From: an uncultured Clostridia bacterium
GTDB lineage: Bacteria > Bacillota > Clostridia > Christensenellales > QALW01
Direction: 5' to 3'
Length of the DNA: 64,000 nucleotides
NCBI GenBank assembly: GCA_934434555.1
Contig: CAKRZX010000013.1
Span: 608-64,607, forward strand
Part shown: positions 1 through 64,000 of the stretch, one piece after another
Layout: each line of letters begins with the position of its first letter
Numbering within the stretch: the first letter of the stretch is position 1
The notes under the pieces: generated by a model
Database searches by the model: none
Told to the model about the DNA's origin: nothing
What the model saw: the letters and a program-made list of their open reading frames with translations, nothing else
Program-made: the position numbers and the translations under genes

Positions 1-944
1 CGATTGTTAATTCCGTTGACGCAAGTGCTTTCGCAAAGGATGTCGTAGTCAATTTGACCGCCACATATACCAAGGACGCCTTTGACGGAGAAGGTATAGT
101 ATTAACACTCAATGCTAACGGCGGCACAATTGACGGCAAGGCAGTTAACAAATACGACTATGTAGGCGGCGGAAACTCCGGAACCGCTATGTCGCTTTTA
201 CCCTATGTTCCCGTAAGAGAGGGGTATACCTTTAACGGCTGGAACACAAAAAGCGACGGCAGCGGTACTATGGAGAAGTATATTTTTTGGAGAATTTGGG
301 ACAATAACGAGGAGACCAATAAGAAATTTGATAAGGATACTTTAGTTAAAGAAGAATCGGGCTACGAGCTGTATAAAAATGTGACCTTGTACGCCTCCTG
401 GACGAAAGCCTCCGGAGAGCCGGAAAATCCCGGTAAGGACACGGTGAAGGAACTCCAAAGCACGGGGGAGACAAAGGCAAAAATCGAATTTGCAACAGAG
501 GTCAGCAAGGATTACAAGCTGGATATCAAGTCCATCGAGGTCAAGAAGGAATTGGCAGATAAGAATGTGAAATTCGTTGCGGACATCAATGTGCTGGACG
601 GAAACAACAATGTTGTGAAGATCAGCAACACCAAAATGAAGATCAGAATTGCTCTGCCGGAAGATTTGAAGGGGTATGACAAATACGAAGTCGTTTACAT
701 TGTAAATGATGAGATTAAAGAGACCTTGCCTGCTGCGGTAGAAAACGGTTATATTGTATTTGAGACAAACCATTTGAGTCAGTACGGAATCGTTGGGACA
801 AACACTGGCAATGGGACAAAAAGCCCGCAAACCGGCGATAACAGCAATATGTTCCTGTGGGTCGCTCTGCTGTTTGCCAGCGGTGGCGTTCTGACCGTGT
901 TGGGTGTTACAGACAAGAGAAAAGAGAAAGGGATCACTAAATAA
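1..944 (+). CDS. Sortase-anchored surface protein, C-terminal part (gene starts upstream of window)
   Basis: The frame is open from base 3, so the listed TTG at 54 is probably not the true start. GYTFNGWNTKSDGSG is a Listeria-Bacteroides (Flg_new) type repeat. The C-terminal SPQTG, hydrophobic helix and KRKEKG tail form an (S/P)PxTG-type sorting signal. Confidence 0.8.
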   Translation, partial: IVNSVDASAFAKDVVVNLTATYTKDAFDGEGIVLTLNANGGTIDGKAVNKYDYVGGGNSGTAMSLLPYVPVREGYTFNGWNTKSDGSGTMEKYIFWRIWDNNEETNKKFDKDTLVKEESGYELYKNVTLYASWTKASGEPENPGKDTVKELQSTGETKAKIEFATEVSKDYKLDIKSIEVKKELADKNVKFVADINVLDGNNNVVKISNTKMKIRIALPEDLKGYDKYEVVYIVNDEIKETLPAAVENGYIVFETNHLSQYGIVGTNTGNGTKSPQTGDNSNMFLWVALLFASGGVLTVLGVTDKRKEKGITK

Positions 945-976
945 CATTGACAAACCCGAAATAGCATTATGATAAG

Positions 977-1011
977 CGGGCAGTGACCGAAAGACTGTCA
1001 CTGCCCGTTTT
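977..1011 (+). terminator. Rho-independent terminator after the surface protein gene
   Basis: An 11-bp stem CGGGCAGTGAC / GTCACTGCCCG is followed by TTTT. Confidence 0.7.
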
Positions 1012-1679
1012 CAAAAAACTCGATGTGAATATATGCTGGAAGTGAACATTTCTCGCTTTCGCAAAAAGCAGTCACGCAAACTGATTGAAAATTGAAAGGT
1101 TAAAGATAAAGGTCGGTGACGGTAAATATGTCTCCTGAAAAAAGAATAGCCGACCGGACGGCAATCTCCGGCACAGTTTCAAGAGCGCTCAGCAAGTAAA
1201 AAACTTGCTGGGCGCTCTTTCTTTATGCCTTCGACAAAAATCAGCCGTTTTCAGCAGCAAAACAAGCGGTTCGGCAAAATATTCCGGCAAGGAGGTGATA
1301 CCGATGTACAGTGCAGTGCTTTCAAAGGACATACCATACGGATCTTTGCCGTAAAGGGCGGCCGCCCTGCCGTCCTTCGGCGACAAGGTGAGAACATGAA
1401 AAAGAACATAGGAAAGATACAGGTGTTGAAATAGCAAAGACTGTCTTTGCGCAGACACACAGACACCTATATTTTTTTGACCTTCCCGGTCGACAAAATT
1501 CAAAACAATATCCGAGAAGCGCCAATAAAAGCACCGAAAAAACGGGAATTTTACTTGGCTTGACTTTTTGCGGCCTTTGCACCCTAAAACAGCGGCAATC
1601 CGGCAGCGTCGGCTGTCGAAGCCCTCCGTATCAATCGTTTTTGCCCTAACAAAAAACGATTGAACGGAGGTACATAACC

Positions 1680-2189
1680 TTGAAAAAACAACCCAAAGCG
1701 GTTTATATCATAGAAAACGGCGGGTACACGGAACTAACCTATGAGGAATTCCGTCGCCGTGAGCAAATCTGCCCGTTATATGCGGACAAGCTGTTCCTGC
1801 CTCTCTACGGCAGGCTTATGGAGGTATCCAAAGAGGATTACACGGAATTCTACCGAGCAAAACGCCGTCAGAAATATCTGGACGAACGCTCTGCGGACAA
1901 CGGCGACTTCTCCTACGATATGCTGACCACCGATGAATTCAGCGGCGAGGACATCCTCATCGCCGAGCAGCCGGATGTATGCGACACCGTAGTGGAAAGC
2001 ATTATGACGGACAAGCTCCACAAGTCCTTGCAATTGTTGAACCAAGACGAGAAACTCTTAATTCAAGCCTTGTATTTTGAAAGAAAATCAGAACGCAAGG
2101 TTTCGGCGGAAACCGGAATACCTCAAAAAACCATTAATGATCGCAAACGGCGGATTATAGCCAAACTCAAAAAACTTTTAGAAAGTTAA
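1680..2189 (+). CDS. Sigma-70 region-4-like HTH protein typical of integrative elements
   Basis: TTG start about 10 nt after GGAGG. The C-terminal LIQALYFERKSERKVSAETGIPQKTINDRKRRIIAKLKKLL resembles a sigma region 4.2 HTH. The gene sits upstream of the recombinase cassette. Confidence 0.6.
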   Translation: MKKQPKAVYIIENGGYTELTYEEFRRREQICPLYADKLFLPLYGRLMEVSKEDYTEFYRAKRRQKYLDERSADNGDFSYDMLTTDEFSGEDILIAEQPDVCDTVVESIMTDKLHKSLQLLNQDEKLLIQALYFERKSERKVSAETGIPQKTINDRKRRIIAKLKKLLES

Positions 2190-2203
2190 AAATAAATCCG
2201 CTC

Positions 2204-2245
2204 AGCCCCCTCATCTTTCGGCATGGAAAGTGAGGGGGCTTTCTC
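2204..2245 (+). terminator. Terminator after the sigma-like gene
   Basis: The stem AGCCCCCTCA / TGAGGGGGCT is followed by a T-rich tract. Confidence 0.6.
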
Positions 2246-2656
2246 AATAGCCTCCGCCCGTTCTTTGAAAACCGAATAGTACAGCGCATCCTTTACCTTC
2301 CTTCTGCCGTCGGCGAAACCGATAAGCCACACGACCTTTTGAGTCGGACGGTGCGGCGCATCCGCACCGAAGGCCATAAAAAGCAGAAGCAATAATGATA
2401 CTTGCGTCCAGTCACAGGCCGAGCGTTGAAGCGGCACGAAAAGCGCCGTGAGCCGTCGCAGCCACTGAGGGCGCCTCGCAGAGATCCTGGGAGGGGTGAG
2501 ATTCCCATGAGGCAAAATGCATTGCCGGAGGATGCGTTCCCTTGTTCGGGGCGTCGTGGACAAATACGGACAGAACCAAGAACGATTGATACAAATACCA
2601 AGGCGGTCGTTTGCCCAAAAGCACACGGCCGCCTTTTACTTAAAACGGAGGCTAAT

Positions 2657-3022
2657 ATGAAAGAGATCAAACGAGGTGAAATCTATGCCGTTGACTTCGG
2701 TACAGGCTTCGGCAGTGAGCAAGGCGGAACGCGCCCGTCCTTGATTTTACAGAATGATATCGGCAACAGGCACAGCCCCACCACCATCGTGGCGGCGATC
2801 ACAGGCAGAAAGACAAAAGCGGCTCTGCCCACCCATGTGAAAATCATGGCGAAAGGGCTTAAAACCGAATCCACCGTCCTGCTCGAACAAATCAGGACGA
2901 TAGACAAAGAGAGGCTCGGCGAATACATCGGCAGGCTCGACGGCAAAAACCTCGCCGCCGTTGACCGTGCCATTGTGGTGAGTCTCGGCATCAAATACCT
3001 GGAGGAACTGCTCAATGGATAA
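2657..3022 (+). CDS. PemK/MazF family endoribonuclease toxin
   Basis: MKEIKRGEIYAVDFGTGFGSEQGGTRPSLILQNDIGN..TTIVAAITG matches the MazF/PemK signature. The ATG at 2657 is preceded by ACGGAGG. The part of the listed ORF upstream of it (from 2402) lacks protein-like character. Confidence 0.85.
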   Translation: MKEIKRGEIYAVDFGTGFGSEQGGTRPSLILQNDIGNRHSPTTIVAAITGRKTKAALPTHVKIMAKGLKTESTVLLEQIRTIDKERLGEYIGRLDGKNLAAVDRAIVVSLGIKYLEELLNG

Positions 3023-3170
3023 AAGAACCGACATCAACAATACATCATTCGCTTACAGTGTAAACCTATTAAAAATGCTCCTCGCTATGCAACTCATCAC
3101 CGAGGATGAATACGAAAGAATCACTCAGATCAGTGCCGAACATTACGGCGCTGATCTGATTTATGTCTGA
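3015..3170 (+). CDS. Small 51-aa ORF translationally coupled to mazF (unknown function)
   Basis: ATG at 3015 overlaps the mazF stop (AATGGATAA). It encodes MDKRTDINNTSFAYSVNLLKMLLAMQLITEDEYERITQISAEHYGADLIYV. It is shorter than the ORF-track cutoff. Confidence 0.4.
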   Translation: MDKRTDINNTSFAYSVNLLKMLLAMQLITEDEYERITQISAEHYGADLIYV

Positions 3171-3289
3171 AATCTTAATTCTCAAGTTTTTGCGAAAAAC
3201 CGCTGGAAGTATTCGAACTATTGTGGTATGGTGTGTCGTGCCGAAAGGCGAATAACAGCAAGGTGACCCCTTGCGGAAAGGAGAAAGAC

Positions 3290-4846
3290 ATGAACATTAC
3301 TGAAATCACAAGCACAAAGAAGCAGACAGCCGAACGGCTTCGGTTAGCCCCGTACTGCCGGGTGTCGAGTGACTCTACCGACCAGCTCCACTCATTCGCC
3401 GCACAGATCCGCTACTACAGCGACTATGCCAAGAAGCATCCCGAATATCAGCTTGTCGACATTTATGCCGATGAGGGCATCACGGGAACCGAGATGAAAA
3501 AGCGGGACGAGCTGAACCGGCTGATAGCCGACTGCAAGAAAGGCAAGGTCGACCGCATCATCGTCAAATCGGTTTCCCGTCTGGCACGGAACACAGAGGA
3601 GCTGCTCGTACTGCTGCGAACGTGCAAAGAGATCGGCGTGAGCGTGTACTTCGAGGAACAGGGCATCGACACCGAAAAACTGAATATGGAAATGATCGTA
3701 ACATTCCCCGGTATGGCCGCACAGCAAGAAAGTGTGAACATATCGGGGAATTTGCGTTGGAGTTATCAAAAGCGAATGCAGTCTGGTAATTTCAACTGCA
3801 CCTGTCCGGCTTACGGCTTCGACCTCAAAGACGGCGAGCTCGTAATCAACGAAACGGAGGCGGCGGTCATACGAAGAATATTCGACCTATACCTCCAAGG
3901 ATACGGAACGCCTGCCATTTCGAAAATACTTAATGAGGACGGTGTACCAAGACGGCACGGCTATGAAAAATGGCTGCCGAGTTCAATCAACTATGTGTTG
4001 AACAATGAACGCTATATGGGAGATGCACTCCTGCAAAAAAGTTATACCACCGAAACCCTGCCGTTTCGGAAAGTGAAAAATGACGGTCGGTTGCCGCAAT
4101 ACTATGTGGAGAACAGCAATCCGCCAATCGTCAGTCGAGAAACCTTTCATGCAGCACAGAACCTGCTGCACTCACGGCAGACAGAAAAATGCAAGCGAAA
4201 GATGTATCCGCTATCGGGAAAGCTACGCTGCCCCGAATGCGGCAGAGCATTCCGCCATCAGGTTGTAAACGGAACAGCCCAGTGGATCTGCACCTGCCGA
4301 TCATCGGGTGCGACCGACTGTCAGCACCGCCATGTGCGAGAGGAAGCTGTATATGAAATCTTTACCGATATGGTTATCAAGCTGAAAACTTACCGAAACG
4401 AACTGCTTGGTACGCTGATTCTCCAAATGGAACTCATGCAGGACCGTACAAGTCGAAATCAGGAACGCATACGGCAGGTAGACAAGGAGATCGCCGACCT
4501 CGGTGCAAAGAATCATATCATTGCACGGTTGCATACAAGCGGTGCATTAACCGCTGTCGAGTATGCCATGCAGACTTCGGAAATCGGCAACCGCCTCACC
4601 GAGCTACGCATAGAACGGCGACAAAAGCTCACTGAGGATGAGGATGACCAACGGCTCGCCGCCATCAAAGACTTAAACGGCATACTCGAAGAATATGAGC
4701 CGACCGCCAAGTTTGACAACGGGCTGTTTGACGAAATTATTGAGAGCATCACGGTGGACAGCAGCGAACAGCTCACATTCAAGCTCCTCGGTGGTATTGC
4801 ACTGACCGAGAAAATTCCAAAGAAAGGACGGTGCAAAACGGCATGA
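3290..4846 (+). CDS. Large serine recombinase
   Basis: ATG at 3290 follows GGAGAAAG. The N-terminal resolvase domain is present (YCRVSSDSTDQ catalytic Ser context, SVSRLARN), followed by a recombinase domain and a Cys-rich zinc ribbon (CPECGRAF..CTC). Confidence 0.9.
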   Translation: MNITEITSTKKQTAERLRLAPYCRVSSDSTDQLHSFAAQIRYYSDYAKKHPEYQLVDIYADEGITGTEMKKRDELNRLIADCKKGKVDRIIVKSVSRLARNTEELLVLLRTCKEIGVSVYFEEQGIDTEKLNMEMIVTFPGMAAQQESVNISGNLRWSYQKRMQSGNFNCTCPAYGFDLKDGELVINETEAAVIRRIFDLYLQGYGTPAISKILNEDGVPRRHGYEKWLPSSINYVLNNERYMGDALLQKSYTTETLPFRKVKNDGRLPQYYVENSNPPIVSRETFHAAQNLLHSRQTEKCKRKMYPLSGKLRCPECGRAFRHQVVNGTAQWICTCRSSGATDCQHRHVREEAVYEIFTDMVIKLKTYRNELLGTLILQMELMQDRTSRNQERIRQVDKEIADLGAKNHIIARLHTSGALTAVEYAMQTSEIGNRLTELRIERRQKLTEDEDDQRLAAIKDLNGILEEYEPTAKFDNGLFDEIIESITVDSSEQLTFKLLGGIALTEKIPKKGRCKTA

Positions 4847-5838
4847 GCAACAGAACACTGCCTTACGGATACTGCTATAAAAACGGCATAATTGCAATAG
4901 ACTCAAAAGAAAGCAAGGTGCTGAAACGAATATTCTCCGCATACCTTAACGGCGATTCGATGTTAACCATTGCCGAGCAGTTAAACAGAGAAAAAATCGA
5001 ATACGCAAGCGGCGTTATCGGTTGGAACAAAGGGCGGCTCAAGCACCTCATTGATAACCCACGGTATCTTGGCACAGAGGTATATCCGCAGATTATCGAG
5101 CAAGCGACTTATGAGAAAATACAAAAGGCAAAGCACAGTCGCAACACCCAAAAGGATACGGATAAGGCACAAGAGATATTCAGGCTGACCGTTCCCGTCC
5201 GATGCCCGATCTGCGGAAGCCTAATGCGACGCAGACATGACAGCAGATGCAAATGCCAAGAGCGTTGGACTTGTGAAAACAAAGAGTGCCGTTTGCGGAT
5301 TGAGATATCCGACGCTGAATTGCTGACCGCACTCTCTGATCTTCTCTCCACGGTAACAGCCGACAGCATCTCACTGCCTGCCGAAAAGCCCTATGAGCCA
5401 AGCACCGAGGCAATACGGTTGAACAACGAAATCAGCCGAATGCTTGATGCCGCAGAAATAGATAAGGCTATCCTACGAAACAAAATGGCAGAGTGCATTA
5501 GTCAAAAATACAGCGAACTCGGCAATGAGTGCTGTACGGCACACAAACTAAAAGCCGAACTCGGCAGCTTGTCCGATGTCACCGAAAGGCTGAATCGCAC
5601 GGTCAGCGAAATACGCCTACACCCCGACAAAACAGCAGACCTCATACTGCTGAACGGTCAGATTATACGAAAGGAGAAAATCCATGCAACAGACAGCGGT
5701 CGCTCCACAGAGGGTGGTGCGGGTAATCGAACCGACCATATCGGTCAGGGAGAGCATCAAAAACCATTATCGAGTCTTGCGTGTTGCAGCATACTGCCGA
5801 GTTTCCACGAAGCAAGAGGAACAACTCAACAGTTATGA
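4843..5838 (+). CDS. Recombinase-domain plus zinc-ribbon protein lacking the catalytic resolvase domain
   Basis: ATGA start/stop overlap with the upstream gene. LPYGY..IAEQLN..W....L..NPRYLG is the recombinase-domain signature, followed by CPICG..C..C zinc ribbon. There is no S-R catalytic N-terminus. The last 155 nt overlap the next gene out of frame. Confidence 0.7.
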   Translation: MSNRTLPYGYCYKNGIIAIDSKESKVLKRIFSAYLNGDSMLTIAEQLNREKIEYASGVIGWNKGRLKHLIDNPRYLGTEVYPQIIEQATYEKIQKAKHSRNTQKDTDKAQEIFRLTVPVRCPICGSLMRRRHDSRCKCQERWTCENKECRLRIEISDAELLTALSDLLSTVTADSISLPAEKPYEPSTEAIRLNNEISRMLDAAEIDKAILRNKMAECISQKYSELGNECCTAHKLKAELGSLSDVTERLNRTVSEIRLHPDKTADLILLNGQIIRKEKIHATDSGRSTEGGAGNRTDHIGQGEHQKPLSSLACCSILPSFHEARGTTQQL

Positions 5839-7321
5839 GAATCAGGTGGAACACTACACCGAGCGCATCAATTCGGAAAACGGATGGACGCTTGAAGGCA
5901 TCTACGCCGACAAGGGTATCTCCGGCACAAGCGTAAAAAACCGTGATGAATTCAATCGGATGATACGCCGATGCAAGCAAGGAAAAATCGACATGATCAT
6001 CACGAAATCCATTGCAAGGTTTGCGAGAAACACGGTGGACTGCTTGAAATATGTCCGGCTGCTCAACGACCTTGGTGTGGATGTCTACTTCGAGGAACAG
6101 GGAATCCACAGCAATCAGCCCGGCGCCGAGTTTTACATCACCATCTACGGCAGCATTGCCCAAAGCGAATCGGAAAACATCAGTGCCAATATCAAATGGG
6201 GCAAGGCTCAAAGTGCTAAGGAAGGTAAGGTTATATTCCAATATAAGAACTTCCTCGGCTACCGCAAGGGCGAGGACGGACAGCCCGAAATCGTCCCCGA
6301 AGAAGCCGAAACAATTTGCCTTATATATGACCGCTTTCTCGCAGGCGACAGCTTAAAAGGAATTGCAGAGCTGCTTGAAGAAAAGGGCATCAAAAGCCCG
6401 ACGGGAAAAGCTCAATGGCAGTTTTCAACGATACAGTCCATTCTCTCCAATGAAAAGTATAAGGGCGATGCCATTATCAATAAGACCTACATTACCGACT
6501 GCATCAGCAAAAAGGTTAGAGTAAATAACGGCGAACGTCCGAAATACTATGTAGAGAATAGTCACCCTGCCATTATCGACTCAGCCACCTTCGGCAGAGT
6601 CCAAGAGGAACTCGCAAGGCGTTCAGGTAAGCGCAAGGTCAGACAAAAAGCCAAAACCGAGCAAGGCAAATATTCAAGCAAATACGCTATGACAGAACTG
6701 CTCGTCTGCGGCGAATGCAAAACACCATACCGCCGATGCACTTGGACGGCAGGCGGCAAAAAGAAAATCGTATGGCGATGTATAAATCGTCTTGACTACG
6801 GCAAGAAATACTGCCACAACTCGCCGACCATAGAAGAAAGCATATTGCAAAAGGTTGTTATGACGGCAATCATGGAAACCGCCAATCAAAACACCGAGGT
6901 ACTGCGAACATTGAAACTGCATATCGGTATGGGATTAGAGGGAGAAAAGAGCAATGACAACAGCCTCGACCTGCAAGTGCGGATTGCCGAAATTGACGCA
7001 GAGTTCAGAAAAATGATTGATCGAGTATCCACAGAAACAGTGGAAGCCTTTGACGAGGAAACCGCAACTCGGCTCATGAACGAAAAAAGCCGTCTGCAAC
7101 AGCAGCTCGACAACATAGCCAACGCTGAGCAACGGCGAGAAAACGCAAAATCCCGACTCGATGATATCTATACTATACTGGACGGCATAAAAAACCGTCC
7201 GATGGAATACGATGACCAAATTGTCCGCCAACTGCTCGAATGCATAGTGGTCGACTCAAAAGAGCAGGTCACCGTAATATTCAAAGGCGGTCTCAAATCG
7301 GTGCAGCCGCTGACCGAATGA
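5684..7321 (+). CDS. Large serine recombinase
   Basis: Strong RBS AAGGAGAAAA precedes the ATG. Motifs: YCRVSTKQEEQ, ITKSIARFARNT, recombinase domain, zinc ribbon CGECKTPY..WRC, and a coiled-coil C-terminus. Confidence 0.9.
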   Translation: MQQTAVAPQRVVRVIEPTISVRESIKNHYRVLRVAAYCRVSTKQEEQLNSYENQVEHYTERINSENGWTLEGIYADKGISGTSVKNRDEFNRMIRRCKQGKIDMIITKSIARFARNTVDCLKYVRLLNDLGVDVYFEEQGIHSNQPGAEFYITIYGSIAQSESENISANIKWGKAQSAKEGKVIFQYKNFLGYRKGEDGQPEIVPEEAETICLIYDRFLAGDSLKGIAELLEEKGIKSPTGKAQWQFSTIQSILSNEKYKGDAIINKTYITDCISKKVRVNNGERPKYYVENSHPAIIDSATFGRVQEELARRSGKRKVRQKAKTEQGKYSSKYAMTELLVCGECKTPYRRCTWTAGGKKKIVWRCINRLDYGKKYCHNSPTIEESILQKVVMTAIMETANQNTEVLRTLKLHIGMGLEGEKSNDNSLDLQVRIAEIDAEFRKMIDRVSTETVEAFDEETATRLMNEKSRLQQQLDNIANAEQRRENAKSRLDDIYTILDGIKNRPMEYDDQIVRQLLECIVVDSKEQVTVIFKGGLKSVQPLTE

Positions 7322-7426
7322 CAGCGGCTCACCTCCGCCCTTAACCTTGAAAGTTCAAGATTTTTTGTAAGGGTACAAATACCAACCTAAAAAGGCTAAA
7401 AAATCTTTTTTATAGTCCTCCCACAG

Positions 7427-7470
7427 AACGGCTCGTTCGCTTTTGAGAACGAGCCGTTTTGTTATTTTTG
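7427..7470 (+). terminator. Terminator after the recombinase cassette
   Basis: A 12-bp stem AACGGCTCGTTC / GAACGAGCCGTT is followed by TTGTTATTTTT. Confidence 0.75.
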
Positions 7471-7824
7471 CAGATTTTATCACCGCGGGCAACATAAACT
7501 CTTGTTCTGCGCAGTCATAAAGAGAATAAACGGCGAAAAGTCTGTCCGAAAATGAAAAAACGGGCGGATTTTTCGTTGTTTTTGCAACTAATCAAGGAAT
7601 GAAACATTTTATAATGTAAAATCAAAGCAAAAAGAGAATCTATCTCTTTTGGATACAAACCGAACTGTATTTTGAAGATAACCACGCTTATTTATATAAT
7701 GATTACTGTAATATTAAAACAGAATTCTGTCTTAATCACATCAATGAATTTGCATTTTTAATTAAAATATGCCTTAAAAAACAAAAAAAGAACAGAAAAA
7801 ACTATCTGTTCACGATTTTATTAC

Positions 7825-7853
7825 TTGAAATTTAGTAAAAATTGGTGTAAAAT
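7825..7853 (+). promoter_or_regulatory. Candidate sigma-A promoter reading toward the 19-bp repeats and the integrase gene
   Basis: TTGAAA, a 17-nt spacer, then TG-extended TAAAAT. Confidence 0.4.
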
Positions 7854-7889
7854 ACATATACAAACAAAAAGATACAATCAGAACAGAAC

Positions 7890-7908
7890 TTTCGCAGAGT
7901 TCGTCACT
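7890..7908 (+). repeat. 19-bp repeat copy A (TTTCGCAGAGTTCGTCACT)
   Basis: Exact 19-mer, also present at 7993-8011 and inverted at 9423-9441. Confidence 0.9.
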
Positions 7909-7992
7909 AAGCGGATTGCACTGCAAGAGATCTGTTTTGTTTTTTTGTGTCAAAGCCTGTCGAAATCCGTCAAAACTCCGTAAATCAGGGCT

Positions 7993-8011
7993 TTTCGCAG
8001 AGTTCGTCACT
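7993..8011 (+). repeat. 19-bp repeat copy B
   Basis: Exact copy. Identity with inverted copy C extends to 20 bp. Confidence 0.9.
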
Positions 8012-8232
8012 CAACGAAAACGCAACATCTCTTACAAATCAATCCAATTATATCACAGCACTTTCAAAAAGGCAACCAAAATTTAGAAAAAAACAGAAAA
8101 TTTTTTCGTGAATCGGATTTGTGTATGTTGAAAGGGGGTGTTTTACAGCGATTTAAGGCGGCGGAATGTATCTGTGCAGTCAAATGCGCAGTCATGATAC
8201 ATATTTTCTTTTTGAAAAAAGGAGGATTTAAG

Positions 8233-9339
8233 ATGTCAAAAGGAGAGAACATTTTCAAAAGAAAAGACGGGCGTTGGGAAGCCAGGTATACCAAAGGATA
8301 TGAAATTTCGGGTAAGATAAAATACGGTTATTGCTACGGTAAAACTTATAAAGAGGCAAAGGACAAGGTTACAAAAATTAAGGCGGCGATAATAAACGGC
8401 ACGCCGACGGAGAATTCGCGGCGCAGATTTTCCTATTACTGCGACCTGTGGCTAAAAGACAGAAAAATATCGGTGCGGGAAGCGACTTACGTTAAGTATT
8501 CAGCGGTGGTAAAAAAGCATATTCTGCCGCGGCTCGGCGGCTGTTTCACCGCGGGAATCAACGAACCGGTGATAAACGCGTTTACCGACGAACTTCTTGA
8601 AACCGGACTTAAAGCAAAAACCGTACACGATATTCTTGTTATCCTTAACGGAATAATCCGCTTTGCGTCGGTTTCGTTTGCGGGCGTTTTTCCTCAGGTG
8701 AAAATTACGTATCCCAAAGAGAAGAAAAAGGAAATGCGCGTGCTTACGCGGGAAGAACAGGAAAGGTTTGTTGCGTACCTTTCCAAGGACGGGGACCCCT
8801 GTAAGTTCGGGGTGCTGCTTGCGCTTTACACGGGAATCCGCATAGGCGAACTGTGCGCGCTGAAATGGTCGGATATTTCACAAAAGGACGGCACGCTGTG
8901 CGTAAATTCCACTATGCAGCGCCTGTACGATACAAGCGAAAATTCCGGGAGCAAAACGCGCGTTGTTATGGGCGACCCGAAAAGCGACACGTCCGCAAGG
9001 GTGATACCCCTTACGGGACAGGCTGTATCTATGTGCGAAAAGATGAATCCCGGCGACGGCGACGCATTTGTTTTAACGGGGACGCATTTTTATATGGAGC
9101 CGCGTCTTTTGCAGTACAGAATAGAAAAATACACGCGGGATTGCGGGCTTGACGGCGTGCATTGCCACACGCTCCGCCACACATTTGCCACCCGCGCGGT
9201 GGAAGTGGGCTTTGAAATTAAATCGCTTTCGGAAGTTTTGGGGCACGCAAACACAACCATTACCCTTGAACGGTATGTGCATTCGTCAATGGAATTTAAA
9301 AGGAACAATATGAGTAAACTTGCCGCCGCGGGATTTTAA
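8233..9339 (+). CDS. Tyrosine recombinase/integrase with N-terminal AP2-like arm-binding domain
   Basis: ATG at 8233 follows AAAGGAGG. The N-terminal RKDGRWEARY motif is present. C-terminal catalytic motifs: TGIRIGELCALKW, HTLRHTFATR, LGHANTTITLERYVH. Confidence 0.9.
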   Translation: MSKGENIFKRKDGRWEARYTKGYEISGKIKYGYCYGKTYKEAKDKVTKIKAAIINGTPTENSRRRFSYYCDLWLKDRKISVREATYVKYSAVVKKHILPRLGGCFTAGINEPVINAFTDELLETGLKAKTVHDILVILNGIIRFASVSFAGVFPQVKITYPKEKKKEMRVLTREEQERFVAYLSKDGDPCKFGVLLALYTGIRIGELCALKWSDISQKDGTLCVNSTMQRLYDTSENSGSKTRVVMGDPKSDTSARVIPLTGQAVSMCEKMNPGDGDAFVLTGTHFYMEPRLLQYRIEKYTRDCGLDGVHCHTLRHTFATRAVEVGFEIKSLSEVLGHANTTITLERYVHSSMEFKRNNMSKLAAAGF

Positions 9340-9374
9340 CCGGCGCAGTCAAATTTTTCAGTCAAACGCAAAAC

Positions 9375-9408
9375 GGGTTGAAAGTTACCGCACTTTCAGC
9401 CCTTTTTT
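9375..9408 (+). terminator. Terminator after the integrase gene, located inside the repeat-bracketed segment
   Basis: The stem GGGTTGAAAGT / ACTTTCAGCCC is followed by TTTTTT. Confidence 0.75.
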
Positions 9409-9422
9409 ATGGGTTTTTATTT

Positions 9423-9441
9423 AGTGACGAACTCTGCGAAA
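9423..9441 (-). repeat. 19-bp repeat copy C (inverted)
   Basis: AGTGACGAACTCTGCGAAA is the exact reverse complement of copies A and B. Confidence 0.9.
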
Positions 9442-9585
9442 AAAGCAGACCGTGCTTTTTGGCAGTCGCCCGAGGGTAAAATGCGGGGGATGGCATTTTG
9501 CCGTCTGCGGGTAGTGAGTACTACCCAAAGAAGCGGGCACAGTTTAACCGAGAATGGGGGAATCGGTACGGAACAGAAAGAAACA

Positions 9586-10173
9586 ATGAAGCGCAATCTT
9601 ATGGAAAGTGCTGTCCGCGTTGTGGCAAGGGAGGGGCTTGAAAAAACAACAACCCGACTTATATCCCTTGAAGCCAAACTCAACGAGGCGTATCTTTACA
9701 GGTGCTTTGAGAATAAGGAACACTTGCTTGCGGAAACTTTTTATAACGAAGATATCCGCTTTGCGCACCATATTCAAAAAACGCTGCCTGTAATGCAGAT
9801 GTCGGGACTTACGTGGGAAGAAAAATGTTTTCTTCTGTGGAATTCCTGCTGGAATTTCATCATAAAACAGCCCGATGACTGCCGATTTTATATTCGCTAC
9901 TATTATTCCGCGAATTTCAGGAAGTATGCGTATGAGCGGCATATAAACTTTTTTAAGCCGCTTATCGAAAAAATTTCGTTTGCATTCAGGCGCGGCGTCA
10001 ATGTGGATATGCTTGTGCACCAGATCTTCGACACAATGCTTTCCTTTGCCGAGCGCGTTTTAAGCGGCGAAGTTGCGGACACGGAAGAAACAACCAAGAC
10101 GATGTTCAAACAGATTTTCGGTTTTGTGTCCATAAATGCCGTGCCGGAACTTATCTCCGGGGAGGCGCAGTGA
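9586..10173 (+). CDS. TetR/AcrR family transcriptional regulator
   Basis: The N-terminal HTH (AVRVVAREGLEKTTTRLISLEAKLNEAYLYRCFENKEHLL) is followed by a helical C-terminal domain. The listed ORF start at 9409 runs through repeat C and is unlikely; ATG 9586 or 9601 is more plausible. Confidence 0.75.
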   Translation: MKRNLMESAVRVVAREGLEKTTTRLISLEAKLNEAYLYRCFENKEHLLAETFYNEDIRFAHHIQKTLPVMQMSGLTWEEKCFLLWNSCWNFIIKQPDDCRFYIRYYYSANFRKYAYERHINFFKPLIEKISFAFRRGVNVDMLVHQIFDTMLSFAERVLSGEVADTEETTKTMFKQIFGFVSINAVPELISGEAQ

Positions 10174-10721
10174 TGCTTAAAAAAGTTTGGAATATCGTAA
10201 GCACGGTACTTGTTATAATCGTGGTAATACTTGCAGTCGCTCTTGTGGGCGTAAGGCTTGTGGGAATAAAAACCTATTCGGTTATGTCCGGTTCAATGGA
10301 GCCCGTATATCATACCGGTTCGCTTTTGTACGTTAAAAGCGTTGACCCGAAAGAACTGAAAACGGGCGATTCAATAACGTTTATGCTTGACGAAGACACC
10401 GTTGTAACCCACAGGATTATCGAAATCATACCCGATGACGAGGACGCGAACGTTATAAGATTTCTGACAAAGGGCGATGCCAACGACGCGCCCGACGGCG
10501 TTCCCGTTCACTGCAAAAACGTAATAGGAAAACCCGTGTTTTCCGTGCCGTATTTAGGCTATTTTGCGCATTTTGTGCAAAATCCGCCGGGGCTGTACCT
10601 TGCAATAGGCGCCGCGGCAATATTAGTGGTTCTTGTCTTTTTGCCCGACTTTTTTAAGGACGAAAAGAAAGAAATAAATCAAGGGCAAAAACAGCCCGAT
10701 AAATTCAAGGAGGATTTATGA
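10170..10721 (+). CDS. sipW: Signal peptidase I, SipW (archaeal/ER S26B) type
   Basis: N-terminal TM helix, then SGSMEP (catalytic Ser), VVTHRI (His), TKGDAN, and a C-terminal TM helix. The start (GTG 10170 or ATG 10173) overlaps the tetR stop, and the stop overlaps the next start. Confidence 0.9.
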   Translation: MMLKKVWNIVSTVLVIIVVILAVALVGVRLVGIKTYSVMSGSMEPVYHTGSLLYVKSVDPKELKTGDSITFMLDEDTVVTHRIIEIIPDDEDANVIRFLTKGDANDAPDGVPVHCKNVIGKPVFSVPYLGYFAHFVQNPPGLYLAIGAAAILVVLVFLPDFFKDEKKEINQGQKQPDKFKEDL

Positions 10722-11314
10722 AAACAAAAACAAAGGCACTTACACTGGCACTGTGCGCGATGTTACTTGTTGCTGCGTCCGTACTTACAACTCTGGCGTT
10801 CTTAACAAGTCACGACGAAGTAAAAAATACTTTTACCGTCGGCAAAGTTGCAATTACGCTTGACGAGGCAGAGGTTGATGAGTACGGAAAAGTGGTTTCC
10901 AACCAAGACCGCGTAAAGAAAAATGAGTACAAACTTATTCCGGGTCACAAATACGTAAAAGACCCCACCGTTCACTTTGCCGCGGGCAGCGAAGCAAGTT
11001 ACCTGTTTGTAGAAGTTAAAAACGGCATTGAAGCAATTGAAACGAACGAATCCGGCAAGACAATCGATGACCAGATAACCGGTAACGGTTGGACAGCGCT
11101 TGATGGTGAATCCGGCGTTTACTGGCAAAAGGTTGACGCAAATACAGGTGCAAAGGCAGAAGATTATAAAGTTTTCGGCACATTCACACTTGCCGATGAT
11201 GCCGCGGTAGAAAACTATAAAGACGCAAACATCACAATTACCGCATACGCAATTCAGGCAGACGGCTTTGACACTCCCGCAGCGGCGTGGGACGAAGCAA
11301 AAACAGCGAAATAA
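10718..11314 (+). CDS. TasA/camelysin-like secreted protein with SipW-type signal peptide (paralogue 1)
   Basis: The N-terminus ..LLVAASVLTTLAFLTSHDEVKNTFTVGKVAITLDE carries the SipW-cognate signal. It also has the PGHKYVKDP motif and the C-terminal AYAIQADGF motif. ATGA overlap with sipW. Confidence 0.85.
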   Translation: MKTKTKALTLALCAMLLVAASVLTTLAFLTSHDEVKNTFTVGKVAITLDEAEVDEYGKVVSNQDRVKKNEYKLIPGHKYVKDPTVHFAAGSEASYLFVEVKNGIEAIETNESGKTIDDQITGNGWTALDGESGVYWQKVDANTGAKAEDYKVFGTFTLADDAAVENYKDANITITAYAIQADGFDTPAAAWDEAKTAK

Positions 11315-11366
11315 GGCGAAAACCTTGTTTATATACCCAAATATATAAAGAAAGGAGGCAAAGCCG

Positions 11367-11924
11367 ATGAAAAAGAAAATATGGATATCGGTTGCGGCAA
11401 TCGCACTTATCCTTTGCTGTGCCATAGGCGGTACTCTTGCTTGGCTTAAAACAAGCACAACCCCAGTTACAAACACCTTTACTGTCGGAGATATCAACAT
11501 AGAACTTAAAGAAACCACCACCGACTACAAAATGGTGCCGGGCAACAAGATTGACAAAGACCCTAAGGTTACGGTTAAAGAGGGCTCCGAGGCGTGCTGG
11601 CTGTTCGTTAAGGTTGGTGAATCCGCAAACTTAACGGATTTTATCGAGTATAAGGTTAATACAGCCGAGGGCGAATGGAAATTGGTTCCGGGCGAAACTC
11701 ACGTTTACTACCGTGAAGTAGATGCCGATACCGCCAAAGTAGGCAAAACCTATTCAATCCTTACGGACAACAAGGTAAAAGTTTTTGATACCGTTACCAA
11801 AGCAGACCTTAACGGATTGAATGAAGCAACCTATCCCACACTTATCTTTACCGCTTATGCCGTGCAGAAAGAGCACTTTGATACAGCAGCCGCTGCATGG
11901 GAACAAGCACAGAATAAAAACTAA
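11367..11924 (+). CDS. TasA/camelysin-like protein with SipW-type signal (paralogue 2)
   Basis: GGTLAWLKTSTTPVTNTFTVGDINIELKE, PGNKIDKDP and AYAVQKEHF are present. RBS AAAGGAGG. Confidence 0.85.
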   Translation: MKKKIWISVAAIALILCCAIGGTLAWLKTSTTPVTNTFTVGDINIELKETTTDYKMVPGNKIDKDPKVTVKEGSEACWLFVKVGESANLTDFIEYKVNTAEGEWKLVPGETHVYYREVDADTAKVGKTYSILTDNKVKVFDTVTKADLNGLNEATYPTLIFTAYAVQKEHFDTAAAAWEQAQNKN

Positions 11925-11951
11925 AATTTATTTGAAAGGACTTTTAAGACA

Positions 11952-12707
11952 ATGACTAAGAAAAAAATAGTTACCATCTGCCTTGCGGCAATCCTTGTTG
12001 TTATGGCAGTAGCAGGCGCGTCGCTTGCATATCTTACCGATACCAAGGACGCAACAAACACCTTTACGGTTGGTAATGTTAAAATCGAACTCCTTGAATC
12101 AAGTTTGCACCGCGAAAATGCGGGCGTTGCCAACGGCACAACAAGCGATTCGGAACTTTGGTCCGATGTAGCAAAAGAGGGCACAGGCAACGAAAACAAG
12201 TATAAAGCCGGCGACACTTTCTATACCGATGCTCAGATTGAAGCAGACGCGGCAGAATACGAGTGCGACAACGTAAAACTTCTTCCCGGGCAGTCCTATC
12301 ACAAAATGCCCTACGTAAAGAACACCGGTTCGGAAGACGCATATATCCGTATCCGTGTAATGTTCCCCGCAAACCTTGATACAGCAATACTCAACAGCAG
12401 TATGTATACCACTACCGCTATAAAGAGCGGCGAGTTCACATTTGCCTACGATGACAGTGCATCGGTTGAAAGAGACGGCGTAAAATACAATGTTTATACA
12501 TTCACCCGTAACGAGGCTCTTAACCCCGGCGAATTGACCTACTGGAATGTATGGGGCACAGTTCATATGGACGCAGATGTTACAAATGAAGAACTTGCTG
12601 ACCTGTTCAAGGACAGCAAAAACTACAAAGTTCTTGTTGAGGCTGACGCTATTCAGGCAGAGGGCTTTGCAGATGTAACCGAGGCATTCAAGGCCTTTGA
12701 TAAATAA
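11952..12707 (+). CDS. TasA/camelysin-like protein with SipW-type signal (paralogue 3)
   Basis: AGASLAYLTDTKDATNTFTVGNVKIELLE, PGQSYHKMP and ADAIQAEGF are present. Confidence 0.85.
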   Translation: MTKKKIVTICLAAILVVMAVAGASLAYLTDTKDATNTFTVGNVKIELLESSLHRENAGVANGTTSDSELWSDVAKEGTGNENKYKAGDTFYTDAQIEADAAEYECDNVKLLPGQSYHKMPYVKNTGSEDAYIRIRVMFPANLDTAILNSSMYTTTAIKSGEFTFAYDDSASVERDGVKYNVYTFTRNEALNPGELTYWNVWGTVHMDADVTNEELADLFKDSKNYKVLVEADAIQAEGFADVTEAFKAFDK

Positions 12708-12726
12708 TATTTTGAGGTGATTTGTT

Positions 12727-13395
12727 ATGACCAAAAAGAAAGTAATAACTCTTGCGCTTGTGGTTATCATCGCCGTTGCGGCAATAACAAGTGCATCACT
12801 TGCGTATTTTACCGACACCAAAACCGCTAAAAACACCTTTACAATGGGTGACGTTAAGATTACACTTGACGAGGCGGCAGTTGACGATAACGGTCACGCC
12901 ATTGACGGCGACCGCGTTAAAGAAAACAATTACGGCATCGACGCCGCTTTCCCCGGCGCAGTGCTTGATAAAGACCCCACTGTTCACAACAACGGCAAGA
13001 ATTCAGCCTATATCCGCGCTACGGTTAATGTAAGCGACTGGATGAATCTTGTAGCCGCATATTATCCTGACTTTAAGGAAACTTTCCCCAATGACGGTTA
13101 CAAGGCCGCCCTCAATCTTCTTGTGGGCGAACTTGGCGATGGCTGGTCGGTTGTTGAAGTAGTTGCGGGCGATGTATTTACCATCGGTCAGTTTGACGCA
13201 AAATTCGTGCTTAAATATGACGGTGTTCTTGCTCCCGGTGAGAGCACAACGCCCATGTTTGAACACATCACTATTCCTACCGGCATTGATAATGCCAATG
13301 CGTCAAGTTTTGACGAGGTAAAGATTGTTGCACAGGCTATCCAGGCAAACAGTTTTGATTCCTGGGAAGCGGCTTTTGCGGCATATGATGCGTAA
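12727..13395 (+). CDS. TasA/camelysin-like protein with SipW-type signal (paralogue 4)
   Basis: TSASLAYFTDTKTAKNTFTMGDVKITLDE, PGAVLDKDP and AQAIQANSF are present. Confidence 0.85.
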   Translation: MTKKKVITLALVVIIAVAAITSASLAYFTDTKTAKNTFTMGDVKITLDEAAVDDNGHAIDGDRVKENNYGIDAAFPGAVLDKDPTVHNNGKNSAYIRATVNVSDWMNLVAAYYPDFKETFPNDGYKAALNLLVGELGDGWSVVEVVAGDVFTIGQFDAKFVLKYDGVLAPGESTTPMFEHITIPTGIDNANASSFDEVKIVAQAIQANSFDSWEAAFAAYDA

Positions 13396-13420
13396 TTGAA
13401 TCCCTATTTCTGATTGACTT

Positions 13421-13486
13421 GCACCCGTTTTATCGGGTGCAGGTCATAGGGAAACACCTGAACTGCACAGGTGTTCCCCTATGACC
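13421..13486 (+). promoter_or_regulatory. Two adjacent hairpins inside the operon (possible attenuator or processing site)
   Basis: The first hairpin is GCACCCG-N6-CGGGTGC. It is immediately followed by a 19-bp stem GGTCATAGGGAAACACCTG / CAGGTGTTCCCCTATGACC with one mismatch. No T-run follows. Confidence 0.5.
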
Positions 13487-13527
13487 CCCCACATACTTAA
13501 TTTATTACTGCGAAAGGAGAGTGGGTT

Positions 13528-14103
13528 ATGAAACTTTGTTGGAAACAGAAAGCGGTTGTTCTCTCGGCGGTTGCGATTATCGGCGTAACGGCGGCGGCAG
13601 GCACCGCGGCGTATTTTACGGCTGAAAGCAAGGCGACAAACGTAATTACGGCGGGCAGCATCAAAATCGAATTACAGGAAAAAATGCTTTTACCCGACGG
13701 CGAAAAAACGGTGCCCTTTGAGGACAGAATAAACGTTATGCCCGGGGAAGAAGTATCAAAGATAGTACAGATAAAAAATACCGGCGGACAGGACGCGTGG
13801 ATTCGCGTTGACGTCAAAAAAACAATAGAACTTGCAAACGGTGAATTCACCGACGGCGACGGTTTGACGTTCACACTGAATTCCGATTTCTGGACCGAAA
13901 AGAACGGTTTTTATTATTATAACAAAAATCTTGCTCCGGGGCAAGAGACAGAACCGCTTTTTTCGTCGGTTTTGTTCGATAAAAATATGGGAAATGACTT
14001 TCAGAACTCAAAAGCGGTAATAACTGTTACGGCTTACGCCGCGCAGACCGCCCACAACGGCACATCGGCGCTTGACGCCCCGCTCTGGCCTCAGGCTGAT
14101 TAA
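13528..14103 (+). CDS. TasA/camelysin-like protein with divergent SipW-type signal (paralogue 5)
   Basis: AAGTAAYFTAESKATNVITAGSIKIELQE, NVMPGEEVSKIVQIKNTG and TAYAAQTAH are present. RBS GAAAGGAG. Confidence 0.8.
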   Translation: MKLCWKQKAVVLSAVAIIGVTAAAGTAAYFTAESKATNVITAGSIKIELQEKMLLPDGEKTVPFEDRINVMPGEEVSKIVQIKNTGGQDAWIRVDVKKTIELANGEFTDGDGLTFTLNSDFWTEKNGFYYYNKNLAPGQETEPLFSSVLFDKNMGNDFQNSKAVITVTAYAAQTAHNGTSALDAPLWPQAD

Positions 14104-14108
14104 GGAGG

Positions 14109-17100
14109 TTGACTATGATTAAATCACATTCCGGCTTTGTTAAAGCCGTTGCACTGCTTCTGTGCGCGGCGGTAATTATTACGTCTTTCTGCCTCGGAAA
14201 CATCGGGCTCGTGGCAGAAGCGGAGGGAGAAACCGTTACAATAACGGTCAATTATGTATACGAATCAAATAATGCAATGGTGGCACAGCCGTATCGTGCG
14301 CAGATTGCAAAGAATACGGAATTCGTTAAAAGTATTGAAGTGCCGAAATTGCTGAATTATTCGATACCGAGTGATTTGGCAGAGGGACTTAGTGAAAACG
14401 TTACGCTTAATCAGGACGCAGATACAAAAAAGTATACGCTGGCATTTAACATCAATTCTGCTGAAAGCGATATTACGGTTACCCTCTACTATGTGGCGGG
14501 AACGGCAAAGTATACGGTGTATCACTATTATCAGAACCTTGAAAATGATAAGTATGATGATGAAGAACCGAAGATTATTGAACTTGTAGGAGATATTGAT
14601 GCATACACAGAGGCTGTTGCAAACAACAAGCCCGGCTACCACTGCAAAGGTATTCCTCAAACAACAGTTGCGGCGGACGGCACAACTACGGTTGAAATCT
14701 ACTATGACCGCGATTATTATACGGTTATATTTGATGTAAACGGCGGTATAAATGGCCCCGAGCCCATATACGCAAGATACGGAACACAGTTTCAGGCAAA
14801 AGATATAATTGAGCCGACGCGTAAGGGATATACATTCCTTGGGTGGACGCCTGTTTTGTCAGATACGGTTACCATTGAAGACAATACAACATATGTCGCA
14901 CAGTGGCAGCCCGAAAAGGGTCAGGCAGACTACAGTATTGTTATTTGGGGACAGAACGCTAACGATGACGAGTACTCATATCTTGGTTCCAGCGATGCTT
15001 GGGGCAATGTGGGCAAAGATATTACTTGGAATGAAAGTACGCTTATAAGCCACGTGCATGCCGATGAGTGCCGGAAACTTACGTGCGACAAAGAGGAGCA
15101 TACACATGATGCAAAGTGTTATACGTGCAGCCATGTACACGGCTTGACTTGCTACGGTTTAAATGCAAACAGTACGAGTACTAACCCAAATGATAATACT
15201 GCATGGTGGAATAGCAGTAAACCCGAAACCTATTTCGAGGCATTGGGAATTGAAGACGGATATCTTTATTATGACGATGAGAATGCGGCAGTTCTTTCAA
15301 AAGATAACTACTATTTTAGATTCAACGGAAAATACTATTCTATTGATGAATCTCTTTTCAATAAATTAAAAGGAGATGAAGTCGGCAAAACCGATGATGG
15401 AACTTCACGATACACTGACTATTACTATAAGTACAGTATAAATCAAGCAGGTATGTCCTGTACCCATACACATACTGATGATTGTTATTCATGCGGCAAA
15501 GCGGAACACACTCACGATTCTTCTTGCTTTAAACTTGTATGCGGGTTAAAAGATACACCTAAACAGTATATGAAAGATATCAAACCGTCCGATAGTTTAT
15601 GGAAGTTTGAAAGAAGCGATACTGTAACGGTTAATGCTGATGGTACATCAGTGTTAAATGTGTACTTCAAAAGAAAAGAGTTCACACTTGAATTCCGTAA
15701 GCAGTATTCTAACAGCAATGACTACGGCACAATTAAAGCGCGATGGGGTAAGAACATAGATTCAGAATACAAAGCGGTTGTTGAAAGAGCCGGAGGAGAT
15801 AATTTTTGGAGTAAAAATAAGGATGCAAGCAATCCATGGACAAACTACATCGGTGTGATGCCACAGGAGAATATCACCTATTATAACTATGTGCCCAATG
15901 GTAGTGGTAAGAGCACAATGACTTATTATGGCCAAGATTTGAACGATAGTTATCAGATAATATTTTCAGTCACGTTCAAAGGAACGAACTTAACAGTTAC
16001 TGATGAAGACCGTTATCAGTTTGAGGGATTCATTTACGACCATGGAACAAATAATGGGGCAAATTGTGACGGAGCAGAATTCTACTACAACCGCAAACTT
16101 TATAAACTGGAATTCTATTCAGTATCAGCCAGCGTGCTTGATAAATCCAAAGATGTGAAGTATCAGGATTCATTGAGTCAATATGATTACATACCGACAA
16201 ATAAGCCTGAAACGGTTGAAAAAGATGCTGTGTTTGCGGGGTGGTATCAGAACCCGCAATGCACAGGCGAAAGATACGACCTTGCAAGCCATATAATGCC
16301 GTCAAACAACATATCGCTTTATGCAAAATGGGTAAACGGATTGTATACGGTAACTACCTATACCGATGAAACTATGAAAGAACTTTATACATATGACGGT
16401 TACAGCGGAATTCAGAGAGATATAGAAAAATATACTCTTGCAAGCGAGCCTACGGCACCCAAAAAGGACGGCTATGTTTTTGTGGGCTGGTTCTATAAAG
16501 ACGGAGATGCGGAAAAACTTTTCTCGTTTACAATGACGATAACAAGAGATTATGACCTGTATCCCAAGTTTTCAGAGCCAACATATCTTAACTATACTGT
16601 TCATTACTATATTAAGAACACAACAACGAAAGTTGCCGAAGACAAAGAAAGTACGGCACTGGTAGGAACAACGGTTACCGAAAAGGCGAAAATGGGTTCA
16701 GAATTAAATCTTGTTTTGCCAGATATGCGGAGCAAGTATTTCCCGGATAAAACAAGCACAAGCGTAAAAATAGACAAAGAGGGTATAGAAATTATTTTCT
16801 ATTACAAAGAGGCAACAAAGGTTAAATACACAGTTTATTATCAGGATGAAAACGGAAACGACTTGCACGAGCCGAAATACGAGGAAACAGACCTTTCGGT
16901 TGTGACGGAGGAGTATATTCACATTGATAATTATTCGCCGATTCAGTATCAAATTGAACTGGCTTTGTCAACCGATGAAGAATCAAACATAATTATATTT
17001 GTTTATAAACCTATGTTTTCCACCCTCACAATCCAAAAATCCGGCAGTGAGGATATAGACGAAAATCAGACGTTTATCTTCCGCGTTAAGGGTAAGGATA

Positions 17101-17351
17101 CGGATGAAAACACGAAGAACATCGACCTGACCGTAACGGTGCACGGAAACTCACAGACAACCGTTTCCGAACTTCCCGTTGGCGAGTATACGGTTGAAGA
17201 AGTTACTTCCTGGTCGTGGCGGTATACACCCGACGAAATCAAAAAGACCGTTGATGTGGTTGCCGGAGGTTCGTCTGTTTTGTTTAAAAATGAACGAACA
17301 GAAGATAAATGGCTTAACGGCGACAATTACAGTGTAAACATCTTCAAGTAA
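14109..17351 (+). CDS. Large secreted multidomain adhesin-like protein (MucBP-like modules, Listeria-Bacteroides repeats, two Cys/His clusters, C-terminal SpaA/CnaB-like Ig domain); no LPXTG
   Basis: It has an ordinary signal peptide (..VAEAEGE). Repeat signatures include YTFLGWTP, FAGWYQNPQCTG and YVFVGWFYKDG. The C-terminus reads TLTIQKSGSEDIDENQTFIFRVKG..LPVGEYTVEEV. There is no sorting signal at the end. Confidence 0.8.
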   Translation: MTMIKSHSGFVKAVALLLCAAVIITSFCLGNIGLVAEAEGETVTITVNYVYESNNAMVAQPYRAQIAKNTEFVKSIEVPKLLNYSIPSDLAEGLSENVTLNQDADTKKYTLAFNINSAESDITVTLYYVAGTAKYTVYHYYQNLENDKYDDEEPKIIELVGDIDAYTEAVANNKPGYHCKGIPQTTVAADGTTTVEIYYDRDYYTVIFDVNGGINGPEPIYARYGTQFQAKDIIEPTRKGYTFLGWTPVLSDTVTIEDNTTYVAQWQPEKGQADYSIVIWGQNANDDEYSYLGSSDAWGNVGKDITWNESTLISHVHADECRKLTCDKEEHTHDAKCYTCSHVHGLTCYGLNANSTSTNPNDNTAWWNSSKPETYFEALGIEDGYLYYDDENAAVLSKDNYYFRFNGKYYSIDESLFNKLKGDEVGKTDDGTSRYTDYYYKYSINQAGMSCTHTHTDDCYSCGKAEHTHDSSCFKLVCGLKDTPKQYMKDIKPSDSLWKFERSDTVTVNADGTSVLNVYFKRKEFTLEFRKQYSNSNDYGTIKARWGKNIDSEYKAVVERAGGDNFWSKNKDASNPWTNYIGVMPQENITYYNYVPNGSGKSTMTYYGQDLNDSYQIIFSVTFKGTNLTVTDEDRYQFEGFIYDHGTNNGANCDGAEFYYNRKLYKLEFYSVSASVLDKSKDVKYQDSLSQYDYIPTNKPETVEKDAVFAGWYQNPQCTGERYDLASHIMPSNNISLYAKWVNGLYTVTTYTDETMKELYTYDGYSGIQRDIEKYTLASEPTAPKKDGYVFVGWFYKDGDAEKLFSFTMTITRDYDLYPKFSEPTYLNYTVHYYIKNTTTKVAEDKESTALVGTTVTEKAKMGSELNLVLPDMRSKYFPDKTSTSVKIDKEGIEIIFYYKEATKVKYTVYYQDENGNDLHEPKYEETDLSVVTEEYIHIDNYSPIQYQIELALSTDEESNIIIFVYKPMFSTLTIQKSGSEDIDENQTFIFRVKGKDTDENTKNIDLTVTVHGNSQTTVSELPVGEYTVEEVTSWSWRYTPDEIKKTVDVVAGGSSVLFKNERTEDKWLNGDNYSVNIFK

Positions 17352-17363
17352 GGAGGCGGCAAA

Positions 17364-17918
17364 ATGAAAAACAGAAAAATTACGGCATTGATTATTTCGC
17401 TGCTTCTTGTGCTTGTGCTGGGCGCGGGCGCGACACTTGCTTATATTCTCACTAAGACGGACGCAAAGCAGAATACTTTTACTCCGGCGGTCGTTTCGTG
17501 CGAGATTACCGAAACGTTTAACGGCAGCACAAAATCGAACGTAAAAATCAAAAACACGGGAAACACGGGAGCGTATATCCGCGCAAAAATCGTTGTTTCC
17601 TGGGCAAAGGATAATGCGGACGACGAACAAACCGTTTCGGCGGTTGTTCCGAAGGAAAAAGTTGATTATGTGATTGCGATTGACGAGGAAAAATGGATTA
17701 AGGGCAGTGACGGGTATTACTATTTTAAGAATCCCGTTGCCATGAACGGAGAAACCGACGCGCTTATTTCTTCCTGTGCGCTTGCCGAAAACGCAAAAGT
17801 GCCCGAGGGATATCACCTTTCAGTTGAAATAATTGCTTCGGCGTTGCAGAGCACACCCGCAGATGCCGTAAGAGACACTTGGGGCGTGACAATCGCAGAC
17901 GAAATTTCAAAGGGGTGA
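17364..17918 (+). CDS. TasA/camelysin-like protein with SipW-type signal (paralogue 6)
   Basis: AGATLAYILTKTDAKQNTFTPAVVSCEITE and KIKNTGNTGAYIRAKIV are present. Confidence 0.8.
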   Translation: MKNRKITALIISLLLVLVLGAGATLAYILTKTDAKQNTFTPAVVSCEITETFNGSTKSNVKIKNTGNTGAYIRAKIVVSWAKDNADDEQTVSAVVPKEKVDYVIAIDEEKWIKGSDGYYYFKNPVAMNGETDALISSCALAENAKVPEGYHLSVEIIASALQSTPADAVRDTWGVTIADEISKG

Positions 17919-17923
17919 AGATA

Positions 17924-18562
17924 ATGAAGAAAAGAATTTTCGGCTTTCTTGCTGCGGCGGTAATGATTGCTGTTTGCTCACTTACCGCGTTTGCCCACGG
18001 CACCGTCACATATGACGGAAGCGCAAAGGATTTCATTTTCGCCCCGGGAAGCGAATATTCGCCTACCGACCTATTTACCGACTTCAAAAACGTTATGCCC
18101 GGCGATTCGGTAACGCAAAAAGTAACGGTAAACAACAGGATAGACAAAAATGTAAAAATCAAAGTGTATGTGCGCTCACTGGGCGCGGAAGAGGGGTCGG
18201 AAGAGTTTTTATCAAAACTGAACCTTACGGTAAAACAGGAGGGCAACTCAAAACTGTTTGCCGCGCCCGCCGACCAAACGGCGCAACTTGCCGACTGGGT
18301 TTATCTCGGCACGATATATTCCGGCGGTAAAATAGACCTGGACGTTACTCTTGATGTTCCCATTGAACTTGAAAACCGCTTTCAGGACGCAATAGGATAT
18401 CTTGATTGGGAGTTCAAGGTTGAAGAACTTCCGGTGGAAAAGAACGACCCCAAACCTTTGGGCGACGCACCGCAATATCTGCTTTACGGCGTGCTTATCG
18501 GCGCGGTTGTGCTTATGGTTATTGTTCTTGTTGCCGTTCGCCGCCGCAGACAGGACGACTGA
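17924..18562 (+). CDS. TasA-like body with ordinary signal peptide and C-terminal TM anchor (paralogue 7)
   Basis: ATG at 17924. The signal reads ..SLTAFAHG. NVMPGDSVTQKVTVNN resembles paralogue 5. The C-terminus is KPLGDAPQYLLYGVLIGAVVLMVIVLVAVRRRRQDD. Confidence 0.7.
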   Translation: MKKRIFGFLAAAVMIAVCSLTAFAHGTVTYDGSAKDFIFAPGSEYSPTDLFTDFKNVMPGDSVTQKVTVNNRIDKNVKIKVYVRSLGAEEGSEEFLSKLNLTVKQEGNSKLFAAPADQTAQLADWVYLGTIYSGGKIDLDVTLDVPIELENRFQDAIGYLDWEFKVEELPVEKNDPKPLGDAPQYLLYGVLIGAVVLMVIVLVAVRRRRQDD

Positions 18563-18564
18563 AA

Positions 18565-18843
18565 ATGAGCATATTTAACAGAATGTTCAAAAATCGGGGG
18601 GGGGCAGACCCTTTGGATAAAGATAATCTGCCCGAAAGAACGATTGAAAATTGCGTTCTGTGCGGCAAACCCACTCCGTATTTTTCCGATACGCCCGTAA
18701 ATATGCGTAAGTTTTATATTTCGGGCGCGGGACAACTCTGCAAAGAGTGCTACGCGGAAACGGTATTCGGCAGCCGCCACGAAACCGATATGAGCGACGG
18801 CGAACTGATGTATTTAATTGAATTGTGCAGGCAGAAAACATAA
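18565..18843 (+). CDS. Small zinc-ribbon-like protein (CxxC..CxxC)
   Basis: The ORF starts 3 nt after the preceding stop. CVLCGK...CKEC are present. Confidence 0.5.
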   Translation: MSIFNRMFKNRGGADPLDKDNLPERTIENCVLCGKPTPYFSDTPVNMRKFYISGAGQLCKECYAETVFGSRHETDMSDGELMYLIELCRQKT

Positions 18844-19049
18844 TGGAATTTATTGCTGAAAACAAAAGAGTGGATATTAAACGCTGTCACCTTTGCACAA
18901 GGCTTGATTTAAGGGACTGCAATTCCTGTAAAGACGGGCTTGTGTGCGAAAACGGCAACTGCGATTCGTTTGAGCCGGTAAAAAAGGAAAACATAACGGT
19001 ACGTATCGGCTGTCTGATTGAAAAAATAGGCATATGCATGGGGAAGTGA
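18843..19049 (+). CDS. Small Cys-rich protein
   Basis: TAATG overlap with the preceding ORF. The 68-aa product has nine Cys (CHLC, CNSC, C..C). Confidence 0.45.
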   Translation: MEFIAENKRVDIKRCHLCTRLDLRDCNSCKDGLVCENGNCDSFEPVKKENITVRIGCLIEKIGICMGK

Positions 19050-19055
19050 AACGAA

Positions 19056-19280
19056 ATGGACTTGTTTGAATATATCCGTACACTTTTGGGCTGTGAGTAT
19101 ATTTCGGATATCCGCTTGCCCGAAAACCGCACTCTTGCGCGCAGAGTGTTTTCGAGAATAAACCTTTCCTGGTACACCCAAAGGGAAATCGATGATATGA
19201 AAGAGTATTTGGGAATATCCCGCTGCAAAAAGGAGAAAACAACAGGCGAAACAAGTAAAGCGCCGAGTTTGGCACAATAA
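19056..19280 (+). CDS. Small hypothetical protein
   Basis: Co-directional ORF followed by the terminator at 19311-19345. Confidence 0.4.
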   Translation: MDLFEYIRTLLGCEYISDIRLPENRTLARRVFSRINLSWYTQREIDDMKEYLGISRCKKEKTTGETSKAPSLAQ

Positions 19281-19310
19281 TGCATATGTGCGCAATAAAA
19301 CATATAATAA

Positions 19311-19345
19311 AAATCCCCCGATTTTGTCGGGGGATTTCGTTTTAG
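19311..19345. terminator. Bidirectional terminator hairpin
   Basis: AAATCCCCCG-N7-CGGGGGATTT is flanked by A-runs and T-runs and lies between convergent genes. Confidence 0.7.
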
Positions 19346-20430
19346 TTCTCAAAATACACGGGCTTGCCCGTTTTGGCAGATTCGTAAATGCCTTCAAGTA
19401 TGCGAGTAACAACAAATGCCTGTTCGGGAAGTGTTGCAGGCTGCTTGCGGGTGCGAACTGCCTCAATCCACTGCCTCGCCTCGTTTGCCGAAGCGTCGTT
19501 AGAGTCGTTACCTATATAGAATGCCGCTCCGCCGGAAGAGAAATTCGGGTTTTCAACGTACTGTTTGCCGTGCTTGATTCCGTTAATGCGCAGACCGTCG
19601 TTCATATCGGCACCGCCTTTTGTGCCGCAAACGCTTGTTACCGCTTCACGCACGTCAAGCGAATTAAGCGCCCAAGCGGATTCAAGAATAATCGTCGCTC
19701 CGTTTTCCATTACGATAAAACCGAATGCTGAATCTTCTACGGTGAATTTTTCGGGTTCCCAATCACCCCAAGCGTTTCCCGAGGGAAGAATGTTGTTGAG
19801 TTTGTGGTATGCAGTTCCCACAACGTATTTGGGCTTATAGTTATTCATTGTCCACAGGGTAAGGTCGAGGGCATGCGTACCGATGTCTATAAGCGGACCG
19901 CCGCCCTGTTCATATTCGTTCAGGAAGACGCCCCAAGTGGGAACGGCTCTGCGGCGTATTGCGGTTGCTTTTGCGTAATAGATATCGCCGAAAGCACCGT
20001 TATCGGCCTCTGCTTTAAGATATTGCGAATCGGGACGGAATCTGTTTTGATATCCGATAGTCAAAAGCCTGCCCGTGCGTTTTTGCGCGTCGAGCATTTT
20101 CTTTGCTTCGGCGGAGTTAATAGCCATAGGCTTTTCGCACATAACGTCTTTTCCTGATTCAAGTGCGTCAACTGTAATGAAACTGTGCGACCTGTTTGGT
20201 GTGCAAACGTGAACAACGTCAATGGTCGTGTCTTTAAGCAGTTCTTTATAGTCGGTGTAAACTTTTGCGTCTTTTGTGCCGTATTCCTTTGCGGCTTTTT
20301 CTGCACGTTCTGCAATTATATCGCAAAAAGCAACCATTTCAACATCTTTTACTTTTTTAAGTGAGGGCATATGTTTGCCGTTGGCGATTCCGCCGCAGCC
20401 GATAATGCCTATACGTATAACCTTTTCCAT
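19342..20430 (-). CDS. Gfo/Idh/MocA family oxidoreductase
   Basis: N-terminal IGIIGCGGIANGKHMP Rossmann motif and EKPMA motif. Confidence 0.85.
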   Translation of the reverse strand: MEKVIRIGIIGCGGIANGKHMPSLKKVKDVEMVAFCDIIAERAEKAAKEYGTKDAKVYTDYKELLKDTTIDVVHVCTPNRSHSFITVDALESGKDVMCEKPMAINSAEAKKMLDAQKRTGRLLTIGYQNRFRPDSQYLKAEADNGAFGDIYYAKATAIRRRAVPTWGVFLNEYEQGGGPLIDIGTHALDLTLWTMNNYKPKYVVGTAYHKLNNILPSGNAWGDWEPEKFTVEDSAFGFIVMENGATIILESAWALNSLDVREAVTSVCGTKGGADMNDGLRINGIKHGKQYVENPNFSSGGAAFYIGNDSNDASANEARQWIEAVRTRKQPATLPEQAFVVTRILEGIYESAKTGKPVYFEN

Positions 20431-20441
20431 AATATTCGCTC

Positions 20442-21221
20442 CTATTTAATGATAAATTGCTTTATGTAGTTCTGCGTGAATTTAATTCCGGCATAGCCCA
20501 ATTCACCCTGCCACGTTTCCGAATGCGGCTCTATTGAAAGTCCGCCGTCATACTTCCGTGCGTAAAGAATCGAGAAAACCGAACCCCATTTTATGTCGTC
20601 CATACCAGCCGGCGGGTCATCAACGGGCCTTTTGCCTGCGTGGGTAGTGCCTTTAATGTGAAAATGGGAAATATGTTCGCCCCAATCGTTCATTTCGCGC
20701 AGATAATCGTCGCCGCGGTTGTAGGCGTGAGAACAGTCATATTTTATTGTCAGTGCGGGAAGTTCGCCGATAACAATCTCCCAATCAGCGGGAGTAACAA
20801 CAAAGTTGTTCCAATCACAGTTTGCTACGGCGATTTTCATATCGCCGGCTCTTTGCAAAAGCAGCCCGAAAAGTTCAATAGCAGCGGTGTAGTTTTTGTA
20901 CTTGCTTACGCTGTCGTCATAATTGATTCCGCAAACAAAAACTTTTGAGCCTATCTCCTTTGCTGCGTCAAGAGTGTTAAAGTACAGGTCAAGTTTCTCC
21001 TTGTCCAGTCTTCCTCCCTTGTTGATTTCGTGGTTCCATCTGCCCACGCTCTGAACGGGGATGCCTGTGCGAGCAATGTTCTCTTTGATGCTTTCCTTTG
21101 CATCAATGAACCTGTTGCAGGTTTGGTCGTAATTTAAGCAGATTTCCATAAATTCAAGGCCGTTTTCTTTGATGAAATCAAAAGATTTGCCGTCAAATCC
21201 GCTTATCATACCGAGTTTCAT
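20442..21221 (-). CDS. Sugar phosphate isomerase/epimerase (xylose isomerase-like TIM barrel)
   Basis: Length and motifs (HFHIKG, SIEPHS) fit the family. It is adjacent to an oxidoreductase, which is common for this family. Confidence 0.7.
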   Translation of the reverse strand: MKLGMISGFDGKSFDFIKENGLEFMEICLNYDQTCNRFIDAKESIKENIARTGIPVQSVGRWNHEINKGGRLDKEKLDLYFNTLDAAKEIGSKVFVCGINYDDSVSKYKNYTAAIELFGLLLQRAGDMKIAVANCDWNNFVVTPADWEIVIGELPALTIKYDCSHAYNRGDDYLREMNDWGEHISHFHIKGTTHAGKRPVDDPPAGMDDIKWGSVFSILYARKYDGGLSIEPHSETWQGELGYAGIKFTQNYIKQFIIK

Positions 21222-21479
21222 TCTTTTCTACCTCCGATTTTTATTATCGGCATTAAAAATCGGCAATGCCTAACCGCCGTTCTGTTTTCTTTCATTCTAC
21301 ATACGCTGGTATTATAATTCCAAAACTCACGTGATTCAAGACTTTTTTTGATTATTTCAAGACAAAAATTGCGCAAAATGATTATAAATGAGCGATAACG
21401 GACAAAAGTTGCGGAAAATTTCCGAAAACGGCGAAGCAGCAAAAAAAACAGCCTGTTCGTGTATGTGAACAGACTGTTT

Positions 21480-21524
21480 TGGTGGGTCATCGGGGGTTCG
21501 AACCCCGGACACCCTGATTAAGAG
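21480..21524 (-). repeat. attL: displaced 3' 45 nt of tRNA-Lys
   Basis: Exact 45-bp identity with 28649-28693. Confidence 0.9.
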
Positions 21525-21537
21525 GGAATAATTTGCA

Positions 21538-22140
21538 TTATTTATTATTTTTGTATTCTTTCATTAGGCCTGTTATTTTCTTTTTATATGCATTGTGTGA
21601 CCGTCTGTTTTGTGGATAGTTTCTTAGTATGTCTATATAATACCAAATTGGATTCATTCCTTTTGATTCGTTTATTGCTATTTTTATCGAGTCTTTTAGA
21701 TTTCTTCCTACTATTACTCTGCATATGTATGTTGTTGTTTCGTTTTTTTCGTTGAATTCCGTGTGCGTCCATACATCTATATTTCTTACTTTCCCTGTTT
21801 TAGAAGTAGACCATCCAAAATCTCTATAACTTGTCCTTGTTCTATTTTTTACGTATTCATTTATCAATTCAGTTATTTTCTTTTTATATGCTCTATCGGT
21901 TCGCCTGTTTTGTGGATAGTTTCTCAGTACGTCTAGATAATACCAAATTGGGTTCATTCCTTTTGATTCATTTACCGCTATTTTTATAGATTCTTTCATA
22001 TTCCTTCCCACTATTACTTTACATGTGTATGTCGTTGTTTCATTTTCCTCGTCCACCTGTGTTCTGGTTATTACGTCTATGTTTCTTACTTTCCCTGTTC
22101 TCGAAGTAGACCATCCAAAATCTCTATACGTTGTTCTCAT
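21538..22140 (-). CDS. Hypothetical protein made of two tandem ~100-aa repeats (prophage accessory gene)
   Basis: The two halves are roughly 80 percent identical (YRDFGWSTS.TGKVRNIDV...NETTTY.C.VIVGRN...NESKGMNPIWYY..LRNYPQNRR). Confidence 0.7.
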   Translation of the reverse strand: MRTTYRDFGWSTSRTGKVRNIDVITRTQVDEENETTTYTCKVIVGRNMKESIKIAVNESKGMNPIWYYLDVLRNYPQNRRTDRAYKKKITELINEYVKNRTRTSYRDFGWSTSKTGKVRNIDVWTHTEFNEKNETTTYICRVIVGRNLKDSIKIAINESKGMNPIWYYIDILRNYPQNRRSHNAYKKKITGLMKEYKNNK

Positions 22141-22148
22141 TTTACCTC

Positions 22149-22439
22149 CTATTTATTATTTATTGTTATATTTTTTGAAGAAGTAATAACTTGTTTGTTT
22201 TTATAATGTTCTTGGCCGTGCAGTTTTTTTGGTTCATCAGTCAGTCCTAGTATATAATCAGCGGAAACATTATATATTTTACACAAGATTATTAAATCTT
22301 CTATTTGCAATTTTGCATTGTCATTTTCAATATGTGCGTATCCCTGTTGTGACCTATTAAGTATTTTTGCAATATCTTTTTGTTTAAGGTCATGGTCTTC
22401 GCGTAACTCTCTGATTATTGTTTGATATGTTTTTTTCAT
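22149..22439 (-). CDS. XRE family repressor (prophage cI-like)
   Basis: The HTH is LKQKDIAKILNRSQQGYAHIEND. It is divergent from the structural genes. The MKKTYQ start is preferred over the listed upstream start. Confidence 0.8.
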   Translation of the reverse strand: MKKTYQTIIRELREDHDLKQKDIAKILNRSQQGYAHIENDNAKLQIEDLIILCKIYNVSADYILGLTDEPKKLHGQEHYKNKQVITSSKNITINNK

Positions 22440-22479
22440 ATTACACCCCAACTATATTATATAATAAAAAAAATTATTC

Positions 22480-22536
22480 TTGACTTTTACTCAGAAGTTG
22501 AGTATAATCTACTTGTATTTACTCAATATTTGAGTA
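22480..22536 (+). promoter_or_regulatory. Rightward prophage promoter with two palindromic operators
   Basis: TTGACT, 17 nt, TATAAT. TACTCAGAAGTTGAGTA (22488-22504) overlaps the -10 element. A second operator TACTCAATATTTGAGTA lies at 22520-22536. Confidence 0.65.
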
Positions 22537-22560
22537 TAAAGTTTAAGAAAGCAGGAGCAG

Positions 22561-22698
22561 ATGATGAGTGATTTTATCTTAAAGTTAATATTAGGCGTAT
22601 CGGTAGCAGGATGTTTAGGCGCGGTATCCGCTCTTTGTGATATCGGAGTAAGGTCCATGTTGAATAAGAAAGCGGAGCAAAAAGATAAAAAGGCTTGA
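22561..22698 (+). CDS. Small 45-aa hydrophobic ORF
   Basis: ATG follows GCAGGAG and it is the first ORF after the promoter. It is below the ORF-track cutoff. Confidence 0.3.
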   Translation: MMSDFILKLILGVSVAGCLGAVSALCDIGVRSMLNKKAEQKDKKA

Positions 22699-22745
22699 AG
22701 GATTTTCGAATCCATAAAATAAAAAAACAGAGAGGTAAAGAAGCA

Positions 22746-23114
22746 ATGAAAGTAAAAAAGCAAGAGAAGGACATAAGGCAGTTTATAGTGCTGCGACCCG
22801 TAGGTTTCAATGAATTGGTAGACATTGACCTGCACGACTTCAACCACGACGTGTACCGTGCGCTTGACATTGAATGTTATGAGCACGTCCACATCGGCTC
22901 GGTCAACGGAGTAGACCTGCATATGTTGGTAGACGAAATCGGCGCACTGAATAATAGTCGGCTGAATCCGGAAGCAACATATTTGTACGGTCGCAACATT
23001 TTCGGCAGCGTGCTTTTGTGCACAACGCTGCAACTCAGGAACGGCGAAGAAATCTTTGCACCGTTTGATGGCAGCGAGTTTATAAAAATGTGCAGCATAT
23101 TTTTAAGGAGGTAA
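22746..23114 (+). CDS. Hypothetical prophage protein (122 aa)
   Basis: ATG follows GAGAGGTAAAG. It lies in the co-directional module. Confidence 0.55.
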   Translation: MKVKKQEKDIRQFIVLRPVGFNELVDIDLHDFNHDVYRALDIECYEHVHIGSVNGVDLHMLVDEIGALNNSRLNPEATYLYGRNIFGSVLLCTTLQLRNGEEIFAPFDGSEFIKMCSIFLRR

Positions 23115-23120
23115 GTAAAA

Positions 23121-23378
23121 ATGAAAGTCAGACTTAAAGTAGTAGACCAGAAAGAGTATCTTGATGAGAAGAAGCAGCCGAAAGGCTACGGCGTGGTGTT
23201 TACCACGAATTTCGGCGAGCGCATCAGCGCGTATGTTAACCCGGAAGAAACGGAGTTGCTGAACAAGTACGCACCGGAAACGGTTCACATACTTGATTTG
23301 TACGCATACAAAGGTTCTGACGGAGTTGCCCGATTGGGTGTCCGGCTGGAACGCGAATTAAATGAAGTAGTATTTTAA
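23121..23378 (+). CDS. Hypothetical 85-aa protein at the position of an inovirus ssDNA-binding protein
   Basis: RBS AAGGAGG. Its size and its position immediately before the coat gene fit; there is no motif evidence. Confidence 0.45.
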   Translation: MKVRLKVVDQKEYLDEKKQPKGYGVVFTTNFGERISAYVNPEETELLNKYAPETVHILDLYAYKGSDGVARLGVRLERELNEVVF

Positions 23379-23441
23379 GTTAAATTCGCCATGCGCGCGG
23401 CGTGTTTATAATCCCAAAAATAAAGGAAAGGAGGATTATAT

Positions 23442-23657
23442 ATGCCTATTGCTAACTTTGTAGCCGCCGAAGGAGCGGCAAGCGCAACGCTTACACAGAT
23501 ACTTGCTGATATCGGTACATTTTTTACCGCAGCGATTGGCTGGCTCGGCACGGCACTTGATACCGTGGTTGGCTCGCCGGTTCTGTTTGTTATGGTTATT
23601 GCAATACCCGTTTCGATGGTTGCAATTGCCTTGCTCAGAAGGCTTATCAGTCTTTAA
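23442..23657 (+). CDS. Candidate major coat protein (71 aa, TM helix, basic C-terminus)
   Basis: Strong RBS AAAGGAGG. The N-terminus is Ala-rich, followed by a hydrophobic helix and an RRLISL tail. Confidence 0.6.
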   Translation: MPIANFVAAEGAASATLTQILADIGTFFTAAIGWLGTALDTVVGSPVLFVMVIAIPVSMVAIALLRRLISL

Positions 23658-23680
23658 TCTAAAAATAAGAGGTGCATTTT

Positions 23681-24856
23681 ATGAAGAAATTAAAGCGTCA
23701 CGTTCGAGGTCTTGTATTCGTTTTAGTTTTCGGAATACTTTGCACCTCTAATTTTTTAGTGAACGCGAAGTCGGAAACGGTTTCGTTTTCTGTTTTTGAT
23801 AAAAATGCAATGCGATTTGTTACGCAGCGTATGGACGGCAGTTTTTTTACTAATGAGACTGTCGGCGGTAATACTATAACTCGCCTTGCTAATGCTACTC
23901 GTTTTACTAACGGTGCAGAATTTTATACTACGTCTCAGGATGATACTATTGCTTGTTTATGGGTCTTTACTGACCCGACTGCGGTTGACTCTCCTGTTTA
24001 TTCGTTGGTTGGATATAAAGGCTGTACGGTGAATTTTAGTGTTACTTATACAGTTACTCCCCGTTCTTATGATTCATCCGGTAATTATATTGCTGACGGT
24101 ACTACCTTTGAATTTTTGAAAGATTCTAATTCTGTCGCAAAATACTTTGCTTTTTATTCTCGCCCCGATTGGACGGTTTACACTGATTCTAATGCAACCG
24201 CTAAAAAGGTTCATTTGTTTTTATCGAATTATAAACGTACTGCTCAGATTGTTGTTGAATATTCTTTTACTATTCCGTCTGATACGTTTAATATATACGG
24301 CTTTACTTCGTCTGTCGGTCGGCCAAACGATTCCGGCTCTCTTGACCTTGATGAAAAATGGAAACTTGGTGTCAACCGTGCATATTACGGTTTTTCTGCT
24401 ACGTTTTCGGACATTACCGTTGAAAGTCTGACTGCGGCCGACAAAGATTATGCCTCTCCGGCAACCACGCCGAACATAGAACCGGCGGTTGATGATATGG
24501 GCACGATAGACCAGAATATGACTGACTATACAAAGCAGGCTAATGATTATCTCACAAACGGCGCGTCAAACCTGTCTTCATATATTAAAACAATCAATCA
24601 TCCCTGGACACGTGCGTTTACTTTTATAACTGAGATGTTTAACAAGGTAATTAAGTTCGAACCGTTGCAGATTATATTGCTTATGAGTTCGATAATCGGT
24701 TTAATGGGCCTTTTGTTTGCCGGCTGGCAGTTGCCTGTTTCGCAAAGCAAGGTTGACCGTGTTGCCGATGCAGCGTACCGGCGCGGATATGACCGAGGAT
24801 ACAGTGTTGGCAATGAACGGTCGTATCGAGACTCGGCAGACATTCGGAGGCGTTAA
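23681..24856 (+). CDS. Candidate minor coat/adsorption protein (pIII-like)
   Basis: It has a signal peptide, a C-terminal TM helix (IILLMSSIIGLMGLLFAGW) and a basic tail. It is the largest structural ORF. Confidence 0.55.
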   Translation: MKKLKRHVRGLVFVLVFGILCTSNFLVNAKSETVSFSVFDKNAMRFVTQRMDGSFFTNETVGGNTITRLANATRFTNGAEFYTTSQDDTIACLWVFTDPTAVDSPVYSLVGYKGCTVNFSVTYTVTPRSYDSSGNYIADGTTFEFLKDSNSVAKYFAFYSRPDWTVYTDSNATAKKVHLFLSNYKRTAQIVVEYSFTIPSDTFNIYGFTSSVGRPNDSGSLDLDEKWKLGVNRAYYGFSATFSDITVESLTAADKDYASPATTPNIEPAVDDMGTIDQNMTDYTKQANDYLTNGASNLSSYIKTINHPWTRAFTFITEMFNKVIKFEPLQIILLMSSIIGLMGLLFAGWQLPVSQSKVDRVADAAYRRGYDRGYSVGNERSYRDSADIRRR

Positions 24857-24858
24857 TT

Positions 24859-25104
24859 ATGTTTGTTACTTTAACATTTTGGGACAGCGTTATATCTTTC
24901 TTTGATAACATCTGGGAATTTTTTCAGATGTGCGGTCAAATGATTGTTGGCTTTGTAAATACGTTGCTTAATTTCGTGCAGATGATAGGTGTAGCATTTA
25001 AGGTACTGCCTTTGTTGCAGATGATAATCCCCGGCTTTATTTATGCTGCCATTGTCGCATTTGTTTGTGTCGGCATTGTCCGGTCTATAATTGCGAAAGG
25101 ATGA
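24859..25104 (+). CDS. Small membrane protein (pVI-like position)
   Basis: 81 aa with two hydrophobic helices. Confidence 0.5.
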   Translation: MFVTLTFWDSVISFFDNIWEFFQMCGQMIVGFVNTLLNFVQMIGVAFKVLPLLQMIIPGFIYAAIVAFVCVGIVRSIIAKG

Positions 25105-25108
25105 TGGT

Positions 25109-25282
25109 ATGCTTAATTTTTGGGATTGGCTCTTTCAGCGTTTCGGCGAAGCGTTTCAATTTATGAATTCCGTATCGTTTGAAACGTCTTTGGGCGTTAA
25201 AGTATATTTAGGATGGATAGCCGTTGCATTCTTTACGCTGTCCATTATCATTTCAGTATTTTGGAAAGGTGGTAGAGGTTAA
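25109..25282 (+). CDS. Small membrane protein
   Basis: ATG follows GAAAGGATG. One TM helix. Confidence 0.4.
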   Translation: MLNFWDWLFQRFGEAFQFMNSVSFETSLGVKVYLGWIAVAFFTLSIIISVFWKGGRG

Positions 25283-25466
25283 TGGTGATACTTCCCTGTT
25301 TGCAGATATTTCTTAATGGCAGCCATTATATCTGCTATGTTTTCCTTTTGGCTTTTGTGTTTTTCTTGTTGCGGAAGGTGATTAAAGGATGAACTTAACC
25401 GTGTTTTGGCTTATGGGCATATTTGTAGTAATGTGCCTTAACATATTTATGCGAGGTGATTAAATA

Positions 25467-25664
25467 ATGCAAACCGTTCTTGAAGCGCTCCGGCAGATTC
25501 TCGGAGTTCCTGATTTTTATAAAATCCTCCCCAGTAGCAGCTCCGGTTATCAGAATTATTCCTGGGATTATGCTGCTATGATTGAATATCTCGTCGGCGC
25601 TCTGATTTTGCTTTGTGTGGTTGCAAATGTGTTCAAACTTTTAAGATGTTTGTTTTCAAAGTAA
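25467..25664 (+). CDS. Small membrane protein
   Basis: RBS GAGGTGA. It has a C-terminal TM helix and is followed by the hairpin GCCGGCAAC/GTTGCCGGC. Confidence 0.45.
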   Translation: MQTVLEALRQILGVPDFYKILPSSSSGYQNYSWDYAAMIEYLVGALILLCVVANVFKLLRCLFSK

Positions 25665-25704
25665 AGCCGGCAACACGTTGCCGGCGTGGTGAAAGGATTA
25701 AGTT

Positions 25705-26349
25705 ATGATTAGATATTTTGTAGGAGTGCCGGGCTCCGGAAAGACTACCCTGGCATGTCGTCTTTTAAGAAAAAACATAAAGCCCTTTATTAAACTCAGT
25801 AAGAATCCATATAAATATAACTTTGCAAACTTCGATAACAAACTTGCTAATGTTATTGACCTGTCTCTTTTGGCAACACAGAAACTTCCCCCCGGTTCTT
25901 ATCTGGCAATAGATGAATCAGGCATAGAATTTAACGCCCGAGGATTCAAAACTTTGCCGATGGGATTCATTGAATTCTTTAAGATGCACCGGCACGAACA
26001 CTGCGATATAGATATCTTCTCGCAGACCTGGGATGATACGGACAAGCAGATACGTGACCTGGCGTCTGAAATATGGCTGATAAAGAAAGTCAGACCCCTT
26101 TCATACGCACGGTGCGTGTATAAGCGCGTAGGAATAGACGAAGTCACCCACCAGTTGCAGTACCAGCACTTCTTCCGCAGCGTGTTTATGCAGTTGCTGC
26201 CTTTTATGCCGAAGCAGTTCATCTTCTGCTGGCGCCCGACTTACTATCGATATTTTGATTCATTCGCGCCGATGAACCGCCCCGTCATTGCAAGAGATGT
26301 TAAAGGCAAAGAGTTTGAGCCCATTGACACGTTCAGCATAGCACGTTAG
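25705..26349 (+). CDS. Zot/pI-like P-loop assembly ATPase
   Basis: Walker A GVPGSGKT, Walker B YLAIDESG and HRHEHCDIDIFSQ match the Zot N-terminal domain pattern. Confidence 0.75.
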   Translation: MIRYFVGVPGSGKTTLACRLLRKNIKPFIKLSKNPYKYNFANFDNKLANVIDLSLLATQKLPPGSYLAIDESGIEFNARGFKTLPMGFIEFFKMHRHEHCDIDIFSQTWDDTDKQIRDLASEIWLIKKVRPLSYARCVYKRVGIDEVTHQLQYQHFFRSVFMQLLPFMPKQFIFCWRPTYYRYFDSFAPMNRPVIARDVKGKEFEPIDTFSIAR

Positions 26350-26752
26350 CCCCATATATAATATTGCCGGCCGTGCCGGCACGTTATTGTAATGCAGAAT
26401 CCGGGCGCAAGACCGGTTCGGACGACCGGAAGCGATAAAAAGAAAGACAATTACCGACGCCCGGATACTTTCAAGAGATGTTCGACCTGAACCGCATAAG
26501 CAGGTCAGCATCGTTAAATAAAGACAGCGACTCCACAAGCGCCGACAAGCCGATAAAGGCAATAGACGTATACGCGAAGTCGTTCAGGTCATTTATGCGT
26601 GCACAGGTGCCTGAAAACCCGCCACAAAAAGGTGCGGGGCCTTCGTGCATAAAAACCCGCCCGCAGGCGAAAAAACAAAACGGAGCACACGCTCCGTCGA
26701 GGGTACGAACTGTAATTACGTACCCTACGCTGACAGATTGGAGAAAATCGAT

Positions 26753-27868
26753 ATGCACAATCAGATAATCGTAGATTACATTGCTTTTACTCTTCGTAAT
26801 GATAGTCTTACGGAACTTGTCGGAGACGCAAAGGAACTTCACACGATTTTGGAGCGCTTCTGCGAAAAGTATTGCAATCCGCTTAACGAATATATCGGCG
26901 GACATATGTATACCCACGGATACATATCTTCCTCCGGCTTCCGCACGTATTACGGCGGCGAACATGTAGGCAACACCCTTTTTGTTCAGATATCCGGCGC
27001 AGGCTGCGTACAGTTGGACCAACACTTCAAAGGCGGATTGCAAGCGTTTTTGCAGTTGCTCAACCGTTACAACGTCAAGATGAAGCGTCTTGACCTTGCC
27101 GCCGATGAAATAGGTACGGAAACCGAAAGTGATGAATATTGCCTTAGCATTGACCGTGTGGTTGGGCATCTGGATGCAGGTCTGGCAACGGGTTCTGCAC
27201 GTTCTTTTACCGCCCTGGGCGCAAAAACAATTGCAACCGGCAAGCGAAAATCCGGTGCAACCGTGTATATCGGCAACCGCAAGTCTGATGTGTTTATGCG
27301 TATATATGATAAATTCTCCGAGCAAAAGTTACAAGGCAGTGGTCACTGGATGCGTTGCGAGCTGGAACTTCACGGCGATGCAGCACAAAAGGCATTCAAA
27401 TGCCTTGTTGACACGTCTGACGGCTACCGTGAGCGCATAACCGAACTTTACCGCGGCTTATGTTTGGGCTTAGTGCGCTTTATCAAAGAGCGCAAAAGTA
27501 ATGTAACCCGTTCCGAAACCGTGGATTGGTGGACAGACTTCCTCGGCGGTTGCACTGTCGGTATACGCTTTACCCAGGAAAAAGAGCATAAAACCCTCAA
27601 TTCCCTTATGGATTGGGTTGACCATAGCGTGCTGGGTGCGCTGAACGTAATTTATAACACATACGGTTTCCCCTATTTAATCAGGCTGATGAACAGTTTT
27701 GTTGCTGCGGGACGTCTTTCGGCAGCGCACCGAAATATGATAGTTGAGTTCGAGCGCGAAGCAGCACGAATGCGAGGTGAAGACCTTGAATGTTATGACT
27801 GCGTTGAACCTATTTCTTCGGGAACAGGTGCACAGGAACAATTCACCGGCAACGTTGAGGTATTATAG
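26753..27868 (+). CDS. Rolling-circle replication initiator (Rep_trans / RstA-like)
   Basis: ATG follows TTGGAG. IVDYIAFTL, RLDLAADE, VYIGNRKSDVFMRIYDK and MRCELELHG are present. Confidence 0.8.
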   Translation: MHNQIIVDYIAFTLRNDSLTELVGDAKELHTILERFCEKYCNPLNEYIGGHMYTHGYISSSGFRTYYGGEHVGNTLFVQISGAGCVQLDQHFKGGLQAFLQLLNRYNVKMKRLDLAADEIGTETESDEYCLSIDRVVGHLDAGLATGSARSFTALGAKTIATGKRKSGATVYIGNRKSDVFMRIYDKFSEQKLQGSGHWMRCELELHGDAAQKAFKCLVDTSDGYRERITELYRGLCLGLVRFIKERKSNVTRSETVDWWTDFLGGCTVGIRFTQEKEHKTLNSLMDWVDHSVLGALNVIYNTYGFPYLIRLMNSFVAAGRLSAAHRNMIVEFEREAARMRGEDLECYDCVEPISSGTGAQEQFTGNVEVL

Positions 27869-28619
27869 CGAATGCATAGCGATGTTTACCGCGCTTATTG
27901 ATAAACCGATGAACGAATACACCATAGACGATGTTTTTGAATTCCTGGACGTTCTCCGTAACCGCGGCAACACTTCCGGAAGTGTCAACACGCGCTACCG
28001 TGCGCTGCGTGCATTCTTCAAGTGGGCAGCAACAAAACAGTATTGTGCCGATATATTCGACGGCGTCAAAATGCCGAAAAGCACCCGCAAGATTATTCGT
28101 ATTCTTTCAGGTGATGAAATCCGCACATTGGTGAACGCCGTGTCAGGCCGCAACCGTTTAATAATTCTGCTTATGCTGGACTGCGGTCTCCGGCGCTCTG
28201 AGGTTTGTTCCCTCAGGTGCGAAGACGTTAAGGAAAACTACTTTACCGTGCGCGGCAAGGGAGACAAGGAACGCATCGTACCGATGAGTGACTATATCAA
28301 ATTGCCTATGCTTGAATACCTCATTTACGCAAAGAGCAAAAATCAGGGGTGTCTGCTAAACGTCTCCGGCAACGCAATAAAAATGCTGTTTCGAAAACTG
28401 AAAAAGGAAACCGGCATTGAACGGCTGCACCCGCATTTACTGCGGCATACTTTCGCCACGCTTTACCTGGTTAACGGCGGCGACCCGGTAAGCCTTCAAT
28501 ATATTTTAGGGCACGAAAGCCTTGAAATTACGAAAGTTTATCTTCATCTTGCGCAGACGTATGTTTTCCGCTCCGGCAACAAGTTTTCACCTATGATGCA
28601 CCTTGATAAAATGAAATAA
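27795..28619 (+). CDS. Tyrosine recombinase (XerC/D-like phage integrase)
   Basis: DCGLRRSEVCSLR, HPHLLRHTFAT and LGHESLEITKVYLH are present. It overlaps the rep 3' end and is adjacent to attR. Confidence 0.85.
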   Translation: MTALNLFLREQVHRNNSPATLRYYSECIAMFTALIDKPMNEYTIDDVFEFLDVLRNRGNTSGSVNTRYRALRAFFKWAATKQYCADIFDGVKMPKSTRKIIRILSGDEIRTLVNAVSGRNRLIILLMLDCGLRRSEVCSLRCEDVKENYFTVRGKGDKERIVPMSDYIKLPMLEYLIYAKSKNQGCLLNVSGNAIKMLFRKLKKETGIERLHPHLLRHTFATLYLVNGGDPVSLQYILGHESLEITKVYLHLAQTYVFRSGNKFSPMMHLDKMK

Positions 28620-28620
28620 A

Positions 28621-28646
28621 AAGCACTTCCGATAAGAAGTGCTTTT
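28621..28646 (+). terminator. Hairpin after the integrase gene
   Basis: AAGCACTTC-N6-GAAGTGCTT followed by TT. Confidence 0.5.
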
Positions 28647-28648
28647 CG

Positions 28649-28724
28649 TGGTGGGTCATCGGGGGTTCGAACCCCGGACACCCTGATTAAGAGTCAGGTG
28701 CTCTGCCAGCTGAGCTAATAACCC
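28649..28724 (-). tRNA. tRNA-Lys (anticodon CTT), CCA encoded
   Basis: The reverse complement folds as a cloverleaf: GGGTTAT acceptor stem, anticodon loop CTCTTAA, T-arm CGGGG-TTCGAAC-CCCCG. Its 3' 45 nt form attR. Confidence 0.9.
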
Positions 28725-28731
28725 AAAAAAA

Positions 28732-28807
28732 TGGAGCGATAGACGAGATTCGAACTCGCGACATCCACCTTGGCAAGGTGGCACTCTACCAGCTGAGTTA
28801 CTACCGC
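28732..28807 (-). tRNA. tRNA-Gly (anticodon GCC), CCA encoded
   Basis: The reverse complement reads GCGGTAG..CCACC-TTGCCAA-GGTGG..GCGAG-TTCGAAT-CTCGT..CTATCGCTCCA. Confidence 0.9.
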
Positions 28808-28826
28808 ATTCATTGAGAACGTTGGT

Positions 28827-28855
28827 ATAATACCACACTGCTCCCGTTTTGTAAA
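28827..28855 (-). promoter_or_regulatory. Candidate promoter of the tRNA pair
   Basis: On the minus strand: TTTACA, 17 nt, TATTAT, about 20 nt upstream of tRNA-Gly. Confidence 0.5.
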
Positions 28856-28952
28856 GCGTTTTTTTTAAAAAAGCGAAAAAATTTTCCTGTAAGAATAAAA
28901 CCGCGTTTCGGGGAAAAAATAAAAACGTAATTCTTTAAGGAGGTAAATTTTT

Positions 28953-29117
28953 ATGCAGAAAAACGAAGCAATATCCTGTACGATACAAAATTGCAAACAC
29001 CACTGTAAGACGGCTGATTATTGCAGTCTTGCCCATATAAACGTCGGAACTCACGAAGCAAATCCAACGGTTATTGAGTGCACGGACTGTCAGTCATTTG
29101 AATACTGCTGTAAGTAA
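28953..29117 (+). CDS. DUF1540-like small Cys-rich protein (54 aa)
   Basis: RBS AAGGAGG. It encodes MQKNEAISCTIQNCKHHCKTADYCSLAHINVGTHEANPTVIECTDCQSFEYCCK. It is below the ORF-track cutoff. Confidence 0.6.
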   Translation: MQKNEAISCTIQNCKHHCKTADYCSLAHINVGTHEANPTVIECTDCQSFEYCCK

Positions 29118-29259
29118 TAAACTGTTTCTCTTTCCGGCGGGCAAAGTCCGTCGGATTATTTTTTTTATAAAAAATTATTGACAAACGATAATAAATGGTG
29201 TAATATTATAAGCGTGAAATGCATATATTACTTTTGCAATTAACTACGGAGGCAGAAAA

Positions 29260-29685
29260 ATGCATACGAAAAGGTCAATAATAATTTCTTACATCGCCTG
29301 TGCGGCGGTGGGGCTTTGCCTGATAGGGGCGATGTTTATTGTTCCGGGGGTTCTGATAAAGTATTATAACAGTCCCCGCAACGATATCCTGATTTGCTTT
29401 TATCCCAGCGCGGTTTTGGGGCTGACGGCACTTGCGTCGCTCATATTTTTATTAAAGAACATAATGGAAAACGAAATGTTCTGCCGCGAAAACGTCCGTC
29501 TTTTATGGATAATATCAAACTGCTGTTTTATAGTTGCGGTAATTACTTTTATAGGCGGATTCTTTTGGCTTTCCTTTTTTGTACTGTCGGCAGCGGCAGG
29601 CTTTATGGGACTCATTATAAGAGTAGTGAAAAACGTAATGCAAAAGGGCGTTGAACTCCGAGAAGAAAACGACCTGACAGTTTAG
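29260..29685 (+). CDS. DUF2975-like membrane protein
   Basis: Four TM helices and a C-terminal ELREENDLTV. It is followed by a YozG-type HTH gene, a pairing I recall as conserved. Confidence 0.65.
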   Translation: MHTKRSIIISYIACAAVGLCLIGAMFIVPGVLIKYYNSPRNDILICFYPSAVLGLTALASLIFLLKNIMENEMFCRENVRLLWIISNCCFIVAVITFIGGFFWLSFFVLSAAAGFMGLIIRVVKNVMQKGVELREENDLTV

Positions 29686-29694
29686 AGGCGCACA

Positions 29695-29931
29695 ATGATA
29701 ATAGTTAATCTTGATGTAATGCTTGCAAAGCGGAAAATGACGTCCCTTGAACTCTGTAAGAAAATAGGCGTTACACCCGCGAATATTTCAATACTCAAAA
29801 CCGGAAAGGCAAAGGCGATACGCTTCTCCACAATGGACGCAATCTGCCGCGAACTTAACTGCCGGCCCGGTGATATATTAGAATATGTTGACGAAGGAGT
29901 TGATTTCAATGAATGGCGAAACAACAGATAA
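29695..29931 (+). CDS. Small XRE/YozG-like HTH transcriptional regulator
   Basis: IVNLDVMLAKRKMTSLELCKKIGVTPANISILKTGKAKAIRFSTMDAICRELNC. Confidence 0.8.
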   Translation: MIIVNLDVMLAKRKMTSLELCKKIGVTPANISILKTGKAKAIRFSTMDAICRELNCRPGDILEYVDEGVDFNEWRNNR

Positions 29932-31465
29932 CAAACAGTGGCAGCGCCCGCCGGTAATGAATCCCGCATGGCAGAATCCCGTAAAACAGCCGGTTACCTA
30001 TTATAATATGGGTGCAAAGGACATTGTATTCTTTATCTTGGGGCTGATTCTCTGTGTCGCGGCAGTACCGCTTACGCTTTGGGGCGGCTTTAAGTCGGGG
30101 TTTACCGTATCGTATGCGGCAATATTTGTGCTCTTTACGGTTTATCTTCTTAAAAAAGGCGCAAGACCGGGGCTTTACGGCTCAATTTCGGGAGTGCTTT
30201 CCCTTTTGGGCAGCGGCGTATTTGCCCATTCTTCAAACGGCTCGGTTAATTTCTTCTTGTTTCTGCTTGTGTTTATCAATGCGGTAATATGGTTTTCTTC
30301 ACTGTGCGGACTTAAAGACAGCAAAACCGATATGGGTTTCCTGTTTGCAGCCGTAGGACGGCCCTTTGCGTGGGCGTTCGGGAAAATGCCCAAAATGTTT
30401 CGCTCGGTATTTTCATCAAACGGTGAAAAGACCAGGACGGCGGGCAAAACGATTATCGGGCTTGTGTGCGCGGTACCCGTTTTAATTGCGGTAACGCTTT
30501 TGCTTGCAAGTGCCGACGCGGCTTTTGAATCGGTTTTAGGAAAATTCACCGGCGCCGAACTCGTTGTAAAAATCATTACGGGGCTTATATTCTCGCCGTT
30601 CATACTGTCGTTCTTCTTTGCCCTTAAAAAGGAAGATAAAAAAGAATACGACGGCAAACCTTTCGGCGGAATGAAAGAAAATGTGTACATTATTTCATTT
30701 CTGGGCGTAATCTGCGCGGTGTACCTGCTGTATCTGTTTTCGCAGTTCGCCTACGTTACAAGTGCGCTGTCGGGAATTCTGCCCGAAAAAGTGCTTCCCG
30801 CAGAATATGCCCGCAGAGGATTCTTTGAAATGTGCATAATTGCGGGAATCAACCTTGCACTTGTTTATCTTGCCCAGTATTTAATGGGCAAACAGGCAAA
30901 GGGGCGCGGCGCGGTCAAGGGCGAATGTACATTTATATGCCTGTTTACCTTATTTATAATAGCGACCGCCATAGCAAAAATGGTTATTTACATCAATCGG
31001 TTCGGTATGACAGAGTTGCGTATATGCACATCGGTATTTATGATTTTCATCGCCGTTGCGTTTATCGCACTTGTGGTAAGGCTGTATGTAAATAACGTTC
31101 CCGTTTTCAGAATAGCGGCAACGTGGGCAACGGTTCTGCTTATCGCCTTGGGCGCGGTGAACATAGACGCTTTTGTTGCGGAATATAATGTTGATGCGTT
31201 TCTTGAAGGCAGACTTTCCCACGTGGATATTGAAAAGTTGGAAGAACTGGACTTGGCGGCGGTTCCCGCACTTATCAAACTTGAAAACGAGGGATTTAAG
31301 GCAAGCGAAATAAACAACGTTTACTCCCTTGAAGCGCGGCAGGCGCTTATAAGGCTTAACAGCAAGTATTTCGGCGACGAAGAGTACAATAAATCCCCCG
31401 AGCCCGGCTCGTGGAATTATTCCGATTACAGGGGAAAGACCGAACTTAAAAAGCACTTTAAGTAA
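29909..31465 (+). CDS. Polytopic membrane protein (DUF4153/DUF4173-like)
   Basis: ATG follows GAAGGAG. It has at least 10 hydrophobic helices and is the third gene of the DUF2975-HTH cluster. Confidence 0.55.
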   Translation: MNGETTDNKQWQRPPVMNPAWQNPVKQPVTYYNMGAKDIVFFILGLILCVAAVPLTLWGGFKSGFTVSYAAIFVLFTVYLLKKGARPGLYGSISGVLSLLGSGVFAHSSNGSVNFFLFLLVFINAVIWFSSLCGLKDSKTDMGFLFAAVGRPFAWAFGKMPKMFRSVFSSNGEKTRTAGKTIIGLVCAVPVLIAVTLLLASADAAFESVLGKFTGAELVVKIITGLIFSPFILSFFFALKKEDKKEYDGKPFGGMKENVYIISFLGVICAVYLLYLFSQFAYVTSALSGILPEKVLPAEYARRGFFEMCIIAGINLALVYLAQYLMGKQAKGRGAVKGECTFICLFTLFIIATAIAKMVIYINRFGMTELRICTSVFMIFIAVAFIALVVRLYVNNVPVFRIAATWATVLLIALGAVNIDAFVAEYNVDAFLEGRLSHVDIEKLEELDLAAVPALIKLENEGFKASEINNVYSLEARQALIRLNSKYFGDEEYNKSPEPGSWNYSDYRGKTELKKHFK

Positions 31466-31572
31466 AAAAACGGCAGGAAAAGACTGCGAACAAACCTTAA
31501 AAAGGCTTGGAAAGCAGTCTTTTTTTGCCGTGTATTGCATAATCGCCGCTGCGCAGGCGGGAAACACGCTTT

Positions 31573-31797
31573 TTATTTTTTTGTTTCCATACTCCAACCT
31601 AACTTATCACGGTCCTCCAAGAACAGGGATCTATCGTAATAGACGGTTACTGCGCGCAGTGTTTTGTCTTTATCATCATTATATCTCGTTATAATGTCCG
31701 TTGCATCCTCCGTCCACCAATAATGAAAGTATTTTTTTCCGCAAAAAAAGCCTGCAATAAACGCAAATGTCGCACAGCCCACACAAACCCAAGCCAT
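31573..31797 (-). CDS. Small membrane protein, hypothetical
   Basis: 74 aa with one N-terminal TM helix. Confidence 0.4.
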   Translation of the reverse strand: MAWVCVGCATFAFIAGFFCGKKYFHYWWTEDATDIITRYNDDKDKTLRAVTVYYDRSLFLEDRDKLGWSMETKK

Positions 31798-31944
31798 CGC
31801 CTACACCTCTTTGCTTTTTCATATATCGAATTTTATTATATCATTGTTTTCATATTCAATCAACTATATTGCATATTATCCTGTGCTTCTTTTCCTTTGT
31901 TTTTGCACCTTGCTTCGCATTATGAAAATTTTTTCAAAAAACGC

Positions 31945-31973
31945 TTGACAAAAAAATTGTGTTCGTATATTAT
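31945..31973 (+). promoter_or_regulatory. feo operon promoter
   Basis: TTGACA, 17 nt, TATTAT. Confidence 0.6.
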
Positions 31974-31980
31974 TATGTAT

Positions 31981-32066
31981 GGTTAGCAAGGGCTAACCGA
32001 TATTTGACGAAAAAAGTTAGCGCTTGCTAACTGAATTTCAGGGTAAATGGTTAGCAAATGCTAATC
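31981..32066 (+). promoter_or_regulatory. Three palindromic operators rGTTAGC-N4-GCTAACy spaced 34 bp apart
   Basis: GGTTAGCAAGGGCTAACC at 31981-31998, AGTTAGCGCTTGCTAACT at 32015-32032 and GGTTAGCAAATGCTAATC at 32049-32066. Confidence 0.7.
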
Positions 32067-32093
32067 GGCATACGGGAATCGAGGTAAGAATAT

Positions 32094-32306
32094 ATGTTAC
32101 CGTTAAGTCTTGCAGGTATCGGCGAAGAGAATACCATAAAGAGAATAGGCGGAAGCCCGGAAGTAAAAAAGCATCTTGAAAATTTAGGCTTTGTAGTTGG
32201 CGGCAACGTTACGGTAATAACAACAATGGGCGGCAATGTAATAGTAAACGTAAAGGAAGCCCGCGTTGCAATAAGCCGCGAGATGGCGCAAAAAATAATG
32301 GTTTAA
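32094..32306 (+). CDS. feoA: FeoA family protein
   Basis: A 70-aa SH3-like FeoA pattern (IKRI.G....K..L..LGF..G..V.V), upstream of feoB. Confidence 0.85.
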   Translation: MLPLSLAGIGEENTIKRIGGSPEVKKHLENLGFVVGGNVTVITTMGGNVIVNVKEARVAISREMAQKIMV

Positions 32307-32351
32307 CGGCACGGGGCGTGCCTGAATAACACTTTTTAGGAGGAGTAGATA

Positions 32352-32573
32352 ATGAAAACCCTTAGAGATGCCAAAATTGGCGAGACCGTAAGAGTAAAAA
32401 AACTTCACGGTGAGGGCGCGGTAAAGCGCAGAATTATGGATATGGGGCTTACCAAAGGCGTAGATGTTTATGTGCGCAAGGTAGCACCGCTGGGCGACCC
32501 GATTGAGGTAACTGTTCGCGGATACGAACTTTCTTTGAGAAAAGCGGACGCCGAAGAAATAGAAGTTGAATAA
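32352..32573 (+). CDS. feoA: FeoA family protein (second copy)
   Basis: VRVKKLHGEGAVKRRIMDMGLTKGVDVYV. Confidence 0.85.
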   Translation: MKTLRDAKIGETVRVKKLHGEGAVKRRIMDMGLTKGVDVYVRKVAPLGDPIEVTVRGYELSLRKADAEEIEVE

Positions 32574-32618
32574 ATTTGCCTTGACTGAAAGTCAGGTGCA
32601 GGAAGAGAGGACTTGAAT

Positions 32619-35123
32619 ATGGATTTGAGAATTGCCCTTGCAGGCAACCCGAACAGCGGTAAAACAACACTGTTCAACGCTCTTACCGGAAGCAACCAGT
32701 TTGTAGGTAACTGGCCCGGCGTTACGGTAGAGAAAAAGGAAGGTAAATTAAAGAAACACGAAGGCGTTATTGTAACCGACCTTCCCGGTATTTATTCGCT
32801 TTCGCCCTATACTCTTGAAGAGGTTGTGGCAAGAAACTATCTTATAGGCGAGCGCCCTGATGTTATCCTTAATATCATCGACGGTACGAACCTTGAAAGA
32901 AACCTGTATCTTACCACCCAGCTTACCGAACTCGGTATTCCGGTAGTAGTTGCAATCAACATGATGGATATCGTTAAGAAAAACGGCGATAAAATCAACG
33001 TTGACGAACTTTCCCGTCAGCTTGGATGCAAAGTAGTTGAGATATCGGCACTTAAAGGCACGGGCATTATGGAGGCTGCCGAGGCGGCTATAAGCGCGGC
33101 AAAAGGCACAAAAACCATTCCGCAGCATTCATTCTCTGGCAGCGTTGAACACGCTATTGCTCATATTGAGGAAGCGGCGGTTCATTCAATGCCGGAAGAG
33201 CAGCAGCGTTGGTACGCTATCAAGATTTTTGAGCGTGACGACAAAGTGCTTGAAAAACTTAACATAAGCAAAGAGACCCTTGACCATATCGAAAACGATA
33301 TCAAGGCAGTTGAAGCCGAAATGGATGACGATTCGGAATCCATTATCACCAACGAGAGATACATCTATATCGGCGGTGTTATCAAGGCTTGTTACAAGAA
33401 GAAAGAAGCCGGAAAACTTTCGACTTCCGATAAGATTGATAAAATCGTTACAAACCGTTGGCTCGGACTTCCCATTTTCGCGGTTGTTATGTTCCTCGTT
33501 TACTACATAGCAATGGTAACCGTAGGTTCTGCGGCGACCGATTGGGTTAATGACGGCGTGTTCGGCGACGGCTGGCATCTGTTGGGCATAGGAAGTAAGC
33601 AGTATAACGAGCTTAATGACGAATATACCGATGCGCTTAACGCCATAAACGGCTTTGTTAAGGTTGACCCGGAAGCAGAGGACTTTGATGCGGCGGCGGC
33701 ACTTGAAACGATCAAAAATTTCAAAACCGAAGAGAAAACCGGCACCGTTACGGTAGAAGATGAAGAAACTCTTGCCGAAACGGAAATGACCGTTTATTAT
33801 AATGCAATACCCGATGATGCCGATGAAGAAACAACAATCGGTATAACGTATGTTGATGCGGTTAAGTACTTTGAAAAAAACACAGAGTTTGCGGCGCCTG
33901 ACCCGGCTGATTACGGCGTTTGGGTACCCTCAATACCTGAATTGGTAGGCACGGGACTTGAAAATGCGGGTGCGGCAGATTGGCTTTCGGGACTTATCAA
34001 TGACGGTATCGTTGCCGGTGTGGGCGCGGTTCTCGGATTCGTTCCTCAGATGCTTGTTCTGTTCTTACTGCTTGCTTTCCTTGAATCCTGCGGTTATATG
34101 GCACGTATCGCATTCGTGCTTGACAGGGTGTTCCGTAAGTTCGGCCTTTCGGGTAAATCGTTCATTCCTATGCTTATCGGCGTAGGCTGCGGCGTTCCCG
34201 GTGTTATGGCTTCGCGTACCATTGAAAATGAACGCGACAGGCGTATGACAATAATGACAACAACATTCATTCCCTGCGGCGCAAAGGTTCCCTTTATCGG
34301 TATGATTGCCGGTGCTATCTTCGGCGGCAGCGCATGGGTTGCAACAAGCGCATACTTCATCGGTATGGCTGCAATAATCGTTTCGGGCATTATGCTTAAA
34401 AAGACGAAAATGTTTGCCGGCGACCCCGCTCCTTTCGTTATGGAACTTCCTGCATACCACCTGCCCACAGTCGGCAATCTGCTTCGCTCAATGTGGGAGC
34501 GCGGCTGGTCGTTCATAAAGAAAGCGGGCACCATAATCCTTCTTTCAACAATCCTTGTTTGGTTCACCACTTACTTCGGTTGGGTTGACGGTGCATTCGG
34601 AATGCTTACCGAAGAACAGATTGACTACTCGATTCTTGCAAAAATCGGTAACGCCATTGCCTGGATATTCAAGCCCCTGGGCTGGGGCAACTGGCAGGCA
34701 ACCGTTGCATCTATTACGGGTCTTGTTGCAAAGGAAAACATCGTAGGTACATTGGGTATCCTTTACGGCGGCGGCGACGCAAGCGTTTACACTGCAATCG
34801 CGGCGGCGTTTACGGGAATCACGGGCTATTCGTTCCTGGTATTCAACCTGCTGTGCGCACCCTGCTTCGCGGCTATCGGTGCTATCAAGCGTGAAATGAA
34901 CAACGCAAAGTGGACCTGGTTCGCAATTGCATATCAGTGCGGATTTGCTTACTGCATCGCGCTTATGGTTAACCAGTTCGGCAATCTGTTCACAGGCAAT
35001 GTTCAGGGCGCAGGCGGAGTGATAGGTGTTGTTGCGGCATTTGTAATCCTTGCCGGAATGGTATATATGCTTGTTCGCCCCTATAAAGAAGCAACAAAAC
35101 TTGAAACGAAAGTTAAAGTATAA
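32619..35123 (+). CDS. feoB: Ferrous iron transporter FeoB
   Basis: N-terminal G-domain (GNPNSGKTTLFNALTG, DLPGIYSL) followed by a polytopic permease. The ATG at 32619 lies 8 nt after GAAGAGAGG. Confidence 0.95.
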   Translation: MDLRIALAGNPNSGKTTLFNALTGSNQFVGNWPGVTVEKKEGKLKKHEGVIVTDLPGIYSLSPYTLEEVVARNYLIGERPDVILNIIDGTNLERNLYLTTQLTELGIPVVVAINMMDIVKKNGDKINVDELSRQLGCKVVEISALKGTGIMEAAEAAISAAKGTKTIPQHSFSGSVEHAIAHIEEAAVHSMPEEQQRWYAIKIFERDDKVLEKLNISKETLDHIENDIKAVEAEMDDDSESIITNERYIYIGGVIKACYKKKEAGKLSTSDKIDKIVTNRWLGLPIFAVVMFLVYYIAMVTVGSAATDWVNDGVFGDGWHLLGIGSKQYNELNDEYTDALNAINGFVKVDPEAEDFDAAAALETIKNFKTEEKTGTVTVEDEETLAETEMTVYYNAIPDDADEETTIGITYVDAVKYFEKNTEFAAPDPADYGVWVPSIPELVGTGLENAGAADWLSGLINDGIVAGVGAVLGFVPQMLVLFLLLAFLESCGYMARIAFVLDRVFRKFGLSGKSFIPMLIGVGCGVPGVMASRTIENERDRRMTIMTTTFIPCGAKVPFIGMIAGAIFGGSAWVATSAYFIGMAAIIVSGIMLKKTKMFAGDPAPFVMELPAYHLPTVGNLLRSMWERGWSFIKKAGTIILLSTILVWFTTYFGWVDGAFGMLTEEQIDYSILAKIGNAIAWIFKPLGWGNWQATVASITGLVAKENIVGTLGILYGGGDASVYTAIAAAFTGITGYSFLVFNLLCAPCFAAIGAIKREMNNAKWTWFAIAYQCGFAYCIALMVNQFGNLFTGNVQGAGGVIGVVAAFVILAGMVYMLVRPYKEATKLETKVKV

Positions 35124-35146
35124 TCAACAAAAAAGGAGTCGGTGTT

Positions 35147-35320
35147 ATGCTTACATGGATTAAAGCCAATCTTGCAACTGTAATAATCACGGCGGTACTG
35201 CTTGTGATTGTGGCGGCAATAATAGTCAGCATAGTAAAGGATAAAAGGCGCGGAAAATCGTCCTGCGGGTGCAAATGCGCATCCTGCCCGATGAGCGGCT
35301 CCTGCCATAATAAAAAGTAA
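35147..35320 (+). CDS. FeoB-associated Cys-rich membrane protein (57 aa)
   Basis: RBS AAAGGAG. One TM helix followed by SSCGCKCASCPMSGSCH. It is below the ORF-track cutoff. Confidence 0.7.
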   Translation: MLTWIKANLATVIITAVLLVIVAAIIVSIVKDKRRGKSSCGCKCASCPMSGSCHNKK

Positions 35321-35398
35321 TGTCAAGAGGGAACGCCGTAAAAAGGCGTTTCCTCTTTGCTTTCTTCGGTACTGAAAATAAAAAAAGGAGACAATAAA

Positions 35399-36100
35399 AT
35401 GGCAATAGCGGAATTCAAAAATGTCAGCCGCATTTACACAAGCGGCGACCATGAGTTAAAGGCTCTTGACAACGTTAATCTTACCCTTGACGAGGGAAAA
35501 TTCATAGTTATCTTAGGTCCCAGCGGAGCGGGAAAAAGCACACTGCTTAATATGCTGGGCGGACTTGACAGCCCCACAAGCGGAACCATCACGGTAGAGG
35601 GAAAGGACATATCCAAACTTTCCGACGATGAACTTGCCGATTACCGCGCCGAGAAAGTGGGCTTTGTATTTCAGTTTTACAATCTTGTGCCTACTCTTAC
35701 CGTGCACGAAAACGTTGCCCTTGTAAAGGAGATTTCCAAAAATTCACTTTCGGCAACAAAAATGATTGAAGAGGTGGGCTTGGGCGACCACGCAAAAAAT
35801 TTCCCCGCGGAACTTTCGGGCGGCGAACAGCAAAGGGTGTCAATTGCTCGCGCTCTGGCAAAGAATCCTAAAATTCTGCTTTGCGACGAACCTACCGGTG
35901 CTCTTGATTCCGAAACGGGCGTAATGGTGCTTAAACTTCTGTTGAAAATGGCGCGGGATTACGGCAAAACCATCGTAATAGTAACGCACAATCAGAATAT
36001 TGCCCGTATGGCGGACGTTGTAATCAGGGTAAAGAACGGAAAAATAGTTTCCTGCGAATCACAGGAGAATCCCGCTTCCGCCGACGAGATAGACTGGTAA
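35399..36100 (+). CDS. ABC transporter ATP-binding protein (MacB/LolD-like)
   Basis: Walker [10 protein letters not shown], signature LSGGEQQRV and Walker [12 protein letters not shown]. The ATG at 35399 follows AAAGGAG. Confidence 0.9.
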
Positions 36101-36110
36101 GGAGGCTCAT

Positions 36111-38390
36111 ATGCTTTTCAAAAAGATGTGGAGAACCATGGGGCTTTACAAGGCGCAGTTTATTTCTATGATAATAATGATTTTTCTTGGGACGGGTATT
36201 TTCGTCGGATTCAATATGGAATGGGTCAGCATAGATGAAAATATGAACGCATTCTTTTCCGAAACGGGATATGCCGATTTCAGGATTGTTTCCGAAAAAG
36301 GATTTTCTTCAAGCGACGCCGAAAAAATAGCATCCATATCCGGTGTGGACGAGGTTTCACGGTACGTATCGGTAAACGCCGATGTTAAAGGCTTTGACGG
36401 CGACAGCGTTGCCCTGACCGTTACCGAAAACGAAAAAGTTTCGGGAATGTATTACGTTTCGGGCGAAAAGTATGATAAGGACAGCAAGGACGGCGTATGG
36501 ATTTCGGATAAATATGCAAACGCCAACGGAATAAAGGAAGGCGACGGCATAACCTTTACCTATAAGGGAATTGAAATTTCAGGTACGGTAAAGGGCTTTG
36601 TAAAGGCAGGCGAATACATGATTTGCGTTCGCGATGAATCGCAAATTATGCCCGACTTCAACACTTACGGCTTTGCGTTTATTTCACCGGTAATGTACAA
36701 AGAGGCGCTTAAAGCGGATTTTTATCCGCAGATAAACGTTATTTCCGACCTTACCAAAAAGGATTTTACCGAGGAGGCGGACAAAAAACTTGAAAACACG
36801 GTAATGATACTTACAAAGGACGAAAGCGCCGCATATTCGGCTGCAAGCGGCGAAATAACCGAAGGACGCACGATGGGCGCAATAATGCCCACGATATTCC
36901 TGCTTATTGTCGTGCTCACTATGGTAACAACAATGCATCGTTTGTGCGCAAAGGAAAAAACGCAGATAGGCACTCTTAAAGCGCTTGGATTTAAGAACAG
37001 GCGAATTTTACTGCACTACACAAGTTATGCTTTTATGATAGGCGTTATCGGTTCGGCGCTGGGTATTATTCTGGGATATGCCGTTGCCTGGTATATTATG
37101 AATCCCAACGGTATGATGGGAACTTATATGGACCTGCCGTACTGGAAACTTAACCTGCCGCTGTTCTGCTGCATAGTGCTTCTTTTAATAATCGCGGCAC
37201 TTACGCTTATAGGATTTTTGTCGGTAAAATCAATGCTTGCGGGTACTGCTGCCGACGCGTTAAGACCCTATTCACCCAAAAAAGTAAAGCCTATGCTTAT
37301 TGAAAAAACAAAAATGTTTCACAAACTTTCATTCGGCGTAAGGTGGAATATGCGCGATATTTTAAGGCATAAATCCCGCACGGCAATGAGCCTTATAGGA
37401 ATTATCGGCTGTACGCTTATCGTTGTGGCGGCTCTGGGTATGCGCGACACAATGGATTCGTTTCTGAATACGTATTATAACGGTGCGTTGGGATATTCTT
37501 CAAGAATATATATTTCCGAGGACGCAACCGACGGGGACAGGGAAAGACTTATTGAAAAATATGACGGCGATACCGGGGCGACCGTAAGCGTTCAGATTGA
37601 AGATAAGGCGGTTTCTCTTGAAATCTACGACCTTAAAAACAATCTTGTTCGTTTCCCCGACGGAAAAAAAGGGTATGCGGAAATCAAGTCCGACGGCGCG
37701 TATATCTGCCAAAGAATTGCGGACGAATTCAAACTTAAACAGGGCGACACGTTCGTTATCAGCCCCTACGGCACGGATAAAGAATATACGCTGAAAGTTG
37801 CGGGCGTTATCCGCTCTGTTTCTGAAAGCGTTGTCGTTAATACCGAATATGCCGACAAGGCAGGAATTGAATATAAAACAACGTCGATTTTCACCAAAAC
37901 CGAGAAAGCCGACATTGCGTCGGATTCGGCGATAAAAAGCATACAGTCAAAACAGATGATTATCGATTCCTTTGACGTGTTTACTCAAATGCTTTCAAGT
38001 TCGGTGCTTCTGCTTGTGGGCGGTGCGCTGTTTTTGGGCATTGTGGTGCTTTATAACCTGGGCGTTATGAGTTACACCGAACGCTATCGCGAAATGGCGA
38101 CTCTTAAAGTTGTGGGATTCAGGAATAAGAAAATAGGTGCGCTTTTAACGCAGCAGAATATGTGGCTCACGCTTACAGGCGTAATAATCGGTATACCCGC
38201 AGGTGCGGGAGCGCTTAAATATCTTCTTGTTTCCCTTGCGGGCGAGTACGAAATGACTATGGTTTTGGGCTGGAAAACGTACGTTATAAGCGTGGCGCTT
38301 ACGTTCGGTATGTCATTGCTTGTAAGTTTTCTTGTTGCAGGAAAAAACAAAAAAATCAATATGGCGGAGGCGCTGAAATGTGCCGAGTAG
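36111..38390 (+). CDS. FtsX-like ABC transporter permease (duplicated 4-TM module)
   Basis: 759 aa with two extracytoplasmic domains, each followed by TM bundles. It is adjacent to the ATPase. Confidence 0.8.
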   Translation: MLFKKMWRTMGLYKAQFISMIIMIFLGTGIFVGFNMEWVSIDENMNAFFSETGYADFRIVSEKGFSSSDAEKIASISGVDEVSRYVSVNADVKGFDGDSVALTVTENEKVSGMYYVSGEKYDKDSKDGVWISDKYANANGIKEGDGITFTYKGIEISGTVKGFVKAGEYMICVRDESQIMPDFNTYGFAFISPVMYKEALKADFYPQINVISDLTKKDFTEEADKKLENTVMILTKDESAAYSAASGEITEGRTMGAIMPTIFLLIVVLTMVTTMHRLCAKEKTQIGTLKALGFKNRRILLHYTSYAFMIGVIGSALGIILGYAVAWYIMNPNGMMGTYMDLPYWKLNLPLFCCIVLLLIIAALTLIGFLSVKSMLAGTAADALRPYSPKKVKPMLIEKTKMFHKLSFGVRWNMRDILRHKSRTAMSLIGIIGCTLIVVAALGMRDTMDSFLNTYYNGALGYSSRIYISEDATDGDRERLIEKYDGDTGATVSVQIEDKAVSLEIYDLKNNLVRFPDGKKGYAEIKSDGAYICQRIADEFKLKQGDTFVISPYGTDKEYTLKVAGVIRSVSESVVVNTEYADKAGIEYKTTSIFTKTEKADIASDSAIKSIQSKQMIIDSFDVFTQMLSSSVLLLVGGALFLGIVVLYNLGVMSYTERYREMATLKVVGFRNKKIGALLTQQNMWLTLTGVIIGIPAGAGALKYLLVSLAGEYEMTMVLGWKTYVISVALTFGMSLLVSFLVAGKNKKINMAEALKCAE

Positions 38391-38420
38391 GCGGAACGCA
38401 AGAAAATCAGGGAGGAAAAT

Positions 38421-38684
38421 ATGATTAAAACAACACTTAAAATTGACGGAATGATGTGCGGTATGTGCGAAAGCCACATAAACGACGCCATGCGCGCACG
38501 CTTTAACGTAAAAAAGGTTTCGTCGTCAAAGGCAAAAGGCGAAACGGTAATTCTGTCGGAAGATTCTCTTGACGAAGAGCAGATAAAAAAGGTAATAGGC
38601 GATACGGGTTACGAACTTAAAGGAATCCGAAGCGAGCCCTATGAAAAGAAATTTTTGGGACTTTTCAAGAAAAATGAGCGATAA
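38421..38684 (+). CDS. Heavy-metal-associated (HMA) domain protein
   Basis: LKIDGMMCGMCESHIN is the M-x-C-x-x-C metal-binding motif. Confidence 0.75.
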   Translation: MIKTTLKIDGMMCGMCESHINDAMRARFNVKKVSSSKAKGETVILSEDSLDEEQIKKVIGDTGYELKGIRSEPYEKKFLGLFKKNER

Positions 38685-39513
38685 AATCAAACGCGTCTGT
38701 CATAAGGTGTTTGAGGGCTGCGAGATAATCTATACCGAAATCAACGGCGCGTCAAGTTTAGTGCGAAGCGAAGAAAACGCGATGTACATAAACTACTGCC
38801 GCAAGGGGCGTACGGAATATAATGTGGACGGTCGGTTCGTTACGCTTGCACCGGGAGATATGGCAATATCTTTCGGCAGTGTGGGTACCGACTGGTTTCC
38901 CCTTAAAAAGTATTCGGGACTTACGGTAAAAATCGACGCGGATAAAATGCCCGAAAACCTGATTCAGATACTTCAAGACGTGAATGTTTCGCCAAAAAAA
39001 CTTTATGAAAAGTTTCTTAAAAGCGGCGGGTACGCGGCAAAGTCGGGCACAAACACGGAACATATTTTTTCCGAACTCTATTCTGTTCCCGAAAACATAA
39101 AAAAAGGATATTTCAAGGTTAAAATACTTGAACTTATGCTTATTTTAAGCACCGTTGAACCCGAAAACGATGAAGAGAAGTTTGTTTCCGCGCGGCAGAT
39201 TGAACTTGCAAAGAACATAAAGGAATATCTGCAAGAGAATATTTCGCGGCGGGTTACGGCAGAGGAGTTGGCAAAGAAATTCAACCTGTCGTTAACGGGG
39301 ATAAAGCAGACGTTCAGAACCGTTTACGGCGTGCCGCTTTACTGCTTTCAGCGCAGTGAAAAAATGCGTGAGGCGGCGCGGCTGCTTAAAGAAACGGATA
39401 AGAGCGTTATTGACGTTGCCGGCAGTGTGGGTTATGACAACGCCTCGAAATTTGCCTGTGCGTTCAGGCAGTGTATGGGCGTATCTCCCGCAAAGTACAG
39501 AACCCGCTCTTAA
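38674..39513 (+). CDS. AraC family transcriptional regulator
   Basis: C-terminal dual HTH (ITAEELAKKFNLSLTGIKQTFR..., IDVAGSVGYDNASKFACAFRQCMGVSPAKYR). Confidence 0.8.
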   Translation: MSDKIKRVCHKVFEGCEIIYTEINGASSLVRSEENAMYINYCRKGRTEYNVDGRFVTLAPGDMAISFGSVGTDWFPLKKYSGLTVKIDADKMPENLIQILQDVNVSPKKLYEKFLKSGGYAAKSGTNTEHIFSELYSVPENIKKGYFKVKILELMLILSTVEPENDEEKFVSARQIELAKNIKEYLQENISRRVTAEELAKKFNLSLTGIKQTFRTVYGVPLYCFQRSEKMREAARLLKETDKSVIDVAGSVGYDNASKFACAFRQCMGVSPAKYRTRS

Positions 39514-39637
39514 AAAACGCATTTTCAGATGTTCCGGAAAAGAATTTGCTTTTTCGGAGCATTTTTTTGTCTTTTCGGAGCGGACAAAAATTTCGGGCGG
39601 TGATAATATAAACGCATAAAAGATTGATTTATTCGTC

Positions 39638-39655
39638 AGTTAGCATATGCTAACT
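39638..39655 (+). promoter_or_regulatory. Fourth copy of the rGTTAGC-N4-GCTAACy operator
   Basis: AGTTAGCATATGCTAACT is a perfect palindrome 15 nt upstream of the DUF2325 start. Confidence 0.65.
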
Positions 39656-39669
39656 AAAAAGGAGAGGTT

Positions 39670-40233
39670 ATGAGCGTTGTTATTGTAGGCGGCAATGAAT
39701 GTATGGTAAAACGCTATGAGGATTTATGTAAATCGTATTCGTGCAAGGCGAAAGTTTTCGTCAAACAGGACAGGGGCATACAGAATTTCGGAAATCCTGA
39801 TCTTATGCATAAGAAAACCGAACTCCTGACGGTTTTAACGGACATATTTTCGCCGGATACTGCGGCAGACGGTTTGGAAATATGCCCGATATTACCTTCA
39901 CCGTCTTTCTTGTCCCGACAAAAATCTGTTCCGTTAAAACTGCGCGCACCGAAAACGGATTATTTTTGTCGAGATTCGTTGAGGACGACGCGGGAATACC
40001 GGGCGTATTTCAAGGAGGACGAAACGGAATATCGGCAAAAAGAACCGCTTTCGGCGTCAGGGTTCGGTTCTCTTATGCATATAGTTTTCTTTACCGACAC
40101 AATGTCGCACAAAATGCTTAACACGGTATCGCAGCAGGCAAAAAAGAAACAGATAAGGGTTGCCCACTGCCGCACGGGTTCAATGTCTGCCCTTAAAGGC
40201 GTGCTTGATTCGCACATTGCGCAAGGCGGCTGA
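39670..40233 (+). CDS. DUF2325-like protein carrying a 90-codon in-frame insertion
   Basis: The N-terminal MSVVIVGGNECMVKRYEDLCKSYSCKAKVF..GNPDL and the C-terminal IVFFTDTMSHKM..CRTGSMSALKGVL match my recollection of a ~100-aa family. The middle 90 aa are unrelated and are bounded by an 11-bp direct repeat. Confidence 0.6.
   Translation: MSVVIVGGNECMVKRYEDLCKSYSCKAKVFVKQDRGIQNFGNPDLMHKKTELLTVLTDIFSPDTAADGLEICPILPSPSFLSRQKSVPLKLRAPKTDYFCRDSLRTTREYRAYFKEDETEYRQKEPLSASGFGSLMHIVFFTDTMSHKMLNTVSQQAKKKQIRVAHCRTGSMSALKGVLDSHIAQGG
39812..40070. mobile_element. MITE-like 259-bp insertion
   Basis: It is flanked by the direct repeat TCTTATGCATA (39801-39811 and 40071-40081). The terminal inverted repeats are AACCGAACTCCTGACG and CGTCAGGGTTCGGTT. 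Confidence 0.55.
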
Positions 40234-40239
40234 TACATT

Positions 40240-40794
40240 ATGTTTGAACAGATAATGATAGAGCAGTGTTCGCCCACTATGGCGGGACTTAAAACGGGAA
40301 ATCTGTTTACGTGTCCGTATGAAAACAAGTGCGAACTGAACTGCAACATACGCAAACTGAATATGCTTGCCGTGCCTAAGGGGGTAAGAATTGTTCCGTT
40401 GAAGTTTTCAAAAGAACGGGCACTTATATATATGTACCGGCCCGAAAAACTTAAAGCGGATTTAAGCGATTCGGAGGCGGAATCCATACTTAAAGATATG
40501 GATTATCCTATAAAGAACGCCGAGGAGTGCATAGTAAAACTTGTACACAGGCTTGAAGACGAAAATTCTTTTCCCCACGAAATAGGTCTGTTTTTGGGCT
40601 ACCCGCCCGAGGACGTTTCGGGATTTATAGAAAAAGGCGCGCGGGGAGCAAAATGCGTGGGCAACTGGTGCGTTTTCGGCGACGAAAAAAAGGCGCTTGA
40701 AAAATTCGCCCTTTATAAAAAATGCACGTCGCTTTACAAAAAAGCGTACTGCAAATTCAATTCGATAGACCGGCTGATAGTCAGCGGTACATAA
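40240..40794 (+). CDS. DUF3793 family protein
   Basis: CSPTMAGLKTGNLF...FPHEIGLFLGYPPEDV..F is the pattern I recall for this family. It sits between DUF2325 and flavodoxin, an arrangement I recall as conserved in Clostridia. Confidence 0.7.
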   Translation: MFEQIMIEQCSPTMAGLKTGNLFTCPYENKCELNCNIRKLNMLAVPKGVRIVPLKFSKERALIYMYRPEKLKADLSDSEAESILKDMDYPIKNAEECIVKLVHRLEDENSFPHEIGLFLGYPPEDVSGFIEKGARGAKCVGNWCVFGDEKKALEKFALYKKCTSLYKKAYCKFNSIDRLIVSGT

Positions 40795-40811
40795 ATAAGG
40801 AGGATATTATA

Positions 40812-41234
40812 ATGAAAAAAATCGCAATAGTTTATTGGAGCGGTACGGGAAACACCGAGGCAATGGCAAACGCCGTAAAGGACGGCGCGGAGAGCAAAGG
40901 CGCAGAGGTAACGATGCTTACCGCAGCGGAATTTGACGCATCTTTGATTGATTCTTTTGATGCGTTTGCGTTCGGCTGCCCCTCAATGGGTGCGGAGCAG
41001 CTTGAAGAGAGTGAGTTTGAGCCGATGTTTTCATCAGTTGAAGATAAACTTTCAGGTAAAAACATTGCTCTGTTCGGCTCTTACGGTTGGGGTGACGGAC
41101 AGTGGATGCGCGATTGGGAAGAAAGATGCGTTTCCGCAGGCGCAAAACTCGTTTGCGACAGCGTAATCTGCAACAGCACTCCCGACGATGAAGCAACGGT
41201 AAACTGCAACGCTCTCGGCGCGGCTTTGGCGTAA
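40812..41234 (+). CDS. Flavodoxin (short-chain)
   Basis: IAIVYWSGTGNTEAMA FMN-binding loop and GSYGWGDG. RBS AAGGAGG. Confidence 0.9.
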   Translation: MKKIAIVYWSGTGNTEAMANAVKDGAESKGAEVTMLTAAEFDASLIDSFDAFAFGCPSMGAEQLEESEFEPMFSSVEDKLSGKNIALFGSYGWGDGQWMRDWEERCVSAGAKLVCDSVICNSTPDDEATVNCNALGAALA

Positions 41235-41253
41235 AAGACAATGAAAAAATTGA

Positions 41254-41290
41254 AATCGGCTCACTGCGAGCCGATTTTTTTTACCTACAA
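41254..41290 (+). terminator. Terminator after the flavodoxin gene
   Basis: AATCGGCTC-N4-GAGCCGATT followed by TTTTTT. Confidence 0.75.
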
Positions 41291-41368
41291 TTAACATACA
41301 TCTGCTTTTGCAATTAACATACACTATGGTAAAATCAAGGCGTAAAAAATAAAAGGAGATGAAAATCA

Positions 41369-42226
41369 ATGAAAAAGTTTTTAGGAATTGCAGTTGCGGC
41401 GTGCCTTATGGCGGCGTGCTTCGCAGGCTGCGGAACAACAGCCAACAAGGGTGGCGCGAACGCCACAAACAAGCCGGGAAACGAAGCGGTAAGCGGAACG
41501 GTTTCCACCGACGGGTCAACCTCAATGGAGAAAGTAATCAAGTATTTAAGCGAAAGTTACTCCGAAGAGAACAAGAACGTAAAAATCACTTATAACCCCA
41601 CGGGTTCGGGCTCGGGAATCACCGCGGTTTCAGAGGGAAGATGCGATATCGGACTTTCAAGCCGCGACCTTAAAGACGAAGAAAAGCAGTCCGGACTTAA
41701 AGGCACGGTTGTTGCCCTTGACGGCATCGCAATAGTGGTAAACCCGGAAAACACCGTTGAGGACCTTACGGTTGAACAGATTGCCGACCTTTACACCGGC
41801 AAAATAACAAACTGGAAAGACGTAGGCGGCAAAGATGCACCGGTAGTGCTTATCGGCAGAGAAGCGGCATCAGGCACCCGCGACGGCTTTGAATCCATTA
41901 CAAAGACAAAGGATTCCTGCAAATACTCACAGGAACTTTCGTCAACGGGCGATGTAATTCAGACCGTTGCATCAAACCCAAACGCAATCGGATATGCGTC
42001 CCTTGCATCGGTAAAAGAAACGGTAAAGGCAATAAAAGTAAACTCGGTTGCACCCTCGACCGCCACCGTTCAGGACGGCACGTACAAGATTCAGCGTGAC
42101 TTCGTGTTCGTAACAAAAGAGGGCAAGGAACTTTCCAAAGCGGCTCAGGCATTCTTTGACTGGGTAGTAAGCGGCAAAGCCGACAGTTTAATAGAAAAGG
42201 CGGGCGCAGTGCCTGTATCAAGGTAA
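41369..42226 (+). CDS. pstS: Phosphate ABC transporter substrate-binding lipoprotein PstS
   Basis: Lipobox FAGC. GSGSG and ASGTRD motifs are present. It is the first gene of the pstSCAB-phoU order. Confidence 0.9.
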   Translation: MKKFLGIAVAACLMAACFAGCGTTANKGGANATNKPGNEAVSGTVSTDGSTSMEKVIKYLSESYSEENKNVKITYNPTGSGSGITAVSEGRCDIGLSSRDLKDEEKQSGLKGTVVALDGIAIVVNPENTVEDLTVEQIADLYTGKITNWKDVGGKDAPVVLIGREAASGTRDGFESITKTKDSCKYSQELSSTGDVIQTVASNPNAIGYASLASVKETVKAIKVNSVAPSTATVQDGTYKIQRDFVFVTKEGKELSKAAQAFFDWVVSGKADSLIEKAGAVPVSR

Positions 42227-42227
42227 A

Positions 42228-43082
42228 ATGAAAATTTCGGAAAAAGTAATGAAGGTGCTTTTGGCACTGTGCGGATTCACCGCGGTTGCTTTCCTTATAG
42301 TGATAACCTGTTTCCTTGTGGTGTCGGGTCTGCCCGCAATAAAGGAAATCGGATTAAAAGAGTTTTTATTGGGTACGTCGTGGAAATCCACGGCGTCAAG
42401 CCCGTCCTACGGGATTCTGCCCTTTATCCTTACCTCCCTTTACGGCACTCTGGGCGCAATAATCATCGGTGTGCCCTTGGGGATTATGTGCAGTATCTTT
42501 ATTTCCAAAATGGCGCCCGACCCGGTAAAAAAGGCGGTAAGCACGGCAGTTGATTTGCTTTCGGGCATACCCTCGGTGGTGTTCGGTCTTTTGGGTATGA
42601 TAATAATCGTGCCCACGGTGCGCAAGGTGTTCTCACTTCCCGACGGCGCGAATCTGTTTTCGGCAATAATCGTACTTGCAATAATGATTCTGCCGTCGGT
42701 AATATCCGTTTCGTCAACGGCTATCACGGCGGTTCCGAAAGAATATGAAGAGGCGTCCCTTGCCCTTGGCGCAACAAAAACCGAAACGGTGTTCAAAGTT
42801 ACCGTTCCGGCGGCAAAAAGCGGAATAATAACCGCCGTTGTTTTGGGCATAGGCAGAAGCATAGGCGAGGCTATGGCGATTATGATGGTTGCGGGCAACG
42901 TGGCAAATATGCCGGGACTGTTCAAAAGCGTAAGATTTTTGACAACAGCCGTTGCAAGCGAAATGTCCTATTCGTCGGGACTTCAACGGCGGGCGTTGTT
43001 TTCAATCGCACTTGTACTGTTTGTGTTCATTCTTATCATAAATCTGATTCTTAATTTTGTTGTTAAGAGGGAGAAGAAGTGA
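42228..43082 (+). CDS. pstC: Phosphate ABC transporter permease PstC
   Basis: Six-TM permease with an EAS.ALGA-type loop (EEASLALGATKTE). Confidence 0.9.
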   Translation: MKISEKVMKVLLALCGFTAVAFLIVITCFLVVSGLPAIKEIGLKEFLLGTSWKSTASSPSYGILPFILTSLYGTLGAIIIGVPLGIMCSIFISKMAPDPVKKAVSTAVDLLSGIPSVVFGLLGMIIIVPTVRKVFSLPDGANLFSAIIVLAIMILPSVISVSSTAITAVPKEYEEASLALGATKTETVFKVTVPAAKSGIITAVVLGIGRSIGEAMAIMMVAGNVANMPGLFKSVRFLTTAVASEMSYSSGLQRRALFSIALVLFVFILIINLILNFVVKREKK

Positions 43083-43086
43083 GGGT

Positions 43087-43956
43087 ATGGAAAAAATATC
43101 TTTTAGGCGAAAACTCCGCTGCGGAATACTTAATGCAATAATGCTCATGTGTGCATTGATTATCTGCCTTATGCTTGCGGGCATGGTGGGATATATACTT
43201 TCCCGCGGTGTAAAGGGGATAACGTGGGAGTTTTTAAGCACAAAACCGAGCCTTTTGCGCGGCACAAACGGAATACTGCCCAACATTCTCAACACCCTGT
43301 ATATAATTCTTATGACGCTTATAATCGTTCTGCCTTTGGGCGTGGGCGCGGCGGTGTATCTTAACGAATACGCAAAAAATAAAAAAGCAGTTAAGATAAT
43401 AGAACTTGCCGCCGAAACGCTTGCGGGCATACCGTCAATAATCTACGGCCTTGTGGGAATGCTCATTTTCGTGCAGTTCTTTTCACTTAACACAAGTCTG
43501 CTTGCGGGCGCGCTTACGCTTGTAATAATGACGCTGCCCACCGTAATGAGAACTACGCAGGAGAGCCTTAAAACCGTGCCGCAGGGCTACCGTGAGGGGG
43601 CACTTGCTCTCGGTGCGGGAAAGTGGCACTGTGTGCGCACGGTTGTGCTGCCCTCGGCGGTTGACGGCATAATTACCGGATGCATACTTGCAGTGGGCAG
43701 AATAGTGGGCGAAAGCGCGGCACTGCTTTTTACTGCGGGCATGGCGGACGAAATTTTTTCGCTTATTGAGGCGGTAAAACCGGGCAATGCGGGTTCAACC
43801 CTTACGGTTGCACTGTACACATACGCAAAGGAACGGGGCGAATTCGATATTGCGTTTTCAATAGCGGTAATATTGCTTGTGCTTACGTTTGCGGTAAACA
43901 TCAGCGCAAAGTTAATAGGAAAGCGGCTTAAAAAAGCAAGTGGAGATAAAAAATGA
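43087..43956 (+). CDS. pstA: Phosphate ABC transporter permease PstA
   Basis: [12 protein letters not shown] loop. The ATG at 43087 follows GAGGG. Confidence 0.9.
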
Positions 43957-44702
43957 GTGAAGTTATTAAAGTAAACAATCTGAATCTGTATTACGGGCAG
44001 AATCACGCGTTAAAGGATATAAATATCGGAATAGAAAAAAATCAGATAACGGCACTGATAGGCCCGTCCGGATGCGGAAAAAGTACGTTTCTTAAATGCC
44101 TTAACAGAATGAATGATTTGGTGGAGGGGTGCCGCACCGAGGGCGAAATCCTTATTAACGGCGAAAATATCCGTACAGAGGACGTGAATATGCTCCGCAA
44201 AAATGTGGGTATGGTGTTCCAAAAACCTAATCCGTTTCCTATGAGCATATACGATAATGTCGCCTACGGTCCGCGCATTCACGGGATAAAATCAAGAGTA
44301 AAACTTGACGAGATAGTGGAGCGCGCATTAAAGGGAGCGGCACTGTGGAACGAATGCCGCGACAGGCTTAAAAAAAGCGCACTGGGGCTTTCGGGCGGGC
44401 AGCAGCAAAGGCTGTGCATAGCCCGTGCAACAGCGGTTGAACCGGAAATCCTTTTAATGGATGAACCCACAAGCGCTCTTGACCCGATTTCAACATCGAA
44501 AATCGAGGATCTGGCGGTTGAATTAAAGGAAAAATATACGATAGTAATAGTTACGCACAATATGCAGCAGGCGGCACGTATTGCCGATAAAACGGCGTTC
44601 TTCCTTTTGGGCGAACTTGTGGAATTTGACAGCACTGAAAAGATGTTCTCTTCGCCGAAAGATAAGAGAACGGAAGATTATATTACCGGGAGGTTCGGAT
44701 AA
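43953..44702 (+). CDS. pstB: Phosphate ABC transporter ATP-binding protein PstB
   Basis: [23 protein letters not shown] and [12 protein letters not shown] are present, with a PstB-typical C-terminus ..YITGRFG. Confidence 0.95.
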
Positions 44703-45347
44703 ATGCGGTACAGGTTTGATGAACAGCTTACCCTTCTTAACAATGAACTTATCTTGATGGGCGCAATGTGCGAGGAAGCAATTGATGCCTGCATAAAATA
44801 TCTTATTTGCGGCGACGTTTCAATGAAAGAGGCGGCGATTGAGGACGAAAAACTTATTGACCGCAAGGAACAGGAAATAGAAAATATCTGTATGCGCCTG
44901 CTTACGTTGCAGCAGCCCGTTGCGGGAGATTTGCGCACGGTTTCTTCGGCGCTAAAAATGATTTCGGATATGGAGCGAATCGGTGACCAGGCGTCGGATA
45001 TTGCGGAAATTGCCGAATATGCCCAAAAGGGCGATTTGGGCAAGACTCACATTGCGGATATGGCTCAGGCAACAAAAAGAATGGTTACCGAAAGCGTTGA
45101 TTCCTTTGTAAAAAAGGATATGGAAAAAGCGCAGGACGTTATAAAGAGCGACGACATTGTTGACGACCTGTTTATAAAGGTAAAACAGGAACTTATAAAG
45201 GCGATACAGAATAATGACGGTGATGCCGAGGCGCTTGTGGATATGCTTATGATTGCAAAGTATTTTGAGCGCATAGGCGACCATGCGGTAAATGTTGCCG
45301 AGTGGGTAATTTATTCCCTTACGGGAATCCATGCAGAAAGTAATTGA
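44703..45347 (+). CDS. phoU: Phosphate signalling regulator PhoU
   Basis: Two PhoU repeats with E.IGD.A..IAE / ERIGDHAVNVAE motifs. Confidence 0.9.
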   Translation: MRYRFDEQLTLLNNELILMGAMCEEAIDACIKYLICGDVSMKEAAIEDEKLIDRKEQEIENICMRLLTLQQPVAGDLRTVSSALKMISDMERIGDQASDIAEIAEYAQKGDLGKTHIADMAQATKRMVTESVDSFVKKDMEKAQDVIKSDDIVDDLFIKVKQELIKAIQNNDGDAEALVDMLMIAKYFERIGDHAVNVAEWVIYSLTGIHAESN

Positions 45348-45366
45348 AAAAAGCGCGGGAGCAGTG

Positions 45367-45755
45367 TATAATGTATGCAGACGAAAATGCTGAACGCATT
45401 TTCAAAAAGCCATACGGCTTTTACGGCTTGCAGCCGCATCTGCCATTGAAATCGGTCGCAAAAATGCCCTTGCAAGCAAGCATTTTTGCTCGGATTATAA
45501 TGTATGCAGACGAAAATGCTGAACGCATTTTCAAAAAAGCCATACGGCTTTTACGGCTTGCAGCCGCATCTGCCATTGAAATCGGTCGCAAAAATGCCCT
45601 TGCAAGCAAGCATTTTTGCTCGGATTATAATGTATGCAGACGAAAATGCTGAACGCATTTTCAAAAAAGCCATACGGCTTTTACGGCTTGCAGCCGCATC
45701 TGCCATTGAAATCGGTCGCAAAAATGCCCTTGCAAGCGAGCATTTTTGCTCGGAT
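45367..45755 (+). repeat. Three tandem copies of a 129/130-bp structured repeat
   Basis: Units start at 45367, 45496 and 45626 and are near identical. Each contains hairpins GAAAATGC-N5-GCATTTTC and GCAAAAATGC-N12-GCATTTTTGC. A degenerate fourth start follows. Confidence 0.9.
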
Positions 45756-45811
45756 TGTATTGTACGAAAACATATGTGCGGTTTCAAAAAACGTTTGTGG
45801 AGGAAAAAGCA

Positions 45812-46477
45812 ATGATTTATGTAGTTGAAGACGACGCAAATATACGCAAACTTGTTTGTTACAGCCTTAAACGCGAGGGCTTTGAGGCGGAAGGCTTTTA
45901 TGCGCCGAGCGAACTTTTTGCCGCACTGAAAAATAAAATACCGTCCCTTATATTACTGGATATAATGCTTCCCGAAACCGACGGCATAACCGTGCTTGAA
46001 ATGCTTAAAAAGAACAGCGATTATGCGGATATTCCCGTAATAATGCTTACCGCAAAGGGCAGTGAATTTGATAAGGTTACCGGGCTTGACGCGGGGGCGG
46101 ACGATTATATAGTAAAGCCTTTCGGAATACCGGAGCTCATTTCGCGGATAAACGCGGTTTTAAGGCGGTATGAGAAAACAAAGAACACAGCCGTTTTCGA
46201 CGTGGGCGAACTTCACGCTGATATGAACAGGCACGAGGTAAAGGTTTCGGGAAAAGAAATTGAACTTTCGTTTAAGGAATTTGAACTTCTGCGGGTTTTG
46301 CTTGAAGCAAAGGGAAGCGTGGTAAAGCGGGATACTTTGCTTAACAGGGTGTGGGGAGAATTTTATGAGGAATCCCGCACGCTTGACGTACATATACGCA
46401 AACTGCGCGTAAAACTGGGCGCGGCGGGAGAGTATATTCAAACGGTAAAAAATGTGGGATATAAATTGGAGCAGTAA
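45812..46477 (+). CDS. OmpR/PhoB-type response regulator
   Basis: Receiver domain (ILLDIMLPETDG) plus a winged-helix C-terminus (LDVHIRKLRVKL). It is adjacent to pst-phoU. Confidence 0.9.
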   Translation: MIYVVEDDANIRKLVCYSLKREGFEAEGFYAPSELFAALKNKIPSLILLDIMLPETDGITVLEMLKKNSDYADIPVIMLTAKGSEFDKVTGLDAGADDYIVKPFGIPELISRINAVLRRYEKTKNTAVFDVGELHADMNRHEVKVSGKEIELSFKEFELLRVLLEAKGSVVKRDTLLNRVWGEFYEESRTLDVHIRKLRVKLGAAGEYIQTVKNVGYKLEQ

Positions 46478-48124
46478 ATGAATAAAAAGATTTTCAGGCT
46501 TAATTTTCTTGTTTCGGTTATAGTGCTTGCAATAACGTTTACTATGGTTTTCGGTGCGCTGTTCTATTATTTTGAGGGACAGATTTTCTCCGAACTCGAA
46601 AGCGAAACGGAATACGTTTCCGCGGCGATAAAAAATGAGGGCGCGGACTATATAAAGGGCTTTTCCGATTCTTCAAGGCGGATAACGCTTATTGACAAAA
46701 ACGGTGCGGTTATTGCCGACAGTGCTGCCGATGCAGACAGTATGGGCGACCATTCAGACCGGCAGGAAATAGTCGATGCACAAAAATTCGGAAGCGGCAA
46801 AAGCAGCAGGTATTCTGCAACTTTAATGCAAAAGACGCTTTATTATGCCGTAAAACTTGATGACGGAAGTGTTTTGCGCCTTTCAACGGTACAAAATTCT
46901 GTTTTCGCGGTGCTTTCGGGGCTTATCCAGCCCTTTGTGGCGATACTTGCCATAGCACTTATAGTGTCTTTGGTGCTTTCAAAACGGGCATCAAAAGCGA
47001 TAATCGACCCGATAAACCGTCTTGATCTGGATAATCCGGAAAAGAACGTTGCCTATGAAGAACTGACGCCGCTTTTAAGAAGAATTCACGAACAAAAGGA
47101 AACAATATCGCGCCAGATTGAAGAGGCGGGGCGCAGGCAGGCGGAGTTTTCGCTGATAATAGAAAATATGCAGGAAGGTCTGCTTATTACAGACAGGCAC
47201 GCAAATCTTCTTATGCTTAACTCTTCGGCAAAGAAACTGCTGGGCGCGAAAAACGAAAAGAGCGTTTTTGAACTTAACAGAACGAAAGAATTTACCGATG
47301 CGGTTCTTTCGGCACTTAACGGCGAAAAACGGGAGAATGAAACAGAAATAAAGGGCAGAAATTATCAACTGCTTGTAACGCCCGTAAAGGACGGGGACGC
47401 TGTGGCGGGCGCTGTGGCGCTTATCATTGACGACACCGAACGCATTCAAAGGGAAACGCTCAGGCGGGAGTTTACGTCAAATGTTTCCCACGAGCTCAAA
47501 ACGCCCCTTACTTCGATTCTCGGCTTTGCCGAAATCCTGAAAGCGGGAGGAACTCCCGACGACACGGTAAAGGACTTTGCAAATTCGATTTTTGACGAGG
47601 CAAAACGCCTTGTAAGCCTTGTAAGCGATATTATAAAAATATCAGAACTTGACGAAAACGCGGTTAAGTTTGACGATGAAAAAGTTGATTTGTTTGCCCT
47701 GTGCGAGGATGTGCGGGCGCGGCTTGAACCGATTGCAAAAAAGAATAACATAACCCTTACGTTAACGGGTACTCACGCGTTTATTCCGGGTTCCGCAACG
47801 GTTTTAAGCGAGATGATTTACAACCTTGCCGATAACGGCATAAAGTACAATAAGGACGGCGGAAAAGTAAATATAGACGTTGCCGATTCGGGCGAAAAAG
47901 TGCTGCTGACGGTTTCGGATACGGGTATAGGAATTCCAGCATCGGAACAGGCAAGAGTGTTTGAAAGATTCTACCGTGTTGATAAAAGCCGCTCAAAGGA
48001 AGCAGGCGGCACGGGACTGGGGCTTTCCATAGTAAAGCACGGGGCGCAGTTCCACAATGCTCAAATCAGCCTTGAAAGCGCTCCCGGCAGCGGTACGTCG
48101 GTAGAAATAAAATTCAATAAATGA
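46478..48124 (+). CDS. Sensor histidine kinase (PhoR-like)
   Basis: Two TM helices, H-box FTSNVSHELKTPLT, and N/G boxes (NGIKYN, DTGIGI, GGTGLGLSI). Confidence 0.85.
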   Translation: MNKKIFRLNFLVSVIVLAITFTMVFGALFYYFEGQIFSELESETEYVSAAIKNEGADYIKGFSDSSRRITLIDKNGAVIADSAADADSMGDHSDRQEIVDAQKFGSGKSSRYSATLMQKTLYYAVKLDDGSVLRLSTVQNSVFAVLSGLIQPFVAILAIALIVSLVLSKRASKAIIDPINRLDLDNPEKNVAYEELTPLLRRIHEQKETISRQIEEAGRRQAEFSLIIENMQEGLLITDRHANLLMLNSSAKKLLGAKNEKSVFELNRTKEFTDAVLSALNGEKRENETEIKGRNYQLLVTPVKDGDAVAGAVALIIDDTERIQRETLRREFTSNVSHELKTPLTSILGFAEILKAGGTPDDTVKDFANSIFDEAKRLVSLVSDIIKISELDENAVKFDDEKVDLFALCEDVRARLEPIAKKNNITLTLTGTHAFIPGSATVLSEMIYNLADNGIKYNKDGGKVNIDVADSGEKVLLTVSDTGIGIPASEQARVFERFYRVDKSRSKEAGGTGLGLSIVKHGAQFHNAQISLESAPGSGTSVEIKFNK

Positions 48125-48208
48125 ACCGAGAATTTATCTGCCGCTTTTCCTTGACACCGCCTTTTGTAGGGAATATAATATCCGTAAAGATATTTTTTTA
48201 AGGCGATT

Positions 48209-48784
48209 ATGACAAAGGTTTATTTCGGCAAAATCCGCGAGGAAAGCGAAGAAAGAATAAAAAACGAACAGCGCAGGCAGGAAATTGAAAAATTTACCTG
48301 CCGCGAGGGAAAAATCGAGCGCATTTTTGTGTGGCTCCTGCTTGAATATGCCGTAAAGGATACTTTCGGTGTTGAGTTGGAAAGCCTGAACCCGCGAAAA
48401 AACGAAAACGGAAAATGGGAATGCGACAAAATATATTTTTCCCTTTCGCACAGTCACGGCGGGGCGGCGGTTGCGCTGTCGGACGGGCCTGTCGGCGTTG
48501 ATATTGAAAAAATGCCCGTGAAAAATGCGGAAAAGCTTGTCCGAGCCCTTACAAAAAGCGAAAGAATATATTTTGAAAATGCCGAAAACAAAGACCTTGC
48601 GTTTGCATCGCTTTGGACAAAAAAAGAGTGCATTTACAAAAAGAGCGGCACAGGCGCGTTTTCGCCGGAACACATAAGCGCAAACGGCGAAGAAACCCAA
48701 ACGGGAACGGTGAATATAGATAATTCCGCGTTCTGCCTGAGCGTAACGGGCAAAAACGCGGAATATAAGGAAGTCACGGTTTGA
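48209..48784 (+). CDS. 4'-phosphopantetheinyl transferase (Sfp-type)
   Basis: SLSHSHG, GVDIEKM and WTKKECIYK motifs. Confidence 0.75.
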   Translation: MTKVYFGKIREESEERIKNEQRRQEIEKFTCREGKIERIFVWLLLEYAVKDTFGVELESLNPRKNENGKWECDKIYFSLSHSHGGAAVALSDGPVGVDIEKMPVKNAEKLVRALTKSERIYFENAENKDLAFASLWTKKECIYKKSGTGAFSPEHISANGEETQTGTVNIDNSAFCLSVTGKNAEYKEVTV

Positions 48785-49601
48785 TTTTTCCGGGCGGAAA
48801 TCCGTAAAAGTTCTTGTACGCCCGCGAAAACGGGTGAATTGAAGTATATCCGAGAGTTTCCGCCACTTCCGTAACGGACGAGCCGCTTTTAAGCATTTCG
48901 GATGCCTTTTCCATACGGCAGCGGTGAAAATATGCGTGCAGCGTTTCGCCCATTACATGCGTAAATTCTCTTGAAAGTATGCCGTAACTGTAATTAAAGT
49001 TGCGCTCTAATTTGGAAAGAGCATCAATTTCGCAGATATGGGTCTGTATATATGCGGCGATGCGGTAAACTGTTGACGCGCCGGTTCCGCCGGGCAGCTT
49101 GGGCAGGTTTTCCGCGCAAAGCAGCCTTGCGGCAGAGAATATAAACTGCGCAATAAAAGTACCTATCATTGCGTTGCAGTAGGCGTTTGCCGCCCAGCTT
49201 TCTTCAATAATGCTCTTTACATATTTTTCGCCTTCGGCAAATAAAAATGCCGAACGGTTCTTTTTAAGACTCTCTATCGCGGCGGATATTTCTTTGTTTT
49301 CGGTTGTAAAGCCGATAAAATAAAAGTGCAGAGGGTCTTTTTTATCGCTTTTTATGCTGTGAATTTCATTAAGTCCGGAAATAAAACATTTGCCTGCTGA
49401 AATTTCGTAATCGGTTCCGTTTTCACTTATGATTCCTTTCCCCGAATAAACAAAAGTGATTTCATCGCATATCTGAATATGCGGCTTTATAAGAGTATTT
49501 TCGTTTCCGGAAAGCTCACCTAATTGGTAAAGTAAAAACTGCCCGCACGGTATCGGCGAGAAAAAGAACGACTTGTCATAATGAAATTTGCTGTCGGTCA
49601 T
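48774..49601 (-). CDS. AraC family transcriptional regulator (cupin plus HTH)
   Basis: C-terminal SVTEVAETLGYTSIHPFSRAYKNFYGFPP. Confidence 0.8.
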   Translation of the reverse strand: MTDSKFHYDKSFFFSPIPCGQFLLYQLGELSGNENTLIKPHIQICDEITFVYSGKGIISENGTDYEISAGKCFISGLNEIHSIKSDKKDPLHFYFIGFTTENKEISAAIESLKKNRSAFLFAEGEKYVKSIIEESWAANAYCNAMIGTFIAQFIFSAARLLCAENLPKLPGGTGASTVYRIAAYIQTHICEIDALSKLERNFNYSYGILSREFTHVMGETLHAYFHRCRMEKASEMLKSGSSVTEVAETLGYTSIHPFSRAYKNFYGFPPGKIKP

Positions 49602-49740
49602 ATTTTAACAACCCTTTATCAATTTTTTATAACAAAGTATATATTAGCACATAAAATGATAAATTACAAGCGCTTTTTGTTAAAGACATCTGCCCTTTGA
49701 AAGTGATATGATTGTGTTGAAAACAAGGAGGTAATAAAAA

Positions 49741-50790
49741 ATGGAAAAAACAGTAGTTGCGGTTGTCGGATGCGGAAGAATATCGGAAGCGGCGCATTTT
49801 CCGGCATTAAGCAAAATGGAAAACGTGCGCATTAAATATGCCTGTGACCTTATAGCGGAAAGAGCGGAGGATAAAAAGGTGCGTTTTGGGGCAGAAAACG
49901 CAATAGAAGATTATCATATTGCTCTTGATGACCCTGAGGTTGAAGTTGTTTATGTTTTAACACAGAACTTTGCCCACTATACCGTTACGATGGACGCGCT
50001 TAAAGCGGGCAAACACGTTTTTTGCGAAAAACCGATTACGGTAAATTATGAGCTTGCCAACGAGATGTTTCAGCAGGCAAAAGAAAGCGGAAAACTGCTT
50101 AATATAGGCGTTTGCAACAGGTACCATAAATCTGTTGTGGAAATTGCGCAAAAGGTTAAAAACGGAGAACTGGGCGATATTTATCACATATACTGCTCGT
50201 TCCGTTCACATCGCTGCATACCGGGGCTTGGCGGAGAGTTTACAACCAAGGCATCTTCCGGCGGCGGCGTGCTTATTGACTGGGGAATCCATTTCCTTGA
50301 TTTGATTCTTTACGTTATCCGCGGAGCAAAAATTAAAACCGTAAGTGCAGATACTTACGCAAAAATGGCACCTACTATTGATGCGTATAAATATACCGGT
50401 ATGTGGGCAGGACCTCCGATTGAAAACGGAACCAACGATGTTGAAGATTATGTTACCGGTTACGTGCGTACGGATAAATGCTCAATTTCCTTTAACGGTG
50501 CATGGGCTGAAAATATCGGCGACGGCGGAATGTTTATTGACTTTTTGGGCGATAAAGCGGGAATAAGGCTTCAATACGGCGGGCAGTATACCGAGTTTGA
50601 CAATGACCTTAATGTAACGGAATCGTCAGGCGATATTCCCAATATGTATGAAGCGGAAGATGTTGCTTTTATCAACGCCTGCAAAACGGGTGAGCATACA
50701 AGAAGTTATATTGAAAATATTCTCGAAAGCCAGCGCTTGTTGCAGGCGATCTACGATTCGGCAGAGGCGAAAAAAGAAATCGTTCTGTAA
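49741..50790 (+). CDS. Gfo/Idh/MocA family oxidoreductase
   Basis: VAVVGCGRISEAAHFP Rossmann motif and EKPIT motif. Confidence 0.85.
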   Translation: MEKTVVAVVGCGRISEAAHFPALSKMENVRIKYACDLIAERAEDKKVRFGAENAIEDYHIALDDPEVEVVYVLTQNFAHYTVTMDALKAGKHVFCEKPITVNYELANEMFQQAKESGKLLNIGVCNRYHKSVVEIAQKVKNGELGDIYHIYCSFRSHRCIPGLGGEFTTKASSGGGVLIDWGIHFLDLILYVIRGAKIKTVSADTYAKMAPTIDAYKYTGMWAGPPIENGTNDVEDYVTGYVRTDKCSISFNGAWAENIGDGGMFIDFLGDKAGIRLQYGGQYTEFDNDLNVTESSGDIPNMYEAEDVAFINACKTGEHTRSYIENILESQRLLQAIYDSAEAKKEIVL

Positions 50791-50993
50791 TTTTAATATG
50801 CCAAAAACCGACCGAACGTTTTGAAATGGGGGTAGCGTTTTGTGGGTTTTAATAAGGCGGAAACTCAAACCTGATTCAGGAGGCTTGCGTTTCTGCCGGG
50901 GGGATTGCGCATGTTGATGGGGCTGCGCTTTCCCTATCTTGCACGTTTTTAGTGTCAAAAGGAAAAGACCGCTATGGGGGTAGCGGTCTTTTT

Positions 50994-51680
50994 CTATTCG
51001 GTTATTATTCCGTCAACGTCCTTTTCGGTACAGAGAATATACGGCGAACGTTTGCCGAATTTTTCGCTGTCGCAAAGAAAATATTTCCGCGCTGACTGGG
51101 CAAGTAATGCGCGGCGCATATGAGTTTCGGATTCGCTGTAATCGGAAATAATACCGTCGCAAAAGCCGCTGTCGGAAAAGAAAAATGCGTCAAAGTAAAT
51201 ACTTTCTATCATTTTTATTGCGTATTCGCCGGTAAAAACTTTTGAAACTTTATCGTATCTGCCGCCAAGGCAATACACGTTTATTCCGTGCACGGCAAGT
51301 ATTGCGCACAGTTCGGCGGCATACGTATAAACGGTAAGCCCCTTTTTTGCCGAAAGATATTGCCCCATGTGCAGACAGGTGGAGGACCCGTCAATAAATA
51401 CGGTTTCATTATCATAAATAAATTCCGCCGCTTTTCTTGCAATGGCGTCCTTTGCTTTGTGATTTTTTTGAAGTCTAAGTTCAATGGGGGTGTTAATATT
51501 GTCTTTTCTTATTTCCGCACCGCCGTAACTGCGCTTTATAAGCCCCATATTTTCAAGTTCGGTCAACTGCCGCCGCACGGTGGATTCACTTGTAAAGGTC
51601 ACTTTTGCAAGATATTTTACCGTGGCAAAGCCGTTTTCTTCAATAAGGCGTATGAGCCCGTCAATTTGCTCTTCTTTCAT
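50994..51680 (-). CDS. DeoR/GlpR family transcriptional regulator
   Basis: N-terminal HTH (ATVKYLAKVTFTSESTVRRQLTELE) and a C-terminal sugar-phosphate sensor domain. The ATG at 51680 is preferred over the listed TTG. Confidence 0.8.
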   Translation of the reverse strand: MKEEQIDGLIRLIEENGFATVKYLAKVTFTSESTVRRQLTELENMGLIKRSYGGAEIRKDNINTPIELRLQKNHKAKDAIARKAAEFIYDNETVFIDGSSTCLHMGQYLSAKKGLTVYTYAAELCAILAVHGINVYCLGGRYDKVSKVFTGEYAIKMIESIYFDAFFFSDSGFCDGIISDYSESETHMRRALLAQSARKYFLCDSEKFGKRSPYILCTEKDVDGIITE

Positions 51681-51826
51681 ACTGCACCTGCTCAATCAAT
51701 CAAAATTTTGTGCCGATATGCGCGTTTTAAGGCTTGTATATGAAAATAAACCGTGTTTAGCGCCGCATATTGCGTAAACGGTCAAATTCTGCTATAATAA
51801 TACCACAAATCTTTTAAGAGGTCAAT

Positions 51827-52534
51827 ATGATAAAACTTTTTGCTTTTGATTTGGACGGCACGCTTACACAGCATAAAACACCACTTGAAGAATCCGCAAG
51901 GGAAACACTTGCGGCACTGGGGCAAAACGCGCGCCTTTGTATGGTGGGTGCGGGAATGTGCCGACGGGTTTTTGAACAGATGAATCATTTTCCCATTGAT
52001 ATTATCGGCAATTACGGAATGCAGGTTGCACGCGTCAGGGACGGCGTTCTTGAAACGGTTGCCGATTATTCCGTTCCCGTTGACAGAGAATCAATAGAAA
52101 AGCGGGTTACTTTTCTTCGGGAAAAATTCGGCTATTGCGATTTTAAAGGCGAAAACGTTGAATATCACACCTCCGGGTGTATAACCATTCCGCTTTTGGG
52201 CACAGCCGCAGAGCAGAAAGATAAACTTCTTTTTGACCCGACAAGGGAAAAACGGCGCAGAATATACGGTTTTGTAAAGGAATTGTTCCCCGATTACACG
52301 GTTTTTGTAGGGGGAACGTCGTCGTTTGATATGGCACCCAAACCCTTTAATAAGTACTATGCCCTTGATAAATACTGTGCGGAAAAAGGAATCAGCCACA
52401 GCGAAACCGTCTACGCGGGTGACGATTACGGACCCGGCGGCAACGATGAATCGGTATTCTTATCCGATTTCAATTTTGTGAAAATTGACGATTACCGCGA
52501 CTTTCCCGAAAAAATGAAGGAGTATATAAAATGA
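51827..52534 (+). CDS. HAD family hydrolase (Cof/IIB-like)
   Basis: FAFDLDGTL motif I and a GDDYGPGGND distal motif. Confidence 0.7.
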   Translation: MIKLFAFDLDGTLTQHKTPLEESARETLAALGQNARLCMVGAGMCRRVFEQMNHFPIDIIGNYGMQVARVRDGVLETVADYSVPVDRESIEKRVTFLREKFGYCDFKGENVEYHTSGCITIPLLGTAAEQKDKLLFDPTREKRRRIYGFVKELFPDYTVFVGGTSSFDMAPKPFNKYYALDKYCAEKGISHSETVYAGDDYGPGGNDESVFLSDFNFVKIDDYRDFPEKMKEYIK

Positions 52535-53706
52535 TTGAACAAGTTTGCACATGCGAAAAGAAAATTCACCGCGCACCGGTGGAAAAGTACGTTATTTCAC
52601 GCAACGCGGCGGAACAAATACCCGATTTGCTTAAAGATTATAACCGCATTTTTGTTGTGGCTGATGAAAATACGTATCGGGTTTTGGGCGAAAAAGTTGA
52701 AAACCTGCTTAAAAAGGCCGGGAAGTTTTCGCATAAACTTATCCTTGACGGTACGGTTCTTCCCGACGAAAGAAACATAGGCAACGTGCTTATTCATCTT
52801 TATAATCCCAAAGCCGATTCGGATATCTTTTCGTTTTCCCCTAAACCCGACTTCATTTTGGGCGTGGGTTCGGGCGTGGTAAACGATATATGCCGCCTTG
52901 TTTCCTATCGGGTGGGCATTCCTTACGGCATAGCGGGCACGGCGCCGTCAATGGACGGGTACGCCTCGGCGGGCTCGTCCGTTCTGTTTGACAAAACAAA
53001 AGCAACGATAAAATGCACCACGCCCCGGTATATCATTGCCGATTTGAACGTTATGGCACAGGCACCATACGATATGCTGCTTTCGGGAATAGGGGATATG
53101 TTCGGCAAATACACGGGTATTCTTGACTGGGAACTTGCGCGGGACTACAATAATGATTACTTTTGCGAAAAAATCGCTTCCGACGTTATTGCGGCTACCG
53201 AAAAATGCCGCAAAGACGGGTACAACATAGACAAGCGTGACCCGGACTGCGTGGGCGACATTATGGAAGGTTTTATGGTAACGGGACTCGGTATGGCTTT
53301 TACGGGGAATTCCCGTCCCGCGTCGGGTGCGGAGCATATTATTGCTCACGCGTGGGAACTCGAAAGCGTTGAAAAGGGCGAAAAGCCGCAGCTTCACGGA
53401 CTTGAAGTGTGTCAGGCAACGCTGATTGTAATCGATATGTACCGTCTGCTTTATTCCGAAACCGATGATGAACATCTGAAAGCGCTTATAGAAAAGTATC
53501 TTGATTACTTCTCCGGCGTTGAAGAATTCTGTAAAACAATGAATATGCCGCTTGTTACCCGCGACGGCGAAAAAATTCTGCGGGGCATAAAACGGGCGCT
53601 TACTTTGCGGGACAGATATACGATTCTTTTTTATCTGCGCGACAGAAAAATGTTTGACCGCTACGCCGAATACGCCGCCGAAAAAATGAGGGAAAGGCTT
53701 GTATGA
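52531..53706 (+). CDS. sn-Glycerol-1-phosphate dehydrogenase / glycerol dehydrogenase-like (AraM/EgsA family)
   Basis: GVGSGVVNDICRLVS..PYGIAGTAPSMDGYAS and the His-rich SGAEHIIAHAWE fit the iron-containing ADH superfamily, G1PDH-like subgroup. Confidence 0.55.
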   Translation: MIEQVCTCEKKIHRAPVEKYVISRNAAEQIPDLLKDYNRIFVVADENTYRVLGEKVENLLKKAGKFSHKLILDGTVLPDERNIGNVLIHLYNPKADSDIFSFSPKPDFILGVGSGVVNDICRLVSYRVGIPYGIAGTAPSMDGYASAGSSVLFDKTKATIKCTTPRYIIADLNVMAQAPYDMLLSGIGDMFGKYTGILDWELARDYNNDYFCEKIASDVIAATEKCRKDGYNIDKRDPDCVGDIMEGFMVTGLGMAFTGNSRPASGAEHIIAHAWELESVEKGEKPQLHGLEVCQATLIVIDMYRLLYSETDDEHLKALIEKYLDYFSGVEEFCKTMNMPLVTRDGEKILRGIKRALTLRDRYTILFYLRDRKMFDRYAEYAAEKMRERLV

Positions 53707-54482
53707 ACAGCGTAAAACTCTTTCTTTTCGATATGGACGGCACTTTGTATTTGGGCAACAGGCTGTTTGACTTTACTCTTCCGCTGCTGAAAAAAATAAA
53801 GGCAGAGGGGAAACGGTATATCTTCATAACAAACAATTCCTCAAAGAGCGTAGAGACGTATGTTGATAAATTTGCACATATGGGCATATATGCAGAGAAA
53901 AGTGATTTTCTGACATCTTCACAGGCAACGGCAATATACTTAAAACAGAATCATCCAAACAGAACGCTTTACGTGTGCGGAACGGAATCGTTAAAAAAGG
54001 AACTTAAAAAAAGCGGGTTTGAGATTACGGACGACACGGAAAAATCCGAATGTATAGTTATGGGCTTTGATACGGAACTTACTTTTAAGAAACTTGACGA
54101 TGTTTCCCGTATGCTTTCAACAAGGGATATACCCTACATTGCAACGAACCCCGACTATGTCTGCCCTACGGAGTACGGCTTTGTTCCCGACTGCGGCAGT
54201 GTGTGCGATATGATTTTCAATGCAACGAAAAAACGCCCGATTGTTATCGGCAAGCCGTCACCGCTGATGATTCGCCTTGCTATGGAAAAAGAGGGCGCGA
54301 AGCCCGACGAAACCGCCGTTATAGGCGATAGGATCTATACCGACATAAAAAGCGGCATAAACGCAGGCACAAAAACCGTGCTTGTTTTAAGCGGCGAAAC
54401 TACCCTTGAAGAGGCGGAAAAATCACCCGATAAACCTGATTACATCTTTAAGGACGCGGGCGAAATAATAAAGTATATATAA
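53703..54482 (+). CDS. HAD-IIA family hydrolase (NagD-like sugar phosphatase)
   Basis: LFDMDGTLY, ITNNSSKS and GDRIYTDI motifs. Confidence 0.8.
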   Translation: MNSVKLFLFDMDGTLYLGNRLFDFTLPLLKKIKAEGKRYIFITNNSSKSVETYVDKFAHMGIYAEKSDFLTSSQATAIYLKQNHPNRTLYVCGTESLKKELKKSGFEITDDTEKSECIVMGFDTELTFKKLDDVSRMLSTRDIPYIATNPDYVCPTEYGFVPDCGSVCDMIFNATKKRPIVIGKPSPLMIRLAMEKEGAKPDETAVIGDRIYTDIKSGINAGTKTVLVLSGETTLEEAEKSPDKPDYIFKDAGEIIKYI

Positions 54483-54622
54483 AAAATTCCCGAAAACGCT
54501 TTCGGGAAATTTCTTTGTGGCTTAACTCTATAATAAGTAGAGTAAAAAACAAAAAACTACGGTTTGAGGATTGAAAAAGTATAAAAAATGTAGTAGAATA
54601 CAAAAAGAAAGGGTGAAATTAA

Positions 54623-55711
54623 TTGACAGAGAAAATTTTTGCGCAGAATTTGAAAGCGGCAAGAAAAGCGGCGGGACTTACCCAAAGAGAACTTGCCGAG
54701 AAAATAGGATATTCGGAAAAGTCGGTAAGCAAGTGGGAATCGGGGAACACGGTTGCGCCGGGTGCAATGCTTCCCGAAATCGCAAGGGTGCTTTGCACGG
54801 ATATAGATTCTCTGTTTGCCCAAAACGGCGAGGCGGAATTCTTTTTGGGAATTGACGGCGGCGGCACAAAAACCGAATTTGTTCTTGCCGACAAAAACGG
54901 ACGGGAAACAAAGCGGATAACACTTTCGGCGGCGAATCCCGTGGACATCGGCATTGACGGGTGCATTGACCTGCTGCGCCGCGGAATATACGGCGTGTGC
55001 GGCATGACGCTTATAAGAAAAACCTCGCTTTACGCGGGCATTGCGGGCGGCAGCGTGGGCGATAACGCCGAAAAAATCAAAAAGGCGCTTAAACCTCTCG
55101 GATTTTTAAGCGTGGGCGTGGGCAGTGACATCGTAACCGCTTATGCCGCGGGGCTCGGCAGCAGCGACGGTATTTCGGTAATAATGGGCACAGGGTCGGT
55201 TGTGTATGCAAAGTGCAAAGGAGAGAGCTTCCGTATGGGCGGATACGGCTATATTTTCGGTGACCCGGGAAGCGGTTTTGATATAGGACGAGACGGAATA
55301 ATTGCAAGCCTTAAAGCGGAAGAGGGAAGAGAAAAAGACACGGTCTTGCTTAAAAAAATCAAAAAGAAGTATAATTCCGATGTGTTTTCGGCACTGCCGA
55401 TTTTCTACCGTGACGGGCGGCGGGAGATTGCCTCGGTTGCGCCCCTTGTGTTTGAGGCGGAAGCGGAAGGCGATACAACGGCGAAAGAAATTTTGGAAAA
55501 TAATATGCGCAAACTTGCTGAAATCATAAATACAGCGGCAAAAAAGTTCAGCGGCGAAACGCGGGCGGTGCTTTCGGGCTCGATTTCGCGGCAGTTTGAA
55601 ACGGTAAAAAAATATCTTTTGCCGCACACCGACAAAAAAGTGCGGGTGGAATTATCGTTGCGTACACCTGTTGAGGGCGCATTGATACTTGCGGGGGCAA
55701 AATTGAAATGA
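54623..55711 (+). CDS. Fusion of an XRE HTH domain with a BadF/BadG/BcrA/BcrD-type ATPase (GlcNAc-kinase-like)
   Basis: TTG start. The N-terminus reads LKAARKAAGLTQRELAEKIGYSEKSVSKWESG, followed by GIDGGGTKTEFVL and GTGS motifs. Confidence 0.7.
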   Translation: MTEKIFAQNLKAARKAAGLTQRELAEKIGYSEKSVSKWESGNTVAPGAMLPEIARVLCTDIDSLFAQNGEAEFFLGIDGGGTKTEFVLADKNGRETKRITLSAANPVDIGIDGCIDLLRRGIYGVCGMTLIRKTSLYAGIAGGSVGDNAEKIKKALKPLGFLSVGVGSDIVTAYAAGLGSSDGISVIMGTGSVVYAKCKGESFRMGGYGYIFGDPGSGFDIGRDGIIASLKAEEGREKDTVLLKKIKKKYNSDVFSALPIFYRDGRREIASVAPLVFEAEAEGDTTAKEILENNMRKLAEIINTAAKKFSGETRAVLSGSISRQFETVKKYLLPHTDKKVRVELSLRTPVEGALILAGAKLK

Positions 55712-56523
55712 ACAAAACGGAAATGATAAATAAGAACACGGTAAACATAGATAAAATGACCGCGGAAGAAATCGTGAGAGTTATGCAGGAAGAAAATTAT
55801 AATTCCGTGCGTGCGATAGACGGCGCAAAGGCGGAAATTGCGCGAGCCATAGACGCTGCGGCGGAGAGTATTTCCCGCGGGGGACGACTTTTTTACGTTG
55901 GTGCGGGAACGTCGGGGAGACTTGGAGTGCTTGACGCTGCTGAATGTCCGCCTACGTTCGGAGTTTCTCAAAATACGGTTATCGGCATAATTGCCGGGGG
56001 CGAAAAGTGCCTGACCCGCGCCGCCGAAAACGAAGAGGATAACCGCGAAAAGGGCAGAACGGATTTGGAAAAGTACAACATTACAAAAATCGATACCGTT
56101 GTGGGAATATCTGCGTCCGGCGGCGCGGAATACGTTGCGGGAGCACTTGAATATGCAAATTCCGCAGGCGCGGTAACCGTAAGTATTGCAAATAATTTTG
56201 ATACGAAAATCGAAAAAAACGCGCAAATAAACATCGTTGCCGACACGGGCGCAGAGGTTATTGCCGGTTCGACACGCCTTAAAGCGGGAAACGCGCAGAA
56301 AATGATTCTCAATATGATTTCCACCGGTGCTATGGTGCGCACAGGCAAGGTGTACGGGAATTTAATGATAAACCTGAAACCGTCAAACGAAAAACTCACG
56401 CGCCGCACGGTGCAAATTGTAGAAAGCCTTACCGGCGCGGACGAAATAACGGCGAGAAAGGCGCTTGAAAGCGGAAGCCGGGACATTCGTACCGCGATAA
56501 AGGTGATTGAAAATGAAAAGTGA
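55708..56523 (+). CDS. murQ: N-acetylmuramic acid 6-phosphate etherase MurQ
   Basis: SIS domain GAGTSGRLGVLDAAECPPTFG and GSTRLKAGNAQKMILNMIST. Confidence 0.85.
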   Translation: MNKTEMINKNTVNIDKMTAEEIVRVMQEENYNSVRAIDGAKAEIARAIDAAAESISRGGRLFYVGAGTSGRLGVLDAAECPPTFGVSQNTVIGIIAGGEKCLTRAAENEEDNREKGRTDLEKYNITKIDTVVGISASGGAEYVAGALEYANSAGAVTVSIANNFDTKIEKNAQINIVADTGAEVIAGSTRLKAGNAQKMILNMISTGAMVRTGKVYGNLMINLKPSNEKLTRRTVQIVESLTGADEITARKALESGSRDIRTAIKVIENEK

Positions 56524-58165
56524 AGTTAAAATAAATGGCGGCATACCGTCGATTTTTATTGACGGAAAAAAGATAAACGCAAGCGCGTATATGACGTATT
56601 TTGATGAAAATTCACGCGTAGGGGATTTCGCAAAAAGGGGCTACAAACTGTTTTCCGTATGCGCGTATTTTTCGGATTTGCCCATAAACGAATACAGCGG
56701 ATTTACGCCGTGCAGAGGAAACGGAATATTCGATTTTGAAGAGGATTATTCCGAATTTGATAAAAATGTGCGGGCAGTGCTTGAAAAATGCCCCGACGCG
56801 TATATTTTCCCGCGCGTGTACATAACAATGCCGCGAAAGTGGACGGAAGAAAATCCGCAGGAAGTCGGAAAATCAACGATAACGCTCACCGGCAGGGAAC
56901 TTTTGTACAGTAAAAAATTCCGCCGTGACGGCGGCGAATTGTTGAAAAAATTCATTCATCACACGGAAAACAGCGATTATGCGGAAAATATAATCGGCTA
57001 TCAGGTGTCAGGCGGGCAGACGCAGGAATGGTTTTATTTCGACCTTAACGGCGGATTCTGCGAAAATGCCTTGCCGTATTTTAAGGAATATATGCTTAAA
57101 AAGGGCATAGAAGTTTCGGATTTGCCCGATAAACCCGACAAAGACTATTATCTTTTTGCCAACGAAAGTGCTGCGGACACGGTTGAATATTTTGCAAAAA
57201 TCGCAAAACAGGCGGGAGGCAAAATCGTAGGCACGTTTTACGGGTATTCGGTTGAGGTGGATAACCCCGGTTTCGGTACCCACGCACTGAACAAAATAAT
57301 AGACAGTCCGTATATCGACTTTTTCTGTTCGCCCGTTTCATACCGCGATTTGCGGGCGCTGAAAAAAGATTCAGCGGATATGATTCCGCGTGCATCGGTT
57401 TGCGCACGGGGGAAAATGTATTTCACCGAGGCGGATATACGAACCCATTTGTCCGATTATCCCGAAAAATCACGAAAGGATATTAAACTTCCCGTGCCAT
57501 ATCGGGGCGCTGTCTGGAAAGGCGGAAATGATACAAAAGACGATATTCTTCATTTGAAAAAGACCCTTGCAAAGTGTCTCTGCTCAGGCAAGGCGCTTTG
57601 GTGGTTTGATATGTGGGGCGGCTGGTATGATTCGGTAATTGACGTGATGGAAGAATATAACCGCATTCTGAACCTGCCGGGCGGGTCATATTCCTCAAAA
57701 AAATGCAAAGCCGCAGTTTTTATTGATGAATCCGCCCCAAAAGGGGAATTGTGCATAACGGTTGCAGCCTGCGGTGTGCCGTACGATATTTTTCTTGCAC
57801 AGGACTATCCGCTGGCGAGGGATTACGGACTGTTTATTTCGCTTGCAGAAAATAATGAAGATATGCTCATATATGCACAAAATAACAATATACCATGCTT
57901 TTGCGCAGCAAATATGAATAAAGACGAAATTTCACGCGCGATAGACAGTTGCCGGTTTACGCGGGTGAACGGAGAGAACATAGTGTATCTGGGCAACGGA
58001 TTTCTTGCCCTGCACGGTGTGAAAACGGGCGAAACCCGACTTTGTTTTGATAAAAAAGCCCGTTTGACCGACGTTGAAAACGAAAAACATTCCTTTGAAG
58101 GGGAAATAATTTCGGTATTTATAAACGAATGCGAAACGGCAATTTTTAAGATTGAGGAAGTATAA
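56507..58165 (+). CDS. Hypothetical 552-aa protein, possibly a TIM-barrel glycoside hydrolase
   Basis: It overlaps the murQ stop. There is no signal peptide. The assignment rests on weak resemblance only. Confidence 0.3.
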   Translation: MKMKSEVKINGGIPSIFIDGKKINASAYMTYFDENSRVGDFAKRGYKLFSVCAYFSDLPINEYSGFTPCRGNGIFDFEEDYSEFDKNVRAVLEKCPDAYIFPRVYITMPRKWTEENPQEVGKSTITLTGRELLYSKKFRRDGGELLKKFIHHTENSDYAENIIGYQVSGGQTQEWFYFDLNGGFCENALPYFKEYMLKKGIEVSDLPDKPDKDYYLFANESAADTVEYFAKIAKQAGGKIVGTFYGYSVEVDNPGFGTHALNKIIDSPYIDFFCSPVSYRDLRALKKDSADMIPRASVCARGKMYFTEADIRTHLSDYPEKSRKDIKLPVPYRGAVWKGGNDTKDDILHLKKTLAKCLCSGKALWWFDMWGGWYDSVIDVMEEYNRILNLPGGSYSSKKCKAAVFIDESAPKGELCITVAACGVPYDIFLAQDYPLARDYGLFISLAENNEDMLIYAQNNNIPCFCAANMNKDEISRAIDSCRFTRVNGENIVYLGNGFLALHGVKTGETRLCFDKKARLTDVENEKHSFEGEIISVFINECETAIFKIEEV

Positions 58166-58307
58166 TTTGTGCAAAAAGACACACCATAAAAAAAGAGGTG
58201 TGTTTTTTTATGCAAAAAAGTAAAGTGTATTTTTCGGATTTGACGGCAAAAAATCTTCCCGAGGAAAACGAAGTAAGGTACAAAATCAAAAAGGAGCGTG
58301 TAAGGTA

Positions 58308-58763
58308 ATGGAAAAACAGCAGGAATACATTGCGCGCGTTTCGCGGATTATGCCCAAAAGCAGTATCAGATATAACTGTTTCAAGGCGTTTTTTGTTGGC
58401 GGAACAATCTGTCTTTTAGGCGAAATTGTGCGAACGGTGCTTAAAATGTTTGATATAACCGATACGGCAAATGCGGCGTGGACAAGCGTAATAATGATAT
58501 TTTTAGGTGCGCTTTTAACGGGGCTTGGCGTATACGATAAAATAGGAAAATTCGGCGGTGCGGGCGCGCTTGTGCCAATAACGGGCTTTGCCAACGGCAT
58601 AACGAGCCCGGCAATGGAATTCAAAACCGAGGGCTATGTTCTTGGTTTGGGCGCAAAAATGTTTATTATCGCGGGTCCCGTAATCGTGTACGGCACTCTT
58701 GCGTCAAGCCTTGCGGGGCTGATATACTATATTATAATGCTTATTCAGGGGGCGGGCGTATGA
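58308..58763 (+). CDS. spoVAC: Stage V sporulation protein AC
   Basis: Four-TM protein with FFVGGTICLLGE and ITGFANG motifs. It is the first gene of the AC-AD-AEb order. Confidence 0.9.
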   Translation: MEKQQEYIARVSRIMPKSSIRYNCFKAFFVGGTICLLGEIVRTVLKMFDITDTANAAWTSVIMIFLGALLTGLGVYDKIGKFGGAGALVPITGFANGITSPAMEFKTEGYVLGLGAKMFIIAGPVIVYGTLASSLAGLIYYIIMLIQGAGV

Positions 58764-59752
58764 GAACTTATTCATTTTCCCGCGGAGCGTATCTTAAATG
58801 CGGCGCGGCAATAGGCGGAAAAAAAGAGGGCGAGGGACCGCTGAAAGATTATTTCGATATCATTCTTGCCGATGACAAGTGGGTCGAGAAAAGTTTTGAA
58901 AAAGCAGAGCGGAAGATGTTTTTTGAAGCGTTGCAGACCGCAAAAATAAAGGCGGGGCTGAACGATGAGGACGTCGATGCGGTTGTGGGCGGCGATTTGC
59001 TGAATCAGATAATTTCCGCAAGTTTTGCGGTGCGTGGCTTGGATATTCCCTTTTTCGGCGTGTACGGTGCGTGTTCCACAATATGCGAATCGATTTTGCT
59101 GGCTTCCTGTCTTGTTGACGGCGGGTTTGCAAAAAATATTCTCTGCGCGGCAAGTTCGCACTTTGCAAGCGCCGAGCGTCAGTACCGTTTTCCCTTGGAA
59201 TACGGTTCGCAGCCGTCGCCAACAAGTCAGTGGACGGTTACGGGCGCGGGTTGCAGCGTTGTAACAAGCGAGAAATCCCCCGTGCGCATTGCGGGCGGAA
59301 CAGTGGGAAAAATAGTTGATATGGGCATAAAGGACGCCAACAATATGGGCGCGGCAATGGCGCCCGCCGCGGCGGACACGGTAAGCGCATTTTTGCGGGA
59401 CACGCAGACCGAACCCGACGACTACGACCTTATTTTGACGGGCGATTTAGGTAAACTGGGCAAGGAACTTTTCATTATGCTTATGAAAGACGAGGGATAC
59501 GACGTGGGAAATGTGTACAACGACTGCGGCTGTATGATTTTCTATCCCGAACAGACCGCGCCTATGGGGGCAAGCGGGTGCGGCTGCGCTGCAACGGTGT
59601 TTAACGGCGCAGTTTTAAGCAGTATGCTTTCGGGCAAGACAAAAAATGTTATTCTTGCGGCAACGGGCGCGATGTTAAGCCCGGTAAGTTCCTGTCAGGG
59701 AGAAAATATTCCCGGCATATCGTATGCGCTTAATTTCAGGAGGGAAGTATGA
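58760..59752 (+). CDS. spoVAD: Stage V sporulation protein AD
   Basis: A 330-aa thiolase-like fold (GVYGACST). Confidence 0.9.
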   Translation: MRTYSFSRGAYLKCGAAIGGKKEGEGPLKDYFDIILADDKWVEKSFEKAERKMFFEALQTAKIKAGLNDEDVDAVVGGDLLNQIISASFAVRGLDIPFFGVYGACSTICESILLASCLVDGGFAKNILCAASSHFASAERQYRFPLEYGSQPSPTSQWTVTGAGCSVVTSEKSPVRIAGGTVGKIVDMGIKDANNMGAAMAPAAADTVSAFLRDTQTEPDDYDLILTGDLGKLGKELFIMLMKDEGYDVGNVYNDCGCMIFYPEQTAPMGASGCGCAATVFNGAVLSSMLSGKTKNVILAATGAMLSPVSSCQGENIPGISYALNFRREV

Positions 59753-60102
59753 ATTTTGTTTATGCGTTCATTGCGGGCGGGCTGATTTGCGTTATCGGGC
59801 AGATTTTAATTGACCGCACAAAACTCACACCCGCAAGAATAATGGTTGGGTATGTTGTTGTGGGCGTGGTTTTAGGCTCGTTCGGGCTGTATGACAAACT
59901 TGTGGATTTTGCGGGCGCGGGTGCAACCGTTCCCCTTGCGGGATTCGGAAACTCCCTTGTAAAGGGTGTAATACAGGCGGTTGAAGAAAAGGGCGCGCTG
60001 GGAATTTTAACGGGACACCTTTCGGCAACGTCTGCGGGAATAGCCGCGGCAATAATTTTCGGCTACCTTAACGCGGTGATTTTTTCGCCGAAAGAAAAAT
60101 AA
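59749..60102 (+). CDS. spoVAEB: Stage V sporulation protein AEb
   Basis: A 117-aa paralogue of SpoVAC (GAGATVPLAGFGNSL). Confidence 0.85.
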   Translation: MNFVYAFIAGGLICVIGQILIDRTKLTPARIMVGYVVVGVVLGSFGLYDKLVDFAGAGATVPLAGFGNSLVKGVIQAVEEKGALGILTGHLSATSAGIAAAIIFGYLNAVIFSPKEK

Positions 60103-60120
60103 AGTGATTTTATAAAGCGG

Positions 60121-60170
60121 AAAAACGGTACGGCTCTGGAAATGGGGAAGTACCGTTTTTTTTTAAGTAA
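60121..60170 (+). terminator. Terminator after the spoVA genes
   Basis: AAAAACGGTAC ... GTACCGTTTTT followed by a T-run. Confidence 0.7.
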
Positions 60171-60303
60171 AAAGCATCAAAACATCAATAAGTTTTGCGG
60201 ATACAAATCGCAAAAGTATCAAAAGTCAATAAGTTTTGCGGTTATAAACCGCAAAACTATTATAAAAAACAATTTTTTGCGGATATATTCCGATAAAAGA
60301 ACT

Positions 60304-60352
60304 TTATTTGTCCGTTTTTAAGATTTTATCGGGAAACACGCTTGCGGTGATT
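60304..60352 (-). pseudogene. 3' remnant of an XRE-family gene (paralogue of 61070-61363)
   Basis: It encodes ..ITASVFPDKILK. The DNA TTATCGGGAAACACGCTTGCGGTGATT is identical to 61086-61112. Confidence 0.6.
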
Positions 60353-60460
60353 GGACAATTTGAATTTGTACTGATAAAAACGGAAACAGCGTGCTGTTTG
60401 TGTGCACGCTGTTTATCAATTTTGCAAAACATGCCTTGATGTTTTGGTTGTTTTCGCTTT

Positions 60461-60691
60461 TCAGTCATCTTCAAGCAGTTTTGACGGCGGAACTTTAAGT
60501 ACCTGCGCAATTTTGAACAGCGTTTCCAAAGAAACACCCCTCACGGTGCCGGTACCCTCAATTTGACCGACAAAACTAACGCTTTTTCCGATAAGTTCTG
60601 CAAAGTATTCCTGTGTGAAACCGGCTTTGCGCCTGAAATATGCAATTTTCAAACCGAGTGTTATATATTTCTCCGGGAATTCTGTTTTCAT
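60461..60691 (-). CDS. XRE family HTH protein (76 aa)
   Basis: GLKIAYFRRKAGFTQEYFAELIGKSVSFVGQIE. Confidence 0.75.
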   Translation of the reverse strand: MKTEFPEKYITLGLKIAYFRRKAGFTQEYFAELIGKSVSFVGQIEGTGTVRGVSLETLFKIAQVLKVPPSKLLEDD

Positions 60692-60938
60692 TGCTGTCCC
60701 TCACAGTTTTCATCTGTGATTATTATAGCAAAAAACAGAAGAAATTATTATTACCTACAAGTACAAATTTCTTTACTTCAAGTGAAAGATGATGTATAAT
60801 AGTTAAATGTTAATGCGCTTGAAAGCGCAAGGCTGAAATTTTATTTTTGCGTCGGTTTACGTTTGACGCGGGAGTTATATTGCCGTCAACGGTTGTGTTG
60901 ACGTTTTTGAAGGCTTTAATGAATAGGAGAACCATACC

Positions 60939-61067
60939 ATGCACAACACCTGTTCTTTTTTCGGTCACAGGAAAATTAAAAAAACCGAAAGGTTAAAATC
61001 GGAATTAAAAAAAGTGATGCTTGATAATATAAAACCCGTTCTTCATGAATTAAGAAGAACGGGGTGA
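60939..61067 (+). pseudogene. Truncated DUF1273/SLOG-like gene (42 codons)
   Basis: MHNTCSFFGHRKIKKTERLKSELKKV is near identical to the start of 61862-62350, then diverges and stops inside a terminator hairpin. Confidence 0.6.
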
Positions 61068-61069
61068 AG

Positions 61070-61363
61070 TTATCTTTTAAGAACTTTATCGGGAAACACG
61101 CTTGCGGTGATTAAATCTGCGGGGTCAATGTCCAAAGCGTCAGCAATATTGAAGAACACGTCCAACGAAAACGGACGGACAAGATTCGGCGCTTCAATGG
61201 CACTTAAATGTGCACGGCTTATATTTGCCTTTTCAGCAAGTTGTTCTTGTGACATTCCACGCATTTTTCTTAATGCACTAATGGCAATGCCTAACTGAAT
61301 GAACCTGTCGCGATTTTTGAAATCTGTTTTCTTGCTCACAAAAATCCTTCCTTTCAAGCACAC
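61070..61363 (-). CDS. XRE family HTH protein
   Basis: LGIAISALRKMRGMSQEQLAEKANISRAHLSAIE. The exact start is uncertain. Confidence 0.7.
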   Translation of the reverse strand: MCLKGRIFVSKKTDFKNRDRFIQLGIAISALRKMRGMSQEQLAEKANISRAHLSAIEAPNLVRPFSLDVFFNIADALDIDPADLITASVFPDKVLKR

Positions 61364-61394
61364 AAAAACAGCGTGCTGTTTTTGTGCACGCCGT

Positions 61395-61742
61395 TTATTT
61401 GTTTCGTAAAATATGTTTTGTTGCTTTTATTATTTCTGCAACGGATTTCAATTCATCAGGTGTACAGTCCGAAAGTATATCGTCAATTATTTTGCTTGAA
61501 ATATGTGCACTTTTTATAAGACTGCCGTATACAACTTCGTCAAGCGAAACATTAAGCGCATTTGCAATACTTACAAGTGTGGGCAGGCTGAGTTTTGTTG
61601 CAGCGCGCTCAATATGGGAAATGTTTGACGGCTCAATTTCGGATTCTTCGGCAAGCCTTGCCTGTGACCAACCTTTTGCTTTGCGAAGTTCTCGTATGCG
61701 GGTCCCTATTGAAATATAATCTATACTCATAATTTTCCCCAA
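61395..61742 (-). CDS. XRE family HTH protein (115 aa)
   Basis: IGTRIRELRKAKGWSQARLAEESEIEPSNISHIE. Confidence 0.75.
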   Translation of the reverse strand: MGKIMSIDYISIGTRIRELRKAKGWSQARLAEESEIEPSNISHIERAATKLSLPTLVSIANALNVSLDEVVYGSLIKSAHISSKIIDDILSDCTPDELKSVAEIIKATKHILRNK

Positions 61743-61861
61743 AATCTATTTTTTTATATTGTATATCTTATTAGGATATGTTAAAATAACGTATATATCC
61801 TAAAAGGATATGCAGTAATAAAAAATATAATTTATTTAAGCAAAAGAGAGGTAACCATACC

Positions 61862-62350
61862 ATGCACAACACGTGTTCTTTTTTCGGTCACAGGAAAATT
61901 GAAAAAAACGAAAAGTTGAAATCGGAATTGAAAAAAGTGATTCTTGAACTGATTACGGAAAAAAATGTAGATACATTTCTTTTCGGAAGCAGAAGCGAGT
62001 TTGATGAACTGTGCTACGAAACGGTCAGCGAAATGAAAGACTTATATCCGCATATCAGGCGCGTTTACGTTCGGGCGGAGTACCCGTATATAGACGAAGA
62101 GTACCGAAACTATCTTCTTAAAAGTTATGAAGATACGTATTATCCCGAAAGAATTGTCGGCGCGGGCAAGGCGGTGTATGCGGAGCGCAATTATGAAATG
62201 GTCGATAAAAGCGCAATTTGCGTCGTTTACTTATGCGGGCAGACAAAATATAAAAGCGGAACCAAAATGGCTGCGGATTACGCACAAAGAAAAGGTAAGG
62301 AAGTTATTTACATCGGCAATGCAACATCGATTTCAACGGATTTGTGTTGA
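61862..62350 (+). CDS. DUF1273 / SLOG-family (YoqJ-like) protein
   Basis: FFGHRKI...VDTFLFGSRSEFDELC resembles the DUF1273 pattern as I recall it. Confidence 0.55.
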   Translation: MHNTCSFFGHRKIEKNEKLKSELKKVILELITEKNVDTFLFGSRSEFDELCYETVSEMKDLYPHIRRVYVRAEYPYIDEEYRNYLLKSYEDTYYPERIVGAGKAVYAERNYEMVDKSAICVVYLCGQTKYKSGTKMAADYAQRKGKEVIYIGNATSISTDLC

Positions 62351-62429
62351 CATTATTAAGAAAATGTGATATCATACTGCGTGGTCAAAAAATATTCTGC
62401 ATAAATCAATTTACATCGGAAGTATTATA

Positions 62430-64000
62430 ATGAAGTCAACTTACCGCTCGGCGCACGAAAACATAACACAGTTAAGGCATATCCGCTGGACCCTCATATG
62501 GTACGATTTGGCGGTTTATCTCTTTATAGCCATGTGGATTATTTTTTTCACTTCCGGCGGCGATTTGCTTTCGGTAAACGGCAAAATCTATCAAATTGCC
62601 CTTGCGGGTGTATTCTGTTTTGTTTTTCGCTTTATTTTCAACGTTTATCGGCAGATTTGGCGCTACGGCGGCATTCAAACCTATATAAGGCTTCTCGTTT
62701 CCGACTTCTGCGCCTACGTTTGCTACTATATTGCACAGTCGCTTATTCCCGTTTGGCATTTGCCTTTTGCAACATCTTTAAGCGTTTCGTGCCTTACTTT
62801 GCTGGCGGCGCTTTCAATGCGCATGGTTTACAGGTATGCCTATAAGTGCTGCAAAACCGAAACGCCAATAGGCAAAATAATGAGTGTGCTTATAACGATT
62901 TTTGCGGGGAACACGGTCAAACTTGAAGAGGGACCGAAAGTAAATAAAATCAACGTTGCCATTATCGGTGCGGGCAGAGTGGGTGTTACTCTTGCCGAGG
63001 AACTTCTCAACAACAAAAATTCCGCTTATATTCCCAGATGTTTTGTAGACGTTTCGCCGGCAAAGGTGGGAAGAGAGGTTTTCGGACTTCACGTGCTTGA
63101 CGAAAAGTCCGCCACAGGTGACGTGTTACGGGAATTTGATATTCACGAGGTAATTTTTGCGCTGCCGCAGATGTCATCGGAAGAAAAACTTAAACTTTAC
63201 GAACATTATAAAGGAATGGGCTGTAAAGTTAAGGTGTACGATTTTCCCACAATCCGTCAGGAAGGTTCGGGAAAACGTCATTTGCGCGAGTTTGACATAG
63301 AAGAACTGCTTTTCAGAAAGCCGATTATGGTAATCAACGGCGAAACAAACCGCTTTTACGAAAACAAAACCGTACTGATTACGGGCGGCGGCGGTTCAAT
63401 AGGCAGCGAACTCTGCCGTCAGTGCGCCAAAATGAACCCGAAACAGATAGTGGTGCTTGATATCTACGAAAACGGCGCATACGATATTCAACAGGAACTC
63501 CGAATCGTTTACGGCGAAAAACTCAATCTTGCCGTTGAGATTGTTTCGGTGTGTAATTTTGCAGGGCTTGAACGGGTGTTTTCAACGTACCGTCCCGATG
63601 TTGTTATCTGCGCCGCAGCGCATAAACACGTGCCTTTAATGGAACACAACTGCTGCGAGGCGGTGGAAAACAACATTTTCGGCACTCTTAATACCGTTGA
63701 ACTTGCCGAAAAATACGGCGCCGAACGGGTAATGATGGTTTCAACCGATAAGGCGGTAAATCCCACGAATATTATGGGCGCGACAAAACGCGTCTGTGAA
63801 ATGATTGTTCAAAGCCACAGCAAAAGCAGCAATACCACAACTTACAGCGCCACAAGATTCGGAAACGTGCTCGGCAGTGCCGGAAGCGTTATTCCTCTGT
63901 TCAAAAAGCAGATTCTCGCCGGCGGTCCCGTCACACTTACCGACAGGCGGATTATCAGGTACTTTATGACTATTCCCGAGGCAAGCCAACTTGTTTTGCA
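62430..64000 (+). CDS. Polysaccharide biosynthesis protein, CapD/WbpM/PglF-like membrane-bound nucleotide-sugar 4,6-dehydratase (3' end beyond window)
   Basis: The frame is open from ATG 62430 to the window end, so it is absent from the ORF track. It has four N-terminal TM helices, NVAIIGAGRVG, VLITGGGGSIGSEL, STDKAVNPTNIMGATKR and RFGNVLGS. Confidence 0.85.
   Translation, partial: MKSTYRSAHENITQLRHIRWTLIWYDLAVYLFIAMWIIFFTSGGDLLSVNGKIYQIALAGVFCFVFRFIFNVYRQIWRYGGIQTYIRLLVSDFCAYVCYYIAQSLIPVWHLPFATSLSVSCLTLLAALSMRMVYRYAYKCCKTETPIGKIMSVLITIFAGNTVKLEEGPKVNKINVAIIGAGRVGVTLAEELLNNKNSAYIPRCFVDVSPAKVGREVFGLHVLDEKSATGDVLREFDIHEVIFALPQMSSEEKLKLYEHYKGMGCKVKVYDFPTIRQEGSGKRHLREFDIEELLFRKPIMVINGETNRFYENKTVLITGGGGSIGSELCRQCAKMNPKQIVVLDIYENGAYDIQQELRIVYGEKLNLAVEIVSVCNFAGLERVFSTYRPDVVICAAAHKHVPLMEHNCCEAVENNIFGTLNTVELAEKYGAERVMMVSTDKAVNPTNIMGATKRVCEMIVQSHSKSSNTTTYSATRFGNVLGSAGSVIPLFKKQILAGGPVTLTDRRIIRYFMTIPEASQLVL

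Follow-up and report, generated by a model that had tools for sequence, protein, structure and literature searches.

What does a tyrosine recombinase gene do when it is enclosed by copies of a short repeat directly ahead of a fibre operon? The locus lies in a 64,000-nucleotide stretch of DNA from an uncultured Clostridia bacterium (the window), for which a first-pass annotation had suggested an invertible segment that carries its own recombinase and controls the operon. This suggestion gains support from homologues with the same inverted sites, which occur in both orientations against identical flanks. We consider it likely that the locus is a self-contained invertible promoter cassette that switches the tetR-sipW-TasA/BsaA-like fibre operon by phase variation. 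The following elements make up the cassette and its surroundings.

7790-7811, minus strand: terminator-like hairpin about 80 bp beyond site A (dG -9.0, z -3.95), followed by the T-run UUUUUUUGUUUUUU
7825-7853, plus strand: sigma-A-like promoter match TTGAAA-17-TAAAAT outside site A, pointing in (10/12; function uncertain)
7890-7908, plus strand: core site A, the outermost and third copy, with outer arm TTTCGCAGAG, spacer TTCGTCA and a weak inner arm
7909-7992, no strand: x segment between A and B, conserved across loci in length, not in sequence
7993-8011, plus strand: core site B, left boundary of the putatively invertible 1449-bp segment
8075 to 8047, minus strand: outward promoter match Pout (TTGCCT-17-TG-n-TATAAT, extended -10), running leftward across site B, away from the operon
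8174-8197, plus strand: tandem arm-type candidate motifs at 8177 and 8189, GCAGTCAAA and, 12 bp on, GCAGTCA, 44-56 nt upstream of the int ATG
8233-9339, plus strand: int, a 368-aa tyrosine recombinase (Pfam Phage_integrase and SAM_3)
9344-9368, plus strand: second tandem arm-type candidate pair GCGCAGTCAAATTTTTCAGTCAAAC (9346 and 9359), directly after the int stop, in a position conserved across loci
9375-9408, plus strand: strong predicted intrinsic terminator inside the segment (hairpin 9375-9402; dG -16.4, z -3.45)
9423-9441, minus strand: core site C, right boundary, inverted relative to A and B
9509-9526, no strand: palindrome GGGTAGTGAGTACTACCC, a candidate TetR operator between the switch and tetR
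9586-18562, plus strand: operon of tetR, sipW, SipW-dependent TasA/BsaA-like subunits, a 1080-aa Flg_new adhesin and further subunits

The 19-mer TTTCGCAGAGTTCGTCACT is exact at A, B and C, two copies direct and one inverted, at precisely the coordinates first given. Allowing up to three mismatches, three matches are found compared with 0.02 expected in shuffled sequence, and a search of the whole 2.18-Mb assembly with up to two mismatches returns the same three copies only. Because the genome holds no more than these, the reading of the 19-mer as a genome-wide dispersed repeat, named earlier as a possible objection, is rejected. Judged by their sequence, the 19-mers are core-type recombination sites and not arm sites: each has a conserved outer arm, a crossover spacer of 5-7 nt and a weaker inner arm. 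The exact inverted repeats that bound the segment are 19-21-mers. Across 18 loci the core-site consensus is TTTCGCAGAGT-N5-ACTCTGCG, and all sites of any one locus share their 5-nt centre (18/18 loci), of which there are 14 different sequences between loci. This core anatomy and the covariation of the spacer mark the inverted repeats as recombination sites, as in an inverton. The three inner arms in the window (ACTAAGCG, ACTCAACG and ACTAAATA) are degenerate relative to the consensus ACTCTGCG.

The gene int provides the dedicated site-specific recombinase inside the segment. Its reading frame is intact, it is the sole recombinase of its type in the genome, and 16 homologues show no variation at the catalytic residues R203, K250, H312, R315, H338 and Y348. 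The AF2 model (pLDDT 84) suggests three domains, namely an N-terminal three-strand plus helix, arm-binding-like domain, a core-binding domain and a catalytic domain, and its top Foldseek matches are Tn1549 Int (E 1.5e-14) and full-length lambda Int (E 1.8e-13). This architecture, together with the R-K-H-R-H-Y set, places int with the lambda/Tn916/Tn1549 integrases. For the N-terminus, Pfam returned no arm-binding domain family at E values up to 10.

B and C enclose int and its terminator within 1449 bp, as annotated, but not these elements alone: the segment also holds Pout and the two tandem GCAGTCAAA-type pairs, which are absent from the first-pass annotation. An inverton is expected to contain an internal promoter that faces out in one orientation, and the Pout match would serve as such; its position and strand are conserved. 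Most loci keep an aligned TGnTATAAT/TTGCA block on the strand opposite int, and in 8/18 loci Pout is the top-scoring candidate, its -10 element ending 51-55 bp from the outer site edge. A hairpin equivalent to the terminator at 9375-9402 is visible in L011, L020-L023 and L028. For both kinds of element, consensus matches and conservation point to the proposed function. The conserved tandem GC[A/C]GTCA motifs, which occupy fixed positions across loci, are candidate arm sites; the pair upstream of int, with its 12-bp spacing, was resolved in 13/16 loci checked. Rfam gave no match on 7000-10000, and no plus-strand promoter-like site was found in 9442-9585.

The cassette family is widespread in gut Clostridia, and some homologues of the window's cassette invert in nature. 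Homologous recombinase genes in 17 other loci share the layout of inverted core sites, an outward extended -10 promoter match, tandem GCAGTCAAA motifs before and after the gene and, often, a terminator; in all 18 tabulated loci the inverted sites lie at conserved distances from int. Loci L021 and L022 have collinear flanks that are 92-94% identical, yet their int segments, 98.3% identical, are inverted relative to each other, and the alignment overlaps coincide exactly with the repeats. In the clade of these two loci, a sister clade whose recombinase is 62% identical, 77 gut-metagenome contigs with the same flanks could be scored: Pout faces away from tetR in 53 and toward it in 24, the breakpoints fall within the repeats, and both sequence subgroups occur in both states. 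Among the fibre-operon/tetR loci of different species, two (L010 and L029) have Pout facing the operon and five (the window, L005, L009, L027 and L030) have it facing away. The window's strain is present in samples such as ERZ28613922, ERZ4560131 and ERR7738608. Within the window's own species, all five contigs examined (16 are on record) share the state of the window, and all ten contigs of the L005 species, the closest three-site relative, show a single Pout-away state. Exact-protein look-ups with int, the 230-aa TetR call and the L005 int likewise yielded one state only among the contigs that were open to inspection; the L030 int returned no record. The predicted inverted junction (CGNNN, site C and the right flank) had no match in metagenome contigs, a collection from which the window's own species was possibly left out.

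On the basis of these observations, we propose that the cassette-encoded lambda/Tn916-type recombinase would bind the inverted core sites through the outer arm TTTCGCAGAG, the identical spacer TTCGTCA and the weaker inner arm, probably helped by its N-terminal domain on the tandem GCAGTCAAA motifs near both segment ends. Strand exchange would then flip 1449 bp (B x C) or 1552 bp (A x C), and the window's own copy presumably flips in this way. With Pout directed away from tetR-sipW and the terminator turned toward the operon, the present orientation is predicted from its geometry to be OFF. In this state, Pout would fire leftward into non-coding DNA, where the hairpin at 7790-7811 would stop its transcripts, and the terminator at 9375-9402 would block read-through from int into the operon. 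After inversion, the predicted ON state, Pout would lie about 55 bp from site C and transcribe across it into tetR-sipW. The tetR ATG at 9586 follows C by 145 bp, in accord with the distance estimated before.

With the third site, four interconvertible arrangements would arise, two OFF and two ON: S1 as assembled, S2 after a B x C flip, S3 after an A x C flip, and S4 when, starting from S3, A recombines with the relocated B. Three of the four predicted arrangements are seen across species, S1 in the window, S3 in L010 and S4 in L005 and L030, L010 and L030 being sister lineages. The third core site, 103 bp from its neighbour in the window, recurs at 100-103 bp in L005, L010, L011 and L030, so that the spacing is held in at least three lineages though the intervening sequence is not conserved. 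Within species, three-site loci occur only in promoter-away states (15/15 contigs), as compared with 53:24 in two-site relatives, which is consistent with an OFF bias. We tentatively suggest, as a possibility with the odds against it, that the third site is functional and makes this a three-site, four-state switch, the extra copy serving as another partner for crossover or else as an accessory or decoy site that favours OFF. The x segment itself carries three GTC[A/G]AA motifs in roughly 10-bp phase (7948, 7958 and 7968). That it gates transcription was considered and dropped, because folding in both directions revealed no terminator or significant structure.

One rival reading is a locked switch in this species. 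The single state of the same-species contigs, the 10/10 count in the nearest three-site relative as against 53:24 in the two-site clade, and the degenerate inner arms could all be explained if flipping of an invertible-family cassette had been lost here or become very rare, leaving Pout frozen away and the operon silent or driven by other means. We regard such a fossil state as unlikely. The int gene is undamaged and encodes every catalytic residue, the three 19-nt sites match each other at 100%, even in the fast-evolving spacer, and Pout, the arm motifs and the terminator have been conserved at about 65% nucleotide divergence between the window and L005. Moreover, the window (S1) and L005 (S4) are at least two flips apart, and assemblies give the majority state only. 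For phase-variable adhesins, as in fim-type switches, a mostly-OFF population is normal.

Two further explanations assign the repeats or the promoter a different part. The first-pass annotation had envisaged a promoter outside the segment reading in, with inversion turning int and its terminator; the match at 7825-7853 would then be decisive, gating read-through and making int expression dependent on orientation. A 10/12 match pointing into the segment does exist, and no strong plus-strand int promoter was found within the segment, but such matches are no more frequent in this AT-rich stretch than chance predicts (4 against 3.5 +/- 1.7 expected). The flanks, furthermore, are completely different between loci, whereas conservation is seen for the internal promoter, which points out of the segment through the site next to the int 5' end; members of the two-site clade have one flank or the other upstream of int; and the terminator hairpin, as read from the sequence, still has a partial T-run when reversed. 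We therefore hold a decisive outside promoter to be very improbable. Even less credible, to the point of being almost negligible, is the alternative that the fibre operon belongs to a genomic island or integrative element with int as its integrase, the repeats serving as att or arm sites and the 19-mers marking attL. It could appeal to the lambda/Tn916/Tn1549 type of int with its arm-binding-like domain, and to neighbouring mobile elements, a serine-recombinase element in the window and ICE-like genes in L021. Against it, the 19-mers have core anatomy, are inverted and bracket only int, and the arm candidates are other motifs, the GCAGTCAAA pairs. The genome contains neither a fourth copy nor a direct-repeat partner; the flanks stay fixed while the segment flips; homologous cassettes stand ahead of unrelated cargo, the fibre operon in the window and a polysaccharide operon in L021; and L038 keeps the cassette without the serine-recombinase element.

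Understood as an invertible promoter cassette, the locus combines traits of several known systems. As in the Salmonella H segment with Hin/hix, and in the phage Gin, Cin and Pin systems, the recombinase gene and an outward promoter lie inside a segment with short inverted sites, and, as with Hin/hix, a surface-structure operon would be switched ON and OFF. Hin, however, belongs to the serine invertases and depends on an enhancer bound by Fis, whereas int is a three-domain lambda/Tn1549-type tyrosine recombinase with candidate arm-type sites; Hin, Gin, Cin and Pin are of the resolvase/invertase family, and Pfam detects no Resolvase domain in int. The promoter here also diverges from the recombinase gene, and a third site is added. 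To our knowledge, Fis is not expected in Clostridia. With fimS of E. coli (FimB/FimE) and Proteus MrpI, the cassette would share a tyrosine recombinase that inverts the promoter of an adhesive fibre operon, with orientation-dependent ON and OFF states. FimB and FimE, in contrast, have about 200 aa, lack an arm-binding domain and are encoded outside the 314-bp element, whereas int has 368 aa with a predicted extra N-terminal domain. The NCBIfam models for tyrosine-type DNA invertases score int far under their cut-offs (NF007371, 20.1 bits against 222; NF007370, 18.5 bits against 221), which places it outside the FimB/FimE-type family.

In the literature searched, we found no description of this cassette family; the nearest cases are a Providencia segment and short invertons of Clostridia. 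[quoted passage not shown] 2018, PMC5903667). It resembles our locus, by description, in its place beside a fimbrial locus and in the enclosed ORF, and belongs to a gammaproteobacterium. The short Clostridia invertons of inverton group 139, with invertase group 35 (PMC11892184), and the C. difficile RecV switches are, as proposed here, phase-variable promoters served by tyrosine recombinases beside surface or signalling genes. They span about 200-300 bp, however, with the recombinase gene outside, adjacent or distant, and RecV acts on several distant sites, whereas the present cassette has a single dedicated enzyme inside a 1.45-kb segment. The Tn916/Tn1549 and lambda integrases share with int the fold, the catalytic residues, the three-strand plus helix N-terminus and tandem repeats placed like arm-type sites, but they integrate and excise through directly oriented att sites. 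In the cassette, inverted core sites enclose no gene but int, and the flanks are unchanged between orientations; because of the inverted order, recombination would yield nothing but inversion, apart from excision of the 103-bp x segment.

Adhesion, phage evasion and immune evasion of gut bacteria are all influenced by phase-variable surface structures. Bacteroides and C. difficile have been surveyed well in this respect, the abundant uncultured Clostridia far less. The cassette is a compact, portable unit of recombinase, promoter, terminator and sites that stands ahead of fibre and polysaccharide operons in many gut Clostridia, and with 1.45 kb it may escape inverton finders tuned to short segments, such as PhaseFinder with its default settings. 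It offers a testable route to heterogeneity of TasA/BsaA-type fibres. In it, a lambda-type integrase appears to have been adapted to the role of an invertase, with candidate arm sites and, through the third site, a possible multi-state design. Synthetic biology in Gram-positive hosts could adopt the cassette as a compact genetic switch.

Next to the cassette, a serine-recombinase element ends near 7418, and the L021 cassette is adjoined by ICE-like genes. Within the candidate operator palindrome at 9509-9526, the TAGT-N4-ACT core recurs at the equivalent place in L010, L030 and L021.

The 19-mer TTTCGCAGAGTTCGTCACT is present in three exact copies, two in direct orientation (sites A and B) and one inverted (site C), as the first-pass annotation had described; a search tolerating up to three mismatches returned the same three matches only, against 0.02 expected in shuffled sequences. 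As no further copy occurs in the whole 2.18-Mb assembly, the 19-mer is not a dispersed repeat, an identity that the annotation had considered and that the count of three copies rules out. Sites B and C are 1,449 bp apart, and the ORF, its domains and the hairpin energy agree with the integrase gene and terminator that had been read between them.

Features of the cassette and its surroundings in the window
7811 to 7790, minus strand: hairpin with a T-run, dG -9.0, z -3.95
7890-7908, plus strand: site A
7909-7992: x, the stretch between A and B
7993-8011, plus strand: site B
8075 to 8047, minus strand: Pout, predicted promoter, TTGCCT-17-TATAAT with an extended TG
8177 and 8189: tandem GC[A/C]GTCA(AA) motifs, 12 bp apart, just 5' of the int ATG
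8233-9339: int, recombinase ORF inside B-C, 368 aa, with Phage_integrase and SAM_3 domains
9346 and 9359: second tandem motif pair, directly after the int stop codon, from the alignment
9375-9402: strong intrinsic terminator inside B-C, facing the operon, dG -16.4 kcal/mol, z -3.45
9423-9441, minus strand: site C
9509-9526: perfect palindrome GGGTAGT-GAGT-ACTACCC between the putative switch and tetR, about 60 nt 5' of tetR
9586: start of tetR, downstream of the cassette and first gene on the fibre operon side

Homologous recombinase genes were collected from relatives and 17 species-representative genomes, and their sites were tabulated for 18 loci, the window and 17 others. Inverted sites flank the recombinase gene in 18 of 18, at about 230-280 bp before its ATG and about 80-100 bp beyond its stop codon. 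Read in one orientation, they match TTTCGCAGAGT-N5-ACTCTGCG; two inverted arms thus frame a short, asymmetric centre, as in the core sites of tyrosine recombinases. Conservation is strong in the flank-side arm and weaker in the segment-side arm (ACTAAGCG, ACTCAACG and ACTAAATA at the three sites of the window). The 5-nt centre is the same in all sites of a locus, without exception in the 18 loci, and takes 14 different sequences between loci. Such covariation is expected of functional recombination sites, because recombining partners must share the crossover region. Both the anatomy and the covariation of the centre are at odds with the alternative raised in the annotation, that the 19-mers are arm-type binding sites.

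The recombinase fits a picture of core sites plus arm-type candidates. All of its catalytic residues (R203, K250, H312, R315, H338 and Y348) are invariant across 16 homologues, and an AF2 model (pLDDT 84) places three strands and a helix at the N terminus, followed by the core-binding and catalytic domains. Pfam gave no family name for the N-terminal domain; Foldseek ranked Tn1549 Int at the top and full-length lambda Int next. Alignment of the non-coding parts of the segments across loci yielded the tandem GC[A/C]GTCA(AA) pairs on either side of int, which are candidate arm-type sites, and a terminator before the far site in several loci. It also revealed, on the strand opposite int, a candidate promoter block (TTGCAn-17-TGnTATAAT) that most loci share in aligned, conserved form. 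A promoter scan ranks the block first in 8 of the 18 loci, with 51-55 bp separating its -10 end from the outer site edge; transcription from it would run out of the segment through the site that lies 5' of int.

Judged by comparison between genomes, this cassette family flips. The flanks of the Brotocaccenecus cirricatena locus (L021) and of a rumen MAG locus (L022) are collinear at 92-94% identity; the int segment (3750-5227) is inverted between them at 98.3% identity, and the alignment overlaps coincide with the repeats. As expected of recombinants, the junctions leave each outer arm attached to the flank and carry each inner arm over with the segment. Both loci belong to a sister clade, with a recombinase that shares 61-63% identity with the window's, and a metagenome search retrieved 80 contigs of it. 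Among the 77 with a scorable tetR-side flank, the promoter points away from tetR in 53 and toward it in 24, a split between assembly consensuses from different samples and not a within-population ratio. Both states occur in each sequence subgroup (away:toward 34:16 and 19:8). At the fibre/tetR loci of other species, the promoter faces the operon in L010 and L029 and points away from it in L005, L009, L027 and L030. Inversion is supported for the family; the five examined contigs of the window's own species share one state.

A direct site doublet, spaced 100-103 bp start to start, is also found in L005, L010, L011 and L030, and L009 retains a decayed third copy at about the same distance. The sequence of x is not conserved between loci but its length is kept; in the window, x showed no structure when folded in either direction. 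It carries three GTC[A/G]AA motifs in about 10-bp phase, which resemble the arm-type candidates. Three sites would permit four arrangements: S1, A> x B> [Pout<- int-> T] <C; S2, derived from S1 by a B x C flip; S3, from S1 by an A x C flip that would move x to the operon side; and S4, from S3 when site A recombines with site B in its new place. The three-site layout agrees with this sequence-derived model across species, with S1 seen in the window, S3 in L010 and S4 in L005 and L030. In the recombinase tree, L010 and L030 are sister lineages (95/97 support), and three-site loci fall at three separate places. Recombination within the direct pair would delete x, which could account for the many two-site loci. 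The conserved third site is a feature specific to the window's cassette.

In the window, Pout points leftward, away from the operon, the terminator faces the operon, and the promoter scan found no promoter-like plus-strand site between site C and tetR; from this geometry we infer that the window copy is in an OFF state. Leftward Pout transcripts could end at the minus-strand hairpin. A flip between B and C or between A and C would turn the copy ON, with about 55 bp between Pout and the site and some 200 nt of leader ahead of tetR. L010, L030 and L021 have the TAGT-N4-ACT core of the palindrome in the corresponding place. More speculatively, TetR may bind the palindrome as its operator, so that the operon would be controlled at a second level. 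Three-site cassettes were found in one orientation per species, S4 in 10 of 10 contigs of the L005 species (L124-L133) and the window's state in 5 of 5 examined same-species contigs (L036-L040), as against the mixed two-site relatives of the sister clade; bias, a lock or sampling may underlie this. An inverted-junction scan of metagenome contigs gave no match, in a collection that possibly does not include the window's species. The uniformity in both species would suit a window copy that switches rarely or is locked, but the int gene is intact, the three sites are identical and the non-coding elements are conserved, and we consider such a copy unlikely.

Like the Salmonella H segment, the cassette carries recombinase and promoter inside the segment, with a similar function, but its enzyme is a lambda/Tn1549-type tyrosine recombinase. 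As fimS does, it would control an adhesive fibre, but the fimS recombinase lies outside the segment; the window recombinase failed the FimB/FimE family test. A putative fimbrial segment enclosing a recombinase ORF has been reported in Providencia stuartii (Sekulovic et al. 2018, PMC5903667), and short invertons with adjacent tyrosine recombinases are already known in Clostridia (PMC11892184). We found no description of the window's cassette family in the literature searched.

Downstream of tetR in the window lie sipW, several SipW-dependent TasA/BsaA-like proteins and a 1080-aa Flg_new adhesin. In the sister clade, a priming sugar transferase and glycosyltransferases come after tetR, indicating that one cassette-plus-tetR module fronts different surface operons. 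In L021 (1-3512 and 5346-9083), cassette and tetR front a polysaccharide operon (Bac_transf, GT4 glycosyltransferases); on the other side, the immediate neighbours are ICE-like genes (TraG/VirD4 coupling protein, DUF3991-Toprim, HTH proteins).

Upstream, the cassette adjoins three serine-recombinase-family genes, the middle one with a Recombinase domain only and no resolvase catalytic domain. They are part of a separate mobile element with its right end near 7418. Its last 120-130 bp recur at 97-98% identity in genomes of two other genera, and a same-species Hadza gut contig (L038) keeps the cassette but lacks the element, an empty site with gtrA as the left neighbour. The element (1-7418) also encodes MazF and a sigma-r4 protein. 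Elsewhere in the window, within 21480-28807, the minus strand encodes tRNA-Lys(CTT) and tRNA-Gly(GCC) at 28649-28807.

Follow-up and report, generated by a model that had tools for sequence, protein, structure and literature searches.

A conserved, probably phase-variable operon for a candidate SipW-processed BsaA/TasA-class surface fibre in gut Clostridia

The operon and its upstream segment

The window analysed here is a 64-kb stretch of one contig from an uncultured Clostridia bacterium. According to its ORF listing, ten co-directional and intact ORFs occupy positions 9586-18562 of the plus strand, packed as an earlier note on this DNA had described, with 4-nt overlaps at both the tetR/sipW and the sipW/P1 junctions. 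The first gene, tetR (9586..10173), encodes a TetR-family regulator (TetR_N, E 5.4e-9), for which gene callers place alternative starts at 9601 and 9409. Its stop overlaps the start of sipW (10170..10721), which encodes a SipW-type signal peptidase I of the archaeal/ER (S26B) type. SipW scores 117.9 bits against TIGR02228, the model for such enzymes (cut-off 51.85), and 117.1 against the Bacillus SipW equivalog model, below the cut-off of 190; the S26B-type signature read earlier was located as SGSMEP, THR and GDAN at residues 40, 80 and 102. The remaining genes encode five BsaA-like subunits (P1 to P5), a 1080-residue secreted putative adhesin (BIG), a sixth BsaA-like subunit (P6) and a divergent relative (P7). 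The transcription unit probably ends at 19311..19337, where a bidirectional terminator-like hairpin with a 12-bp stem is the first strong terminator 3' of P7. In line with the earlier note, the 64-kb window is devoid of sortase genes, and none of the ten operon proteins was matched by a TapA/YqxM model.

Upstream of tetR is a 1.5-kb segment (7911-9420) bounded by inverted repeats. The left repeat, TTTCGCAGAGTTCGTCACTAA (21 nt, 7890..7910), is 100% complementary to the right repeat (9421..9441), and a second, imperfect copy of 33 nt (7992..8024; 88% complementary to 9410-9442) may be an alternative recombination site. Within the segment are a tyrosine recombinase gene (8233..9339, plus strand; Phage_integrase E 8.5e-22, Phage_int_SAM_3 E 1.6e-9) and, 3' of it, an intrinsic terminator-like hairpin with an 11-bp stem and T-run (9375..9402, plus strand), which faces the operon in this orientation. 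An outward promoter-like site on the minus strand (8047..8075) matches the consensus as TTGCCT, a 17-nt spacer and TG-n-TATAAT; sites of this kind are no more numerous in the region than shuffling predicts. In one of nine same-species assemblies (L001) the segment is inverted at 99% identity, with the break exactly at the left repeat and one junction covered, so that the promoter-like site faces tetR from about 300 nt upstream; in the other eight it points away from the operon. Several relatives also have an integrase gene immediately 5' of the operon, and in a different species (L029) this gene is flanked by similar repeats. Since the segment is flanked by inverted repeats and inverted in another assembly, the operon is probably phase-variable. 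The window likely presents the OFF state, with the promoter directed away from the operon and the terminator towards it.

The paralogous subunits and the candidate anchor

P1 to P6 are supported as SipW-cognate proteins of the BsaA/TasA class, as had been proposed, although their membership by TasA/BsaA sequence models is marginal. TIGR04088 exceeds its cut-off in P1 (10718..11314; 21.0 against a cut-off of 19), P3 (11952..12707; 33.8), P4 (12727..13395; 37.5) and P5 (13528..14103), and PF12389 does so in P2 (11367..11924; 23.4 against 22.5), P3 (22.8) and P4 (24.4). TIGR04090 reaches E values of 1.3e-5 in P4, 4.8e-12 in P5 and, at its lowest, 3.4e-12 in P6 (17364..17918), yet stays under its cut-off of 60. 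Several cut-offs are passed, but the matches are marginal; those of Pfam Peptidase_M73 (PF12389) are confined to the N-terminal 45-85 residues, in the signal/donor region. The match to the BsaA family model extends past the signal region. A sequence-profile search of the PDB with the seven window proteins recovered none of the TasA chains. For P5, the most widely conserved paralogue type, the AF2 model (pLDDT 82.5) is a confident beta-sandwich with a disordered donor segment at residues 25-40, and its best PDB fold match in Foldseek is the TasA fibre 8aur; this match is weak (E 1.8e-3, TM 0.45), with CBM3, cohesin and arrestin-like domains scoring near it.

The mature N-termini of P1 to P6 follow the pattern aromatic-[F/L]-x7-8-N-x-[F/I], and in all six a Glu lies 13 residues after the Asn. 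A conserved Lys follows a PG turn, a hairpin that P6 lacks. The residues are N37/E50/K81 in P1 (putative cleavage-site Ala27), N36/E49/K64 in P2, N36/E49/K118 in P3, which carries a long insertion, N36/E49/K82 in P4, N38/E51/K78 in P5 and N37/E50/K57 in P6. The shared N-terminal motif, the PG....K and the C-terminal A-x-A-x-Q noticed earlier are real and conserved across 312 relatives. The Asn is kept in 302 of these paralogues from about 80 species, Glu and Lys are conserved at about 85-100% inside each orthogroup, and the C-terminal Gln is, like these three, nearly invariant. All three triad residues are invariant in the 33 ungapped P1 orthologues (36 in total) and in 34 of 34 P3 orthologues, and 51 of 52 P6 orthologues have both N and E. 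This set resembles that of C. perfringens BsaA, whose donor strand (V33/N35/F37) and isopeptide triad (N35-E56-K74) have been shown experimentally with mutant phenotypes (PMC11580942). As no alignment to BsaA itself could be made, the equivalence rests on motif position. A disordered donor with near-invariant Asn, Glu, Lys and Gln would be expected of an inter-subunit strand and its lock, not of a monomer.

P7 (17924..18562), 212 residues from its true ATG and identical to P0001, is a true but divergent paralogue, as its description as a related seventh protein implied: hhalign pairs it with the P5 family at a probability of 96% (E 4.7e-9, 98 columns). Its own family comprises 1302 clusters at 50% identity (E<=1e-3). 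P7 has an ordinary signal peptide and lacks both a SipW-type donor and the Asn donor motif. It ends in a TM helix with an RRRRQDD tail and is a candidate base or anchor subunit. The conserved Glu is absent at the paralogue position, which makes a lock onto P7 uncertain.

The operon had been called sortase-independent, and for the family this fails, because [P/L/A/S]PxTG, a TM helix and a K/R tail occur together in roughly three quarters of the P7 orthologues, and in six loci a gene for a class B sortase follows closely downstream (two were tested, both confirmed as class B). The sorting signals of the orthologues exceed the NCBIfam LPXTG_anchor or srtB_target cut-offs; in most P7 orthologues the C-terminal signal is of the PPxTG type, for sortase B. 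In the window copy, loss of two residues and replacement of T by L have destroyed the motif and left PKPLGD (18449..18466) where orthologues have PKPPxTGD, with the membrane helix retained. Sorting-signal models do not match this copy, and its Leu stands at a position that is Thr in 78 of 82 orthologues. The missing LPXTG is a derived loss of this lineage, not a trait of the family. The motif-less variant persists at 85-100% identity in several samples, and both its TM helix and its charged tail are intact, which points to a working membrane-anchored form.

The large secreted protein and related loci

BIG (14109..17351) has an ordinary signal peptide, Flg_new (Listeria-Bacteroides) repeats (E 2.4e-19) and two Cys/His-rich clusters; LPXTG and any recognisable BsaA-like domain are absent, and neither BIG nor P7 carries a SipW-type signal. 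Of the domains read earlier, the Flg_new repeats and, by fold, a CnaB/SpaA-like C-terminal domain stood, as did the lack of LPXTG, but Pfam did not detect the MucBP modules, even with the threshold relaxed to E<=5; resemblance to MUB repeats is at fold level only (rank 39). The C-terminal domain (residues 970-1063; 17016..17297) is confidently modelled by AF2 and matches streptococcal pilins and CnaB domains in Foldseek (E 2.5e-6). In alignment A4, K77, E131 and N161 are invariant; they correspond to K977, E1031 and N1061 of BIG and may form an intramolecular isopeptide triad.

The protein ends in the tail TEDKWLNGDNYSVNIFK (residues 1064-1080; 17298..17348), with W1068, L1069 and N1077 invariant. 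Large proteins of related loci share the CnaB-like domain followed by a disordered tail of the form W-L-x7-N-x-F, which is conserved in 40 of 62; AF2 renders it as coil with pLDDT dropping from 64 to 49. The tail occurs in 39 of 43 loci with a P6-like gene versus 0 of 17 with a P5-like gene (Fisher p = 1.5e-11, without correction for phylogeny), and P6 invariably has the tailed large protein on one side and P7 on the other. Because it is almost confined to loci with P6-like genes, the tail is tentatively proposed as a docking strand or donor-strand mimic, with P6 as candidate adaptor for the adhesin. Its likeness to donor strands is not significant, not rising above background in a PSSM test.

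A P7-based scan fetched 80 loci from 147 relatives, and these loci come from many gut Clostridia. Loci spanning the region share one layout: SipW first, then several paralogues, the large variable protein, a single further paralogue and P7. In every locus mapped in detail the large protein, its body variable, fills the same slot, after the paralogue array and before the last paralogue with P7, and P7 is directly 3' of a paralogue in 88 of 88 loci (the 80 from the scan and 8 near-identical contigs). This fixed position fits the tip/shaft/base logic that the earlier note saw in the gene order.

A candidate fibre and the alternatives

We put the probability at roughly 60% that the ten genes form a mobile operon, probably subject to phase variation, for a surface fibre of the BsaA/TasA class whose subunits SipW processes. 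Under this explanation, subunits would be exported by Sec, and SipW would expose their N-terminal strand, which would enter the open beta-sheet of the next subunit by donor-strand exchange, a contact that a Glu-catalysed Asn-Lys isopeptide bond would lock. P7 would accept a strand but has no Asn-bearing donor to offer, and the fibre would therefore end with it, at the cell. A class B sortase would join P7 to peptidoglycan in relatives; in this lineage P7 would remain in the membrane by its TM helix, since the PPxTG is destroyed. The adhesin may be physically attached, at the distal end, through its CnaB-like domain and W-L-x7-N-x-F tail, probably docked on P6. Inversion of the 1.5-kb segment, with its own tyrosine recombinase and outward promoter, would switch expression.

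It is conceivable, if doubtful, that the genes are co-regulated while their products stay physically separate: one or more matrix fibres of the paralogues, an adhesin or matrix protein secreted independently like BsaC of C. perfringens, and a separately anchored P7, with no tip-shaft-base arrangement. BsaB of C. perfringens does not grow beyond monomers or dimers and has no covalent link to the BsaA polymers, and the secretion of BsaC is separate (PMC11580942), so proteins of one operon need not be parts of a fibre. The ordinary signals of BIG and P7, the want of a BsaA-like domain in BIG and the statistically unsupported similarity of tail to donor strands all agree with this. However, the large gene keeps its position across related loci while its body varies freely, an invariant disordered tail almost restricted to loci with P6-like genes is hard to explain in a free protein, and P7 is homologous to fibre subunits and follows one in all 88 loci.

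Improbably, the locus could be silenced or decaying in this genome, giving no functional anchored fibre here with the family functional elsewhere. The loss of the sorting motif from P7, the OFF orientation in eight of nine same-species assemblies and the split P3, truncated P4/P5 or partly deleted integrase in some same-species contigs favour such decay, but ten of ten window ORFs are intact and the motif-less P7 is maintained with helix and tail. An OFF orientation in bulk DNA is, moreover, normal for phase-variable loci. Very unlikely are monomeric secreted beta-sandwich proteins, camelysin-like or carbohydrate-binding, that share only the SipW-type signal: the fold is generic, with other domains close to TasA in Foldseek, and family matches are marginal, but the single best PDB match is TasA, the BsaA model reaches beyond the signal, and the near-invariant Asn sits in a disordered N-terminal segment alongside the conserved Glu, Lys and C-terminal Gln.

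Operons with multiple BsaA/TasA paralogues and LPxTG, SpaA-domain and sortase genes have been described, and donor-strand-exchange heteropolymers suggested for them, by Kivimaki et al. 2025 (preprint; PMC11580942). The novelty claimed earlier was therefore overstated, as heteropolymer operons had been predicted, although no such system has been characterised experimentally. Overall, the first reading held for the sequence observation, the paralogue family, P7 and the gene order, but not for sortase independence or novelty. The operon has a conserved multi-component layout, widespread in gut Clostridia, and probably serves a fibre of the BsaA/TasA class.

Operon layout and the paralogue family

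All ten genes lie on the + strand and are tightly packed, as the earlier note had read them. In the ORF list, tetR (9586-10173) and sipW (10170-10721) are followed by P1 (10718-11314, 198 aa), P2 (11367-11924, 185 aa), P3 (11952-12707, 251 aa), P4 (12727-13395, 222 aa) and P5 (13528-14103, 191 aa), then by the gene for the large secreted putative adhesin, here called BIG (14109-17351, 1080 aa), and lastly by P6 (17364-17918, 184 aa) and P7 (17924-18562, 212 aa). P1 to P6 are BsaA/TasA-like paralogues with SipW-type signals, and P7 is a divergent seventh paralogue and a candidate base or anchor. The start and stop overlaps measure 4 nt at tetR/sipW and 4 nt at sipW/P1. The first strong + strand terminator downstream of P7 is at 19311-19337. 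Between P7 and this terminator, at 18565-19280, metagenome gene calls place three small ORFs (about 76, 68 and 74 aa, the first with two CxxC pairs), which are conserved in same-species contigs, have no family matches and may be co-transcribed with the operon.

SipW carries the expected SGSMEP, THR and GDAN motifs and scores 117.9 bits against TIGR02228, the archaeal/ER-type signal peptidase I model (cut-off 51.85). As it reaches 117.1 against the Bacillus-specific SipW equivalog NF046067, below the cut-off of 190, it is not the Bacillus orthologue. Of the profile searches proposed in the earlier note, those with the SipW-cognate model gave clear matches for most paralogues, and those with the TasA/camelysin model gave marginal ones. 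TIGR04088, which describes the SipW-cognate signal peptide region (cut-off 19), was passed by P1 (21.0), P3 (33.8), P4 (37.5) and P5 (25.6); P2 is just under the cut-off at 17.0, and P6 is not reported, yet aligns with the same motif. The camelysin model PF12389 (Peptidase_M73, cut-off 22.5) was passed only narrowly by P2 (23.4), P3 (22.8) and P4 (24.4), with P5 below it at 20.0 and P1 and P6 without a match, and all of its matches are confined to the first 45-85 residues. Against the BsaA family model TIGR04090 (curated cut-off 60 bits) the best scores were 46.6 for P6, 46.1 for P5 and 25.0 for P4, all below the cut-off, with significant E-values for these three proteins, down to 3.4e-12. By this measure P4 to P6 are predicted relatives of BsaA that lie outside the curated TIGR04090 subfamily.

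A profile search with the seven window proteins recovered no TasA or BsaA relative among PDB sequences, and a fold search was therefore needed. The AlphaFold2 model of P5, built from an alignment of its family, A3 (pLDDT 82.5), has a confident beta-sandwich core, while residues 25-40, the donor segment, are disordered with a pLDDT below 50. The best of 350,542 PDB chains for this model was the TasA fibre 8aur, a weak match (E 1.8e-3, TM 0.45); the archaeal bundling pilus 7ueg ranked 14. Given this predicted fold and the family-model matches, assigning the paralogues to the TasA/BsaA class appears reasonable, though each score is weak.

The residues required for stable polymers of Clostridium perfringens BsaA offer a more specific comparison. 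The BsaA donor strand spans residues 28-38 and buries V33 and F37; E56 catalyses a bond from N35 to K74 of the following subunit, and mutation of any one of N35, E56 or K74 abolishes the heat- and SDS-stable polymers (Kivimaki et al. 2025, PMC11580942). When aligned, the window paralogues show the common N-terminal, PG....K and A-x-A-x-Q motifs. All six have x-N-x-[F/I] 10-11 residues past the putative cleavage-site Ala, a Glu at exactly Asn+13 and a Lys after the PG turn, and in four of the six, Val or Ala stands where BsaA has V33. Among 312 paralogues from related loci, 302 have the donor Asn, the Glu and Lys are about 85-100% conserved within each orthogroup, and the C-terminal Gln is 95% conserved. 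P1 to P6 thus seem to carry a donor strand and an Asn-Glu-Lys triad resembling those of BsaA, as judged from the published BsaA residue positions and not from an alignment.

The anchor candidate and the adhesin

No significant Pfam match was found for P7 itself, and none of 120 P7 relatives among the matches listed carries a precomputed Pfam domain. The family is nevertheless large, with 3150 relatives in a word-indexed protein database and 1302 clusters at 50% identity in an exhaustive search at E<=1e-3. Profile-profile comparison links it to the P5 family with a probability of 96% (E 4.7e-9, 98 columns), and to P4 and P3 with probabilities of 96% and 93%. The match to the paralogues begins at the PG....K strand. 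As its first 50 residues show no match to the donor region and the donor Asn gives way to Asp or Glu, P7 is predicted to be a BsaA-like core without the Asn donor motif. It also has an ordinary signal peptide and lacks the conserved Glu at the triad position of the paralogues.

The earlier note had proposed a sortase-independent fibre. P7 orthologues end in ...DPKPP[Q/K/P]TGD, about 20 hydrophobic residues and a K/R-rich tail; a regular expression finds xPxTG in 67 of 88 P7 tails, and 78 of 82 orthologues have Thr where the window P7 has Leu. Species that retain PPxTG include Hespellia stercorisuis DSM 15480 and Solibaculum intestinale. Orthologue tails score 29.2 and 33.7 against the srtB_target model TIGR03063 (cut-off 18.15) and 18.5 against LPXTG_anchor (15.9). 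Sortase genes lie directly after P7 in three related loci and about 1 kb downstream in three more, and the one scored from each placement is class B (186 and 165 bits, cut-off 153.75). With sortase-B signals and linked sortases in its relatives, the description as sortase-independent is wrong for the family. In the window, a phmmer search with a linked class B sortase and a scan for the TLxTC motif found no sortase in the 64 kb. In the window P7 and an 85%-identical relative the motif is destroyed (DPKP--LGD), with the helix and the RRRRQDD tail kept, and sorting-signal models give no match to the window P7 (PKPLGD, helix, RRRRQDD) at E<=1. The absence of the sorting motif in this lineage is a derived loss. 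Polymerisation of the fibre itself is expected to be sortase-independent.

BIG has Listeria-Bacteroides repeats (Flg_new, E 2.4e-19), no LPXTG and a SpaA/CnaB-like Ig domain at its C-terminus, all as first described, but the MucBP-like modules reported alongside them have no MucBP match in Pfam even at E<=5. A weak match to Pfam DUF5979 (20.5) is below the cut-off of 25. A C-terminal module of the form LTIxK ... YTVTE ... WSWRY ... FxNxR, followed by a tail WLxGDxxxxNxF, is found in 40 of 62 large proteins from related loci. In an alignment of BIG C-termini that includes database fragments (A4), K77, E131, N161, W168, L169 and N177 are invariant, the first three corresponding to BIG K977, E1031 and N1061. 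The AlphaFold2 model of this region (pLDDT 85.8) has two confident beta domains that end at residue 163; the tail (BIG aa 1064-1080) is a coil in which pLDDT falls from 64 to 49. Foldseek matched the domains to streptococcal pilins and CnaB domains (best E 2.5e-6, 52 hits at E<=1e-3), and we infer that K77, E131 and N161 could form the intramolecular isopeptide triad of a CnaB-type domain.

The tail lies outside the fold, has three invariant positions and is predicted to be disordered, a combination also seen in the donor strands of the subunits. Its spacing is that of the donors as well: an aromatic residue, L/F, seven residues, Asn, x and Phe. The tail is found in 39 of 43 loci with a P6-like gene and in 0 of 17 where a P5-like gene follows (p 1.5e-11 by Fisher's test, without phylogenetic correction). 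On account of its invariance, disorder, spacing and co-occurrence with P6, the tail is proposed to dock on P6, possibly as a mimic of a donor strand, and we give this proposed docking roughly one chance in three. The likeness to donors was also scored with a position-specific matrix built from 312 donor strands. As the tails stop right after N-x-F, a length of 19 residues could not be fitted to them; at a length of 12 residues the tail was the best segment in just 8 of 40 proteins, and its median score of -5.2 is at the background level of unrelated long ORFs (-4.6). Given this null result, a donor mimic is a hypothesis that draws on spacing, invariance, disorder and co-occurrence.

Elsewhere in BIG, aa 315-346 (window 15051-15146) and aa 459-486 (15483-15566) form Cys/His-rich clusters, HVHADECRKLTCDKEEHTHDAKCYTCSHVHGLTC and CTHTHTDDCYSCGKAEHTHDSSCFKLVC, that have no Pfam match and resemble disulfide or metal-binding knots. 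The related locus L062 encodes, downstream of P7, a large protein with C/H-rich stretches of this kind. At the start of the window, a 296-aa ORF (54-944) also has a Flg_new (Listeria-Bacteroides) repeat (E 7.2e-8) and may encode another surface protein or the end of one.

Distribution, mobility and a candidate switch

Near-identical copies of the whole operon are present in human gut metagenome contigs, the sole source of proteins identical to those of the window, and all ten genes recur in a version of 72% identity. Metagenomes that contain this species include ERZ28613895 and ERZ27287395. Scanning species-representative genomes with the P7 alignment returned 147 relatives, of which 80 loci were fetched. 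Hosts of the scanned loci include Oscillospiraceae, Lachnospiraceae, Ruminococcaceae, Acutalibacteraceae, Faecousia, Hespellia stercorisuis, Solibaculum intestinale and others, and at 50-70% identity P7 relatives are found in several families, the nearest named genomes among them. When the ORFs of related loci were mapped with the window proteins, two layouts emerged. In the long form SipW, with or without a TetR before it, precedes three to six paralogues, a single large protein of 750-2547 aa, a P6-like protein and P7. The short form has one or two SipW, a P4-like protein, a large protein, a P5-like protein, P7 and an extra paralogue. In the mapped loci P7 always comes directly after a paralogue, and every locus mapped in detail has a large ORF at the same position, even where no similarity to BIG is detectable. 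The extra paralogues after P7 in short-form loci keep the Asn and lack the Glu and Lys. Such an extra paralogue with a SipW signal is found in L042, L049, L051, L059, L063-L067, L071-L073, L077, L078 and L083-L088, several of which have two tandem sipW genes.

Several species have integrases at the flanks of the operon, and downstream of it the 72%-identical variant has TnpV, HTH and further integrase genes. In related loci (L005-L009, L027, L028 and L036-L038) the gene directly after P7 encodes a protein of about 220 aa in which zinc-ribbon-like CRCDCGN motifs recur and whose C-terminal region is AP2-like. This gene often precedes TnpV, HTH and integrase genes, and its product looks like a DNA-binding protein of a mobile element that travels with the operon. 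One locus of the P7 type is on a contig labelled Phascolarctobacterium succinatutens, of the Negativicutes (L054, CAVHZB010000088.1), either through horizontal transfer or through a binning error. Among same-species contigs, P3 is split into two ORFs (L092/L098), P4/P5 are truncated (L099) and the integrase is partly deleted (L114); in some strains the locus is decaying or locked in one orientation.

Upstream of tetR, perfect 21-nt inverted repeats (7890-7910 and 9421-9441) surround a tyrosine recombinase gene (8233-9339). In L001, a contig of the same species from another sample, the inner 1.5 kb is 99% identical and inverted, the operon side is collinear and the break is at the repeat. Inversion was seen in this one of nine assemblies, from one junction, and the other eight have the orientation of the window. 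Inside the segment, a promoter-like site (8075->8047), TTGCCT-17-TGnTATAAT, is directed away from the operon in the window; it was recognised by its consensus, and the number of such sites is not above that in shuffled sequences. In L001 the same site points toward tetR from about 300 nt upstream. Also within the segment, a strong terminator-like hairpin (9375-9402) separates the recombinase gene from tetR. In a different species, L029 has perfect 21-nt repeats with the same core, TTTCGCAGAGTT, around an integrase, and an outward promoter-like site at a similar position. The arrangement fits a phase switch for the fibre operon with the recombinase gene inside the inverton, and the window would probably represent its OFF state. 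A literature search found no report of an inverton upstream of a SipW/TasA-type operon.

Next to this segment, 2402-7321 contains a MazF-like toxin, a small SHOCT-like gene and three genes for large serine recombinases, of which one is truncated. This block was rejected as a part of the system: it is missing from the Hadza contig L098, which has the same integrase-operon junction, and it is found in many unrelated contexts (L105-L112). The block probably represents the end of another mobile element that inserted next to the switch. On the other side of the operon, a 200-aa ORF on the - strand (21538-22140) consists of two near-identical 100-aa halves (...YRDFGWSTS.TGKVRNIDV...NESKGMNPIWYY.D.LRNYPQNRR...) and has no Pfam match.

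A proposed pilus and its relation to known fibres

In the growth model for BsaA, the free N-terminal strand of the growing polymer enters a newly exported, membrane-tethered subunit. If the fibre of the window assembled in the same manner, the oldest subunit would be distal and its groove would be empty. The tail of the adhesin could then supply a strand that caps the distal groove, which would place the adhesin at the tip, and P7, as an acceptor-only subunit bearing the anchor, would end growth at the cell. Taken together, the operon may encode a third architecture of Gram-positive adhesive pilus. Its shaft would consist of multiple BsaA/TasA-class subunits that polymerise through donor-strand exchange, with Asn-Lys isopeptide bonds forming spontaneously as locks. 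A large, exchangeable adhesin would be attached covalently to P6 through the C-terminal donor mimic W-L-x7-N-x-F, and the acceptor-only terminator P7 would be the sole part handled by a sortase, of class B. An inverton with its own recombinase would phase-vary the whole, and the operon would have spread horizontally among gut Clostridia. We give this joint reading as a whole a probability of about 0.3.

One of the nearest described systems is the sipW-bsaABC(RSD) operon of C. perfringens (Obana 2020, PMC7395162; Kivimaki 2025, PMC11580942), which likewise has a SipW gene followed by BsaA/TasA-like paralogues, a donor strand x-N-x-F with the Asn-Glu-Lys set and a large secreted protein. The window operon differs in having six triad-bearing paralogues instead of one, and its large protein combines Flg_new repeats with a CnaB-like domain and its conserved tail, where that of C. 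perfringens has a vWA domain. In most C. perfringens strains the proposed anchor is a BsaB paralogue with LPXTG beside a sortase gene (PMC11580942), whereas P7 is of a separate family that matched nothing in Pfam, has an ordinary signal peptide and lacks the Asn donor motif. Regulation in the window would be by TetR and the invertible segment, in contrast to the BsaRS two-component system.

Like the proposed fibre, the tapA-sipW-tasA system of B. subtilis (8aur; PMC9674648, PMC10151520) uses SipW-dependent export of a beta-sandwich subunit and N-terminal donor-strand exchange. There the accessory protein TapA supplies a strand that caps or nucleates one fibre end, the same logic as proposed here for the adhesin tail. 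None of the ten window proteins matches TapA, in keeping with the initial reading. Unlike the window paralogues, TasA lacks an Asn-Glu-Lys triad and forms fibres that come apart in SDS, and B. subtilis has one major subunit and neither a large adhesin nor a sortase-type anchor subunit. The sipW-tasA-calY system of B. cereus with CapP (bioRxiv 10.1101/2024.02.27.582368; Sci Adv 2026, PMC13082335) is similar in being SipW-dependent, in having more than one TasA-like paralogue and in polymerising without a sortase. It differs in having two paralogues and a chaperone-like factor, with no adhesin or wall-sorted base subunit, and the outline and abstract report no isopeptide triad for TasA-CalY.

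Sortase pili of the SpaA/Spy0128 type share the logic of tip adhesin, shaft and base, a CnaB-type Ig fold at the adhesin C-terminus and, in relatives of the window locus, a base subunit attached to the wall by a sortase. However, P1 to P6 and the adhesin have no LPXTG or any other sorting signal, the 64-kb window has no class C pilus sortase, and polymerisation would proceed through strand exchange and isopeptide bonds that form spontaneously instead of through sortase transpeptidation. Chaperone-usher pili also join Ig-like subunits through N-terminal donor strands and encode tip, adaptor and terminator subunits in one operon, but the window operon has no chaperone, usher or outer membrane, its subunits show no sequence relationship to those of such pili, and they would be locked covalently. 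Like known invertible-promoter switches (Salmonella hin-fljBA, E. coli fimS, C. difficile cwpV/flagellar and gut invertons), the upstream segment is bounded by short inverted repeats and lies next to a putative surface-structure operon, and its outward promoter-like site would correspond to their promoter. As in the Hin system the recombinase gene is inside the segment, but Hin is a serine recombinase and that of the window is a tyrosine recombinase.

The view that a heteropolymeric SipW-dependent fibre displaying a large adhesin had not been characterised needs to be narrowed. Kivimaki et al. (PMC11580942) noted that BsaA/TasA genes frequently share an operon with LPxTG, SpaA-domain, choice-of-anchor and sortase genes, and that multiple BsaA/TasA paralogues suggest heteropolymers. 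The general idea is therefore already published as a bioinformatic remark, and such heteropolymer operons have been predicted. Our literature search found no experimental description of a multi-paralogue SipW heteropolymer system with a large adhesin. New here are the fixed three-part layout, the candidate P7 anchor family with its sortase-B signal, the putative triads in all six subunits and the candidate switch; a common docking module of the adhesin and its link to P6 are proposed in addition.

The structures by which dominant gut Clostridia of the Oscillospiraceae, Lachnospiraceae and Ruminococcaceae adhere are poorly known. If the model holds, widespread loci in these bacteria encode a modular pilus, the P7-like anchors alone amounting to about 1300 clusters at 50% identity. 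The chemistry of its shaft, strand exchange with an isopeptide lock, would be that of biofilm matrix fibres, its anchoring would be borrowed from the sortase pathway, and its adhesin would be swappable cargo with a common docking module. Such a system would link TasA-type matrix fibres and sortase pili, usually separate fields, and would provide testable residues for engineered self-locking protein fibres. It would also identify a phase-variable colonisation factor in human gut commensals.

Follow-up and report, generated by a model that had tools for sequence, protein, structure and literature searches.

What kind of element lies beside the tRNA-Lys(CTT) gene of this gut bacterium, and is it still whole? 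Within the window, a stretch of 64,000 nucleotides from an uncultured Clostridia bacterium, the initial annotation had proposed a complete-looking inovirus-like prophage of a Gram-positive spore-former, integrated into this tRNA gene. It is very likely that the element is an integrated temperate filamentous phage (Tubulavirales, inovirus-type) of uncultured endospore-forming gut Clostridia; every observation that would refute the inovirus-like prophage reading and can be sought in silico was sought, and none was made. The window contains a complete spoVAC-spoVAD-spoVAEB operon, and all relatives of the element that were found are in Clostridia/Bacillota MAGs (with the labels Acutalibacteraceae, Oscillospiraceae, Faecousia, Butyricicoccus, Eubacteriaceae, Bacilli and Bacillota), which supports an uncultured endospore-forming Clostridia bacterium of the human gut as the probable host.

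An exact direct repeat of 45 bp, with copies at 21480-21524 and 28649-28693 that start 7169 positions apart, bounds the element, and the repeat-bounded unit measures 7,169 bp. Its extent with both cores is 21480-28693, made up of one core and 7,124 bp of unique sequence (21525-28648) plus the second core. The features at its ends are as follows.

21445..21480, minus strand: host terminator hairpin, 14 pairs followed by a T-run, outside the element
21480..21524, no strand assigned: attL core, the displaced 3' 45 nt of tRNA-Lys (positions 32-76), an incomplete tRNA
28618..28647, no strand assigned: element-borne hairpin (13 pairs, then a T-run), immediately behind the tRNA-Lys 3' end and the integrase stop
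28649..28724, minus strand: intact tRNA-Lys(CTT), called by ARAGORN and Rfam, whose 3' 45 nt (28649-28693) form the attR core

The repeat core corresponds to positions 32-76 of tRNA-Lys(CTT): it begins two bases before the anticodon on the 5' side and ends with the encoded CCA, in line with the initial reading that it extends from the CCA end into the anticodon loop. No tRNA is called at the attL core. Integration at this gene is proven by comparison with unoccupied sites: in four sister-lineage contigs (L041, L042, L043 and L045), flanks 93-97% identical join at a single core copy, with a match precise to the base. Because these contigs have the same locus with one core copy and without the element, the insertion is discrete. 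The element restores tRNA-Lys(CTT) with its own copy of positions 32-76. The host terminator, which once directly followed tRNA-Lys and adjoins it in the unoccupied L041 flank, is now 7.2 kb away, and the element-borne hairpin is a predicted replacement or bidirectional terminator; it is identical in a deletion remnant of a related element (L036) that sits at another tRNA-Lys. About 20 contigs, drawn from several gut metagenome projects, contain the element at 100% identity, and all of them represent the integrated state or end at the repeats. No circular copy was found, and scans for the attP junction by DNA pattern gave no match in collections from which the element itself is absent.

The left part of the element carries a regulatory region and an accessory gene.

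21538..22140, minus strand: accessory gene (200 aa), two units of about 100 aa, orphan
22149..22439, minus strand: XRE-family repressor (96 aa from ATG; RBS GGGGTG), HTH_3 42.3 bits
22480-22508 (region 22480..22536), plus strand: rightward promoter TTGACT-17-TATAAT, sigma-70-like, 11/12, the best of the region
22488-22504 and 22520-22536: operators O1 and O2, 17-bp palindromes TACTCA-N5-TGAGTA

Both the tandem-repeat accessory gene and the minus-strand repressor were borne out. The accessory gene consists of two 300-nt units about 82% identical to each other, has a low G+C content (31-34%) and follows xre in the same orientation, 8 nt after its stop; it has no match in Pfam, PHROG or PADLOC, and its sole homologue among 1.84 billion representatives is a 101-aa protein with one unit. 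The repressor matches the PHROG 8/3/4 repressor families, shows weak similarity to the RstR family, and is 99.7% identical in L049, a related element that is 91% identical. The two palindromic operators overlap the only strong promoter, and the TACTCA-N5-TGAGTA sequence occurs in these two copies only in the 64 kb (0.04 expected). The divergent promoter with two operators suggested earlier is half shown: the operators and the rightward promoter stand, whereas a scan of the region found no consensus match for a leftward repressor promoter.

On the plus strand there follow genes in replication-module position, coat- and adsorption-type genes, small membrane-protein genes and an ATPase gene.

22564..22698, plus strand: 44-aa protein with an N-terminal transmembrane (TM) segment, first gene of the rightward operon (hydropathy, RBS)
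22746..23114, plus strand: 122-aa soluble protein with an RBS, in replication-module position
23121..23378, plus strand: 85-aa beta-barrel, OB-like protein, candidate ssDNA-binding protein in the gene V position
23442..23657, plus strand: 71-aa major-coat-type protein, leaderless, with an acidic N half, a hydrophobic core and a basic C-terminus
23681..24856, plus strand: 391-aa adsorption-type protein with a signal peptide, a variable ectodomain, a C-terminal TM anchor and a basic tail
24859..25104, plus strand: 81-aa membrane protein with TM segments, of a positionally conserved family, tip-complex candidate
25109..25282, plus strand: 57-aa membrane protein (63 aa from TTG 25091) with a C-terminal 'FWKGG/A' motif
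25282..25392, plus strand: 36-aa membrane protein of the 'M(V/I)ILPxLxxF' family, with an RBS and a TAATG overlap
25389..25463, plus strand: 24-aa membrane micro-protein 'MNLTVFWLMGIFVV', with an ATGA overlap and an RBS
25467..25664, plus strand: 65-aa protein, soluble in its N part and with a TM segment at the C-terminus, preceding the ATPase gene
25705..26349, plus strand: pI/Zot-type morphogenesis ATPase (214 aa), Walker A GVPGSGKT, Walker B LAIDE

Among the early genes, those for the 44-aa and 122-aa proteins have dN/dS values of 0.13 and 0.26 in comparison with L049, and the latter protein has a weak match to PHROG 22831 only. The 85-aa protein (dN/dS 0.05) is a candidate ssDNA-binding protein: its AF2 model (pLDDT 82.8) has five strands, and Foldseek lists are dominated by SSB/OB folds, none of them significant.

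The coat, adsorption and small proteins have no profile match (Pfam and PHROG included), and their putative roles rest on size, hydropathy, position and conservation. The coat-like protein (TM segment 35-71; dN/dS 0.06) is conserved in relatives, frequently as tandem duplicates. A pIII-like protein with a signal peptide and a C-terminal anchor is present as first described (hydropathy segments 8-30 and 326-351), but its length is 391 aa from ATG 23681, or 394 from GTG, rather than 392. Between the element and L049, which are 91% identical elsewhere, its ectodomain has only 34% identity, with the signal peptide conserved, and both the 81-aa protein (26% identity in L049) and the 57-aa protein co-vary with the adsorption-type protein; this three-gene adsorption cassette is swapped in L049, and its exchange is also seen among relatives that are 91-100% identical elsewhere. 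In all, five small membrane-protein genes are conserved after the adsorption-type gene, and the tiny hydrophobic ORFs carry RBSs and start/stop overlaps. The two previously unlisted ORFs at 25282-25392 and 25389-25463 have counterparts by position and sequence in about 10 related elements: the 36-aa gene has tblastn matches in L018, L021, L023 and L024 as well as positional homologues, and differs from L049 by 7 synonymous and 0 non-synonymous changes; counterparts of the 24-aa protein, 22-29 aa long, occupy this position in L018-L025, L046, L048, L049 and bajarodino virus 44. Public gene calls miss both ORFs. The 65-aa gene (dN/dS 0.06) is always directly upstream of the ATPase gene and has tblastn matches at 8 related loci.

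Assignment of the ATPase to the Zot/pI type, also proposed initially, is corroborated by profile, sequence and fold: it matches Pfam Zot (28.8 bits; gathering score 20.3), PHROG 197 'Zot-like' (4.7e-13) and the Zot N-terminal domain in PDB 2R2A (2.3e-9 by sequence, 6e-7 by predicted fold), and its motifs are invariant. The element's one oddity is that this ATPase has no TM segment (maximum hydropathy 0.92). Such a segment is among the features by which Roux et al. recognize genuine pI proteins (PMC6813254), and the ATPase departs from them in this respect because it lacks one.

The right part of the element contains the following features.

26350..26752, plus strand: structured intergenic region between Zot and Rep, hairpins 26365-26381 and 26656-26698
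26753..27868, plus strand: Rep_trans rolling-circle initiator (371 aa), PF02486, 120 bits
27786..28619, plus strand: Xer-like tyrosine integrase (274-277 aa), Phage_integrase 115 bits plus a SAM-like N domain

The intergenic region is structured as had been described: its ssDNA fold of -69.4 kcal/mol (z = -3.73) was equalled by 0 of 100 shuffles, and it presumably holds the origin(s) and the packaging signal. The reading of the next gene as a Rep_trans/RstA-like initiator agrees with the profile score, with PHROG 453 and with a match to a solved Rep_trans protein, PDB 4CIJ (1.2e-8), with RIYDK aligned to RFYEK; the dN/dS of the gene is 0.10. The integrase adjoining the tRNA is XerA/XerC-like, in line with the XerC/D-like label given before, yet scores under every NCBIfam equivalog cut-off. 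Its most likely start codon is TTG 27786 or ATG 27795, which gives an overlap of 74-83 nt with the 3' end of rep; GAGGTG lies 5 nt before TTG 27786, and alignments with homologues begin at residue 24 of the long ORF. No secretin match was obtained for any ORF of the element, in agreement with the absence noted earlier.

Intactness was assessed by comparison with L049. No frameshifts or internal stops were found relative to it, and dN/dS for shared genes is 0.04-0.26 per gene (0.09 pooled), a pattern of substitutions that indicates purifying selection on all of them and upholds the claim that the element is intact. In the structural module, about 10 related elements share the gene order and the sequence motifs.

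From these features we infer inducibility and the production of filamentous ssDNA particles. In the lysogen, the repressor would occupy O1 and O2 and keep the rightward operon off, the orphan 200-aa gene being co-expressed with it. Upon derepression the integrase would recombine the cores, probably in the anticodon loop, releasing a 7,169-bp circle; Rep would nick an origin in the structured intergenic region and start rolling-circle synthesis of ssDNA, which the 85-aa OB-like protein may coat. Extrusion of the filament across a single membrane would then fall to the ATPase and the membrane-inserted coat, tip and small proteins, making a secretin unnecessary, while the 391-aa protein and its two co-varying small partners would form the adsorption tip that sets host range.

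An unlikely alternative is that the prophage is cryptic and non-producing: well delimited and recently functional, it would have lost excision or assembly and be carried passively or kept for its accessory gene. Only integrated copies were found, no excisionase was recognized in the element, the ATPase is without a membrane segment, and the remnant at another tRNA-Lys shows that decay occurs in the lineage. However, 14 of 14 genes are intact, with the clean comparison and low pooled dN/dS given above, the att cores are still identical across 45 bp, and an ATPase without a TM segment is common to circular virome genomes, which are presumably packaged.

It is highly improbable that the element is a non-viral integrative mobilizable element or an integrated rolling-circle plasmid, in which case Rep_trans would be a MobT-like relaxase, insertion would fall to the integrase, and the Zot-like ATPase and the small membrane proteins would have some other function. 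Rep_trans proteins do serve also as plasmid initiators and MobT relaxases, and Rep homologues occur in streptococcal satellite and prophage records; there is also a weak MobT match, but at 46.5 bits it is far under the cut-off of 600. The ATPase is specifically Zot-type, Pfam and PHROG searches found no coupling protein or other conjugation gene, and circular virome genomes assigned to Inoviridae carry this set of genes as well; the combination of a coat-type gene with a series of tiny TM genes is the signature of inoviruses (PMC6813254). The idea that phage and host DNA were joined in an assembly artefact or chimera deserves almost no credence: some assemblies do break within the element, at about 27011-27019, and at the repeats, but the junctions are 100% identical in independent assemblies from different assemblers and cohorts, and the empty site matches to the base. 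The reading that we retain is that of an integrated temperate filamentous phage.

Its nearest GenBank relatives are virome-derived faecal inoviruses (bajarodino virus 44, PQ006153.1; Dulem viruses; porcine 'Inovirus sp.', MT1352xx-MT1353xx), circular genomes of 5-8.5 kb classified as Inoviridae. Their circular gene order is that of the element (Zot, Rep, small ORFs, an opposite-strand repressor, a protein of about 360 aa, tiny TM ORFs), with a clear counterpart of the 24-aa micro-protein in the tiny-ORF run and a TM mini-protein just upstream of Zot. Their short (about 200 aa), Zot-type ATPases without TM segments are 27-36% identical to that of the element, and identity to the element is too low for the same genus. 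These viruses are free circles, in one record with no annotated integrase or tRNA att site; beyond them, the element has an integrase, a defined host lineage, an exact attB and the orphan accessory gene. Integrated relatives (L018-L026) lie in Clostridia MAGs (Clostridiales SIG404, Acutalibacteraceae, Oscillospiraceae, Faecousia). These elements of 5-6.5 kb have 18-29-bp direct repeats at their ends and mostly a tyrosine integrase; their ATPase is 41-62% identical, the block of coat, small-TM array and ATPase is conserved and the coat gene often duplicated, whereas their att sites differ, none being in tRNA-Lys, their Rep/integrase modules are different or undetectable by tblastn, and the 200-aa accessory gene is in none.

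Among classical systems, Pf4/Pf5 of Pseudomonas are likewise temperate and filamentous, with their own tyrosine integrase, tRNA-adjacent integration and a repressor divergent from the structural operon; unlike the element, Pf-type phages have a diderm host, secretin export, a pI with a TM segment and another initiator type, and phage-database searches found no sequence relationship to them. CTXphi of Vibrio cholerae and Ff (M13/fd) share the element's modules (initiator, ssDNA-binding, coat, adsorption, small caps, Zot/pI ATPase), and RstR of CTXphi is an XRE-type repressor; both, however, need an outer-membrane secretin, their pI/Zot proteins (350-400 aa) include a TM segment as well as a periplasmic domain, and CTXphi uses host XerCD at dif, whereas the element relies at its tRNA site on an integrase of its own.

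Propionibacterium phage B5, Clostridium CAK1 and the Enterocloster and Hungatella inoviruses have monoderm hosts and are without a secretin, like the element. None of them turned up when the phage collection was searched by tblastn with the ATPase, nor were they among the genome loci, so any tie to them lies beyond the reach of these searches. The argument that Gram-positive inoviruses are rare is weaker than had been implied: genome surveys uncovered thousands of cryptic inoviruses, monoderm hosts included (PMC6813254), and the Enterocloster and Hungatella inoviruses, prophages of spore-forming gut Clostridia, were reported in 2023 to be secreted in vitro and in vivo (PMC10061712). The kind of element is already known, and the one described here is a well-delimited addition to this known group.

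The element at 21480-28693 still stands as what appears to be an intact, integrase-bearing prophage of the inovirus type, inserted in a tRNA-Lys gene of a spore-forming monoderm. Its ends are exact: the segments 21480-21524 and 28649-28693 carry the same 45 bp without a mismatch and start 7,169 bp apart. ARAGORN calls a minus-strand tRNA-Lys(CTT) at 28649-28724 and, next to it, tRNA-Gly(GCC); Rfam, which agrees, finds these two tRNAs and nothing else across 21.0-29.3 kb. Read from the sequence and reverse-complemented, the core equals tRNA positions 32-76; it begins two bases before the anticodon and runs to the encoded CCA end, which bears out the initial annotation, where the repeat was described as the 3' part of tRNA-Lys reaching from the CCA end into the anticodon loop. 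Since no tRNA is called at the left copy, this copy is the displaced 3' part. The repeat lies in a tRNA and 30 nt from the integrase stop, as is expected of a canonical attachment site (10 bp or more of direct repeat, within a tRNA or next to an integrase). The features of the element, and the host operon discussed below, are as follows.

21445-21480, minus strand: terminator-like hairpin of 14 pairs, just outside the left core
Left arm, minus strand: accessory protein of 200 aa, made of two 100-aa units (300-nt units ~82% identical)
8 nt upstream of the accessory gene, minus strand: XRE repressor (HTH_3, 42 bits)
22480-22508, plus strand (rightward): best promoter match, TTGACT-17-TATAAT
22488-22504: operator palindrome, within the promoter spacer and -10 region
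22520-22536: operator palindrome, just downstream of the promoter
First in the rightward operon, plus strand: 44-aa TM protein
Second in the rightward operon, plus strand: 122-aa soluble protein
Third in the rightward operon, before the 71-aa gene, plus strand: 85-aa protein
23442-23657, rightward operon, plus strand: 71-aa protein with one TM segment
23681-24856, rightward operon, plus strand: 391-aa protein; signal peptide, C-terminal TM segment, basic tail
Between the 391-aa gene and the ATPase gene, plus strand: five small membrane proteins of 81, 57, 36, 24 and 65 aa, with TAATG/ATGA overlaps; the last four are
25109-25282: orf57 family, motif ...FWKGA(K/R)G at the C-terminus
25282-25392: orf36 family, motif MIILPxLxxF
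25389-25463: orf24 family, motif MSxTVxWLMxIF
25467-25664: orf65 family, motif MQTVLEALRxILGxPDFY...WDYGAMIEY
25705-26349: Zot/pI-type ATPase
Between the ATPase and Rep genes: intergenic region of 403 nt with an ssDNA fold
26753-27868, after the intergenic region, plus strand: Rep, 371 aa, Rep_trans (PF02486)
28618-28647: a different hairpin, of 13 pairs, inside the element, immediately after the intact tRNA and the stop of the integrase gene
58308-60102: complete spoVAC-spoVAD-spoVAEB operon

Contigs with an empty site were found through a 255-aa variant of the left-flank AP-endonuclease-family gene. In these contigs (L041, L042, L043 and L045), left-flank DNA (93% identical) and right-flank DNA (97-100% identical) are joined at a single core copy, and the tRNA-Gly/tRNA-Lys pair is whole, with no intervening DNA. 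A sister lineage thus lacks exactly this element, and this comparison with an unoccupied tRNA-Lys confirms a discrete insertion. The element itself, 100% identical and at the same site, is present in ~20 contigs from several human-gut metagenome projects (including Hadza) and from Logan assemblies. Contigs looked up through the integrase, the accessory gene or the neighbouring host gene included no circular junction, only integrated copies or contigs ending at the repeats; this absence of circular forms is uninformative, because assemblers break at the 45-bp repeat. Searches for attP and attL patterns in JGI metagenomes and IMG/VR, and for the operator pattern in IMG/VR, returned no match, the element itself not being in these collections. 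On another contig (L036:8001-8450; also L037 and L038), a 114-aa C-terminal integrase fragment is followed by the identical element-borne hairpin and tRNA-Lys(TTT). This stretch is 94% identical to window 28307-28727, has a sharp boundary, lacks a second core copy and lies in another genomic context (TetR, collagen-repeat proteins and a five-tRNA cluster); it is what a deletion has left of a related element, here at the other Lys isoacceptor. Except for the anticodon itself, the anticodon stem-loop is conserved between the tRNA-Lys(CTT) and tRNA-Lys(TTT) targets.

In the left arm, the tandem-repeat accessory gene and the XRE repressor on the minus strand were both recovered as initially described. 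The accessory gene has a G+C content of 31-34%, as against 42-50% in the remainder of the element; its product matched nothing in Pfam, PHROGs or PADLOC, and a single relative, of 101 aa, was found among 1.84 billion representatives. A type II toxin-antitoxin pair finds no support: the 200-aa partner is an orphan that matched no toxin family in Pfam, PHROG or PADLOC, and the XRE protein shows only sub-threshold similarity to antitoxin families. When PADLOC was run on the accessory and early genes for a defence role, the repressor gave generic HTH matches and nothing else was found. The 64 kb contain exactly two copies of the palindrome TACTCA-N5-TGAGTA, as against 0.04 expected. Of the divergent promoter with two operators proposed earlier, the rightward promoter and both palindromes hold, whereas no leftward promoter could be found by consensus.

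Gene starts, ribosome-binding sites and hydropathy of the rightward operon were called together in one ORF analysis. The AlphaFold2 model of the 85-aa protein is a five-stranded barrel (pLDDT 82.8). Foldseek lists mostly SSB/OB folds for it, with gene V protein absent from the top 50 and no match significant (best E 0.037 in PDB and 0.003 in BFVD, TM-scores 0.3-0.6), and by sequence the protein has no match in PDB. From its fold class, size and position, we infer a putative ssDNA-binding protein.

By hydropathy, the 44-, 71-, 81-, 57-, 36-, 24- and 65-aa proteins have one TM-like segment each, and all are conserved in relatives. As a coat, the 71-aa protein has no profile match. The alignment of its family has a core of ~55 aa with an acidic N-terminal half almost without K/R, a hydrophobic centre and the C-terminus GLLxRLIRL with two basic residues; a leader peptide is absent, and the gene is often in tandem duplicate. 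An acidic N-terminal half, a hydrophobic centre and a basic C-terminus make up the charge layout of the major coats of inoviruses (Pf1, Pf3, Ff). In tblastn searches of the relatives, the 71-, 81-, 63- (orf57 from TTG 25091), 36- and 65-aa genes are kept beside the ATPase gene, while Rep and integrase vary. An ORF scan of the 1 kb upstream of the ATPase gene in 11 relatives recovered the five small membrane genes in unchanged order and with recognisable motifs. The tiny ORFs at 25282-25392 and 25389-25463, put forward in the initial annotation as unlisted candidates, are therefore real genes; calls on public contigs leave out the 57-63-aa, 36-aa and 24-aa genes. Short G+C-rich hairpins with GCCGGC-type stems (25666-25685 and 26365-26381) lie on either side of the ATPase gene; they might serve in attenuation, as a packaging signal or as an origin.

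One relative is L049, a 6.1-kb contig ~91% identical to the element, with a repressor and operators 99-100% identical. No frameshift separates the element from this relative: the ten genes shared with L049 align with zero gaps and zero internal stops. The dN/dS values are 0.04-0.26 per gene and 0.09 pooled over the ten; orf65 has 0.06, and orf36 differs by 7 synonymous and 0 non-synonymous changes. In the block at 23.79-25.26 kb, nucleotide similarity to L049 is absent, and the proteins are homologous but far diverged: the 391-aa adsorption-type protein has 34% identity and an unchanged signal peptide, and the 81-aa and 57-aa proteins have 26% each. Since this block has diverged in an otherwise ~91%-identical relative, its three genes are exchanged and diverge together, as a single cassette. 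With the pIII-pVI tip of Ff phages as the analogy, we take this as evidence that the three proteins would form the adsorption tip.

The intergenic region is structured, as had been suggested: its ssDNA fold beats 100 of 100 shuffles (z = -3.7). Rep is a member of the Rep_trans rolling-circle initiators, with 120.2 bits over profile positions 1-189 of 201 of PF02486 and a match to the solved Rep_trans protein 4CIJ at 1.2e-8, in which RIYDK is aligned with RFYEK; the Tyr of this stretch is presumably catalytic. The relatives of Rep are found in the same virome genomes as those of the ATPase and in Ralstonia inoviruses. In three independent assemblies, contigs end or start inside the nine bases 27011-27019 within rep, where the sequence is unremarkable; co-existing variants diverging from there are a possible cause. 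In the integrase, the catalytic domain scores 115 bits, and a SAM-like domain lies at the N-terminus. The earlier label of XerC/D-like applies in resemblance only, as the protein resembles XerA, XerC and XerD and scores below every NCBIfam equivalog cut-off (XerC 157.6 against 335, XerD 135.6 against 330, XerA_Arch 187 against 220); it is thus no orthologue of XerC or XerD but a phage integrase of Xer-like type. Its start at 27882 in public gene calls truncates the SAM-like domain. GAGGTG lies 5 nt upstream of the in-frame TTG at 27786, and the alignment of homologues begins at residue 24 of the long ORF, which puts the first codon at 27786 or 27795, so that the gene overlaps the end of rep. 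No excisionase was recognised in the element.

The 214-aa ATPase is of the Zot/pI type, as first annotated. It scores 28.8 bits with PF05707 (Zot; gathering score 20.3) and matches PHROG 197 ("Zot-like") at 4.7e-13; a profile of 23 family members reaches 2R2A, the crystal structure of the N-terminal domain of Neisseria Zot, at 2.3e-9, and 2R2A is also the top structural match of the AlphaFold2 model (pLDDT 77.9; 6e-7, 183 columns). The Walker A (GxxGSGKT) and Walker B (hhhhDE) motifs do not vary within the family. Some 30 clusters of relatives only were found among 5.8 billion proteins, most of them on 2-8 kb contigs. A profile search of species-representative genomes gave 13 loci, all in Bacillota MAGs or isolates, labelled Clostridiales, Acutalibacteraceae, Oscillospiraceae, Faecousia, Butyricicoccus, Eubacteriaceae and Bacilli.

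Genuine pI proteins were required by Roux et al. to have 1-2 TMDs, N- or C-terminal (PMC6813254). TM segments of the ATPases were called by hydropathy (19-residue Kyte-Doolittle mean), and by this measure the ATPase of the element, with a maximum of 0.92, has no TMD. All its relatives at least 40% identical stay at or below 1.25, as does the Zot protein of bajarodino virus 44 (Inoviridae), likewise without a TMD; only two distant members, P0027 and P0028, reach ~2.45, and both keep a C-terminal TMD. A TM protein of the orf65 family is always encoded directly upstream of the ATPase gene, often with a stop/start overlap, which makes it the obvious candidate for a membrane partner of the ATPase. 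As it is present also where the ATPase keeps its TMD, it would be a partner of the ATPase and not a piece split off from it. We tentatively offer, as a possibility we hold to be rather doubtful, that filament export here is adapted to monoderms, the pI/Zot ATPase having lost its anchor and working as a soluble motor, recruited by the always neighbouring and often translationally coupled orf65 protein (55-65 aa) along with four other small membrane proteins. These four may form a fixed set, including a conserved 22-29-aa micro-protein. Screens with pI markers that require a TMD would discard TM-less ATPases and, if this export scheme is true, catalogues may under-count a whole clade of gut-associated Clostridia inoviruses.

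The host was initially taken for a Gram-positive spore-former, in agreement with the complete spoVA operon in the window. SpoVAD, at 445 bits, exceeds its cut-off of 402, and its nearest named relative (69% identical) is from a "Clostridia bacterium" MAG; the operon and this match together indicate an uncultured endospore-forming human-gut Clostridia lineage. Elsewhere in the window, two large serine recombinases, CcrB/XisF-like at sub-threshold scores (3221-4846 and 5684-7321), and a tyrosine recombinase (8119-9339) point to a second, unrelated mobile element near the left window end. The block at ~14442-19225, which encodes a surface protein of 1,080 aa with Listeria-Bacteroides repeats (Flg_new) together with several small ORFs, is missing in the empty-attB sister contigs, which have GtrA, RecD2 and ProRS genes there instead; it is a second strain-variable region, adjoining the left flank of the prophage. 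At 54623-55711, a 362-aa protein has an N-terminal XRE/RstR-like HTH fused to a NagK/ROK-like sugar-kinase domain.

Among the related contigs, several apparent variants proved to be artefacts: L005 and L008, seemingly with another gene after Zot, are truncated contigs with a spurious antisense ORF call and are 100% identical to the window, and the apparent broken genes of L002 are scaffold N-gaps. The small contigs L031, L046 and L048 lack a convincing terminal overlap (19 nt only in L048). In L019, L020, L023 and L025, direct repeats of 18-29 bp, ~5-6.5 kb apart, surround the ATPase gene with the common core …CAACTATACAAAATGAATATT / …CAATTATACAAAATATTCATT, which suggests a common non-tRNA attachment site in this sub-group; L018 and L046 have another core in common, …TTTTGCGAATAG. 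The ATPase of L048 (Logan SRR32918213, 7,338 bp) retains its C-terminal TMD, and instead of Rep_trans and a tyrosine integrase this contig has an IS30-like HTH_38 + rve protein, a SprT-like protease and a REP_ORF2-G2P initiator. Replication and integration modules are exchanged around a constant morphogenesis block.

Gram-positive filamentous phages whose host is known, whose attachment site is defined and whose genes are fully mapped are, to our knowledge, few. The element provides a host lineage, an attachment site and a gene map for an uncultured gut Clostridia lineage, with attB, attL and attR exact, a candidate repressor-operator switch identified, and a corrected gene map whose list is complete, including micro-ORFs absent from public gene calls. 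The natural swap of the adsorption cassette marks candidate host-range determinants. As a cleanly bounded member of a poorly catalogued gut clade, with evidence of selection, the element is a starting point for studying how, with no secretin, a filament passes one membrane and a thick wall and which partners a TM-less Zot-type ATPase needs, and for better detection of gut inoviruses in metagenomes. The general picture of inoviruses is unchanged by it.

With respect to the inovirus features of Roux et al., which include structural proteins of 30-90 aa with one TMD, the element has a Rep_trans replication initiator, a pI-like ATPase with Zot as the closest known domain, short single-TMD proteins, and short genes generally. 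No capsid, terminase, portal, lysis or conjugation families were found in the 10 larger ORFs scanned, six of which were re-scanned with NCBIfam. More than 10,000 inovirus-like sequences have been catalogued by Roux et al., including monoderm-restricted families and prophages with tRNA att sites (PMC6813254), and gut Enterocloster and Hungatella secrete inoviruses (Burckhardt et al., PMC10061712); the element is therefore not a new kind. It and its close relatives are nearly absent from IMG/VR, and the element itself is absent from both IMG/VR and the JGI metagenome set; in IMG/VR, a single-protein scan with the ATPase found nothing, and a profile scan found two weak loci. A nucleotide search of GenBank phages with the whole element gave one 107-bp match only, at chance level. 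At the protein level, tblastn with the ATPase against 50,697 GenBank phage records found 72 records with 27-36% identity, each of them carrying an inovirus name or classification; the genomes are of 5-8.5 kb and come from rodent, lemur and pig faeces. The best match is bajarodino virus 44 (PQ006153.1), a circular member of Inoviridae of 6,530 nt. An annotated integrase is absent from this virus, whereas the element has one. The circular gene order of the virus is that of the element: a short Zot, Rep, small ORFs, a repressor on the opposite strand, a 363-aa protein and tiny ORFs, one of which, of 29 aa, starts with MNLTVLLLMGIFVV, compared with MNLTVFWLMGIFVV in the window.
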